Shown piece after piece: positions 1-64,000 of a stretch of DNA of 64,000 bases. The stretch's first letter is position 1; every line of letters starts with the position of its first letter. Source of the stretch: Eledone cirrhosa. Its lineage: Eukaryota. Under the pieces are notes generated by a model. The model did no database searches. It saw only the letters and a list, made by a program, of their open reading frames with translations, and had not been told where the DNA came from. A program made the translations under genes and the position numbers. The stretch is from contig CAXHJY010001394.1 of NCBI GenBank assembly GCA_964016885.1, forward strand, positions 136,959 through 200,958, written 5' to 3'.

Positions 1-154
1 TATGTTGGGAGGTGCATTCTTCCCCAGGGGGTGGGGATTGTGTGTTTACAAATGTCAATATCTCATCTTCTGGTGAGGATAAAAATCTGACTGGCATGCT
101 CCTCTGACCAATAGGTGTTGAAGTGGTTGTCGGGTAAACGTTAAGACCCTCTGA
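1..154 (-). pseudogene. Decayed RTE-clade LINE, endonuclease C-terminal part (continuation of the previous unit's minus-strand element)
   Basis: Identical to 14582-14735; minus-strand ...PGEECTSQHNPVVSDF resembles the end of an APE endonuclease domain. Confidence 0.65.
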
Positions 155-174
155 TATACATATATATATATATA

Positions 175-460
175 CTAGCAGTGGTACCCGGCGTTGCACG
201 GGATAACGTATTTCGGAACGCGGGCCGCCATCTTCCACTTCAGCCGGTCGCCCTAAAGTGTTGGCTATTCAGTCTACTTGAGGCCAGTTGGTGAGGGGGG
301 GTAAAGCTTTCAGTGTGCTACTACCCTCACGGTCAAATAGAAAGGGAGAGGAAGAAAAGTCAGCGTTAATATCGTGCTACACGTTTGAAAGGTTGGATGA
401 CCTTAGAGTTCACCAGGGTGGGGGGTTCTAAAAGTATCTATCTTGGTATTTTATCTTAGA
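175..460 (-). mobile_element. Non-autonomous Helitron-like element, 3' end (5' boundary uncertain)
   Basis: The minus strand reads CCCGTGCAACGCCGGG (hairpin, 187-202), then 8 nt, then CTAG|T at 175, abutting a (TA)n tract. This is the canonical Helitron 3' terminus. Copies start at 14756, 27753, 39166 and 52163. Confidence 0.7.
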
Positions 461-479
461 AGTAATCATTACAGAGTGT

Positions 480-1288
480 ACTGGGTGTATTTTAGTGGGC
501 AGTAATTCCATAAAGAACACAGTATAATCTGTGGACACAAGCCTTGCAGTGTGATTACAGGCAGGTTAATGGGAAAGATAGATTATATATGTGACATGAT
601 GTACATGAGAAGTGAGGACACAGACCACACATGAAATAGATTCCTACAACTGTCAGGGAGGCTCCCTAGAATTACAGATGACATATTTCAATATCTCGGT
701 GATCAAGTTAGCAGTGGAGGAAGAATCTCTAAAAGTGTAATACCCAGGATAAGGACAGGCTGGAAGAAGTTTAGAGTACTGTTCCATCTGTTGACAACAA
801 AGGGCTTCTCTCTCAGAATGGAGGCTAGACTGCTTGATACTTATGTGTGGTCTGCAATCTACACCCCAGCCATGCCCCTTCCACTACCACTCCTTAGCTA
901 TTTCTCTCCATTAATACTCCTCACATTTCAAGCAGTTTTCTCATCTCAATGAAAGAAAAATATTGGGCTCAAGAGAAGTCTTCAGTTATGCCATGGTGTG
1001 GCAACCTCCCTAGGGTTGGGCAGAGTGTAAATGAGAGTGAAATTAGGTATGAGAGGGATCATATGCAGTATACAAGAGAGTAGATTACATTGGTATGGTC
1101 ATGTGATGGGTATAAAGGATGACAGCTGTATAAAAATGTGCTGGGCAATCAAAGTTGATGGAAGTTATGAAGGCGGAAGACCCAGGATGACCTGGGATGA
1201 GGTGATAAAAGATGACTTTGCACAATTGCAACTCTCAAAGACAATGACACAGGATAGAGATCTTGAGATGTATGCAGCAATACAGAAG
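480..1288 (+). pseudogene. Decayed RTE-clade LINE, ORF C-terminus (after the RT core)
   Basis: Broken frames give FQYLGDQVSSGG, RIRTGWKKFR and RLHWYGHVM...GRPRMTWDEVIKDD...TQDRDL, typical RTE C-terminal motifs. Truncated by the satellite at 1289; about 862-1020 is unrelated sequence. Confidence 0.85.
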
Positions 1289-1684
1289 GCCCTGTGCGTC
1301 GATCGTGGGCCGGCCGGATGTTGACGGATCGATGTGTAATTAGAAGTACATGTGCGGACACTCATTGGCTGTGCGTGGTATGCATTTCAGCAAGATATCT
1401 CCGTAACATCAAGAGTTATGGCTGTGGAGGCACACCTAGTCAAACGTAAACAAGCTCTGGAGCGTATACGCTTCGCGATTTTGTTTACGTTTGACTAGGT
1501 GTGCCTCCACAGCCACAACTCTTGATGTTACGGAGATATCTTGCTGAAATGCATACCACGCACAGCCAATGAGTGTCCGCACATGTACTTCTAATTACAC
1601 ATCGATCCGTCAACATCCGGCCGGCCCACGATCGACGCACAGGGCCGGATGGCCCGTTTGCAGTGAATTTTCACCGGAATCGAT

Positions 1685-2018
1685 CTGTAATTACTGGTAC
1701 ATGTGCGGACACACATTTGCTGTGTGTGGTGTGATTTTCACGAAAAACTGCCCATGCTAAATGAGGAAGCTGAAGTCCGCCGGCGAATGGTGTGCTTCGA
1801 AGAAAACTAATTCGAAAATGACCGTTTGCAGGCGGAGTAACCTTTTCGATCGTGGGCCAGCCGCCCGTGGTGGGATACATCTGTAATTACTGGTACATGT
1901 GCGGACACACATTTGCTGTGTGTGGTGTGATTTTCGAGAAAGACTGCCCATGCTAAATGAGGAAGCTGAAGTCCGCCGGCGAATGGTGTGCTTCGAAGAA
2001 AACTAATTCGAAAATGAC
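1685..2018 (-). repeat. ~196-bp basic satellite monomer (tandem copies)
   Basis: ctgtaattactggtac at 1685 and 1881; cccatgctaaatga at 1751 and 1947. On the + strand attacagat occurs at 2631 and 2827. A 152-bp deletion derivative spans 2486-2637. Confidence 0.9.
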
Positions 2019-2557
2019 TATTTGCCGGCGGAATCACCTTTTCGGTCCTGGTCCGGCCGGATCTTGCCGGATCGATCGGAAATTTGTGGACCATGTTCGG
2101 AAGGCCATTGTGCATGTGTGGTGAAAAAAATTTGTGTCGAAATCTTCTCGGAAAATAACGGATCGCCGGCGGAGATTGCCATTTCGATCGTGGGCCGGCC
2201 GGATCTTGTCGGATCGATTCGGACATATGTGCATCGTGTTCGCAAGGCCCTTGTCTATGTGTGGTGTGATTTTCATAAAGAAATTCCGAAAAACCCAGTT
2301 TTAAATCTGATTTCGCCAAAGAATTTTGGCTATCAGATCGGGTTGAAAGGTATGGTTTCAGGTCGATCTGAAAGTCTAAAATGGAATTCACTCGGTTAGC
2401 TAACTTTTGATATATCGGAGATATCTTTCTGAAAATCACACCACACACTCCCAATGAGTGTCTGCACATGTACGAGTAATTACAGATGGATCCCACCACG
2501 GGCGGCCGGCCCACGATCGAAAAGGTTACTCCGAAGCACACCATTCGCCGGCGGAAT

Positions 2558-3544
2558 TCATTTAGCATGGGCAGTTTTTCTCGAAAATCACACCACACAC
2601 AGCCAATGAGTGTCCGCACATGTACCAGTAATTACAGATGGATCCCACCACGGGCGGCTGGCCCACGATCGAAAAGGTTACTCCGCCTGCAAACGGTCAT
2701 TTTCGAATTAGTTTTCTTCGAAGCACACCATTCGCCGGCGGACTTCAGCTTCCTCATTTAGCATGGGCAGTTTTTCTCGAAAATCACACCACACACAGCA
2801 AATGTGTGTCCGCACATGTACCAGTAATTACAGATCGATTCCGGTGAAAATTCACTGAAAACGGGCCATTCTGCCCTGTGCGTCGATCGTGGGCCGGCCG
2901 GATGTTGACGGATCGATGTGTAATTAGAAGTACATGTGCGGACACTCATTGGCTGTGCGTGGTATGCATTTCAGCAAGATATCTCCGTAACATCAAGAGT
3001 TATGGCTGTGGAGGCACACCTAGTCAAACGTAAACAAGCTCTGGAGCGTATACGCTTCGCGATTTTGTTTACGTTTGACTAGGTGTGCCTCCACAGCCAC
3101 AACTCTTGATGTTACGGAGATATCTTGCTGAAATGCATACCACGCACAGCCAATGAGTGTCCGCACATGTACTTCTAATTACACATCGATCCGTCAACAT
3201 CCGGCCGGCCCACGATCGACGCACAGGGCCGGATGGCCCGTTTTCAGTGAATTTTCACCGGAATCGATCTGTAATTACTGGTACATGTGCGGACACACAT
3301 TTGCTGTGTGTGGTGTGATTTTCACGAAAAACTGCCCATGCTAAATGAGGAAGCTGAAGTCCGCCGGCGAATGGTGTGCTTCGAAGAAAACTAATTCGAA
3401 AATGACCGTTTGCAGGCGGAGTAACCTTTTCGATCGTGGGCCAGCCGCCCGTGGTGGGATACATCTGTAATTACTGGTACATGTGCGGACACACATTTGC
3501 TGTGTGTGGTGTGATTTTCGAGAAAGACTGCCCATGCTAAATGA
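2558..3544. repeat. ~1-kb inverted repeat (about 480-bp arms, 27-bp loop); representative copy
   Basis: Left arm ends ...ctagtcaaacgtaaacaa (3037), loop gctctggagcgtatacgcttcgcgatt, right arm starts ttgtttacgtttgactag (3065). About 9 mismatches by eye. Mirror ORFs appear on opposite strands (2758..2949- versus 3153..3344+). Confidence 0.95.
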
Positions 3545-6500
3545 GGAAGCTGAAGTCCGCCGGCGAATGGTGTGCTTCGAAGAAAACTAATTCGAAAATG
3601 ACTATTTGCCGGCGGAATCACCTTTTCGGTCCTGGTCCGGCCGGATCTTGCCGGATCGATCGGAAATTTGTGGACCATGTTCGGAAGGCCATTGTGCATG
3701 TGTGGTGAAAAAAATTTGTGTCGAAATCTTCTCGGAAAATAACGGATCGCCGGCGGAGATTGCCATTTCGATCGTGGGCCGGCCGGATCTTGTCGGATCG
3801 ATTCGGACATATGTGCATCGTGTTCGCAAGGCCCTTGTCTATGTGTGGTGTGATTTTCATAAAGAAATTCCGAAAAACCCAGTTTTAAATCTGATTTCGC
3901 CAAAGAATTTTGGCTATCAGATCGGGTTGAAAGGTATGGTTTCAGGTCGATCTGAAAGTCTAAAATGGAATTCACTCGGTTAGCTAACTTTTGATATATC
4001 GGAGATATCTTTCTGAAAATCACACCACACACTCCCAATGAGTGTCTGCACATGTACCAGTAATTACAGATGGATCCCACCACGGGCGGCCGGCCCACGA
4101 TCGAAAAGGTTACTCCGAAGCACACCATTCGCCGGCGGAATTCATTTAGCATGGGCAGTTTTTCTCGAAAATCACACCACACACAGCCAATGAGTGTCCG
4201 CACATGTACCAGTAATTACAGATGGATCCCACCACGGGCGGCTGGCCCACGATCGAAAAGGTTACTCCGCCTGCAAACGGTCATTTTCGAATTAGTTTTC
4301 TTCGAAGCACACCATTCGCCGGCGGACTTCAGCTTCCTCATTTAGCATGGGCAGTTTTTCTCGAAAATCACACCACACACAGCAAATGTGTGTCCGCACA
4401 TGTACCAGTAATTACAGATCGATTCCGGTGAAAATTCACTGAAAACGGGCCATTCTGCCCTGTGCGTCGATCGTGGGCCGGCCGGATGTTGACGGATCGA
4501 TGTGTAATTAGAAGTACATGTGCGAACACTCATTGGCTGTGCGTGGTATGCATTTCAGCAAGATATCTCCGTAACATCAAGAGTTATGGCTGTGGAGGCA
4601 CACCTAGTCAAACGTAAACAAGCTCTGGAGCGTATACGCTTCGCGATTTTGTTTACGTTTGACTAGGTGTGCCTCCACAGCCACAACTCTTGATGTTACG
4701 GAGATATCTTGCTGAAATGCATACCACGCACAGCCAATGAGTGTCCGCACATGTACTTCTAATTACACATCGATCCGTCAACATCCGGCCGGCCCACGAT
4801 CGACGCACAGGGCCGGATGGCCCGTTTTCAGTGAATTTTCACCGGAATCGATCTGTAATTACTGGTACATGTGCGGACACACATTTGCTGTGTGTGGTGT
4901 GATTTTCACGAAAAACTGCCCATGCTAAATGAGGAAGCTGAAGTCCGCCGGCGAATGGTGTGCTTCGAAGAAAACTAATTCGAAAATGACCGTTTGCAGG
5001 CGGAGTAACCTTTTCGATCGTGGGCCAGCCGCCCGTGGTGGGATACATCTGTAATTACTGGTACATGTGCGGACACACATTTGCTGTGTGTGGTGTGATT
5101 TTCGAGAAAGACTGCCCATGCTAAATGAGGAAGCTGAAGTCCGCCGGCGAATGGTGTGCTTCGAAGAAAACTAATTCGAAAATGACTATTTGCCGGCGGA
5201 ATCACCTTTTCGGTCCTGGTCCGGCCGGATCTTGCCGGATCGATCGGAAATTTGTGGACCATGTTCGGAAGGCCATTGTGCATGTGTGGTGAAAAAAATT
5301 TGTGTCGAAATCTTCTCGGAAAATAACGGATCGCCGGCGGAGATTGCCATTTCGATCGTGGGCCGGCCGGATCTTGTCGGATCGATTCGGACATATGTGC
5401 ATCGTGTTCGCAAGGCCCTTGTCTATGTGTGGTGTGATTTTCATAAAGAAATTCCGAAAAACCCAGTTTTAAATCTGATTTCGCCAAAGAATTTTGGCTA
5501 TCAGATCGGGTTGAAAGGTATGGTTTCAGGTCGATCTGAAAGTCTAAAATGGAATTCACTCGGTTAGCTAACTTTTGATATATCGGAGATATCTTTCTGA
5601 AAATCACACCACACACTCCCAATGAGTGTCTGCACATGTACCAGTAATTACAGATGGATCCCACCACGGGCAGCCGGCCCACGATCGAAAAGGTTACTCC
5701 GAAGCACACCATTCGCCGGCGGAATTCATTTAGCATGGGCAGTTTTTCTCGAAAATCACACCACACACAGCCAATGAGTGTCCGCACATGTACCAGTAAT
5801 TACAGATGGATCCCACCACGGGCGGCTGGCCCACGATCGAAAAGGTTACTCCGCCTGCAAACGGTCATTTTCGAATTAGTTTTCTTCGAAGCACACCATT
5901 CGCCGGCGGACTTCAGCTTCCTCATTTAGCATGGGCAGTTTTTCTCGAAAATCACACCACACACAGCAAATGTGTGTCCGCACATGTACCAGTAATTACA
6001 GATCGATTCCGGTGAAAATTCACTGAAAACGGGCCATTCTGCCCTGTGCGTCGATCGTGGGCCGGCCGGATGTTGACGGATCGATGTGTAATTAGAAGTA
6101 CATGTGCGGACACTCATTGGCTGTGCGTGGTATGCATTTCAGCAAGATATCTCCGTAACATCAAGAGTTATGGCTGTGGAGGCACACCTAGTCAAACGTA
6201 AACAAGCTCTGGAGCGTATACGCTTCGCGATTTTGTTTACGTTTGACTAGGTGTGCCTCCACAGCCACAACTCTTGATGTTACGGAGATATCTTGCTGAA
6301 ATGCATACCACGCACAGCCAATGAGTGTCCGCACATGTACTTCTAATTACACATCGATCCGTCAACATCCGGCCGGCCCACGATCGACGCACAGGGCCGG
6401 ATGGCCCGTTTTCAGTGAATTTTCACCGGAATCGATCTGTAATTACTGGTACATGTGCGGACACACATTTGCTGTGTGTGGTGTGATTTTCACGAAAAAC

Positions 6501-7603
6501 TGCCCATGCTAAATGAGGAAGCTGAAGTCCGCCGGCGAATGGTGTGCTTCGAAGAAAACTAATTCGAAAATGACCGTTTGCAGGCGGAGTAACCTTTTCG
6601 ATCGTGGGCCAGCCGCCCGTGGTGGGATACATCTGTAATTACTGGTACATGTGCGGACACACATTTGCTGTGTGTGGTGTGATTTTCGAGAAAGACTGCC
6701 CATGCTAAATGAGGAAGCTGAAGTCCGCCGGCGAATGGTGTGCTTCGAAGAAAACTAATTCGAAAATGACTATTTGCCGGCGGAATCACCTTTTCGGTCC
6801 TGGTCCGGCCGGATCTTGCCGGATCGATCGGAAATTTGTGGACCATGTTCGGAAGGCCATTGTGCATGTGTGGTGAAAAAAATTTGTGTCGAAATCTTCT
6901 CGGAAAATAACGGATCGCCGGCGGAGATTGCCATTTCGATCGTGGGCCGGCCGGATCTTGTCGGATCGATTCGGACATATGTGCATCGTGTTCGCAAGGC
7001 CCTTGTCTATGTGTGGTGTGATTTTCATAAAGAAATTCCGAAAAACCCAGTTTTAAATCTGATTTCGCCAAAGAATTTTGGCTATCAGATCGGGTTGAAA
7101 GGTATGGTTTCAGGTCGATCTGAAAGTCTAAAATGGAATTCACTCGGTTAGCTAACTATTGATATATCGGAGATATCTTTCTGAAAATCACACCACACAC
7201 TCCCAATGAGTGTCTGCACATGTCCCAGTAATTACAGATGGATCCCACCACGGGCGGCCGGCCCACGATCGAAAAGGTTACTCCGAAGCACACCATTCGC
7301 CGGCGGAATTCATTTAGCATGGGCAGTTTTTCTCGAAAATCACACCACACACAGCCAATCAGTGTCCGCACATGTACCAGTAATTACAGATGGATCCCAC
7401 TACGGGCGGCTGGCCCACGATCGAAAAGGTTACTCCGCCTGCAAACGGTCATTTTCGAATTCGTTTTCTTCGAAGCACACCATTCGCCGGCGGACTTCAG
7501 CTGCCTCATTTAGCATGGGCAGCTTTTCTCGAAAATCACACCACACACAGCCAATGAGTTTAAAATACTCACCGTTTGATTTGGAAAAACTTAAAATGCT
7601 CAC

Positions 7604-7634
7604 ATATATATGTGTATGTATTTATCTATGCATG

Positions 7635-7680
<46 letters not shown>

Positions 7681-8176
7681 TGTATTTATCTATGTATTTA
7701 TCTATATGCATGGATATATATATATATATATATATTTATCTATGTATTTATCTATATGCATGGATATATATATATATATATATATATATGTATTTATCTA
7801 TGCATGTATGAATATATAAAATATATATATATATATATGTGTGTATGTATTTATCTATGCATGTATGAATATATAAAATATATATATATATATATATGTA
7901 TGTATTTATCTATGCATGTATATATATATAAATATATACATAAATATATATATATATATATGTATTTATCTATGCATGTGTGCATACATATATATATATA
8001 TATATGTATTTATCTATACATGTATGTATATATATATATATACATATATAAGTATTTATCTATACATGTATGTATATATATATATACATATATATGTATT
8101 TATCTATACATGTATGTATATATATATATATATATATATGTATATAAGTATTTATCTATACATGTATGTATATATA
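7604..8176. repeat. (TA)n-based minisatellite, unit ~gtatttatctat(g/a)catgt(at)n
   Basis: Directly visible; copies at 20601, 32014, 45011 and 59592. Confidence 0.95.
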
Positions 8177-8264
8177 AAATATTGTCATGTTTACAAAAAT
8201 ATTTTTCTAATATCGTGTTTAATATTTTATATTGTCGTCTGCTTCTCTTCTCACGTGGTTACTA

Positions 8265-8638
8265 ACTCTCTCACCCTCTCTCTCTTTCCCCTCTCATACA
8301 ACCCCTTCTTTCTCTTTCTTTCCCCTCTCACACAACCTCTTCTTTCTCTCTCTTTTTGCCAGTCCCTTCTCTCACTCTCTCTCCCTCTTCCTTTTTTATC
8401 TCTTTCTTTCTGTCTCTGTTTCCCTCCTATAGACATTCTCTCTCTCTCTTTCTGCTCTCACTCAGCCTTCTCTCTCTTTCCCCTCTCACACAGTCTTCTC
8501 TCTCTCTCTTTCCCCTCTCACACAGCATTCTCTCTCTCTCTCTCTCTCTTTCCCCTCTCACACAGCATTCTCTCTCTCTCTCTCTCTTTATTTCCCCTCT
8601 CACACAGCCTTCTCTCTCTATCTATCTATCTCTCTCTC
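8265..8638. repeat. CT-rich minisatellite, unit ~tttcccctctcacacagc(a/c)ttc(tc)n
   Basis: Polypyrimidine tract with a recurring cccctctcacaca core; copies at 21262, 32675, 45672 and 60253. Confidence 0.93.
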
Positions 8639-8923
8639 TGGAGATTTTTTAACACAAAGTCACACAAGGATTAGAAAAATGGCGATAATCACTTTGAAAG
8701 TAACAATTATGCAATAAATAGTTGTTATTGCCACGTCTCGTATCCTCCTTTGGCAATGTGTAAAATGTTAGCGAGATCGAGTGAACAATACACAAGTTAT
8801 AATACTTTACAGACGGGACTTATACAGTAGATGTAGCAAAATGCGTAGATTACGATTCTTGAGACGAGATTAAAATATACGATTATGGGATACTTTAAGA
8901 AGACGAGTAGATGTTTGAGTAGA

Positions 8924-9278
8924 TTTAGCTGCTTTTTCTAGCATTTTTAGTTATACTTTGAAGCAAATTTTTTTTGTTACTATTATATTAAAAGTTATCT
9001 GGTTACGTTATTTGACTGGTATTTCTAGCATTTTACAAGGACCACGTGTGTGTTTTATTTGAGGAAGATCTAGTTGTTATTTCTGATATTTTCTTCATCA
9101 AGTTAGTTGCTATTTCCTGCATCCTCTTGAAGACAAGGAATAATAATGAATTAGCTGCTGTTTCTAGTAGGTTCTATGGTAGTGGTGAGCGTGGGAGGGA
9201 GGTTTGACTGCTATTTTTAGCAGGTTCTAAGGCATTGAGGTTTATGTTTTACGAGAGATTTGGCTGTTATTTCTAACA
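8924..9278 (+). repeat. Cluster of seven degenerate 20-bp motifs (tttRgctgctatttctagca) with dissimilar spacers
   Basis: Motif starts at 8924, 9011, 9069, 9102, 9150, 9203 and 9259, with a solo copy at 10899. Present in every unit. Confidence 0.75.
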
Positions 9279-9619
9279 TGTTATAATGGAGAGAGAGAGA
9301 GAGAGTATAAGATATACAGAGAGAGGGAGTATAAGATATAGAGAGAGGGGAAACGGCCGATGTTTACGTTGAGAAAACCTAATAAAATGTTATAAATGGG
9401 TTTATAAAGAATAGAATGAGATAAACAAGACAAAGTTAGATAAAATAAATCAGCTGTAAGGATATTATACGATATATTTATAATATTTTAATATATTTTT
9501 CCTGGTCGTCTGCTGCCATTGATAGAGAGAGGAGTGGTGGGAGGTAGCCATAACAACCGTGGTAGCAGCACTGAGGTTTGTTTTTAAAGAAGTGAATACA
9601 AGAAAAACAAGCAACTAAG

Positions 9620-10460
9620 AATATTAATCTCTTAAACCCTTCAAGATGTGTATGACAAGAAAGAAGACGTTTTAGAGTCGTATGACATAGATGATAACTG
9701 GAAATTCTTACGTGACAACTTACTGCAGGCTACTGAAGAAACTTGTGGCTGGAGCAGAGCTCCGACCAGACAGAGAGTGACCTGGTGGTGGGACAACACG
9801 GTAGATAAGGCCATTAGAGACAAAAGACTAGCATGGAACACTTGAAAAAATGGTGGGAGTAGAGACCGATACACAGCTGCTAAGAGAGAAGCTAGACGTC
9901 AGATGTACTTAGCACGCACGGAGGCTGAGAGTAGGAGGTTTGCCAATGTTCTGTGATGGGAAGATCAGAGGCGTGCGGTGTTCCACATTGCAAGGCATGG
10001 TGTCAGTGTAAATCAGGATGTTGTTGGAGATAAGTGTATCCGGAATGATGCCAGTGTACTTGGTGTCACGAATGATCAAAAAAAGGAGGCCTGGAAATAT
10101 CATTATGAGAGGCTGATGAATTGTGGAGAATGAATGGGAGAGAGGGAAACTATCCCCAGTAGACCCAACAGAGGGACCAGCTATTGAGATTGGGGAATAT
10201 AGGGTACAAGAGGCAATTAAGGAAATGAAGAATGGCAAGGCTACTGGACTCTAGGGGATAGTTGCTCAGATGCTGAAGGCATCAGAAGTAGGCACTAAAC
10301 TGGTTACACACATCATCAATCAAGCTATATATGGTAGTGTCATACCCAAAGAATGGTGCAGCAGTATTCTCATAAATTGGTACAAAGGTAAAGGGGATGC
10401 TCTGGAGAGGAGCAATTATATGGGCACTTCAATATTTAATGATACAGGTGATAAAACAAC
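9620..10460 (+). pseudogene. Decayed RTE-clade LINE, endonuclease-RT linker and start of RT
   Basis: NWKFLRDNLLQATEETCGWS...TWWWDNTVDKAI, EAWKYHYERLMN, EGPAIEI...AIKEMKNGKA and IPKEWCSSILINWYKGKGDALERSNY, with stops and frameshifts. Confidence 0.88.
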
Positions 10461-10612
10461 AACTATAAGGTAAATAAGTCACCTTATGTTATTTACAAAC
10501 ATTAACGTCCACCTTAATATGAAATAATCACCATAAAAGAGGAAGCGAGGGCATCGGCTACCGGCACCCGGGCTGCTCTCTCATCCTGAGTGGGATCTTC
10601 CAGCGTTGATGC

Positions 10613-11281
10613 ATCACCACGTTGATGTAAAACTTGGTTTTTCACTTTGGGATAATACACGTATTTGCAACTTATTTATGTTTATTTACGTTGAGCGTAA
10701 TCGATTTGTTTCCATATCTCCACGCGTTTTATTTCATAGTCATAGTTATAAAATTAGAAAACTTTCTTTAAAAAAAACAAATTAACGCGGGTAACTACAA
10801 GATAACCTTGTTTTGTAATACTGGCAGACATTGAAGATTCTTTATGGATGGTTGATACTCAGCTGCCAGGAACACAGGATGTGGCAGAGGGTATAAGATT
10901 TGCCTGCTATTTCTAGCAACTTCAATGACCACATAATTGGTTTGTAATTTTGTTTTAAAGTGTAAGGGTTTACACAGCCATTTATGAATTTCTAAGAGAT
11001 ACGTTTACGATGAGATACACTTATTAAAAATACTTTCATTGCATAGTTCCGTTTGTAAAGGCTTTAATTTACTGTACTACTCGGGAACCTTTTAATAACA
11101 CACAGGATTAAGTCCATGTTTGTTCAACCAATTAATGGTATCTGCTGTAGTAGGGGTAACGATGGAAATATGGCGATGATTAACTCCACCCTGGGGTATA
11201 ATGTAGAATTCATATTTTTCAACTTGCCCATACGTGTATTATCCCAAAGTGAAAAACCAAGTTTTACATCAACGTGGTGAT
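10613..11281. mobile_element. MITE-like non-autonomous DNA transposon with 52-bp perfect terminal inverted repeats
   Basis: 10613-10664 (atcaccacgttgatgtaaaacttggtttttcactttgggataatacacgtat) is the exact reverse complement of 11230-11281. The interior is non-coding and AT-rich. Copies start at 23610, 35023, 48020 and 62601. Confidence 0.8.
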
Positions 11282-12509
11282 TTCAAAGTTTATTTATTTA
11301 CACATGGTGGTGGGGGGGGATACGGAAATAAACGAAGGTTGACGAATGACGTCACATTCTTCTACTTTCACTTCTGACAGCCAATTCCGTTGTAGTGCCA
11401 TATATAAACATGATGGTCACGGCTGGAACAACTTTAATTATAGGTCTGCTCAATCATACTAACATGGGATTTAAATTGAGCAAAGTTGGAGTTGTCTCCC
11501 TTGGTACTTTACTACGCTACGTTTGTTTATATATATCATCATCATCATCTTCAACATTATCATTTAACGTTCATTGTTATCACACCTGCATGGGTTATAC
11601 AGGTTGTCACGTTATGAGACATGTCAGGTGTGGAGACCAGGTCTCATATGGATGTGTATTTTGGTTTGGTTTCTAAGGCTGGATGCCCTTCTTAACACGA
11701 AACACGTTACAATGTGGACTGCACACTTTTGTATGACCACCTTACAGGATGAACTGGGTGTTTTTATTGTTGTAGCATCAACGAGGTGTGTGGGATATTT
11801 AGCAGGTGAGGGCAGGGCCTTATGAATAGGAAGGGGTGATGAGAAGATTGGTGAAGACTAGTGTGTTCTCTACATGTTTGTTTTATTTCATTTTCAGCAC
11901 ATGGGAGGGGGGGGGGGTCTTCTACATTACAGCATGACGCCAGAGATCTCGATCCTGTGACATTTCCATTGAGAGGTTTAATTGGGCAAGGCGAGCTTTT
12001 ATTATTTCATCCCAAGCTTTCCTAGGTCTTCCCCTTTCATAGTTAACATCGACTTTGACAACCCTGCACCTTGTTATACAGCTGTCACCTTCCATATACA
12101 TCACATGTCCAAACCACCACAATCTCCTCTCCTCTACACTGCATCTGACCTCTCTTATACCTAGTTTCTCTCTCAGTTTATTAATGCTTGTTGTTCATGC
12201 ACACTATTACACATCTATCAGATCCTGTAAACTTCATTTCTTTCCAGTCTTTATAGGTCCTCTGAATATATTGCCCTGGTCTCACTTCAATGTAACATTG
12301 CTGTTTGTACACAGACTTCATACAATCTGCCTTTCACTTTCAGGGGAAATCATTTTGTAGGCATCAGTAGTAGTAGCTCCCTAAACTGTTTCCATCCCAT
12401 TCTCACTCAGGCTACTGTACCTTCAGAACACCCACCTCCACTGTTAATTTGGTTAATTAAGTTAACAGAAATTATGAACCGGTTTCTACAGAGCCTTCTG
12501 GACATTTAA

Positions 12510-12730
12510 CCCTTTAGCATTTAAACCAGCCATACCTAGCCAGAATACTCTCACATCTTTCTGTTCAAACCAGCCATAACTGGCCACTCATACTGACGTT
12601 AAGGTATTGTTCTCAATATAAATAATATCAAAATCTCATAGATTCGATATTATATGAGATAATTATGTAAGATAAAGCCTTTACCACAAAAATACAATAG
12701 TATATATAGAGTAATAAAAATGCTAAAGGG
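12510..12730. mobile_element. piggyBac-like (TTAA-type) MITE nested in the RTE
   Basis: ttaa|ccctttagcattt ... aaatgctaaaggg|taaa: 13-bp TIRs starting CCC, with TTAA on the left and degenerate TAAA on the right. Copies start at 25507, 36920 and 49917. Confidence 0.75.
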
Positions 12731-13105
12731 TAAAAGTAGCTTATTATTTTGTGAGCTCTTGCTACTTATTGCTCTTGTGCATCAAGAACATACACAGCTT
12801 ACATTTTGTTGCTAATCTCACTGAGATCCAACTACATCTCTTGTTTATCCATAGTTTGGAATTTCTACCTACTCCTTTCCTTTAGAATGATCAAGGCCAT
12901 TTTCTTGTGGGGATCTAGGCCCTGTTTTCCTTTCTATTTTGCCAAGTTATCTTACATCACTTTCATTCTAGACCATGCTTCCAGGTTTGGAATTTCTCCT
13001 CTAATTTTACCACAGATTAAGTGACAAGGGTTCAATCATGTGCATACAGGAGTTCCCATGGACAGCCAGTAATATGTAATAGCCTGCAGGATGATAATAA
13101 ACAGA

Positions 13106-13155
13106 AGAGGGTTAATTACAGAGCCCTGATAGAGGGTTAATAACAGAGCCCTGAT
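13106..13155. repeat. 25-bp tandem duplication within the RTE RT motif
   Basis: agagggttaattacagagccctgat followed by agagggttaataacagagccctgat. Confidence 0.85.
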
Positions 13156-13843
13156 AGACTTGTTCACTCAACTCCTCACTATAGCCATCATTACTTTTAA
13201 CCTTACTGACTGCTCCTCCATACATGGCTTTTACTGCTCTCACAAGCCACTCATATACCCCTAGTTTTCTAAGTTATACACCAGATTATGGAAGGGGGAA
13301 GTCTCACAGAAGCTCTCTCTGGGTCAACAAATGCCAAGTAGAGGGGCTTATTTTAGCTAGGTACTACTCTTGCAGTTGCCACACAAGGAAGAGGACATCA
13401 GTGGTACTTTTACCTGGCACAAATCCAAACTTCATCTCATCTAGGTTAACTTGGTCCCTAATCAGCTGTGTTATAAATCTAACACCTTCATGAAGTGGTC
13501 CATCTAATATTTCTATAGTTTTCTAGCTCTAGTACATCTCCTTTGCCCTTGTAGCAGTTGATGATGATGATACTACACCATTTATTTGGTATGACACCAT
13601 TTTGTATTACATGCTGTACGATACCAGTGGTTAAGATGTGACCCACCACCCCAGATACTTTCAGTATCTCAGCAACTATCACCAATGGACAAGATACTTT
13701 CTCTGTCTTCATATCCTTAATTACCTTACTACACTACTGCTTACTTGTATGGCTGGACCCTCTGTTGGGCCCACTTTCCGTAGACTATCTTCCTCCCATG
13801 CATTCTCCTCATTCAGTAATCTTTCATAAAGGCATTTCCATGT

Positions 13844-14044
13844 TACAAAGGTTGGCTGAAAAGTTCATAGACTATCAATGATAGCATGATGCTAGAGCTG
13901 TGAAATCTTGCCTGCATTAATTTCAACTCTTCTTATTAATAACTGCATTGTTTCCTTCCAGGGACTATGTTGAAAAATAAACCTCATTTGGTCATTCCAT
14001 GAGTGTATCTTGGTCTGCCTATGAACTTTTCAGCTGACCCTATT
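13844..14044. mobile_element. Tc1/mariner-like MITE nested in the RTE
   Basis: tacaaaggttggctgaaaagttcatag ... ctatgaacttttcagctgaccctatt: imperfect ~25-bp TIRs with a left TA. It interrupts the RTE frame. Copies start at 26841, 38254 and 51251. Confidence 0.7.
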
Positions 14045-15060
14045 CAGCATCAGTGAGCCCAAATGCCCCATTATCATCCTGGACACACTTTACCCCAACA
14101 TCACAATTTGCCCTCACACACTGCCTCACAATCCTGAACATCTCATGTATTTCATCCTCACATCATAAAACCAACTGAAATTATATATTCTCTGCTTCCC
14201 TCCTTGCAAAGAATACTTCTTGCCTAGCTTCCTGTAGTGTACCCTCCAGCTGCCTCCATTCTGCCATTATTCCATGCCTGTCTCTTGGCCTTAACTGTCT
14301 CATCTACCCTAGTGTTTCACCACCAAGATACTCTCCTCTCTGAAGCCCTGCTCCAGCCACAGATCTAGTTTGACACCTTCAGCAAAGGTTCTTTAAGGAA
14401 CTCCCACTGTTCCCCTATATTGTATGTTTCTATTTGTTCTTCCTTACTGTTGTAAAGATCAAACAAAATATCTCTAAATTTGGAACTGGCTGAGGGGTCC
14501 TTTAACTTCCATATCCTTCTCCTCCAAGTTGCCCTCAGTCTTCAAGTTCATCTAAGTCTATGAAATCACTAACTACTGGGTTATGTTGGGAGGTGCATTC
14601 TTCCCCAGGGGGTGGGGATTGTGTGTTTACAAATGTCAATATCTCATCTTCTGGTGAGGATAAAAATCTGACTGGCATGCTCCTCTGACCAATAGGTGTT
14701 GAAGTGGTTGTCGGGTAAACGTTAAGACCCTCTGATATACATATATATATATATACTAGCAGTGGTACCCGGCGTTGCACGGGATAACGTATTTCGGAAC
14801 GCGGGCCGCCATCTTCCACTTCAGCCGGTCGCCCTAAAGTGTTGGCTATTCAGTCTACTTGAGGCCAGTTGGTGAGGGGGGGTAAAGCTTTCAGTGTGCT
14901 ACTACCCTCACGGTCAAATAGAAAGGGAGAGGAAGAAAAGTCAGCGTTAATATCGTGCTACACGTTTGAAAGGTTGGATGACCTTAGAGTTCACCAGGGT
15001 GGGGGGTTCTAAAAGTATCTATCTTGGTATTTTATCTTAGAAGTAATCATTACAGAGTGT

Positions 15061-15869
15061 ACTGGGTGTATTTTAGTGGGCAGTAATTCCATAAAGAACA
15101 CAGTATAATCTGTGGACACAAGCCTTGCAGTGTGATTACAGGCAGGTTAATGGGAAAGATAGATTATATATGTGACATGATGTACATGAGAAGTGAGGAC
15201 ACAGACCACACATGAAATAGATTCCTACAACTGTCAGGGAGGCTCCCTAGAATTACAGATGACATATTTCAATATCTCGGTGATCAAGTTAGCAGTGGAG
15301 GAAGAATCTCTAAAAGTGTAATACCCAGGATAAGGACAGGCTGGAAGAAGTTTAGAGTACTGTTCCATCTGTTGACAACAAAGGGCTTCTCTCTCAGAAT
15401 GGAGGCTAGACTGCTTGATACTTATGTGTGGTCTGCAATCTACACCCCAGCCATGCCCCTTCCACTACCACTCCTTAGCTATTTCTCTCCATTAATACTC
15501 CTCACATTTCAAGCAGTTTTCTCATCTCAATGAAAGAAAAATATTGGGCTCAAGAGAAGTCTTCAGTTATGCCATGGTGTGGCAACCTCCCTAGGGTTGG
15601 GCAGAGTGTAAATGAGAGTGAAATTAGGTATGAGAGGGATCATATGCAGTATACAAGAGAGTAGATTACATTGGTATGGTCATGTGATGGGTATAAAGGA
15701 TGACAGCTGTATAAAAATGTGCTGGGCAATCAAAGTTGATGGAAGTTATGAAGGCGGAAGACCCAGGATGACCTGGGATGAGGTGATAAAAGATGACTTT
15801 GCACAATTGCAACTCTCAAAGACAATGACACAGGATAGAGATCTTGAGATGTATGCAGCAATACAGAAG
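15061..15869 (+). pseudogene. Decayed RTE LINE C-terminus (copy)
   Basis: Copy of 480-1288 at +14581. Confidence 0.85.
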
Positions 15870-18800
15870 GCCCTGTGCGTCGATCGTGGGCCGGCCGGAT
15901 GTTGACGGATCGATGTGTAATTAGAAGTACATGTGCGGACACTCATTGGCTGTGCGTGGTATGCATTTCAGCAAGATATCTCCGTAACATCAAGAGTTAT
16001 GGCTGTGGAGGCACACCTAGTCAAACGTAAACAAGCTCTGGAGCGTATACGCTTCGCGATTTTGTTTACGTTTGACTAGGTGTGCCTCCACAGCCACAAC
16101 TCTTGATGTTACGGAGATATCTTGCTGAAATGCATACCACGCACAGCCAATGAGTGTCCGCACATGTACTTCTAATTACACATCGATCCGTCAACATCCG
16201 GCCGGCCCACGATCGACGCACAGGGCCGGATGGCCCGTTTGCAGTGAATTTTCACCGGAATCGATCTGTAATTACTGGTACATGTGCGGACACACATTTG
16301 CTGTGTGTGGTGTGATTTTCACGAAAAACTGCCCATGCTAAATGAGGAAGCTGAAGTCCGCCGGCGAATGGTGTGCTTCGAAGAAAACTAATTCGAAAAT
16401 GACCGTTTGCAGGCGGAGTAACCTTTTCGATCGTGGGCCAGCCGCCCGTGGTGGGATACATCTGTAATTACTGGTACATGTGCGGACACACATTTGCTGT
16501 GTGTGGTGTGATTTTCGAGAAAGACTGCCCATGCTAAATGAGGAAGCTGAAGTCCGCCGGCGAATGGTGTGCTTCGAAGAAAACTAATTCGAAAATGACT
16601 ATTTGCCGGCGGAATCACCTTTTCGGTCCTGGTCCGGCCGGATCTTGCCGGATCGATCGGAAATTTGTGGACCATGTTCGGAAGGCCATTGTGCATGTGT
16701 GGTGAAAAAAATTTGTGTCGAAATCTTCTCGGAAAATAACGGATCGCCGGCGGAGATTGCCATTTCGATCGTGGGCCGGCCGGATCTTGTCGGATCGATT
16801 CGGACATATGTGCATCGTGTTCGCAAGGCCCTTGTCTATGTGTGGTGTGATTTTCATAAAGAAATTCCGAAAAACCCAGTTTTAAATCTGATTTCGCCAA
16901 AGAATTTTGGCTATCAGATCGGGTTGAAAGGTATGGTTTCAGGTCGATCTGAAAGTCTAAAATGGAATTCACTCGGTTAGCTAACTTTTGATATATCGGA
17001 GATATCTTTCTGAAAATCACACCACACACTCCCAATGAGTGTCTGCACATGTACCAGTAATTACAGATGGATCCCACCACGGGCGGCCGGCCCACGATCG
17101 AAAAGGTTACTCCGAAGCACACCATTCGCCGGCGGAATTCATTTAGCATGGGCAGTTTTTCTCGAAAATCACACCACACACAGCCAATGAGTGTCCGCAC
17201 ATGTACCAGTAATTACAGATGGATCCCACCACGGGCGGCTGGCCCACGATCGAAAAGGTTACTCCGCCTGCAAACGGTCATTTTCGAATTAGTTTTCTTC
17301 GAAGCACACCATTCGCCGGCGGACTTCAGCTTCCTCATTTAGCATGGGCAGTTTTTCTCGAAAATCACACCACACACAGCAAATGTGTGTCCGCACATGT
17401 ACCAGTAATTACAGATCGATTCCGGTGAAAATTCACTGAAAACGGGCCATTCTGCCCTGTGCGTCGATCGTGGGCCGGCCGGATGTTGACGGATCGATGT
17501 GTAATTAGAAGTACATGTGCGGACACTCATTGGCTGTGCGTGGTATGCATTTCAGCAAGATATCTCCGTAACATCAAGAGTTATGGCTGTGGAGGCACAC
17601 CTAGTCAAACGTAAACAAGCTCTGGAGCGTATACGCTTCGCGATTTTGTTTACGTTTGACTAGGTGTGCCTCCACAGCCACAACTCTTGATGTTACGGAG
17701 ATATCTTGCTGAAATGCATACCACGCACAGCCAATGAGTGTCCGCACATGTACTTCTAATTACACATCGATCCGTCAACATCCGGCCGGCCCACGATCGA
17801 CGCACAGGGCCGGATGGCCCGTTTTCAGTGAATTTTCACCGGAATCGATCTGTAATTACTGGTACATGTGCGGACACACATTTGCTGTGTGTGGTGTGAT
17901 TTTCACGAAAAACTGCCCATGCTAAATGAGGAAGCTGAAGTCCGCCGGCGAATGGTGTGCTTCGAAGAAAACTAATTCGAAAATGACCGTTTGCAGGCGG
18001 AGTAACCTTTTCGATCGTGGGCCAGCCGCCCGTGGTGGGATACATCTGTAATTACTGGTACATGTGCGGACACACATTTGCTGTGTGTGGTGTGATTTTC
18101 GAGAAAGACTGCCCATGCTAAATGAGGAAGCTGAAGTCCGCCGGCGAATGGTGTGCTTCGAAGAAAACTAATTCGAAAATGACTATTTGCCGGCGGAATC
18201 ACCTTTTCGGTCCTGGTCCGGCCGGATCTTGCCGGATCGATCGGAAATTTGTGGACCATGTTCGGAAGGCCATTGTGCATGTGTGGTGAAAAAAATTTGT
18301 GTCGAAATCTTCTCGGAAAATAACGGATCGCCGGCGGAGATTGCCATTTCGATCGTGGGCCGGCCGGATCTTGTCGGATCGATTCGGACATATGTGCATC
18401 GTGTTCGCAAGGCCCTTGTCTATGTGTGGTGTGATTTTCATAAAGAAATTCCGAAAAACCCAGTTTTAAATCTGATTTCGCCAAAGAATTTTGGCTATCA
18501 GATCGGGTTGAAAGGTATGGTTTCAGGTCGATCTGAAAGTCTAAAATGGAATTCACTCGGTTAGCTAACTTTTGATATATCGGAGATATCTTTCTGAAAA
18601 TCACACCACACACTCCCAATGAGTGTCTGCACATGTACCAGTAATTACAGATGGATCCCACCACGGGCAGCCGGCCCACGATCGAAAAGGTTACTCCGAA
18701 GCACACCATTCGCCGGCGGAATTCATTTAGCATGGGCAGTTTTTCTCGAAAATCACACCACACACAGCCAATGAGTGTCCGCACATGTACCAGTAATTAC

Positions 18801-20556
18801 AGATGGATCCCACCACGGGCGGCTGGCCCACGATCGAAAAGGTTACTCCGCCTGCAAACGGTCATTTTCGAATTAGTTTTCTTCGAAGCACACCATTCGC
18901 CGGCGGACTTCAGCTTCCTCATTTAGCATGGGCAGTTTTTCTCGAAAATCACACCACACACAGCAAATGTGTGTCCGCACATGTACCAGTAATTACAGAT
19001 CGATTCCGGTGAAAATTCACTGAAAACGGGCCATTCTGCCCTGTGCGTCGATCGTGGGCCGGCCGGATGTTGACGGATCGATGTGTAATTAGAAGTACAT
19101 GTGCGGACACTCATTGGCTGTGCGTGGTATGCATTTCAGCAAGATATCTCCGTAACATCAAGAGTTATGGCTGTGGAGGCACACCTAGTCAAACGTAAAC
19201 AAGCTCTGGAGCGTATACGCTTCGCGATTTTGTTTACGTTTGACTAGGTGTGCCTCCACAGCCACAACTCTTGATGTTACGGAGATATCTTGCTGAAATG
19301 CATACCACGCACAGCCAATGAGTGTCCGCACATGTACTTCTAATTACACATCGATCCGTCAACATCCGGCCGGCCCACGATCGACGCACAGGGCCGGATG
19401 GCCCGTTTTCAGTGAATTTTCACCGGAATCGATCTGTAATTACTGGTACATGTGCGGACACACATTTGCTGTGTGTGGTGTGATTTTCACGAAAAACTGC
19501 CCATGCTAAATGAGGAAGCTGAAGTCCGCCGGCGAATGGTGTGCTTCGAAGAAAACTAATTCGAAAATGACCGTTTGCAGGCGGAGTAACCTTTTCGATC
19601 GTGGGCCAGCCGCCCGTGGTGGGATACATCTGTAATTACTGGTACATGTGCGGACACACATTTGCTGTGTGTGGTGTGATTTTCGAGAAAGACTGCCCAT
19701 GCTAAATGAGGAAGCTGAAGTCCGCCGGCGAATGGTGTGCTTCGAAGAAAACTAATTCGAAAATGACTATTTGCCGGCGGAATCACCTTTTCGGTCCTGG
19801 TCCGGCCGGATCTTGCCGGATCGATCGGAAATTTGTGGACCATGTTCGGAAGGCCATTGTGCATGTGTGGTGAAAAAAATTTGTGTCGAAATCTTCTCGG
19901 AAAATAACGGATCGCCGGCGGAGATTGCCATTTCGATCGTGGGCCGGCCGGATCTTGTCGGATCGATTCGGACATATGTGCATCGTGTTCGCAAGGCCCT
20001 TGTCTATGTGTGGTGTGATTTTCATAAAGAAATTCCGAAAAACCCAGTTTTAAATCTGATTTCGCCAAAGAATTTTGGCTATCAGATCGGGTTGAAAGGT
20101 ATGGTTTCAGGTCGATCTGAAAGTCTAAAATGGAATTCACTCGGTTAGCTAACTATTGATATATCGGAGATATCTTTCTGAAAATCACACCACACACTCC
20201 CAATGAGTGTCTGCACATGTCCCAGTAATTACAGATGGATCCCACCACGGGCGGCCGGCCCACGATCGAAAAGGTTACTCCGAAGCACACCATTCGCCGG
20301 CGGAATTCATTTAGCATGGGCAGTTTTTCTCGAAAATCACACCACACACAGCCAATCAGTGTCCGCACATGTACCAGTAATTACAGATGGATCCCACTAC
20401 GGGCGGCTGGCCCACGATCGAAAAGGTTACTCCGCCTGCAAACGGTCATTTTCGAATTCGTTTTCTTCGAAGCACACCATTCGCCGGCGGACTTCAGCTG
20501 CCTCATTTAGCATGGGCAGCTTTTCTCGAAAATCACACCACACACAGCCAATGAGT
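15870..20556. repeat. Palindromic satellite array 2: 3 x 1584-bp subunits
   Basis: Same subunit and same boundaries as array 1; centres 16048, 17632, 19216. Confidence 0.97.
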
Positions 20557-20631
20557 TTAAAATACTCACCGTTTGATTTGGAAAAACTTAAAATGCTCAC
20601 ATATATATGTGTATGTATTTATCTATGCATG

Positions 20632-20677
<46 letters not shown>

Positions 20678-22616
20678 TGTATTTATCTATGTATTTATCT
20701 ATATGCATGGATATATATATATATATATATATTTATCTATGTATTTATCTATATGCATGGATATATATATATATATATATATATATGTATTTATCTATGC
20801 ATGTATGAATATATAAAATATATATATATATATATGTGTGTATGTATTTATCTATGCATGTATGAATATATAAAATATATATATATATATATATGTATGT
20901 ATTTATCTATGCATGTATATATATATAAATATATACATAAATATATATATATATATATGTATTTATCTATGCATGTGTGCATACATATATATATATATAT
21001 ATGTATTTATCTATACATGTATGTATATATATATATATACATATATAAGTATTTATCTATACATGTATGTATATATATATATACATATATATGTATTTAT
21101 CTATACATGTATGTATATATATATATATATATATATGTATATAAGTATTTATCTATACATGTATGTATATATAAAATATTGTCATGTTTACAAAAATATT
21201 TTTCTAATATCGTGTTTAATATTTTATATTGTCGTCTGCTTCTCTTCTCACGTGGTTACTAACTCTCTCACCCTCTCTCTCTTTCCCCTCTCATACAACC
21301 CCTTCTTTCTCTTTCTTTCCCCTCTCACACAACCTCTTCTTTCTCTCTCTTTTTGCCAGTCCCTTCTCTCACTCTCTCTCCCTCTTCCTTTTTTATCTCT
21401 TTCTTTCTGTCTCTGTTTCCCTCCTATAGACATTCTCTCTCTCTCTTTCTGCTCTCACTCAGCCTTCTCTCTCTTTCCCCTCTCACACAGTCTTCTCTCT
21501 CTCTCTTTCCCCTCTCACACAGCATTCTCTCTCTCTCTCTCTCTCTTTCCCCTCTCACACAGCATTCTCTCTCTCTCTCTCTCTTTATTTCCCCTCTCAC
21601 ACAGCCTTCTCTCTCTATCTATCTATCTCTCTCTCTGGAGATTTTTTAACACAAAGTCACACAAGGATTAGAAAAATGGCGATAATCACTTTGAAAGTAA
21701 CAATTATGCAATAAATAGTTGTTATTGCCACGTCTCGTATCCTCCTTTGGCAATGTGTAAAATGTTAGCGAGATCGAGTGAACAATACACAAGTTATAAT
21801 ACTTTACAGACGGGACTTATACAGTAGATGTAGCAAAATGCGTAGATTACGATTCTTGAGACGAGATTAAAATATACGATTATGGGATACTTTAAGAAGA
21901 CGAGTAGATGTTTGAGTAGATTTAGCTGCTTTTTCTAGCATTTTTAGTTATACTTTGAAGCAAATTTTTTTTGTTACTATTATATTAAAAGTTATCTGGT
22001 TACGTTATTTGACTGGTATTTCTAGCATTTTACAAGGACCACGTGTGTGTTTTATTTGAGGAAGATCTAGTTGTTATTTCTGATATTTTCTTCATCAAGT
22101 TAGTTGCTATTTCCTGCATCCTCTTGAAGACAAGGAATAATAATGAATTAGCTGCTGTTTCTAGTAGGTTCTATGGTAGTGGTGAGCGTGGGAGGGAGGT
22201 TTGACTGCTATTTTTAGCAGGTTCTAAGGCATTGAGGTTTATGTTTTACGAGAGATTTGGCTGTTATTTCTAACATGTTATAATGGAGAGAGAGAGAGAG
22301 AGTATAAGATATACAGAGAGAGGGAGTATAAGATATAGAGAGAGGGGAAACGGCCGATGTTTACGTTGAGAAAACCTAATAAAATGTTATAAATGGGTTT
22401 ATAAAGAATAGAATGAGATAAACAAGACAAAGTTAGATAAAATAAATCAGCTGTAAGGATATTATACGATATATTTATAATATTTTAATATATTTTTCCT
22501 GGTCGTCTGCTGCCATTGATAGAGAGAGGAGTGGTGGGAGGTAGCCATAACAACCGTGGTAGCAGCACTGAGGTTTGTTTTTAAAGAAGTGAATACAAGA
22601 AAAACAAGCAACTAAG

Positions 22617-23457
22617 AATATTAATCTCTTAAACCCTTCAAGATGTGTATGACAAGAAAGAAGACGTTTTAGAGTCGTATGACATAGATGATAACTGGAA
22701 ATTCTTACGTGACAACTTACTGCAGGCTACTGAAGAAACTTGTGGCTGGAGCAGAGCTCCGACCAGACAGAGAGTGACCTGGTGGTGGGACAACACGGTA
22801 GATAAGGCCATTAGAGACAAAAGACTAGCATGGAACACTTGAAAAAATGGTGGGAGTAGAGACCGATACACAGCTGCTAAGAGAGAAGCTAGACGTCAGA
22901 TGTACTTAGCACGCACGGAGGCTGAGAGTAGGAGGTTTGCCAATGTTCTGTGATGGGAAGATCAGAGGCGTGCGGTGTTCCACATTGCAAGGCATGGTGT
23001 CAGTGTAAATCAGGATGTTGTTGGAGATAAGTGTATCCGGAATGATGCCAGTGTACTTGGTGTCACGAATGATCAAAAAAAGGAGGCCTGGAAATATCAT
23101 TATGAGAGGCTGATGAATTGTGGAGAATGAATGGGAGAGAGGGAAACTATCCCCAGTAGACCCAACAGAGGGACCAGCTATTGAGATTGGGGAATATAGG
23201 GTACAAGAGGCAATTAAGGAAATGAAGAATGGCAAGGCTACTGGACTCTAGGGGATAGTTGCTCAGATGCTGAAGGCATCAGAAGTAGGCACTAAACTGG
23301 TTACACACATCATCAATCAAGCTATATATGGTAGTGTCATACCCAAAGAATGGTGCAGCAGTATTCTCATAAATTGGTACAAAGGTAAAGGGGATGCTCT
23401 GGAGAGGAGCAATTATATGGGCACTTCAATATTTAATGATACAGGTGATAAAACAAC
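22617..23457 (+). pseudogene. Decayed RTE LINE mid fragment (copy)
   Basis: Copy of 9620-10460 at +12997. Confidence 0.88.
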
Positions 23458-24526
23458 AACTATAAGGTAAATAAGTCACCTTATGTTATTTACAAACATT
23501 AACGTCCACCTTAATATGAAATAATCACCATAAAAGAGGAAGCGAGGGCATCGGCTACCGGCACCCGGGCTGCTCTCTCATCCTGAGTGGGATCTTCCAG
23601 CGTTGATGCATCACCACGTTGATGTAAAACTTGGTTTTTCACTTTGGGATAATACACGTATTTGCAACTTATTTATGTTTATTTACGTTGAGCGTAATCG
23701 ATTTGTTTCCATATCTCCACGCGTTTTATTTCATAGTCATAGTTATAAAATTAGAAAACTTTCTTTAAAAAAAACAAATTAACGCGGGTAACTACAAGAT
23801 AACCTTGTTTTGTAATACTGGCAGACATTGAAGATTCTTTATGGATGGTTGATACTCAGCTGCCAGGAACACAGGATGTGGCAGAGGGTATAAGATTTGC
23901 CTGCTATTTCTAGCAACTTCAATGACCACATAATTGGTTTGTAATTTTGTTTTAAAGTGTAAGGGTTTACACAGCCATTTATGAATTTCTAAGAGATACG
24001 TTTACGATGAGATACACTTATTAAAAATACTTTCATTGCATAGTTCCGTTTGTAAAGGCTTTAATTTACTGTACTACTCGGGAACCTTTTAATAACACAC
24101 AGGATTAAGTCCATGTTTGTTCAACCAATTAATGGTATCTGCTGTAGTAGGGGTAACGATGGAAATATGGCGATGATTAACTCCACCCTGGGGTATAATG
24201 TAGAATTCATATTTTTCAACTTGCCCATACGTGTATTATCCCAAAGTGAAAAACCAAGTTTTACATCAACGTGGTGATTTCAAAGTTTATTTATTTACAC
24301 ATGGTGGTGGGGGGGGATACGGAAATAAACGAAGGTTGACGAATGACGTCACATTCTTCTACTTTCACTTCTGACAGCCAATTCCGTTGTAGTGCCATAT
24401 ATAAACATGATGGTCACGGCTGGAACAACTTTAATTATAGGTCTGCTCAATCATACTAACATGGGATTTAAATTGAGCAAAGTTGGAGTTGTCTCCCTTG
24501 GTACTTTACTACGCTACGTTTGTTTA

Positions 24527-27500
24527 TATATATCATCATCATCATCTTCAACATTATCATTTAACGTTCATTGTTATCACACCTGCATGGGTTATACAGG
24601 TTGTCACGTTATGAGACATGTCAGGTGTGGAGACCAGGTCTCATATGGATGTGTATTTTGGTTTGGTTTCTAAGGCTGGATGCCCTTCTTAACACGAAAC
24701 ACGTTACAATGTGGACTGCACACTTTTGTATGACCACCTTACAGGATGAACTGGGTGTTTTTATTGTTGTAGCATCAACGAGGTGTGTGGGATATTTAGC
24801 AGGTGAGGGCAGGGCCTTATGAATAGGAAGGGGTGATGAGAAGATTGGTGAAGACTAGTGTGTTCTCTACATGTTTGTTTTATTTCATTTTCAGCACATG
24901 GGAGGGGGGGGGGGTCTTCTACATTACAGCATGACGCCAGAGATCTCGATCCTGTGACATTTCCATTGAGAGGTTTAATTGGGCAAGGCGAGCTTTTATT
25001 ATTTCATCCCAAGCTTTCCTAGGTCTTCCCCTTTCATAGTTAACATCGACTTTGACAACCCTGCACCTTGTTATACAGCTGTCACCTTCCATATACATCA
25101 CATGTCCAAACCACCACAATCTCCTCTCCTCTACACTGCATCTGACCTCTCTTATACCTAGTTTCTCTCTCAGTTTATTAATGCTTGTTGTTCATGCACA
25201 CTATTACACATCTATCAGATCCTGTAAACTTCATTTCTTTCCAGTCTTTATAGGTCCTCTGAATATATTGCCCTGGTCTCACTTCAATGTAACATTGCTG
25301 TTTGTACACAGACTTCATACAATCTGCCTTTCACTTTCAGGGGAAATCATTTTGTAGGCATCAGTAGTAGTAGCTCCCTAAACTGTTTCCATCCCATTCT
25401 CACTCAGGCTACTGTACCTTCAGAACACCCACCTCCACTGTTAATTTGGTTAATTAAGTTAACAGAAATTATGAACCGGTTTCTACAGAGCCTTCTGGAC
25501 ATTTAACCCTTTAGCATTTAAACCAGCCATACCTAGCCAGAATACTCTCACATCTTTCTGTTCAAACCAGCCATAACTGGCCACTCATACTGACGTTAAG
25601 GTATTGTTCTCAATATAAATAATATCAAAATCTCATAGATTCGATATTATATGAGATAATTATGTAAGATAAAGCCTTTACCACAAAAATACAATAGTAT
25701 ATATAGAGTAATAAAAATGCTAAAGGGTAAAAGTAGCTTATTATTTTGTGAGCTCTTGCTACTTATTGCTCTTGTGCATCAAGAACATACACAGCTTACA
25801 TTTTGTTGCTAATCTCACTGAGATCCAACTACATCTCTTGTTTATCCATAGTTTGGAATTTCTACCTACTCCTTTCCTTTAGAATGATCAAGGCCATTTT
25901 CTTGTGGGGATCTAGGCCCTGTTTTCCTTTCTATTTTGCCAAGTTATCTTACATCACTTTCATTCTAGACCATGCTTCCAGGTTTGGAATTTCTCCTCTA
26001 ATTTTACCACAGATTAAGTGACAAGGGTTCAATCATGTGCATACAGGAGTTCCCATGGACAGCCAGTAATATGTAATAGCCTGCAGGATGATAATAAACA
26101 GAAGAGGGTTAATTACAGAGCCCTGATAGAGGGTTAATAACAGAGCCCTGATAGACTTGTTCACTCAACTCCTCACTATAGCCATCATTACTTTTAACCT
26201 TACTGACTGCTCCTCCATACATGGCTTTTACTGCTCTCACAAGCCACTCATATACCCCTAGTTTTCTAAGTTATACACCAGATTATGGAAGGGGGAAGTC
26301 TCACAGAAGCTCTCTCTGGGTCAACAAATGCCAAGTAGAGGGGCTTATTTTAGCTAGGTACTACTCTTGCAGTTGCCACACAAGGAAGAGGACATCAGTG
26401 GTACTTTTACCTGGCACAAATCCAAACTTCATCTCATCTAGGTTAACTTGGTCCCTAATCAGCTGTGTTATAAATCTAACACCTTCATGAAGTGGTCCAT
26501 CTAATATTTCTATAGTTTTCTAGCTCTAGTACATCTCCTTTGCCCTTGTAGCAGTTGATGATGATGATACTACACCATTTATTTGGTATGACACCATTTT
26601 GTATTACATGCTGTACGATACCAGTGGTTAAGATGTGACCCACCACCCCAGATACTTTCAGTATCTCAGCAACTATCACCAATGGACAAGATACTTTCTC
26701 TGTCTTCATATCCTTAATTACCTTACTACACTACTGCTTACTTGTATGGCTGGACCCTCTGTTGGGCCCACTTTCCGTAGACTATCTTCCTCCCATGCAT
26801 TCTCCTCATTCAGTAATCTTTCATAAAGGCATTTCCATGTTACAAAGGTTGGCTGAAAAGTTCATAGACTATCAATGATAGCATGATGCTAGAGCTGTGA
26901 AATCTTGCCTGCATTAATTTCAACTCTTCTTATTAATAACTGCATTGTTTCCTTCCAGGGACTATGTTGAAAAATAAACCTCATTTGGTCATTCCATGAG
27001 TGTATCTTGGTCTGCCTATGAACTTTTCAGCTGACCCTATTCAGCATCAGTGAGCCCAAATGCCCCATTATCATCCTGGACACACTTTACCCCAACATCA
27101 CAATTTGCCCTCACACACTGCCTCACAATCCTGAACATCTCATGTATTTCATCCTCACATCATAAAACCAACTGAAATTATATATTCTCTGCTTCCCTCC
27201 TTGCAAAGAATACTTCTTGCCTAGCTTCCTGTAGTGTACCCTCCAGCTGCCTCCATTCTGCCATTATTCCATGCCTGTCTCTTGGCCTTAACTGTCTCAT
27301 CTACCCTAGTGTTTCACCACCAAGATACTCTCCTCTCTGAAGCCCTGCTCCAGCCACAGATCTAGTTTGACACCTTCAGCAAAGGTTCTTTAAGGAACTC
27401 CCACTGTTCCCCTATATTGTATGTTTCTATTTGTTCTTCCTTACTGTTGTAAAGATCAAACAAAATATCTCTAAATTTGGAACTGGCTGAGGGGTCCTTT

Positions 27501-27732
27501 AACTTCCATATCCTTCTCCTCCAAGTTGCCCTCAGTCTTCAAGTTCATCTAAGTCTATGAAATCACTAACTACTGGGTTATGTTGGGAGGTGCATTCTTC
27601 CCCAGGGGGTGGGGATTGTGTGTTTACAAATGTCAATATCTCATCTTCTGGTGAGGATAAAAATCTGACTGGCATGCTCCTCTGACCAATAGGTGTTGAA
27701 GTGGTTGTCGGGTAAACGTTAAGACCCTCTGA
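24527..27732 (-). pseudogene. Long decayed RTE LINE (copy)
   Basis: Copy of 11530-14735 at +12997. Confidence 0.88.
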
Positions 27733-28057
27733 TATACATATATATATATATACTAGCAGTGGTACCCGGCGTTGCACGGGATAACGTATTTCGGAACGCG
27801 GGCCGCCATCTTCCACTTCAGCCGGTCGCCCTAAAGTGTTGGCTATTCAGTCTACTTGAGGCCAGTTGGTGAGGGGGGGTAAAGCTTTCAGTGTGCTACT
27901 ACCCTCACGGTCAAATAGAAAGGGAGAGGAAGAAAAGTCAGCGTTAATATCGTGCTACACGTTTGAAAGGTTGGATGACCTTAGAGTTCACCAGGGTGGG
28001 GGGTTCTAAAAGTATCTATCTTGGTATTTTATCTTAGAAGTAATCATTACAGAGTGT

Positions 28058-28866
28058 ACTGGGTGTATTTTAGTGGGCAGTAATTCCATAAAGAACACAG
28101 TATAATCTGTGGACACAAGCCTTGCAGTGTGATTACAGGCAGGTTAATGGGAAAGATAGATTATATATGTGACATGATGTACATGAGAAGTGAGGACACA
28201 GACCACACATGAAATAGATTCCTACAACTGTCAGGGAGGCTCCCTAGAATTACAGATGACATATTTCAATATCTCGGTGATCAAGTTAGCAGTGGAGGAA
28301 GAATCTCTAAAAGTGTAATACCCAGGATAAGGACAGGCTGGAAGAAGTTTAGAGTACTGTTCCATCTGTTGACAACAAAGGGCTTCTCTCTCAGAATGGA
28401 GGCTAGACTGCTTGATACTTATGTGTGGTCTGCAATCTACACCCCAGCCATGCCCCTTCCACTACCACTCCTTAGCTATTTCTCTCCATTAATACTCCTC
28501 ACATTTCAAGCAGTTTTCTCATCTCAATGAAAGAAAAATATTGGGCTCAAGAGAAGTCTTCAGTTATGCCATGGTGTGGCAACCTCCCTAGGGTTGGGCA
28601 GAGTGTAAATGAGAGTGAAATTAGGTATGAGAGGGATCATATGCAGTATACAAGAGAGTAGATTACATTGGTATGGTCATGTGATGGGTATAAAGGATGA
28701 CAGCTGTATAAAAATGTGCTGGGCAATCAAAGTTGATGGAAGTTATGAAGGCGGAAGACCCAGGATGACCTGGGATGAGGTGATAAAAGATGACTTTGCA
28801 CAATTGCAACTCTCAAAGACAATGACACAGGATAGAGATCTTGAGATGTATGCAGCAATACAGAAG
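28058..28866 (+). pseudogene. Decayed RTE LINE C-terminus (copy)
   Basis: Copy of 480-1288 at +27578. Confidence 0.85.
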
Positions 28867-31800
28867 GCCCTGTGCGTCGATCGTGGGCCGGCCGGATGTT
28901 GACGGATCGATGTGTAATTAGAAGTACATGTGCGGACACTCATTGGCTGTGCGTGGTATGCATTTCAGCAAGATATCTCCGTAACATCAAGAGTTATGGC
29001 TGTGGAGGCACACCTAGTCAAACGTAAACAAGCTCTGGAGCGTATACGCTTCGCGATTTTGTTTACGTTTGACTAGGTGTGCCTCCACAGCCACAACTCT
29101 TGATGTTACGGAGATATCTTGCTGAAATGCATACCACGCACAGCCAATGAGTGTCCGCACATGTACTTCTAATTACACATCGATCCGTCAACATCCGGCC
29201 GGCCCACGATCGACGCACAGGGCCGGATGGCCCGTTTTCAGTGAATTTTCACCGGAATCGATCTGTAATTACTGGTACATGTGCGGACACACATTTGCTG
29301 TGTGTGGTGTGATTTTCACGAAAAACTGCCCATGCTAAATGAGGAAGCTGAAGTCCGCCGGCGAATGGTGTGCTTCGAAGAAAACTAATTCGAAAATGAC
29401 CGTTTGCAGGCGGAGTAACCTTTTCGATCGTGGGCCAGCCGCCCGTGGTGGGATACATCTGTAATTACTGGTACATGTGCGGACACACATTTGCTGTGTG
29501 TGGTGTGATTTTCGAGAAAGACTGCCCATGCTAAATGAGGAAGCTGAAGTCCGCCGGCGAATGGTGTGCTTCGAAGAAAACTAATTCGAAAATGACTATT
29601 TGCCGGCGGAATCACCTTTTCGGTCCTGGTCCGGCCGGATCTTGCCGGATCGATCGGAAATTTGTGGACCATGTTCGGAAGGCCATTGTGCATGTGTGGT
29701 GAAAAAAATTTGTGTCGAAATCTTCTCGGAAAATAACGGATCGCCGGCGGAGATTGCCATTTCGATCGTGGGCCGGCCGGATCTTGTCGGATCGATTCGG
29801 ACATATGTGCATCGTGTTCGCAAGGCCCTTGTCTATGTGTGGTGTGATTTTCATAAAGAAATTCCGAAAAACCCAGTTTTAAATCTGATTTCGCCAAAGA
29901 ATTTTGGCTATCAGATCGGGTTGAAAGGTATGGTTTCAGGTCGATCTGAAAGTCTAAAATGGAATTCACTCGGTTAGCTAACTTTTGATATATCGGAGAT
30001 ATCTTTCTGAAAATCACACCACACACTCCCAATGAGTGTCTGCACATGTACCAGTAATTACAGATGGATCCCACCACGGGCAGCCGGCCCACGATCGAAA
30101 AGGTTACTCCGAAGCACACCATTCGCCGGCGGAATTCATTTAGCATGGGCAGTTTTTCTCGAAAATCACACCACACACAGCCAATGAGTGTCCGCACATG
30201 TACCAGTAATTACAGATGGATCCCACCACGGGCGGCTGGCCCACGATCGAAAAGGTTACTCCGCCTGCAAACGGTCATTTTCGAATTAGTTTTCTTCGAA
30301 GCACACCATTCGCCGGCGGACTTCAGCTTCCTCATTTAGCATGGGCAGTTTTTCTCGAAAATCACACCACACACAGCAAATGTGTGTCCGCACATGTACC
30401 AGTAATTACAGATCGATTCCGGTGAAAATTCACTGAAAACGGGCCATTCTGCCCTGTGCGTCGATCGTGGGCCGGCCGGATGTTGACGGATCGATGTGTA
30501 ATTAGAAGTACATGTGCGGACACTCATTGGCTGTGCGTGGTATGCATTTCAGCAAGATATCTCCGTAACATCAAGAGTTATGGCTGTGGAGGCACACCTA
30601 GTCAAACGTAAACAAGCTCTGGAGCGTATACGCTTCGCGATTTTGTTTACGTTTGACTAGGTGTGCCTCCACAGCCACAACTCTTGATGTTACGGAGATA
30701 TCTTGCTGAAATGCATACCACGCACAGCCAATGAGTGTCCGCACATGTACTTCTAATTACACATCGATCCGTCAACATCCGGCCGGCCCACGATCGACGC
30801 ACAGGGCCGGATGGCCCGTTTTCAGTGAATTTTCACCGGAATCGATCTGTAATTACTGGTACATGTGCGGACACACATTTGCTGTGTGTGGTGTGATTTT
30901 CACGAAAAACTGCCCATGCTAAATGAGGAAGCTGAAGTCCGCCGGCGAATGGTGTGCTTCGAAGAAAACTAATTCGAAAATGACCGTTTGCAGGCGGAGT
31001 AACCTTTTCGATCGTGGGCCAGCCGCCCGTGGTGGGATACATCTGTAATTACTGGTACATGTGCGGACACACATTTGCTGTGTGTGGTGTGATTTTCGAG
31101 AAAGACTGCCCATGCTAAATGAGGAAGCTGAAGTCCGCCGGCGAATGGTGTGCTTCGAAGAAAACTAATTCGAAAATGACTATTTGCCGGCGGAATCACC
31201 TTTTCGGTCCTGGTCCGGCCGGATCTTGCCGGATCGATCGGAAATTTGTGGACCATGTTCGGAAGGCCATTGTGCATGTGTGGTGAAAAAAATTTGTGTC
31301 GAAATCTTCTCGGAAAATAACGGATCGCCGGCGGAGATTGCCATTTCGATCGTGGGCCGGCCGGATCTTGTCGGATCGATTCGGACATATGTGCATCGTG
31401 TTCGCAAGGCCCTTGTCTATGTGTGGTGTGATTTTCATAAAGAAATTCCGAAAAACCCAGTTTTAAATCTGATTTCGCCAAAGAATTTTGGCTATCAGAT
31501 CGGGTTGAAAGGTATGGTTTCAGGTCGATCTGAAAGTCTAAAATGGAATTCACTCGGTTAGCTAACTATTGATATATCGGAGATATCTTTCTGAAAATCA
31601 CACCACACACTCCCAATGAGTGTCTGCACATGTCCCAGTAATTACAGATGGATCCCACCACGGGCGGCCGGCCCACGATCGAAAAGGTTACTCCGAAGCA
31701 CACCATTCGCCGGCGGAATTCATTTAGCATGGGCAGTTTTTCTCGAAAATCACACCACACACAGCCAATCAGTGTCCGCACATGTACCAGTAATTACAGA

Positions 31801-31969
31801 TGGATCCCACTACGGGCGGCTGGCCCACGATCGAAAAGGTTACTCCGCCTGCAAACGGTCATTTTCGAATTCGTTTTCTTCGAAGCACACCATTCGCCGG
31901 CGGACTTCAGCTGCCTCATTTAGCATGGGCAGCTTTTCTCGAAAATCACACCACACACAGCCAATGAGT
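28867..31969. repeat. Palindromic satellite array 3: 2 x 1584-bp subunits
   Basis: Same subunit and boundaries; centres 29045, 30629. Confidence 0.97.
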
Positions 31970-32044
31970 TTAAAATACTCACCGTTTGATTTGGAAAAAC
32001 TTAAAATGCTCACATATATATGTGTATGTATTTATCTATGCATG

Positions 32045-32090
<46 letters not shown>

Positions 32091-34029
32091 TGTATTTATC
32101 TATGTATTTATCTATATGCATGGATATATATATATATATATATATTTATCTATGTATTTATCTATATGCATGGATATATATATATATATATATATATATG
32201 TATTTATCTATGCATGTATGAATATATAAAATATATATATATATATATGTGTGTATGTATTTATCTATGCATGTATGAATATATAAAATATATATATATA
32301 TATATATGTATGTATTTATCTATGCATGTATATATATATAAATATATACATAAATATATATATATATATATGTATTTATCTATGCATGTGTGCATACATA
32401 TATATATATATATATGTATTTATCTATACATGTATGTATATATATATATATACATATATAAGTATTTATCTATACATGTATGTATATATATATATACATA
32501 TATATGTATTTATCTATACATGTATGTATATATATATATATATATATATGTATATAAGTATTTATCTATACATGTATGTATATATAAAATATTGTCATGT
32601 TTACAAAAATATTTTTCTAATATCGTGTTTAATATTTTATATTGTCGTCTGCTTCTCTTCTCACGTGGTTACTAACTCTCTCACCCTCTCTCTCTTTCCC
32701 CTCTCATACAACCCCTTCTTTCTCTTTCTTTCCCCTCTCACACAACCTCTTCTTTCTCTCTCTTTTTGCCAGTCCCTTCTCTCACTCTCTCTCCCTCTTC
32801 CTTTTTTATCTCTTTCTTTCTGTCTCTGTTTCCCTCCTATAGACATTCTCTCTCTCTCTTTCTGCTCTCACTCAGCCTTCTCTCTCTTTCCCCTCTCACA
32901 CAGTCTTCTCTCTCTCTCTTTCCCCTCTCACACAGCATTCTCTCTCTCTCTCTCTCTCTTTCCCCTCTCACACAGCATTCTCTCTCTCTCTCTCTCTTTA
33001 TTTCCCCTCTCACACAGCCTTCTCTCTCTATCTATCTATCTCTCTCTCTGGAGATTTTTTAACACAAAGTCACACAAGGATTAGAAAAATGGCGATAATC
33101 ACTTTGAAAGTAACAATTATGCAATAAATAGTTGTTATTGCCACGTCTCGTATCCTCCTTTGGCAATGTGTAAAATGTTAGCGAGATCGAGTGAACAATA
33201 CACAAGTTATAATACTTTACAGACGGGACTTATACAGTAGATGTAGCAAAATGCGTAGATTACGATTCTTGAGACGAGATTAAAATATACGATTATGGGA
33301 TACTTTAAGAAGACGAGTAGATGTTTGAGTAGATTTAGCTGCTTTTTCTAGCATTTTTAGTTATACTTTGAAGCAAATTTTTTTTGTTACTATTATATTA
33401 AAAGTTATCTGGTTACGTTATTTGACTGGTATTTCTAGCATTTTACAAGGACCACGTGTGTGTTTTATTTGAGGAAGATCTAGTTGTTATTTCTGATATT
33501 TTCTTCATCAAGTTAGTTGCTATTTCCTGCATCCTCTTGAAGACAAGGAATAATAATGAATTAGCTGCTGTTTCTAGTAGGTTCTATGGTAGTGGTGAGC
33601 GTGGGAGGGAGGTTTGACTGCTATTTTTAGCAGGTTCTAAGGCATTGAGGTTTATGTTTTACGAGAGATTTGGCTGTTATTTCTAACATGTTATAATGGA
33701 GAGAGAGAGAGAGAGTATAAGATATACAGAGAGAGGGAGTATAAGATATAGAGAGAGGGGAAACGGCCGATGTTTACGTTGAGAAAACCTAATAAAATGT
33801 TATAAATGGGTTTATAAAGAATAGAATGAGATAAACAAGACAAAGTTAGATAAAATAAATCAGCTGTAAGGATATTATACGATATATTTATAATATTTTA
33901 ATATATTTTTCCTGGTCGTCTGCTGCCATTGATAGAGAGAGGAGTGGTGGGAGGTAGCCATAACAACCGTGGTAGCAGCACTGAGGTTTGTTTTTAAAGA
34001 AGTGAATACAAGAAAAACAAGCAACTAAG

Positions 34030-34870
34030 AATATTAATCTCTTAAACCCTTCAAGATGTGTATGACAAGAAAGAAGACGTTTTAGAGTCGTATGACATAG
34101 ATGATAACTGGAAATTCTTACGTGACAACTTACTGCAGGCTACTGAAGAAACTTGTGGCTGGAGCAGAGCTCCGACCAGACAGAGAGTGACCTGGTGGTG
34201 GGACAACACGGTAGATAAGGCCATTAGAGACAAAAGACTAGCATGGAACACTTGAAAAAATGGTGGGAGTAGAGACCGATACACAGCTGCTAAGAGAGAA
34301 GCTAGACGTCAGATGTACTTAGCACGCACGGAGGCTGAGAGTAGGAGGTTTGCCAATGTTCTGTGATGGGAAGATCAGAGGCGTGCGGTGTTCCACATTG
34401 CAAGGCATGGTGTCAGTGTAAATCAGGATGTTGTTGGAGATAAGTGTATCCGGAATGATGCCAGTGTACTTGGTGTCACGAATGATCAAAAAAAGGAGGC
34501 CTGGAAATATCATTATGAGAGGCTGATGAATTGTGGAGAATGAATGGGAGAGAGGGAAACTATCCCCAGTAGACCCAACAGAGGGACCAGCTATTGAGAT
34601 TGGGGAATATAGGGTACAAGAGGCAATTAAGGAAATGAAGAATGGCAAGGCTACTGGACTCTAGGGGATAGTTGCTCAGATGCTGAAGGCATCAGAAGTA
34701 GGCACTAAACTGGTTACACACATCATCAATCAAGCTATATATGGTAGTGTCATACCCAAAGAATGGTGCAGCAGTATTCTCATAAATTGGTACAAAGGTA
34801 AAGGGGATGCTCTGGAGAGGAGCAATTATATGGGCACTTCAATATTTAATGATACAGGTGATAAAACAAC
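34030..34870 (+). pseudogene. Decayed RTE LINE mid fragment (copy)
   Basis: Copy at +24410. Confidence 0.88.
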
Positions 34871-35939
34871 AACTATAAGGTAAATAAGTCACCTTATGTT
34901 ATTTACAAACATTAACGTCCACCTTAATATGAAATAATCACCATAAAAGAGGAAGCGAGGGCATCGGCTACCGGCACCCGGGCTGCTCTCTCATCCTGAG
35001 TGGGATCTTCCAGCGTTGATGCATCACCACGTTGATGTAAAACTTGGTTTTTCACTTTGGGATAATACACGTATTTGCAACTTATTTATGTTTATTTACG
35101 TTGAGCGTAATCGATTTGTTTCCATATCTCCACGCGTTTTATTTCATAGTCATAGTTATAAAATTAGAAAACTTTCTTTAAAAAAAACAAATTAACGCGG
35201 GTAACTACAAGATAACCTTGTTTTGTAATACTGGCAGACATTGAAGATTCTTTATGGATGGTTGATACTCAGCTGCCAGGAACACAGGATGTGGCAGAGG
35301 GTATAAGATTTGCCTGCTATTTCTAGCAACTTCAATGACCACATAATTGGTTTGTAATTTTGTTTTAAAGTGTAAGGGTTTACACAGCCATTTATGAATT
35401 TCTAAGAGATACGTTTACGATGAGATACACTTATTAAAAATACTTTCATTGCATAGTTCCGTTTGTAAAGGCTTTAATTTACTGTACTACTCGGGAACCT
35501 TTTAATAACACACAGGATTAAGTCCATGTTTGTTCAACCAATTAATGGTATCTGCTGTAGTAGGGGTAACGATGGAAATATGGCGATGATTAACTCCACC
35601 CTGGGGTATAATGTAGAATTCATATTTTTCAACTTGCCCATACGTGTATTATCCCAAAGTGAAAAACCAAGTTTTACATCAACGTGGTGATTTCAAAGTT
35701 TATTTATTTACACATGGTGGTGGGGGGGGATACGGAAATAAACGAAGGTTGACGAATGACGTCACATTCTTCTACTTTCACTTCTGACAGCCAATTCCGT
35801 TGTAGTGCCATATATAAACATGATGGTCACGGCTGGAACAACTTTAATTATAGGTCTGCTCAATCATACTAACATGGGATTTAAATTGAGCAAAGTTGGA
35901 GTTGTCTCCCTTGGTACTTTACTACGCTACGTTTGTTTA

Positions 35940-38900
35940 TATATATCATCATCATCATCTTCAACATTATCATTTAACGTTCATTGTTATCACACCTGCA
36001 TGGGTTATACAGGTTGTCACGTTATGAGACATGTCAGGTGTGGAGACCAGGTCTCATATGGATGTGTATTTTGGTTTGGTTTCTAAGGCTGGATGCCCTT
36101 CTTAACACGAAACACGTTACAATGTGGACTGCACACTTTTGTATGACCACCTTACAGGATGAACTGGGTGTTTTTATTGTTGTAGCATCAACGAGGTGTG
36201 TGGGATATTTAGCAGGTGAGGGCAGGGCCTTATGAATAGGAAGGGGTGATGAGAAGATTGGTGAAGACTAGTGTGTTCTCTACATGTTTGTTTTATTTCA
36301 TTTTCAGCACATGGGAGGGGGGGGGGGTCTTCTACATTACAGCATGACGCCAGAGATCTCGATCCTGTGACATTTCCATTGAGAGGTTTAATTGGGCAAG
36401 GCGAGCTTTTATTATTTCATCCCAAGCTTTCCTAGGTCTTCCCCTTTCATAGTTAACATCGACTTTGACAACCCTGCACCTTGTTATACAGCTGTCACCT
36501 TCCATATACATCACATGTCCAAACCACCACAATCTCCTCTCCTCTACACTGCATCTGACCTCTCTTATACCTAGTTTCTCTCTCAGTTTATTAATGCTTG
36601 TTGTTCATGCACACTATTACACATCTATCAGATCCTGTAAACTTCATTTCTTTCCAGTCTTTATAGGTCCTCTGAATATATTGCCCTGGTCTCACTTCAA
36701 TGTAACATTGCTGTTTGTACACAGACTTCATACAATCTGCCTTTCACTTTCAGGGGAAATCATTTTGTAGGCATCAGTAGTAGTAGCTCCCTAAACTGTT
36801 TCCATCCCATTCTCACTCAGGCTACTGTACCTTCAGAACACCCACCTCCACTGTTAATTTGGTTAATTAAGTTAACAGAAATTATGAACCGGTTTCTACA
36901 GAGCCTTCTGGACATTTAACCCTTTAGCATTTAAACCAGCCATACCTAGCCAGAATACTCTCACATCTTTCTGTTCAAACCAGCCATAACTGGCCACTCA
37001 TACTGACGTTAAGGTATTGTTCTCAATATAAATAATATCAAAATCTCATAGATTCGATATTATATGAGATAATTATGTAAGATAAAGCCTTTACCACAAA
37101 AATACAATAGTATATATAGAGTAATAAAAATGCTAAAGGGTAAAAGTAGCTTATTATTTTGTGAGCTCTTGCTACTTATTGCTCTTGTGCATCAAGAACA
37201 TACACAGCTTACATTTTGTTGCTAATCTCACTGAGATCCAACTACATCTCTTGTTTATCCATAGTTTGGAATTTCTACCTACTCCTTTCCTTTAGAATGA
37301 TCAAGGCCATTTTCTTGTGGGGATCTAGGCCCTGTTTTCCTTTCTATTTTGCCAAGTTATCTTACATCACTTTCATTCTAGACCATGCTTCCAGGTTTGG
37401 AATTTCTCCTCTAATTTTACCACAGATTAAGTGACAAGGGTTCAATCATGTGCATACAGGAGTTCCCATGGACAGCCAGTAATATGTAATAGCCTGCAGG
37501 ATGATAATAAACAGAAGAGGGTTAATTACAGAGCCCTGATAGAGGGTTAATAACAGAGCCCTGATAGACTTGTTCACTCAACTCCTCACTATAGCCATCA
37601 TTACTTTTAACCTTACTGACTGCTCCTCCATACATGGCTTTTACTGCTCTCACAAGCCACTCATATACCCCTAGTTTTCTAAGTTATACACCAGATTATG
37701 GAAGGGGGAAGTCTCACAGAAGCTCTCTCTGGGTCAACAAATGCCAAGTAGAGGGGCTTATTTTAGCTAGGTACTACTCTTGCAGTTGCCACACAAGGAA
37801 GAGGACATCAGTGGTACTTTTACCTGGCACAAATCCAAACTTCATCTCATCTAGGTTAACTTGGTCCCTAATCAGCTGTGTTATAAATCTAACACCTTCA
37901 TGAAGTGGTCCATCTAATATTTCTATAGTTTTCTAGCTCTAGTACATCTCCTTTGCCCTTGTAGCAGTTGATGATGATGATACTACACCATTTATTTGGT
38001 ATGACACCATTTTGTATTACATGCTGTACGATACCAGTGGTTAAGATGTGACCCACCACCCCAGATACTTTCAGTATCTCAGCAACTATCACCAATGGAC
38101 AAGATACTTTCTCTGTCTTCATATCCTTAATTACCTTACTACACTACTGCTTACTTGTATGGCTGGACCCTCTGTTGGGCCCACTTTCCGTAGACTATCT
38201 TCCTCCCATGCATTCTCCTCATTCAGTAATCTTTCATAAAGGCATTTCCATGTTACAAAGGTTGGCTGAAAAGTTCATAGACTATCAATGATAGCATGAT
38301 GCTAGAGCTGTGAAATCTTGCCTGCATTAATTTCAACTCTTCTTATTAATAACTGCATTGTTTCCTTCCAGGGACTATGTTGAAAAATAAACCTCATTTG
38401 GTCATTCCATGAGTGTATCTTGGTCTGCCTATGAACTTTTCAGCTGACCCTATTCAGCATCAGTGAGCCCAAATGCCCCATTATCATCCTGGACACACTT
38501 TACCCCAACATCACAATTTGCCCTCACACACTGCCTCACAATCCTGAACATCTCATGTATTTCATCCTCACATCATAAAACCAACTGAAATTATATATTC
38601 TCTGCTTCCCTCCTTGCAAAGAATACTTCTTGCCTAGCTTCCTGTAGTGTACCCTCCAGCTGCCTCCATTCTGCCATTATTCCATGCCTGTCTCTTGGCC
38701 TTAACTGTCTCATCTACCCTAGTGTTTCACCACCAAGATACTCTCCTCTCTGAAGCCCTGCTCCAGCCACAGATCTAGTTTGACACCTTCAGCAAAGGTT
38801 CTTTAAGGAACTCCCACTGTTCCCCTATATTGTATGTTTCTATTTGTTCTTCCTTACTGTTGTAAAGATCAAACAAAATATCTCTAAATTTGGAACTGGC

Positions 38901-39145
38901 TGAGGGGTCCTTTAACTTCCATATCCTTCTCCTCCAAGTTGCCCTCAGTCTTCAAGTTCATCTAAGTCTATGAAATCACTAACTACTGGGTTATGTTGGG
39001 AGGTGCATTCTTCCCCAGGGGGTGGGGATTGTGTGTTTACAAATGTCAATATCTCATCTTCTGGTGAGGATAAAAATCTGACTGGCATGCTCCTCTGACC
39101 AATAGGTGTTGAAGTGGTTGTCGGGTAAACGTTAAGACCCTCTGA
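35940..39145 (-). pseudogene. Long decayed RTE LINE (copy)
   Basis: Copy at +24410. Confidence 0.88.
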
Positions 39146-39470
39146 TATACATATATATATATATACTAGCAGTGGTACCCGGCGTTGCACGGGATAACGT
39201 ATTTCGGAACGCGGGCCGCCATCTTCCACTTCAGCCGGTCGCCCTAAAGTGTTGGCTATTCAGTCTACTTGAGGCCAGTTGGTGAGGGGGGGTAAAGCTT
39301 TCAGTGTGCTACTACCCTCACGGTCAAATAGAAAGGGAGAGGAAGAAAAGTCAGCGTTAATATCGTGCTACACGTTTGAAAGGTTGGATGACCTTAGAGT
39401 TCACCAGGGTGGGGGGTTCTAAAAGTATCTATCTTGGTATTTTATCTTAGAAGTAATCATTACAGAGTGT

Positions 39471-40279
39471 ACTGGGTGTATTTTAGTGGGCAGTAATTCC
39501 ATAAAGAACACAGTATAATCTGTGGACACAAGCCTTGCAGTGTGATTACAGGCAGGTTAATGGGAAAGATAGATTATATATGTGACATGATGTACATGAG
39601 AAGTGAGGACACAGACCACACATGAAATAGATTCCTACAACTGTCAGGGAGGCTCCCTAGAATTACAGATGACATATTTCAATATCTCGGTGATCAAGTT
39701 AGCAGTGGAGGAAGAATCTCTAAAAGTGTAATACCCAGGATAAGGACAGGCTGGAAGAAGTTTAGAGTACTGTTCCATCTGTTGACAACAAAGGGCTTCT
39801 CTCTCAGAATGGAGGCTAGACTGCTTGATACTTATGTGTGGTCTGCAATCTACACCCCAGCCATGCCCCTTCCACTACCACTCCTTAGCTATTTCTCTCC
39901 ATTAATACTCCTCACATTTCAAGCAGTTTTCTCATCTCAATGAAAGAAAAATATTGGGCTCAAGAGAAGTCTTCAGTTATGCCATGGTGTGGCAACCTCC
40001 CTAGGGTTGGGCAGAGTGTAAATGAGAGTGAAATTAGGTATGAGAGGGATCATATGCAGTATACAAGAGAGTAGATTACATTGGTATGGTCATGTGATGG
40101 GTATAAAGGATGACAGCTGTATAAAAATGTGCTGGGCAATCAAAGTTGATGGAAGTTATGAAGGCGGAAGACCCAGGATGACCTGGGATGAGGTGATAAA
40201 AGATGACTTTGCACAATTGCAACTCTCAAAGACAATGACACAGGATAGAGATCTTGAGATGTATGCAGCAATACAGAAG
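39471..40279 (+). pseudogene. Decayed RTE LINE C-terminus (copy)
   Basis: Copy of 480-1288 at +38991. Confidence 0.85.
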
Positions 40280-43200
40280 GCCCTGTGCGTCGATCGTGGG
40301 CCGGCCGGATGTTGACGGATCGATGTGTAATTAGAAGTACATGTGCGGACACTCATTGGCTGTGCGTGGTATGCATTTCAGCAAGATATCTCCGTAACAT
40401 CAAGAGTTATGGCTGTGGAGGCACACCTAGTCAAACGTAAACAAGCTCTGGAGCGTATACGCTTCGCGATTTTGTTTACGTTTGACTAGGTGTGCCTCCA
40501 CAGCCACAACTCTTGATGTTACGGAGATATCTTGCTGAAATGCATACCACGCACAGCCAATGAGTGTCCGCACATGTACTTCTAATTACACATCGATCCG
40601 TCAACATCCGGCCGGCCCACGATCGACGCACAGGGCCGGATGGCCCGTTTGCAGTGAATTTTCACCGGAATCGATCTGTAATTACTGGTACATGTGCGGA
40701 CACACATTTGCTGTGTGTGGTGTGATTTTCACGAAAAACTGCCCATGCTAAATGAGGAAGCTGAAGTCCGCCGGCGAATGGTGTGCTTCGAAGAAAACTA
40801 ATTCGAAAATGACCGTTTGCAGGCGGAGTAACCTTTTCGATCGTGGGCCAGCCGCCCGTGGTGGGATACATCTGTAATTACTGGTACATGTGCGGACACA
40901 CATTTGCTGTGTGTGGTGTGATTTTCGAGAAAGACTGCCCATGCTAAATGAGGAAGCTGAAGTCCGCCGGCGAATGGTGTGCTTCGAAGAAAACTAATTC
41001 GAAAATGACTATTTGCCGGCGGAATCACCTTTTCGGTCCTGGTCCGGCCGGATCTTGCCGGATCGATCGGAAATTTGTGGACCATGTTCGGAAGGCCATT
41101 GTGCATGTGTGGTGAAAAAAATTTGTGTCGAAATCTTCTCGGAAAATAACGGATCGCCGGCGGAGATTGCCATTTCGATCGTGGGCCGGCCGGATCTTGT
41201 CGGATCGATTCGGACATATGTGCATCGTGTTCGCAAGGCCCTTGTCTATGTGTGGTGTGATTTTCATAAAGAAATTCCGAAAAACCCAGTTTTAAATCTG
41301 ATTTCGCCAAAGAATTTTGGCTATCAGATCGGGTTGAAAGGTATGGTTTCAGGTCGATCTGAAAGTCTAAAATGGAATTCACTCGGTTAGCTAACTTTTG
41401 ATATATCGGAGATATCTTTCTGAAAATCACACCACACACTCCCAATGAGTGTCTGCACATGTACCAGTAATTACAGATGGATCCCACCACGGGCGGCCGG
41501 CCCACGATCGAAAAGGTTACTCCGAAGCACACCATTCGCCGGCGGAATTCATTTAGCATGGGCAGTTTTTCTCGAAAATCACACCACACACAGCCAATGA
41601 GTGTCCGCACATGTACCAGTAATTACAGATGGATCCCACCACGGGCGGCTGGCCCACGATCGAAAAGGTTACTCCGCCTGCAAACGGTCATTTTCGAATT
41701 AGTTTTCTTCGAAGCACACCATTCGCCGGCGGACTTCAGCTTCCTCATTTAGCATGGGCAGTTTTTCTCGAAAATCACACCACACACAGCAAATGTGTGT
41801 CCGCACATGTACCAGTAATTACAGATCGATTCCGGTGAAAATTCACTGAAAACGGGCCATTCTGCCCTGTGCGTCGATCGTGGGCCGGCCGGATGTTGAC
41901 GGATCGATGTGTAATTAGAAGTACATGTGCGGACACTCATTGGCTGTGCGTGGTATGCATTTCAGCAAGATATCTCCGTAACATCAAGAGTTATGGCTGT
42001 GGAGGCACACCTAGTCAAACGTAAACAAGCTCTGGAGCGTATACGCTTCGCGATTTTGTTTACGTTTGACTAGGTGTGCCTCCACAGCCACAACTCTTGA
42101 TGTTACGGAGATATCTTGCTGAAATGCATACCACGCACAGCCAATGAGTGTCCGCACATGTACTTCTAATTACACATCGATCCGTCAACATCCGGCCGGC
42201 CCACGATCGACGCACAGGGCCGGATGGCCCGTTTTCAGTGAATTTTCACCGGAATCGATCTGTAATTACTGGTACATGTGCGGACACACATTTGCTGTGT
42301 GTGGTGTGATTTTCACGAAAAACTGCCCATGCTAAATGAGGAAGCTGAAGTCCGCCGGCGAATGGTGTGCTTCGAAGAAAACTAATTCGAAAATGACCGT
42401 TTGCAGGCGGAGTAACCTTTTCGATCGTGGGCCAGCCGCCCGTGGTGGGATACATCTGTAATTACTGGTACATGTGCGGACACACATTTGCTGTGTGTGG
42501 TGTGATTTTCGAGAAAGACTGCCCATGCTAAATGAGGAAGCTGAAGTCCGCCGGCGAATGGTGTGCTTCGAAGAAAACTAATTCGAAAATGACTATTTGC
42601 CGGCGGAATCACCTTTTCGGTCCTGGTCCGGCCGGATCTTGCCGGATCGATCGGAAATTTGTGGACCATGTTCGGAAGGCCATTGTGCATGTGTGGTGAA
42701 AAAAATTTGTGTCGAAATCTTCTCGGAAAATAACGGATCGCCGGCGGAGATTGCCATTTCGATCGTGGGCCGGCCGGATCTTGTCGGATCGATTCGGACA
42801 TATGTGCATCGTGTTCGCAAGGCCCTTGTCTATGTGTGGTGTGATTTTCATAAAGAAATTCCGAAAAACCCAGTTTTAAATCTGATTTCGCCAAAGAATT
42901 TTGGCTATCAGATCGGGTTGAAAGGTATGGTTTCAGGTCGATCTGAAAGTCTAAAATGGAATTCACTCGGTTAGCTAACTTTTGATATATCGGAGATATC
43001 TTTCTGAAAATCACACCACACACTCCCAATGAGTGTCTGCACATGTACCAGTAATTACAGATGGATCCCACCACGGGCAGCCGGCCCACGATCGAAAAGG
43101 TTACTCCGAAGCACACCATTCGCCGGCGGAATTCATTTAGCATGGGCAGTTTTTCTCGAAAATCACACCACACACAGCCAATGAGTGTCCGCACATGTAC

Positions 43201-44966
43201 CAGTAATTACAGATGGATCCCACCACGGGCGGCTGGCCCACGATCGAAAAGGTTACTCCGCCTGCAAACGGTCATTTTCGAATTAGTTTTCTTCGAAGCA
43301 CACCATTCGCCGGCGGACTTCAGCTTCCTCATTTAGCATGGGCAGTTTTTCTCGAAAATCACACCACACACAGCAAATGTGTGTCCGCACATGTACCAGT
43401 AATTACAGATCGATTCCGGTGAAAATTCACTGAAAACGGGCCATTCTGCCCTGTGCGTCGATCGTGGGCCGGCCGGATGTTGACGGATCGATGTGTAATT
43501 AGAAGTACATGTGCGGACACTCATTGGCTGTGCGTGGTATGCATTTCAGCAAGATATCTCCGTAACATCAAGAGTTATGGCTGTGGAGGCACACCTAGTC
43601 AAACGTAAACAAGCTCTGGAGCGTATACGCTTCGCGATTTTGTTTACGTTTGACTAGGTGTGCCTCCACAGCCACAACTCTTGATGTTACGGAGATATCT
43701 TGCTGAAATGCATACCACGCACAGCCAATGAGTGTCCGCACATGTACTTCTAATTACACATCGATCCGTCAACATCCGGCCGGCCCACGATCGACGCACA
43801 GGGCCGGATGGCCCGTTTTCAGTGAATTTTCACCGGAATCGATCTGTAATTACTGGTACATGTGCGGACACACATTTGCTGTGTGTGGTGTGATTTTCAC
43901 GAAAAACTGCCCATGCTAAATGAGGAAGCTGAAGTCCGCCGGCGAATGGTGTGCTTCGAAGAAAACTAATTCGAAAATGACCGTTTGCAGGCGGAGTAAC
44001 CTTTTCGATCGTGGGCCAGCCGCCCGTGGTGGGATACATCTGTAATTACTGGTACATGTGCGGACACACATTTGCTGTGTGTGGTGTGATTTTCGAGAAA
44101 GACTGCCCATGCTAAATGAGGAAGCTGAAGTCCGCCGGCGAATGGTGTGCTTCGAAGAAAACTAATTCGAAAATGACTATTTGCCGGCGGAATCACCTTT
44201 TCGGTCCTGGTCCGGCCGGATCTTGCCGGATCGATCGGAAATTTGTGGACCATGTTCGGAAGGCCATTGTGCATGTGTGGTGAAAAAAATTTGTGTCGAA
44301 ATCTTCTCGGAAAATAACGGATCGCCGGCGGAGATTGCCATTTCGATCGTGGGCCGGCCGGATCTTGTCGGATCGATTCGGACATATGTGCATCGTGTTC
44401 GCAAGGCCCTTGTCTATGTGTGGTGTGATTTTCATAAAGAAATTCCGAAAAACCCAGTTTTAAATCTGATTTCGCCAAAGAATTTTGGCTATCAGATCGG
44501 GTTGAAAGGTATGGTTTCAGGTCGATCTGAAAGTCTAAAATGGAATTCACTCGGTTAGCTAACTATTGATATATCGGAGATATCTTTCTGAAAATCACAC
44601 CACACACTCCCAATGAGTGTCTGCACATGTCCCAGTAATTACAGATGGATCCCACCACGGGCGGCCGGCCCACGATCGAAAAGGTTACTCCGAAGCACAC
44701 CATTCGCCGGCGGAATTCATTTAGCATGGGCAGTTTTTCTCGAAAATCACACCACACACAGCCAATCAGTGTCCGCACATGTACCAGTAATTACAGATGG
44801 ATCCCACTACGGGCGGCTGGCCCACGATCGAAAAGGTTACTCCGCCTGCAAACGGTCATTTTCGAATTCGTTTTCTTCGAAGCACACCATTCGCCGGCGG
44901 ACTTCAGCTGCCTCATTTAGCATGGGCAGCTTTTCTCGAAAATCACACCACACACAGCCAATGAGT
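40280..44966. repeat. Palindromic satellite array 4: 3 x 1584-bp subunits
   Basis: Same subunit and boundaries; centres 40458, 42042, 43626. Confidence 0.97.
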
Positions 44967-45041
44967 TTAAAATACTCACCGTTTGATTTGGAAAAACTTA
45001 AAATGCTCACATATATATGTGTATGTATTTATCTATGCATG

Positions 45042-45087
<46 letters not shown>

Positions 45088-47026
45088 TGTATTTATCTAT
45101 GTATTTATCTATATGCATGGATATATATATATATATATATATTTATCTATGTATTTATCTATATGCATGGATATATATATATATATATATATATATGTAT
45201 TTATCTATGCATGTATGAATATATAAAATATATATATATATATATGTGTGTATGTATTTATCTATGCATGTATGAATATATAAAATATATATATATATAT
45301 ATATGTATGTATTTATCTATGCATGTATATATATATAAATATATACATAAATATATATATATATATATGTATTTATCTATGCATGTGTGCATACATATAT
45401 ATATATATATATGTATTTATCTATACATGTATGTATATATATATATATACATATATAAGTATTTATCTATACATGTATGTATATATATATATACATATAT
45501 ATGTATTTATCTATACATGTATGTATATATATATATATATATATATGTATATAAGTATTTATCTATACATGTATGTATATATAAAATATTGTCATGTTTA
45601 CAAAAATATTTTTCTAATATCGTGTTTAATATTTTATATTGTCGTCTGCTTCTCTTCTCACGTGGTTACTAACTCTCTCACCCTCTCTCTCTTTCCCCTC
45701 TCATACAACCCCTTCTTTCTCTTTCTTTCCCCTCTCACACAACCTCTTCTTTCTCTCTCTTTTTGCCAGTCCCTTCTCTCACTCTCTCTCCCTCTTCCTT
45801 TTTTATCTCTTTCTTTCTGTCTCTGTTTCCCTCCTATAGACATTCTCTCTCTCTCTTTCTGCTCTCACTCAGCCTTCTCTCTCTTTCCCCTCTCACACAG
45901 TCTTCTCTCTCTCTCTTTCCCCTCTCACACAGCATTCTCTCTCTCTCTCTCTCTCTTTCCCCTCTCACACAGCATTCTCTCTCTCTCTCTCTCTTTATTT
46001 CCCCTCTCACACAGCCTTCTCTCTCTATCTATCTATCTCTCTCTCTGGAGATTTTTTAACACAAAGTCACACAAGGATTAGAAAAATGGCGATAATCACT
46101 TTGAAAGTAACAATTATGCAATAAATAGTTGTTATTGCCACGTCTCGTATCCTCCTTTGGCAATGTGTAAAATGTTAGCGAGATCGAGTGAACAATACAC
46201 AAGTTATAATACTTTACAGACGGGACTTATACAGTAGATGTAGCAAAATGCGTAGATTACGATTCTTGAGACGAGATTAAAATATACGATTATGGGATAC
46301 TTTAAGAAGACGAGTAGATGTTTGAGTAGATTTAGCTGCTTTTTCTAGCATTTTTAGTTATACTTTGAAGCAAATTTTTTTTGTTACTATTATATTAAAA
46401 GTTATCTGGTTACGTTATTTGACTGGTATTTCTAGCATTTTACAAGGACCACGTGTGTGTTTTATTTGAGGAAGATCTAGTTGTTATTTCTGATATTTTC
46501 TTCATCAAGTTAGTTGCTATTTCCTGCATCCTCTTGAAGACAAGGAATAATAATGAATTAGCTGCTGTTTCTAGTAGGTTCTATGGTAGTGGTGAGCGTG
46601 GGAGGGAGGTTTGACTGCTATTTTTAGCAGGTTCTAAGGCATTGAGGTTTATGTTTTACGAGAGATTTGGCTGTTATTTCTAACATGTTATAATGGAGAG
46701 AGAGAGAGAGAGTATAAGATATACAGAGAGAGGGAGTATAAGATATAGAGAGAGGGGAAACGGCCGATGTTTACGTTGAGAAAACCTAATAAAATGTTAT
46801 AAATGGGTTTATAAAGAATAGAATGAGATAAACAAGACAAAGTTAGATAAAATAAATCAGCTGTAAGGATATTATACGATATATTTATAATATTTTAATA
46901 TATTTTTCCTGGTCGTCTGCTGCCATTGATAGAGAGAGGAGTGGTGGGAGGTAGCCATAACAACCGTGGTAGCAGCACTGAGGTTTGTTTTTAAAGAAGT
47001 GAATACAAGAAAAACAAGCAACTAAG

Positions 47027-47867
47027 AATATTAATCTCTTAAACCCTTCAAGATGTGTATGACAAGAAAGAAGACGTTTTAGAGTCGTATGACATAGATG
47101 ATAACTGGAAATTCTTACGTGACAACTTACTGCAGGCTACTGAAGAAACTTGTGGCTGGAGCAGAGCTCCGACCAGACAGAGAGTGACCTGGTGGTGGGA
47201 CAACACGGTAGATAAGGCCATTAGAGACAAAAGACTAGCATGGAACACTTGAAAAAATGGTGGGAGTAGAGACCGATACACAGCTGCTAAGAGAGAAGCT
47301 AGACGTCAGATGTACTTAGCACGCACGGAGGCTGAGAGTAGGAGGTTTGCCAATGTTCTGTGATGGGAAGATCAGAGGCGTGCGGTGTTCCACATTGCAA
47401 GGCATGGTGTCAGTGTAAATCAGGATGTTGTTGGAGATAAGTGTATCCGGAATGATGCCAGTGTACTTGGTGTCACGAATGATCAAAAAAAGGAGGCCTG
47501 GAAATATCATTATGAGAGGCTGATGAATTGTGGAGAATGAATGGGAGAGAGGGAAACTATCCCCAGTAGACCCAACAGAGGGACCAGCTATTGAGATTGG
47601 GGAATATAGGGTACAAGAGGCAATTAAGGAAATGAAGAATGGCAAGGCTACTGGACTCTAGGGGATAGTTGCTCAGATGCTGAAGGCATCAGAAGTAGGC
47701 ACTAAACTGGTTACACACATCATCAATCAAGCTATATATGGTAGTGTCATACCCAAAGAATGGTGCAGCAGTATTCTCATAAATTGGTACAAAGGTAAAG
47801 GGGATGCTCTGGAGAGGAGCAATTATATGGGCACTTCAATATTTAATGATACAGGTGATAAAACAAC
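47027..47867 (+). pseudogene. Decayed RTE LINE mid fragment (copy)
   Basis: Copy at +37407. Confidence 0.88.
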
Positions 47868-48936
47868 AACTATAAGGTAAATAAGTCACCTTATGTTATT
47901 TACAAACATTAACGTCCACCTTAATATGAAATAATCACCATAAAAGAGGAAGCGAGGGCATCGGCTACCGGCACCCGGGCTGCTCTCTCATCCTGAGTGG
48001 GATCTTCCAGCGTTGATGCATCACCACGTTGATGTAAAACTTGGTTTTTCACTTTGGGATAATACACGTATTTGCAACTTATTTATGTTTATTTACGTTG
48101 AGCGTAATCGATTTGTTTCCATATCTCCACGCGTTTTATTTCATAGTCATAGTTATAAAATTAGAAAACTTTCTTTAAAAAAAACAAATTAACGCGGGTA
48201 ACTACAAGATAACCTTGTTTTGTAATACTGGCAGACATTGAAGATTCTTTATGGATGGTTGATACTCAGCTGCCAGGAACACAGGATGTGGCAGAGGGTA
48301 TAAGATTTGCCTGCTATTTCTAGCAACTTCAATGACCACATAATTGGTTTGTAATTTTGTTTTAAAGTGTAAGGGTTTACACAGCCATTTATGAATTTCT
48401 AAGAGATACGTTTACGATGAGATACACTTATTAAAAATACTTTCATTGCATAGTTCCGTTTGTAAAGGCTTTAATTTACTGTACTACTCGGGAACCTTTT
48501 AATAACACACAGGATTAAGTCCATGTTTGTTCAACCAATTAATGGTATCTGCTGTAGTAGGGGTAACGATGGAAATATGGCGATGATTAACTCCACCCTG
48601 GGGTATAATGTAGAATTCATATTTTTCAACTTGCCCATACGTGTATTATCCCAAAGTGAAAAACCAAGTTTTACATCAACGTGGTGATTTCAAAGTTTAT
48701 TTATTTACACATGGTGGTGGGGGGGGATACGGAAATAAACGAAGGTTGACGAATGACGTCACATTCTTCTACTTTCACTTCTGACAGCCAATTCCGTTGT
48801 AGTGCCATATATAAACATGATGGTCACGGCTGGAACAACTTTAATTATAGGTCTGCTCAATCATACTAACATGGGATTTAAATTGAGCAAAGTTGGAGTT
48901 GTCTCCCTTGGTACTTTACTACGCTACGTTTGTTTA

Positions 48937-51900
48937 TATATATCATCATCATCATCTTCAACATTATCATTTAACGTTCATTGTTATCACACCTGCATGG
49001 GTTATACAGGTTGTCACGTTATGAGACATGTCAGGTGTGGAGACCAGGTCTCATATGGATGTGTATTTTGGTTTGGTTTCTAAGGCTGGATGCCCTTCTT
49101 AACACGAAACACGTTACAATGTGGACTGCACACTTTTGTATGACCACCTTACAGGATGAACTGGGTGTTTTTATTGTTGTAGCATCAACGAGGTGTGTGG
49201 GATATTTAGCAGGTGAGGGCAGGGCCTTATGAATAGGAAGGGGTGATGAGAAGATTGGTGAAGACTAGTGTGTTCTCTACATGTTTGTTTTATTTCATTT
49301 TCAGCACATGGGAGGGGGGGGGGGTCTTCTACATTACAGCATGACGCCAGAGATCTCGATCCTGTGACATTTCCATTGAGAGGTTTAATTGGGCAAGGCG
49401 AGCTTTTATTATTTCATCCCAAGCTTTCCTAGGTCTTCCCCTTTCATAGTTAACATCGACTTTGACAACCCTGCACCTTGTTATACAGCTGTCACCTTCC
49501 ATATACATCACATGTCCAAACCACCACAATCTCCTCTCCTCTACACTGCATCTGACCTCTCTTATACCTAGTTTCTCTCTCAGTTTATTAATGCTTGTTG
49601 TTCATGCACACTATTACACATCTATCAGATCCTGTAAACTTCATTTCTTTCCAGTCTTTATAGGTCCTCTGAATATATTGCCCTGGTCTCACTTCAATGT
49701 AACATTGCTGTTTGTACACAGACTTCATACAATCTGCCTTTCACTTTCAGGGGAAATCATTTTGTAGGCATCAGTAGTAGTAGCTCCCTAAACTGTTTCC
49801 ATCCCATTCTCACTCAGGCTACTGTACCTTCAGAACACCCACCTCCACTGTTAATTTGGTTAATTAAGTTAACAGAAATTATGAACCGGTTTCTACAGAG
49901 CCTTCTGGACATTTAACCCTTTAGCATTTAAACCAGCCATACCTAGCCAGAATACTCTCACATCTTTCTGTTCAAACCAGCCATAACTGGCCACTCATAC
50001 TGACGTTAAGGTATTGTTCTCAATATAAATAATATCAAAATCTCATAGATTCGATATTATATGAGATAATTATGTAAGATAAAGCCTTTACCACAAAAAT
50101 ACAATAGTATATATAGAGTAATAAAAATGCTAAAGGGTAAAAGTAGCTTATTATTTTGTGAGCTCTTGCTACTTATTGCTCTTGTGCATCAAGAACATAC
50201 ACAGCTTACATTTTGTTGCTAATCTCACTGAGATCCAACTACATCTCTTGTTTATCCATAGTTTGGAATTTCTACCTACTCCTTTCCTTTAGAATGATCA
50301 AGGCCATTTTCTTGTGGGGATCTAGGCCCTGTTTTCCTTTCTATTTTGCCAAGTTATCTTACATCACTTTCATTCTAGACCATGCTTCCAGGTTTGGAAT
50401 TTCTCCTCTAATTTTACCACAGATTAAGTGACAAGGGTTCAATCATGTGCATACAGGAGTTCCCATGGACAGCCAGTAATATGTAATAGCCTGCAGGATG
50501 ATAATAAACAGAAGAGGGTTAATTACAGAGCCCTGATAGAGGGTTAATAACAGAGCCCTGATAGACTTGTTCACTCAACTCCTCACTATAGCCATCATTA
50601 CTTTTAACCTTACTGACTGCTCCTCCATACATGGCTTTTACTGCTCTCACAAGCCACTCATATACCCCTAGTTTTCTAAGTTATACACCAGATTATGGAA
50701 GGGGGAAGTCTCACAGAAGCTCTCTCTGGGTCAACAAATGCCAAGTAGAGGGGCTTATTTTAGCTAGGTACTACTCTTGCAGTTGCCACACAAGGAAGAG
50801 GACATCAGTGGTACTTTTACCTGGCACAAATCCAAACTTCATCTCATCTAGGTTAACTTGGTCCCTAATCAGCTGTGTTATAAATCTAACACCTTCATGA
50901 AGTGGTCCATCTAATATTTCTATAGTTTTCTAGCTCTAGTACATCTCCTTTGCCCTTGTAGCAGTTGATGATGATGATACTACACCATTTATTTGGTATG
51001 ACACCATTTTGTATTACATGCTGTACGATACCAGTGGTTAAGATGTGACCCACCACCCCAGATACTTTCAGTATCTCAGCAACTATCACCAATGGACAAG
51101 ATACTTTCTCTGTCTTCATATCCTTAATTACCTTACTACACTACTGCTTACTTGTATGGCTGGACCCTCTGTTGGGCCCACTTTCCGTAGACTATCTTCC
51201 TCCCATGCATTCTCCTCATTCAGTAATCTTTCATAAAGGCATTTCCATGTTACAAAGGTTGGCTGAAAAGTTCATAGACTATCAATGATAGCATGATGCT
51301 AGAGCTGTGAAATCTTGCCTGCATTAATTTCAACTCTTCTTATTAATAACTGCATTGTTTCCTTCCAGGGACTATGTTGAAAAATAAACCTCATTTGGTC
51401 ATTCCATGAGTGTATCTTGGTCTGCCTATGAACTTTTCAGCTGACCCTATTCAGCATCAGTGAGCCCAAATGCCCCATTATCATCCTGGACACACTTTAC
51501 CCCAACATCACAATTTGCCCTCACACACTGCCTCACAATCCTGAACATCTCATGTATTTCATCCTCACATCATAAAACCAACTGAAATTATATATTCTCT
51601 GCTTCCCTCCTTGCAAAGAATACTTCTTGCCTAGCTTCCTGTAGTGTACCCTCCAGCTGCCTCCATTCTGCCATTATTCCATGCCTGTCTCTTGGCCTTA
51701 ACTGTCTCATCTACCCTAGTGTTTCACCACCAAGATACTCTCCTCTCTGAAGCCCTGCTCCAGCCACAGATCTAGTTTGACACCTTCAGCAAAGGTTCTT
51801 TAAGGAACTCCCACTGTTCCCCTATATTGTATGTTTCTATTTGTTCTTCCTTACTGTTGTAAAGATCAAACAAAATATCTCTAAATTTGGAACTGGCTGA

Positions 51901-52142
51901 GGGGTCCTTTAACTTCCATATCCTTCTCCTCCAAGTTGCCCTCAGTCTTCAAGTTCATCTAAGTCTATGAAATCACTAACTACTGGGTTATGTTGGGAGG
52001 TGCATTCTTCCCCAGGGGGTGGGGATTGTGTGTTTACAAATGTCAATATCTCATCTTCTGGTGAGGATAAAAATCTGACTGGCATGCTCCTCTGACCAAT
52101 AGGTGTTGAAGTGGTTGTCGGGTAAACGTTAAGACCCTCTGA
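48937..52142 (-). pseudogene. Long decayed RTE LINE (copy)
   Basis: Copy at +37407. Confidence 0.88.
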
Positions 52143-52467
52143 TATACATATATATATATATACTAGCAGTGGTACCCGGCGTTGCACGGGATAACGTATT
52201 TCGGAACGCGGGCCGCCATCTTCCACTTCAGCCGGTCGCCCTAAAGTGTTGGCTATTCAGTCTACTTGAGGCCAGTTGGTGAGGGGGGGTAAAGCTTTCA
52301 GTGTGCTACTACCCTCACGGTCAAATAGAAAGGGAGAGGAAGAAAAGTCAGCGTTAATATCGTGCTACACGTTTGAAAGGTTGGATGACCTTAGAGTTCA
52401 CCAGGGTGGGGGGTTCTAAAAGTATCTATCTTGGTATTTTATCTTAGAAGTAATCATTACAGAGTGT

Positions 52468-53276
52468 ACTGGGTGTATTTTAGTGGGCAGTAATTCCATA
52501 AAGAACACAGTATAATCTGTGGACACAAGCCTTGCAGTGTGATTACAGGCAGGTTAATGGGAAAGATAGATTATATATGTGACATGATGTACATGAGAAG
52601 TGAGGACACAGACCACACATGAAATAGATTCCTACAACTGTCAGGGAGGCTCCCTAGAATTACAGATGACATATTTCAATATCTCGGTGATCAAGTTAGC
52701 AGTGGAGGAAGAATCTCTAAAAGTGTAATACCCAGGATAAGGACAGGCTGGAAGAAGTTTAGAGTACTGTTCCATCTGTTGACAACAAAGGGCTTCTCTC
52801 TCAGAATGGAGGCTAGACTGCTTGATACTTATGTGTGGTCTGCAATCTACACCCCAGCCATGCCCCTTCCACTACCACTCCTTAGCTATTTCTCTCCATT
52901 AATACTCCTCACATTTCAAGCAGTTTTCTCATCTCAATGAAAGAAAAATATTGGGCTCAAGAGAAGTCTTCAGTTATGCCATGGTGTGGCAACCTCCCTA
53001 GGGTTGGGCAGAGTGTAAATGAGAGTGAAATTAGGTATGAGAGGGATCATATGCAGTATACAAGAGAGTAGATTACATTGGTATGGTCATGTGATGGGTA
53101 TAAAGGATGACAGCTGTATAAAAATGTGCTGGGCAATCAAAGTTGATGGAAGTTATGAAGGCGGAAGACCCAGGATGACCTGGGATGAGGTGATAAAAGA
53201 TGACTTTGCACAATTGCAACTCTCAAAGACAATGACACAGGATAGAGATCTTGAGATGTATGCAGCAATACAGAAG
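52468..53276 (+). pseudogene. Decayed RTE LINE C-terminus (copy)
   Basis: Copy of 480-1288 at +51988. Confidence 0.85.
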
Positions 53277-56200
53277 GCCCTGTGCGTCGATCGTGGGCCG
53301 GCCGGATGTTGACGGATCGATGTGTAATTAGAAGTACATGTGCGGACACTCATTGGCTGTGCGTGGTATGCATTTCAGCAAGATATCTCCGTAACATCAA
53401 GAGTTATGGCTGTGGAGGCACACCTAGTCAAACGTAAACAAGCTCTGGAGCGTATACGCTTCGCGATTTTGTTTACGTTTGACTAGGTGTGCCTCCACAG
53501 CCACAACTCTTGATGTTACGGAGATATCTTGCTGAAATGCATACCACGCACAGCCAATGAGTGTCCGCACATGTACTTCTAATTACACATCGATCCGTCA
53601 ACATCCGGCCGGCCCACGATCGACGCACAGGGCCGGATGGCCCGTTTGCAGTGAATTTTCACCGGAATCGATCTGTAATTACTGGTACATGTGCGGACAC
53701 ACATTTGCTGTGTGTGGTGTGATTTTCACGAAAAACTGCCCATGCTAAATGAGGAAGCTGAAGTCCGCCGGCGAATGGTGTGCTTCGAAGAAAACTAATT
53801 CGAAAATGACCGTTTGCAGGCGGAGTAACCTTTTCGATCGTGGGCCAGCCGCCCGTGGTGGGATACATCTGTAATTACTGGTACATGTGCGGACACACAT
53901 TTGCTGTGTGTGGTGTGATTTTCGAGAAAGACTGCCCATGCTAAATGAGGAAGCTGAAGTCCGCCGGCGAATGGTGTGCTTCGAAGAAAACTAATTCGAA
54001 AATGACTATTTGCCGGCGGAATCACCTTTTCGGTCCTGGTCCGGCCGGATCTTGCCGGATCGATCGGAAATTTGTGGACCATGTTCGGAAGGCCATTGTG
54101 CATGTGTGGTGAAAAAAATTTGTGTCGAAATCTTCTCGGAAAATAACGGATCGCCGGCGGAGATTGCCATTTCGATCGTGGGCCGGCCGGATCTTGTCGG
54201 ATCGATTCGGACATATGTGCATCGTGTTCGCAAGGCCCTTGTCTATGTGTGGTGTGATTTTCATAAAGAAATTCCGAAAAACCCAGTTTTAAATCTGATT
54301 TCGCCAAAGAATTTTGGCTATCAGATCGGGTTGAAAGGTATGGTTTCAGGTCGATCTGAAAGTCTAAAATGGAATTCACTCGGTTAGCTAACTTTTGATA
54401 TATCGGAGATATCTTTCTGAAAATCACACCACACACTCCCAATGAGTGTCTGCACATGTACGAGTAATTACAGATGGATCCCACCACGGGCGGCCGGCCC
54501 ACGATCGAAAAGGTTACTCCGAAGCACACCATTCGCCGGCGGAATTCATTTAGCATGGGCAGTTTTTCTCGAAAATCACACCACACACAGCCAATGAGTG
54601 TCCGCACATGTACCAGTAATTACAGATGGATCCCACCACGGGCGGCTGGCCCACGATCGAAAAGGTTACTCCGCCTGCAAACGGTCATTTTCGAATTAGT
54701 TTTCTTCGAAGCACACCATTCGCCGGCGGACTTCAGCTTCCTCATTTAGCATGGGCAGTTTTTCTCGAAAATCACACCACACACAGCAAATGTGTGTCCG
54801 CACATGTACCAGTAATTACAGATCGATTCCGGTGAAAATTCACTGAAAACGGGCCATTCTGCCCTGTGCGTCGATCGTGGGCCGGCCGGATGTTGACGGA
54901 TCGATGTGTAATTAGAAGTACATGTGCGGACACTCATTGGCTGTGCGTGGTATGCATTTCAGCAAGATATCTCCGTAACATCAAGAGTTATGGCTGTGGA
55001 GGCACACCTAGTCAAACGTAAACAAGCTCTGGAGCGTATACGCTTCGCGATTTTGTTTACGTTTGACTAGGTGTGCCTCCACAGCCACAACTCTTGATGT
55101 TACGGAGATATCTTGCTGAAATGCATACCACGCACAGCCAATGAGTGTCCGCACATGTACTTCTAATTACACATCGATCCGTCAACATCCGGCCGGCCCA
55201 CGATCGACGCACAGGGCCGGATGGCCCGTTTTCAGTGAATTTTCACCGGAATCGATCTGTAATTACTGGTACATGTGCGGACACACATTTGCTGTGTGTG
55301 GTGTGATTTTCACGAAAAACTGCCCATGCTAAATGAGGAAGCTGAAGTCCGCCGGCGAATGGTGTGCTTCGAAGAAAACTAATTCGAAAATGACCGTTTG
55401 CAGGCGGAGTAACCTTTTCGATCGTGGGCCAGCCGCCCGTGGTGGGATACATCTGTAATTACTGGTACATGTGCGGACACACATTTGCTGTGTGTGGTGT
55501 GATTTTCGAGAAAGACTGCCCATGCTAAATGAGGAAGCTGAAGTCCGCCGGCGAATGGTGTGCTTCGAAGAAAACTAATTCGAAAATGACTATTTGCCGG
55601 CGGAATCACCTTTTCGGTCCTGGTCCGGCCGGATCTTGCCGGATCGATCGGAAATTTGTGGACCATGTTCGGAAGGCCATTGTGCATGTGTGGTGAAAAA
55701 AATTTGTGTCGAAATCTTCTCGGAAAATAACGGATCGCCGGCGGAGATTGCCATTTCGATCGTGGGCCGGCCGGATCTTGTCGGATCGATTCGGACATAT
55801 GTGCATCGTGTTCGCAAGGCCCTTGTCTATGTGTGGTGTGATTTTCATAAAGAAATTCCGAAAAACCCAGTTTTAAATCTGATTTCGCCAAAGAATTTTG
55901 GCTATCAGATCGGGTTGAAAGGTATGGTTTCAGGTCGATCTGAAAGTCTAAAATGGAATTCACTCGGTTAGCTAACTTTTGATATATCGGAGATATCTTT
56001 CTGAAAATCACACCACACACTCCCAATGAGTGTCTGCACATGTACCAGTAATTACAGATGGATCCCACCACGGGCGGCCGGCCCACGATCGAAAAGGTTA
56101 CTCCGAAGCACACCATTCGCCGGCGGAATTCATTTAGCATGGGCAGTTTTTCTCGAAAATCACACCACACACAGCCAATGAGTGTCCGCACATGTACCAG

Positions 56201-59200
56201 TAATTACAGATGGATCCCACCACGGGCGGCTGGCCCACGATCGAAAAGGTTACTCCGCCTGCAAACGGTCATTTTCGAATTAGTTTTCTTCGAAGCACAC
56301 CATTCGCCGGCGGACTTCAGCTTCCTCATTTAGCATGGGCAGTTTTTCTCGAAAATCACACCACACACAGCAAATGTGTGTCCGCACATGTACCAGTAAT
56401 TACAGATCGATTCCGGTGAAAATTCACTGAAAACGGGCCATTCTGCCCTGTGCGTCGATCGTGGGCCGGCCGGATGTTGACGGATCGATGTGTAATTAGA
56501 AGTACATGTGCGGACACTCATTGGCTGTGCGTGGTATGCATTTCAGCAAGATATCTCCGTAACATCAAGAGTTATGGCTGTGGAGGCACACCTAGTCAAA
56601 CGTAAACAAGCTCTGGAGCGTATACGCTTCGCGATTTTGTTTACGTTTGACTAGGTGTGCCTCCACAGCCACAACTCTTGATGTTACGGAGATATCTTGC
56701 TGAAATGCATACCACGCACAGCCAATGAGTGTCCGCACATGTACTTCTAATTACACATCGATCCGTCAACATCCGGCCGGCCCACGATCGACGCACAGGG
56801 CCGGATGGCCCGTTTTCAGTGAATTTTCACCGGAATCGATCTGTAATTACTGGTACATGTGCGGACACACATTTGCTGTGTGTGGTGTGATTTTCACGAA
56901 AAACTGCCCATGCTAAATGAGGAAGCTGAAGTCCGCCGGCGAATGGTGTGCTTCGAAGAAAACTAATTCGAAAATGACCGTTTGCAGGCGGAGTAACCTT
57001 TTCGATCGTGGGCCAGCCGCCCGTGGTGGGATACATCTGTAATTACTGGTACATGTGCGGACACACATTTGCTGTGTGTGGTGTGATTTTCGAGAAAGAC
57101 TGCCCATGCTAAATGAGGAAGCTGAAGTCCGCCGGCGAATGGTGTGCTTCGAAGAAAACTAATTCGAAAATGACTATTTGCCGGCGGAATCACCTTTTCG
57201 GTCCTGGTCCGGCCGGATCTTGCCGGATCGATCGGAAATTTGTGGACCATGTTCGGAAGGCCATTGTGCATGTGTGGTGAAAAAAATTTGTGTCGAAATC
57301 TTCTCGGAAAATAACGGATCGCCGGCGGAGATTGCCATTTCGATCGTGGGCCGGCCGGATCTTGTCGGATCGATTCGGACATATGTGCATCGTGTTCGCA
57401 AGGCCCTTGTCTATGTGTGGTGTGATTTTCATAAAGAAATTCCGAAAAACCCAGTTTTAAATCTGATTTCGCCAAAGAATTTTGGCTATCAGATCGGGTT
57501 GAAAGGTATGGTTTCAGGTCGATCTGAAAGTCTAAAATGGAATTCACTCGGTTAGCTAACTTTTGATATATCGGAGATATCTTTCTGAAAATCACACCAC
57601 ACACTCCCAATGAGTGTCTGCACATGTACCAGTAATTACAGATGGATCCCACCACGGGCAGCCGGCCCACGATCGAAAAGGTTACTCCGAAGCACACCAT
57701 TCGCCGGCGGAATTCATTTAGCATGGGCAGTTTTTCTCGAAAATCACACCACACACAGCCAATGAGTGTCCGCACATGTACCAGTAATTACAGATGGATC
57801 CCACCACGGGCGGCTGGCCCACGATCGAAAAGGTTACTCCGCCTGCAAACGGTCATTTTCGAATTAGTTTTCTTCGAAGCACACCATTCGCCGGCGGACT
57901 TCAGCTTCCTCATTTAGCATGGGCAGTTTTTCTCGAAAATCACACCACACACAGCAAATGTGTGTCCGCACATGTACCAGTAATTACAGATCGATTCCGG
58001 TGAAAATTCACTGAAAACGGGCCATTCTGCCCTGTGCGTCGATCGTGGGCCGGCCGGATGTTGACGGATCGATGTGTAATTAGAAGTACATGTGCGGACA
58101 CTCATTGGCTGTGCGTGGTATGCATTTCAGCAAGATATCTCCGTAACATCAAGAGTTATGGCTGTGGAGGCACACCTAGTCAAACGTAAACAAGCTCTGG
58201 AGCGTATACGCTTCGCGATTTTGTTTACGTTTGACTAGGTGTGCCTCCACAGCCACAACTCTTGATGTTACGGAGATATCTTGCTGAAATGCATACCACG
58301 CACAGCCAATGAGTGTCCGCACATGTACTTCTAATTACACATCGATCCGTCAACATCCGGCCGGCCCACGATCGACGCACAGGGCCGGATGGCCCGTTTT
58401 CAGTGAATTTTCACCGGAATCGATCTGTAATTACTGGTACATGTGCGGACACACATTTGCTGTGTGTGGTGTGATTTTCACGAAAAACTGCCCATGCTAA
58501 ATGAGGAAGCTGAAGTCCGCCGGCGAATGGTGTGCTTCGAAGAAAACTAATTCGAAAATGACCGTTTGCAGGCGGAGTAACCTTTTCGATCGTGGGCCAG
58601 CCGCCCGTGGTGGGATACATCTGTAATTACTGGTACATGTGCGGACACACATTTGCTGTGTGTGGTGTGATTTTCGAGAAAGACTGCCCATGCTAAATGA
58701 GGAAGCTGAAGTCCGCCGGCGAATGGTGTGCTTCGAAGAAAACTAATTCGAAAATGACTATTTGCCGGCGGAATCACCTTTTCGGTCCTGGTCCGGCCGG
58801 ATCTTGCCGGATCGATCGGAAATTTGTGGACCATGTTCGGAAGGCCATTGTGCATGTGTGGTGAAAAAAATTTGTGTCGAAATCTTCTCGGAAAATAACG
58901 GATCGCCGGCGGAGATTGCCATTTCGATCGTGGGCCGGCCGGATCTTGTCGGATCGATTCGGACATATGTGCATCGTGTTCGCAAGGCCCTTGTCTATGT
59001 GTGGTGTGATTTTCATAAAGAAATTCCGAAAAACCCAGTTTTAAATCTGATTTCGCCAAAGAATTTTGGCTATCAGATCGGGTTGAAAGGTATGGTTTCA
59101 GGTCGATCTGAAAGTCTAAAATGGAATTCACTCGGTTAGCTAACTATTGATATATCGGAGATATCTTTCTGAAAATCACACCACACACTCCCAATGAGTG

Positions 59201-59547
59201 TCTGCACATGTCCCAGTAATTACAGATGGATCCCACCACGGGCGGCCGGCCCACGATCGAAAAGGTTACTCCGAAGCACACCATTCGCCGGCGGAATTCA
59301 TTTAGCATGGGCAGTTTTTCTCGAAAATCACACCACACACAGCCAATCAGTGTCCGCACATGTACCAGTAATTACAGATGGATCCCACTACGGGCGGCTG
59401 GCCCACGATCGAAAAGGTTACTCCGCCTGCAAACGGTCATTTTCGAATTCGTTTTCTTCGAAGCACACCATTCGCCGGCGGACTTCAGCTGCCTCATTTA
59501 GCATGGGCAGCTTTTCTCGAAAATCACACCACACACAGCCAATGAGT
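53277..59547. repeat. Palindromic satellite array 5: 4 x 1584-bp subunits
   Basis: Same subunit and boundaries; centres 53455, 55039, 56623, 58207. Confidence 0.97.
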
Positions 59548-59619
59548 TTAAAATACTCACCGTTTGATTTGGAAAAACTTAAAATGCTCACATATATATG
59601 TGTATGTATTTATCTATGC

Positions 59620-59669
<50 letters not shown>

Positions 59670-61607
59670 GTATTTATCTATGTATTTATCTATATGCATG
59701 GATATATATATATATATATATATTTATCTATGTATTTATCTATATGCATGGATATATATATATATATATATATATATGTATTTATCTATGCATGTATGAA
59801 TATATAAAATATATATATATATATATGTGTGTATGTATTTATCTATGCATGTATGAATATATAAAATATATATATATATATATATGTATGTATTTATCTA
59901 TGCATGTATATATATATAAATATATACATAAATATATATATATATATATGTATTTATCTATGCATGTGTGCATACATATATATATATATATATGTATTTA
60001 TCTATACATGTATGTATATATATATATATACATATATAAGTATTTATCTATACATGTATGTATATATATATATACATATATATGTATTTATCTATACATG
60101 TATGTATATATATATATATATATATATGTATATAAGTATTTATCTATACATGTATGTATATATAAAATATTGTCATGTTTACAAAAATATTTTTCTAATA
60201 TCGTGTTTAATATTTTATATTGTCGTCTGCTTCTCTTCTCACGTGGTTACTAACTCTCTCACCCTCTCTCTCTTTCCCCTCTCATACAACCCCTTCTTTC
60301 TCTTTCTTTCCCCTCTCACACAACCTCTTCTTTCTCTCTCTTTTTGCCAGTCCCTTCTCTCACTCTCTCTCCCTCTTCCTTTTTTATCTCTTTCTTTCTG
60401 TCTCTGTTTCCCTCCTATAGACATTCTCTCTCTCTCTTTCTGCTCTCACTCAGCCTTCTCTCTCTTTCCCCTCTCACACAGTCTTCTCTCTCTCTCTTTC
60501 CCCTCTCACACAGCATTCTCTCTCTCTCTCTCTCTCTTTCCCCTCTCACACAGCATTCTCTCTCTCTCTCTCTCTTTATTTCCCCTCTCACACAGCCTTC
60601 TCTCTCTATCTATCTATCTCTCTCTCTGGAGATTTTTTAACACAAAGTCACACAAGGATTAGAAAAATGGCGATAATCACTTTGAAAGTAACAATTATGC
60701 AATAAATAGTTGTTATTGCCACGTCTCGTATCCTCCTTTGGCAATGTGTAAAATGTTAGCGAGATCGAGTGAACAATACACAAGTTATAATACTTTACAG
60801 ACGGGACTTATACAGTAGATGTAGCAAAATGCGTAGATTACGATTCTTGAGACGAGATTAAAATATACGATTATGGGATACTTTAAGAAGACGAGTAGAT
60901 GTTTGAGTAGATTTAGCTGCTTTTTCTAGCATTTTTAGTTATACTTTGAAGCAAATTTTTTTTGTTACTATTATATTAAAAGTTATCTGGTTACGTTATT
61001 TGACTGGTATTTCTAGCATTTTACAAGGACCACGTGTGTGTTTTATTTGAGGAAGATCTAGTTGTTATTTCTGATATTTTCTTCATCAAGTTAGTTGCTA
61101 TTTCCTGCATCCTCTTGAAGACAAGGAATAATAATGAATTAGCTGCTGTTTCTAGTAGGTTCTATGGTAGTGGTGAGCGTGGGAGGGAGGTTTGACTGCT
61201 ATTTTTAGCAGGTTCTAAGGCATTGAGGTTTATGTTTTACGAGAGATTTGGCTGTTATTTCTAACATGTTATAATGGAGAGAGAGAGAGAGAGTATAAGA
61301 TATACAGAGAGAGGGAGTATAAGATATAGAGAGAGGGGAAACGGCCGATGTTTACGTTGAGAAAACCTAATAAAATGTTATAAATGGGTTTATAAAGAAT
61401 AGAATGAGATAAACAAGACAAAGTTAGATAAAATAAATCAGCTGTAAGGATATTATACGATATATTTATAATATTTTAATATATTTTTCCTGGTCGTCTG
61501 CTGCCATTGATAGAGAGAGGAGTGGTGGGAGGTAGCCATAACAACCGTGGTAGCAGCACTGAGGTTTGTTTTTAAAGAAGTGAATACAAGAAAAACAAGC
61601 AACTAAG

Positions 61608-62448
61608 AATATTAATCTCTTAAACCCTTCAAGATGTGTATGACAAGAAAGAAGACGTTTTAGAGTCGTATGACATAGATGATAACTGGAAATTCTTACG
61701 TGACAACTTACTGCAGGCTACTGAAGAAACTTGTGGCTGGAGCAGAGCTCCGACCAGACAGAGAGTGACCTGGTGGTGGGACAACACGGTAGATAAGGCC
61801 ATTAGAGACAAAAGACTAGCATGGAACACTTGAAAAAATGGTGGGAGTAGAGACCGATACACAGCTGCTAAGAGAGAAGCTAGACGTCAGATGTACTTAG
61901 CACGCACGGAGGCTGAGAGTAGGAGGTTTGCCAATGTTCTGTGATGGGAAGATCAGAGGCGTGCGGTGTTCCACATTGCAAGGCATGGTGTCAGTGTAAA
62001 TCAGGATGTTGTTGGAGATAAGTGTATCCGGAATGATGCCAGTGTACTTGGTGTCACGAATGATCAAAAAAAGGAGGCCTGGAAATATCATTATGAGAGG
62101 CTGATGAATTGTGGAGAATGAATGGGAGAGAGGGAAACTATCCCCAGTAGACCCAACAGAGGGACCAGCTATTGAGATTGGGGAATATAGGGTACAAGAG
62201 GCAATTAAGGAAATGAAGAATGGCAAGGCTACTGGACTCTAGGGGATAGTTGCTCAGATGCTGAAGGCATCAGAAGTAGGCACTAAACTGGTTACACACA
62301 TCATCAATCAAGCTATATATGGTAGTGTCATACCCAAAGAATGGTGCAGCAGTATTCTCATAAATTGGTACAAAGGTAAAGGGGATGCTCTGGAGAGGAG
62401 CAATTATATGGGCACTTCAATATTTAATGATACAGGTGATAAAACAAC
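61608..62448 (+). pseudogene. Decayed RTE LINE mid fragment (copy)
   Basis: Copy at +51988. Confidence 0.88.
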
Positions 62449-63517
62449 AACTATAAGGTAAATAAGTCACCTTATGTTATTTACAAACATTAACGTCCAC
62501 CTTAATATGAAATAATCACCATAAAAGAGGAAGCGAGGGCATCGGCTACCGGCACCCGGGCTGCTCTCTCATCCTGAGTGGGATCTTCCAGCGTTGATGC
62601 ATCACCACGTTGATGTAAAACTTGGTTTTTCACTTTGGGATAATACACGTATTTGCAACTTATTTATGTTTATTTACGTTGAGCGTAATCGATTTGTTTC
62701 CATATCTCCACGCGTTTTATTTCATAGTCATAGTTATAAAATTAGAAAACTTTCTTTAAAAAAAACAAATTAACGCGGGTAACTACAAGATAACCTTGTT
62801 TTGTAATACTGGCAGACATTGAAGATTCTTTATGGATGGTTGATACTCAGCTGCCAGGAACACAGGATGTGGCAGAGGGTATAAGATTTGCCTGCTATTT
62901 CTAGCAACTTCAATGACCACATAATTGGTTTGTAATTTTGTTTTAAAGTGTAAGGGTTTACACAGCCATTTATGAATTTCTAAGAGATACGTTTACGATG
63001 AGATACACTTATTAAAAATACTTTCATTGCATAGTTCCGTTTGTAAAGGCTTTAATTTACTGTACTACTCGGGAACCTTTTAATAACACACAGGATTAAG
63101 TCCATGTTTGTTCAACCAATTAATGGTATCTGCTGTAGTAGGGGTAACGATGGAAATATGGCGATGATTAACTCCACCCTGGGGTATAATGTAGAATTCA
63201 TATTTTTCAACTTGCCCATACGTGTATTATCCCAAAGTGAAAAACCAAGTTTTACATCAACGTGGTGATTTCAAAGTTTATTTATTTACACATGGTGGTG
63301 GGGGGGGATACGGAAATAAACGAAGGTTGACGAATGACGTCACATTCTTCTACTTTCACTTCTGACAGCCAATTCCGTTGTAGTGCCATATATAAACATG
63401 ATGGTCACGGCTGGAACAACTTTAATTATAGGTCTGCTCAATCATACTAACATGGGATTTAAATTGAGCAAAGTTGGAGTTGTCTCCCTTGGTACTTTAC
63501 TACGCTACGTTTGTTTA

Positions 63518-64000
63518 TATATATCATCATCATCATCTTCAACATTATCATTTAACGTTCATTGTTATCACACCTGCATGGGTTATACAGGTTGTCACGT
63601 TATGAGACATGTCAGGTGTGGAGACCAGGTCTCATATGGATGTGTATTTTGGTTTGGTTTCTAAGGCTGGATGCCCTTCTTAACACGAAACACGTTACAA
63701 TGTGGACTGCACACTTTTGTATGACCACCTTACAGGATGAACTGGGTGTTTTTATTGTTGTAGCATCAACGAGGTGTGTGGGATATTTAGCAGGTGAGGG
63801 CAGGGCCTTATGAATAGGAAGGGGTGATGAGAAGATTGGTGAAGACTAGTGTGTTCTCTACATGTTTGTTTTATTTCATTTTCAGCACATGGGAGGGGGG
63901 GGGGGTCTTCTACATTACAGCATGACGCCAGAGATCTCGATCCTGTGACATTTCCATTGAGAGGTTTAATTGGGCAAGGCGAGCTTTTATTATTTCATCC
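63518..64000 (-). pseudogene. Decayed RTE LINE 3' end (copy cut by window edge)
   Basis: Copy at +51988. Confidence 0.8.

What the first reader, a model, noticed from the sequence alone, without database searches (positions are those of the whole stretch)
1289..7559. Satellite subunit has two opposing palindrome axes, giving an alternating head-to-head/tail-to-tail concatemer
Seen: besides the young axis A (1467, 3051, ...), each 1584-bp subunit has a second, degenerate axis C at about 2352. tgtgtggtgtgattttca (2258-2275) pairs with tgaaaatcacaccacaca (2430-2447), and the inner pair tcagatcg (2333) / cgatctga (2364) plus tgaaa/tttca centre on the same point. The array therefore reads as a 700-885-bp segment repeated in alternating orientation (A-to-C 885 bp, C-to-A 699 bp). 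Established: such concatemers arise from replication of hairpin-ended linear DNA (parvovirus rolling-hairpin replication, poxvirus concatemer junctions) and from fold-back or breakage-fusion-bridge events. Ordinary satellites are mostly head-to-tail. Inference: this may be an undescribed fold-back satellite, or a relic of a small non-coding hairpin-ended replicon that was later amplified as a 1584-bp tandem.
Basis: partly seen in the sequence, partly recalled or inferred. Interest (0 to 1): 0.8.

Follow-up and report, generated by a model that had tools for sequence, protein, structure and literature searches.

The report
Nested-palindrome satellite inside 13-kb macrosatellite
The 1,584-base repeat has two mirror axes, but it is a non-coding satellite unit built from about nine related 140-200-base monomers that flip direction four times, likely derived from foldback-type transposon ends, and it sits inside a larger 11-15 kb tandem repeat of an animal genome; satellites with long inverted halves are already known from beetles, and nothing found points to a hairpin-ended replicon.

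Summary
Axis C (2352) is real. The quoted motifs are at the stated places. With the monomer cores masked, a 25-bp hairpin still centres on 2352 (p 0.004-0.01 with the centre fixed; 0.04 with any centre).

The anatomy is richer than reported. The 1584-bp subunit is nine related monomers with four orientation switches: A and C are both convergent, and there are two divergent junctions, B and B'. It divides into a 357-bp near-perfect palindrome (1289-1645) and a 1217-bp foldback-like block (1651-2867).

Two to four subunits plus an 8310-bp spacer of retroelement-like debris form a macrosatellite that fills the window. In the run that holds it at high depth, subunit/spacer contig depth is 2.4-3.0, close to the window's 3.2. 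This leaves little room for free or pure concatemers. No replication gene, viral match or flipped loop was found (16 of 16 loops identical). Hits in other organisms look like sequencing carry-over.

Closest known: the Tribolium brevicornis and T. madens satellites with long inverted subunits, and the foldback element Tetris. Verdict: a new variant of a known kind; the replicon idea is unlikely.

The parts
1289..7558 (.). Array of 4 copies of the 1584-bp subunit (last copy truncated inside monomer M7)
   Evidence: starts 1289, 2873, 4457, 6041; first three copies differ from the second at 0-2 sites, the last at 9
1289..1645 (.). E1: 357-bp palindrome of two facing 'a' monomers (arms 164/165 identical); centre = axis A (1467)
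   Evidence: predicted DNA hairpin -211.9 kcal/mol for 1299-1635
1454..1480 (.). 27-nt asymmetric loop at axis A; same orientation in all 16 copies
1642..1655 (.). Junction B: divergent switch; GGGCC, 4 nt, GGCCC; 2 of the 9 mismatches of the 480-bp A arms fall within 3 nt here
1651..2867 (.). E2: 1217-bp foldback-like block, arms of tandem monomers (M1-M4 on +, M5-M7 on -), begins GG and ends CC, with AT on both sides
1651..2031 (+). Monomers M1 and M2 (98% and 96% identical to M7 and M6)
   Evidence: 183/186, 146/152
2032..2352 (+). Diverged monomers M3 and M4 (sisters in the core tree, 100/99)
2324..2380 (.). Inner hairpin at axis C (centre 2352), 19 of 25 pairs, 7-nt loop
2184..2520 (.). 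C module: facing monomers M4/M5, 337 bp head to head, the same span as the A module (1299-1635); 193/337 identical to it ungapped
   Evidence: the inner 91 bp of A and C show no similarity
2353..2867 (-). Monomers M5, M6 (44-bp shorter) and M7
2863..2876 (.). Junction B', mirror of B; the array's left end (1288/1289) falls at this point of the subunit
2558..3544 (.). Long palindrome about axis A at 3051: 480-bp arms with 9 mismatches
   Evidence: 386 of 400 pairs match within radius 400
7559..15869 (.). 8310-bp spacer of the macrosatellite: microsatellites, broken LINE-like frames, a small TIR element; no RNA gene
   Evidence: four complete copies identical
15870..59546 (.). Four more arrays of 3, 2, 3 and 4 subunits (starts 15870, 28867, 40280, 53277), each followed by the same spacer

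Best explanation
The 1584-bp unit is a non-coding complex satellite repeat made of two related palindromic blocks, likely the remains of a short and a long non-autonomous foldback-type transposon lying side by side, whose arms are likely kept identical by gene conversion across axis A and which likely spread by unequal crossing-over inside a larger 11-15 kb tandem repeat. Shown: nine related monomers; four orientation switches; blocks E1 (357 bp, centre A) and E2 (1217 bp, centre C); 2-4 subunits per macro-unit; an identical 8310-bp spacer. Inferred: (1) E1 and E2 came from one monomer family that also has diverged dispersed copies; (2) their ends are at B/B', so A and C are element centres, not replicon ends; (3) the pair was joined to a LINE-like 3' end at a 4-base microhomology; (4) subunit number changes by unequal exchange, and the whole unit was amplified recently to a few hundred copies.
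For: The array's left end falls at junction B'. Both blocks carry GGCC-type ends that face each other across 4-5 nt, and arm symmetry breaks at 2 of 3 bases there. E2 starts with GG and has AT on both sides, the two terminal features given for ISL2EU (PMC4482050, passages). Arms made of tandem monomers in unequal number (4 versus 3) match the Tetris anatomy (PMC4079207, sections 10 and 17). Run X1 holds 82-90% identical monomer relatives on contigs of depth ~10 and 125-400, so a wider family exists. Conversion: the terminal M7, which has no mirror partner, keeps at 2 linked sites the letters of a/M5/M6, while internal M7 carries those of its partner M1; the partnerless first M1 differs from M7 at 1 site where internal M1 matches it (4 of 5 first copies). 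Subunit/spacer depth is 2.4-3.0 in X1 against 16/5 = 3.2 in the window.
Against: No target-site duplication flanks E1, and the AT on both sides of E2 also follows automatically from the mirror about A. The A|AT|T target is matched on one side only. No transposase and no dispersed full-length E1 or E2 copy was shown (no genome held). The right end of the array is mid-monomer. The other 7 private variants of the terminal copy are not explained by conversion and fit ordinary edge divergence. The centres of A and C share no detectable similarity. The read-laying tool warns that contig depth is not a copy number.
Confidence: 0.55

Rival explanations
1. No transposon: an ordinary head-to-tail satellite underwent successive inversions (template switch or fold-back repair) at C, B and most recently A, and the resulting block was fixed as a complex higher-order repeat, as in Tribolium.
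For: Identity falls with distance from A (164/165, 183/186, 146/152), as expected for one recent inverted duplication. Loose ends in X1 join A-arm-like sequence to the middle of a monomer (before 1969/1972; behind 1428), so A may be a fold-back inside a monomer. A 33-base piece ending at 1291 continues into other sequence in X1, X5 and X10, so the left junction may be plain microhomology joining. Conserved inversion sites inside satellite arrays are known (PMC13081366).
Against: It does not explain why the array begins exactly at B', why M1 and M7 carry a head unlike that of other monomers, or why arm mismatches cluster at B.
Confidence: 0.33
2. Relic of a small non-coding hairpin-ended replicon whose head-to-head/tail-to-tail concatemer integrated and was amplified.
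For: The halves do alternate in orientation. The A and C modules have the same 337-bp span and related arms, as identical ends of a linear replicon would. The subunit is CpG-rich (o/e 1.16) against a depleted spacer (0.34). An asymmetric loop in a palindrome is what a copied hairpin leaves (PMC8956199, passages).
Against: No replication or resolvase frame. No match in viral contigs (one 25-nt pattern), phages or plasmids. 16 of 16 A loops are in one orientation. The two halves differ by about 186 bases and are only 63-80% alike near C, so this is not a concatemer of one molecule. Depth tracks the chromosomal spacer.
Confidence: 0.04
3. Derivative of Polinton/Maverick terminal repeats, or of another virus-like mobile element of the same genome.
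For: An earlier unchecked note describes gene-poor foldback dependants of Polintons in another animal genome (e1-7883813). The CpG richness would fit.
Against: No AG-type terminus or 6-bp target duplication (recalled Polinton features) is seen at either array end; no Polinton gene is in the macro-unit.
Confidence: 0.05
4. Assembly or library artefact (fold-back chimeras).
For: Long palindromes can be made by library preparation (general knowledge), and the spacer copies are identical.
Against: Run X1 holds the A centre as one contig with 0 differences at depth 12,902 and the C region at about 15,000; X3 and X5 hold the same A-centre contig. Copies carry position-specific variants. X1 may be the source sample, so it is not fully independent.
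Confidence: 0.02

Closest known systems
Tribolium brevicornis major satellite (Mravinac et al. 2005; seen only as cited in PMC13081366 and PMC5737470, passages)
   Same: Monomer over 1 kb (1061 bp) with ~470-bp inverted segments, so the array alternates in orientation; here 480-bp arms at 98%.
   Different: Here the arms are themselves built from shorter monomers with a further inversion, and the unit occurs in runs of 2-4 inside a macrosatellite.
Tribolium madens TmSat2 (PMC13081366, passages)
   Same: Complex higher-order unit of diverged subunits (seven, from a ~110-bp ancestor) in opposite orientations, ~300-bp inverted repeats, dyads at several levels, short arrays of a few repeats.
   Different: TmSat2 is interspersed with a major satellite in putative (peri)centromeres; here the spacer is retroelement-like debris, there are two convergent axes per unit, and the chromosomal position is unknown.
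Tetris foldback transposon and its MITE-like relative DAIBAM, Drosophila virilis (PMC4079207, abstract and sections 10 and 17)
   Same: Long TIRs holding a variable number of ~220-bp tandem repeats; a shorter deletion relative; source of satellite arrays.
   Different: Tetris has 8-10-bp target duplications and dispersed complete copies; neither is shown here, and here the whole palindromic block is the tandem unit.
Tandem transposon dimers that expand into satellites (McGurk and Barbash 2018, PMC5932611, passages)
   Same: Adjacent TIR elements separated by a few bases and amplified as an array.
   Different: The junction bases at B and B' are not a repeated target duplication.
Poxvirus/parvovirus concatemer junctions (PMC8956199, passages; parvovirus details recalled)
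   Same: Palindrome with an asymmetric centre; alternating orientation.
   Different: No genes, no flip/flop pair seen, halves unequal and diverged, G+C-rich rather than A+T-rich junction, embedded in chromosomal repeat debris.

Membership tests
Complex higher-order satellite with inverted subunits | Tandem unit of high copy-to-copy identity | tested here: met
   16 copies, 0-9 differences in 1519 bases
Complex higher-order satellite with inverted subunits | Unit built from diverged related subunits in both orientations | tested here: met
   nine monomers, pairwise 49-99%, four switches
Complex higher-order satellite with inverted subunits | Non-coding | tested here: met
   0 of 20 subunit frames of 50 aa or more hit Pfam; no Rfam match in the subunit array at E up to 1 for the first array
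Complex higher-order satellite with inverted subunits | Heterochromatic or centromeric location | not testable with these tools
   no genome held
Foldback-type TIR transposon (Tetris-like) | Long TIRs with internal tandem repeats | tested here: met
   E2 arms M1-M2 versus M7-M6 at 96-98%
Foldback-type TIR transposon (Tetris-like) | 8-10-bp target-site duplication | tested here: not met
   flanks of E1 and E2 inspected
Foldback-type TIR transposon (Tetris-like) | Dispersed complete copies and empty sites | tested here: inconclusive
   X1 shows diverged monomer pieces on low-depth contigs, but no complete element could be read
PHIS/ISL2EU non-autonomous element | TIR begins GG; 2-bp AT duplication in A|AT|T | tested here: inconclusive
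   E2 begins GG with AT on both sides; the flanking T is present, the flanking A is not; the symmetry about A could produce this alone
PHIS/ISL2EU non-autonomous element | Autonomous partner with matching TIR | not testable with these tools
   no genome held
Hairpin-ended replicon concatemer | Rep/HUH, pPolB or resolvase gene linked | tested here: not met
   0 of 65 frames reach a Pfam cut-off; 2 weak DUF matches; the (TA)n/(TC)n part 7559-8639 was not scanned
Hairpin-ended replicon concatemer | Flip and flop loop isomers | tested here: inconclusive
   16 of 16 window copies have one orientation; contigs cannot phase the loop against the arm variant 36 bases away
Hairpin-ended replicon concatemer | Copies in excess of, or apart from, the chromosomal locus | tested here: not met
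   depth ratio 2.4-3.0 versus 3.2 expected; a minor free fraction is not excluded
Hairpin-ended replicon concatemer | Free hairpin-ended DNA | not testable with these tools
   needs a bench assay

The most novel reading that the evidence does not exclude
The subunit is the fossil concatemer of a gene-free, hairpin-ended linear element with two related ends (A and C, both 337-bp facing-monomer modules) that depended on a helper virus or transposon, integrated into retroelement debris and was amplified as a megabase macrosatellite.
Probability: 0.04. Interest if true: 0.8.

Novelty: new variant of a known kind. Interest (0 to 1): 0.3.

Why it matters
Long dyads inside satellite monomers are called 'not so common' in a 2026 paper, whose most prominent case has ~470-bp arms (PMC13081366). 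This unit equals that, with 480-bp arms at 98%, in what is probably another animal phylum. It adds a nested layout (monomer hairpins, four switches, a variable-number subunit, a macrosatellite). Edge copies without a mirror partner act as a built-in control for arm-to-arm conversion in a satellite. If E1 and E2 prove to be transposons, it is a case of whole palindromic elements becoming the satellite unit. It also shows how an abundant satellite appears in many unrelated sequencing runs and mimics horizontal transfer. No new replicon or function is shown.

Tried and rejected
Own-genome search: no genome held, so dispersed copies, half-unit arrays and a partner transposase could not be searched directly.

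Horizontal transfer or deep conservation: considered after 20 of 24 listed runs (17 studies) held the subunit's words. Rejected for the 4 other-organism holders laid (X2, X3, X5, X10). They hold it at contig depth 2-41 with 0-1 differences over the long contigs, and the 3 tested for the spacer (X3, X5, X10) hold that too at depth 2.6-5.9, about 0.05-0.1% of X1. This fits index hopping as described in PMC12692304 section 8.2. Raw Hi-C reads of organism I gave 0 reads from about 1 in 100 of the run (the tool calls this no test). No RNA holder was listed, which is no evidence on expression.

RNA genes: none of 27 Rfam matches reaches its gathering score (bases 1-17000); no tRNA.

Metagenome scan: none of 116 loci matches beyond 26 bases.

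LINE identity of the spacer frames: three protein searches found nothing, PDB nothing. The Atlas gave only a lead (nearest named cluster RVT_1, 35% of members, score 0.89). The label 'RTE-like LINE' is therefore recalled. The representatives search was sent with a frame antisense to the LINE-like frame and was still queued; it was not collected.

Homology of the A and C centres: not detected. C as a simple fold-back of M4: M4 groups with M3, not M5, although the distal parts of M4 and M5 are more alike than shuffles (p=0.004).

Literature: searches listed no paper whose title or abstract start describes this repeat; the library lacks most subscription journals.
Full report
Context. The whole window is one tandem macrosatellite. 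Self-BLAST gives plus-strand repeats of up to 27.5 kb at over 99.9% with offsets of 11,413, 12,997 and 14,581 bases. Each unit is an 8310-bp spacer plus 2-4 copies of a 1584-bp subunit. The five arrays hold 4, 3, 2, 3 and 4 copies (16 in all), and the four complete spacers are identical. The spacer has (TA)n and (TC)n microsatellites and broken reading frames that I recognise from recall as RTE-like LINE pieces of the kind common in octopus genomes. Neither the LINE label nor the organism was confirmed by a call (negative; a weak RVT_1 lead). No Rfam family reaches its threshold in bases 1-17000, there is no tRNA, and 0 of 65 frames of 50 aa or more reach a Pfam cut-off.

The observation. The quoted motifs are at the stated coordinates. 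The outer 18-mer pair is a core motif of every monomer, so it only shows that two monomers face each other. The inner hairpin (2324-2348 with 2356-2380, 19 of 25 pairs) lies outside the monomer cores. Against dinucleotide shuffles of 2277-2429 it gives p=0.042 at any centre (2 of 47 spacer windows score as high). With the centre held within 1-5 bases of the outer pair's centre, p=0.0035-0.010. The two halves read from A align at 95-100% for about 530 bases, then have about 186 bases of gap and 63-80% identity near C.

Anatomy. The subunit is nine related monomers of 142-196 bases: A, a(-), B, M1-M4(+), C, M5-M7(-), B', a(+), A. There are four orientation switches. A and C are both convergent; B and B' are divergent. 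About A the arms run 480 bp with 9 mismatches around a 27-nt loop. The A module (1299-1635) and the C module (2184-2520) both span 337 bp head to head and are 193/337 identical ungapped. Their inner 91 bases are unrelated, so the equal span may be partly chance. Sequence kinship follows the A mirror (M1-M7 183/186, M2-M6 146/152), not the C mirror (M4-M5 86/156). In a core tree M4 groups with M3 at 100/99 (8 rows, 82 columns, a small data set).

Where the ends lie. Every array starts at junction B'. At B two GGCC-type motifs face each other across 4 nt, and 2 of the 9 arm mismatches fall within 3 nt there. This divides the subunit into E1 (1289-1645, a 357-bp palindrome) and E2 (1651-2867, arms of tandem monomers). 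E2 begins with GG and has AT on both sides, features reported for ISL2EU elements (PMC4482050, passages). The AT pair also follows from the mirror about A, and the A|AT|T context is met on one side only, so this is a lead. E1 has no target duplication. Each array ends mid-monomer at the right.

How the arms stay alike. The last copy of each array has 9 private variants; its M7 has no mirror partner. At two linked sites it carries the letters of a, M5 and M6, while internal M7 carries those of its partner M1. The partnerless M1 of the first copy differs from M7 at one site where internal M1 matches (4 of 5 arrays). These two tracts suggest conversion across A. The other 7 variants fit ordinary edge divergence.

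Evidence from public runs. No genome is held. 20 of 24 listed runs, from 17 studies, hold words of the subunit. I laid 6 runs on two stretches. In X1, exact contigs have depth 5,005-5,395 on the spacer, 14,764-15,000 near C and 12,902 at the A centre, a ratio of 2.4-3.0 against 3.2 in the window. So the subunit lives almost only inside this macro-unit, with little room for pure or free concatemers. The tool warns that contig depth is not a copy number, and X1 may be the source sample. Diverged contigs at depth 8-13 look single-copy. If so, the unit has a few hundred copies, some megabases (rough inference). X1 also holds 82-90% identical monomer relatives and loose ends that join A-arm-like sequence to mid-monomer, so a wider family exists and A may have arisen inside a monomer. 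X2, X3, X5 and X10, labelled as other organisms, hold the sequence almost unchanged at depth 2-41. X3, X5 and X10 hold the spacer too, at 0.05-0.1% of X1.

Replicon test. There is no replication gene, no match in viral contigs (one 25-nt pattern), plasmids or phages, and no metagenome match beyond 26 bases in 116 loci. All 16 A loops have one orientation. In its favour remain the alternating geometry, the related A and C modules and the lack of CpG depletion (o/e 1.16 against 0.34 in the spacer). I put it at 0.04.

Comparison. Satellites with long inverted subunits are known: T. brevicornis (1061 bp, ~470-bp arms) and T. madens TmSat2 (704 bp, ~300-bp arms, seven related subunits) (PMC13081366, passages); complex higher-order repeats with inverted monomers are a named class (PMC5737470, passages). 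Tetris shows foldback TIRs with ~220-bp tandem repeats feeding satellites (PMC4079207, abstract and two sections). Tandem transposon dimers can expand into arrays (PMC5932611, passages). PMC12628747 and PMC8101967 were read as passages and add only general support. PMC8956199 was read as passages for poxvirus junctions. The unit works like a complex inverted higher-order satellite and meets the tests for that class. It resembles a foldback element but fails the 8-10-bp target-duplication test, so it is not filed as one. Searches listed no description of this repeat. No supplements were read.

Verdict. Real feature; new variant of a known kind; interest 0.3. Most likely a two-block foldback-derived satellite unit (0.55), next a satellite with successive internal inversions (0.33), a Polinton-type derivative (0.05), a hairpin replicon relic (0.04) or an artefact (0.02).

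Noticed in passing
window 1-64000: The macrosatellite itself: an 8310-bp spacer identical in four complete copies plus a variable-number subunit, with no gene found to explain its amplification; depth about 5,000 in run X1 against about 10 for apparently single-copy contigs.
   Followed up: partly
window 10615-11279: 665-bp MITE-like element with ~61-bp inverted ends at 95%, beginning CAC and ending GTG, with AT on both sides; it interrupts a LINE-like fragment. A CACTA-type assignment is recalled, not tested.
   Followed up: partly
window 174-210 (and 14755-14791): A motif after a (TA)n run that resembles the start of Helitron/Helentron-type non-autonomous elements (recalled).
   Followed up: no
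window 1259-1291: A 33-base piece at the left junction also occurs with a different continuation in runs X1, X5 and X10; that continuation is not in bases 1-15869. It may be an abundant sister repeat or the pre-junction state.
   Followed up: partly
window 1972-2032: Full-length monomers carry their own hairpin (26-bp arms, 77%; predicted -19.7 kcal/mol), a third level of dyad symmetry.
   Followed up: partly
window 1289-2872 versus 7559-15869: CpG observed/expected is 1.16 in the subunit and 0.34 in the spacer, so the two parts had different mutational or methylation histories.
   Followed up: no
window 9744-10407 versus 13527-14361; 11944-12178 versus 15610-15844: Old LINE-like fragments in opposite orientation within the spacer, 65-76% identical.
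   Followed up: no
window 1810-2631 (-): A 274-codon stop-free frame (253 from the first Met) crosses axis C; no Pfam match; probably chance in G+C-rich repeat.
   Followed up: partly
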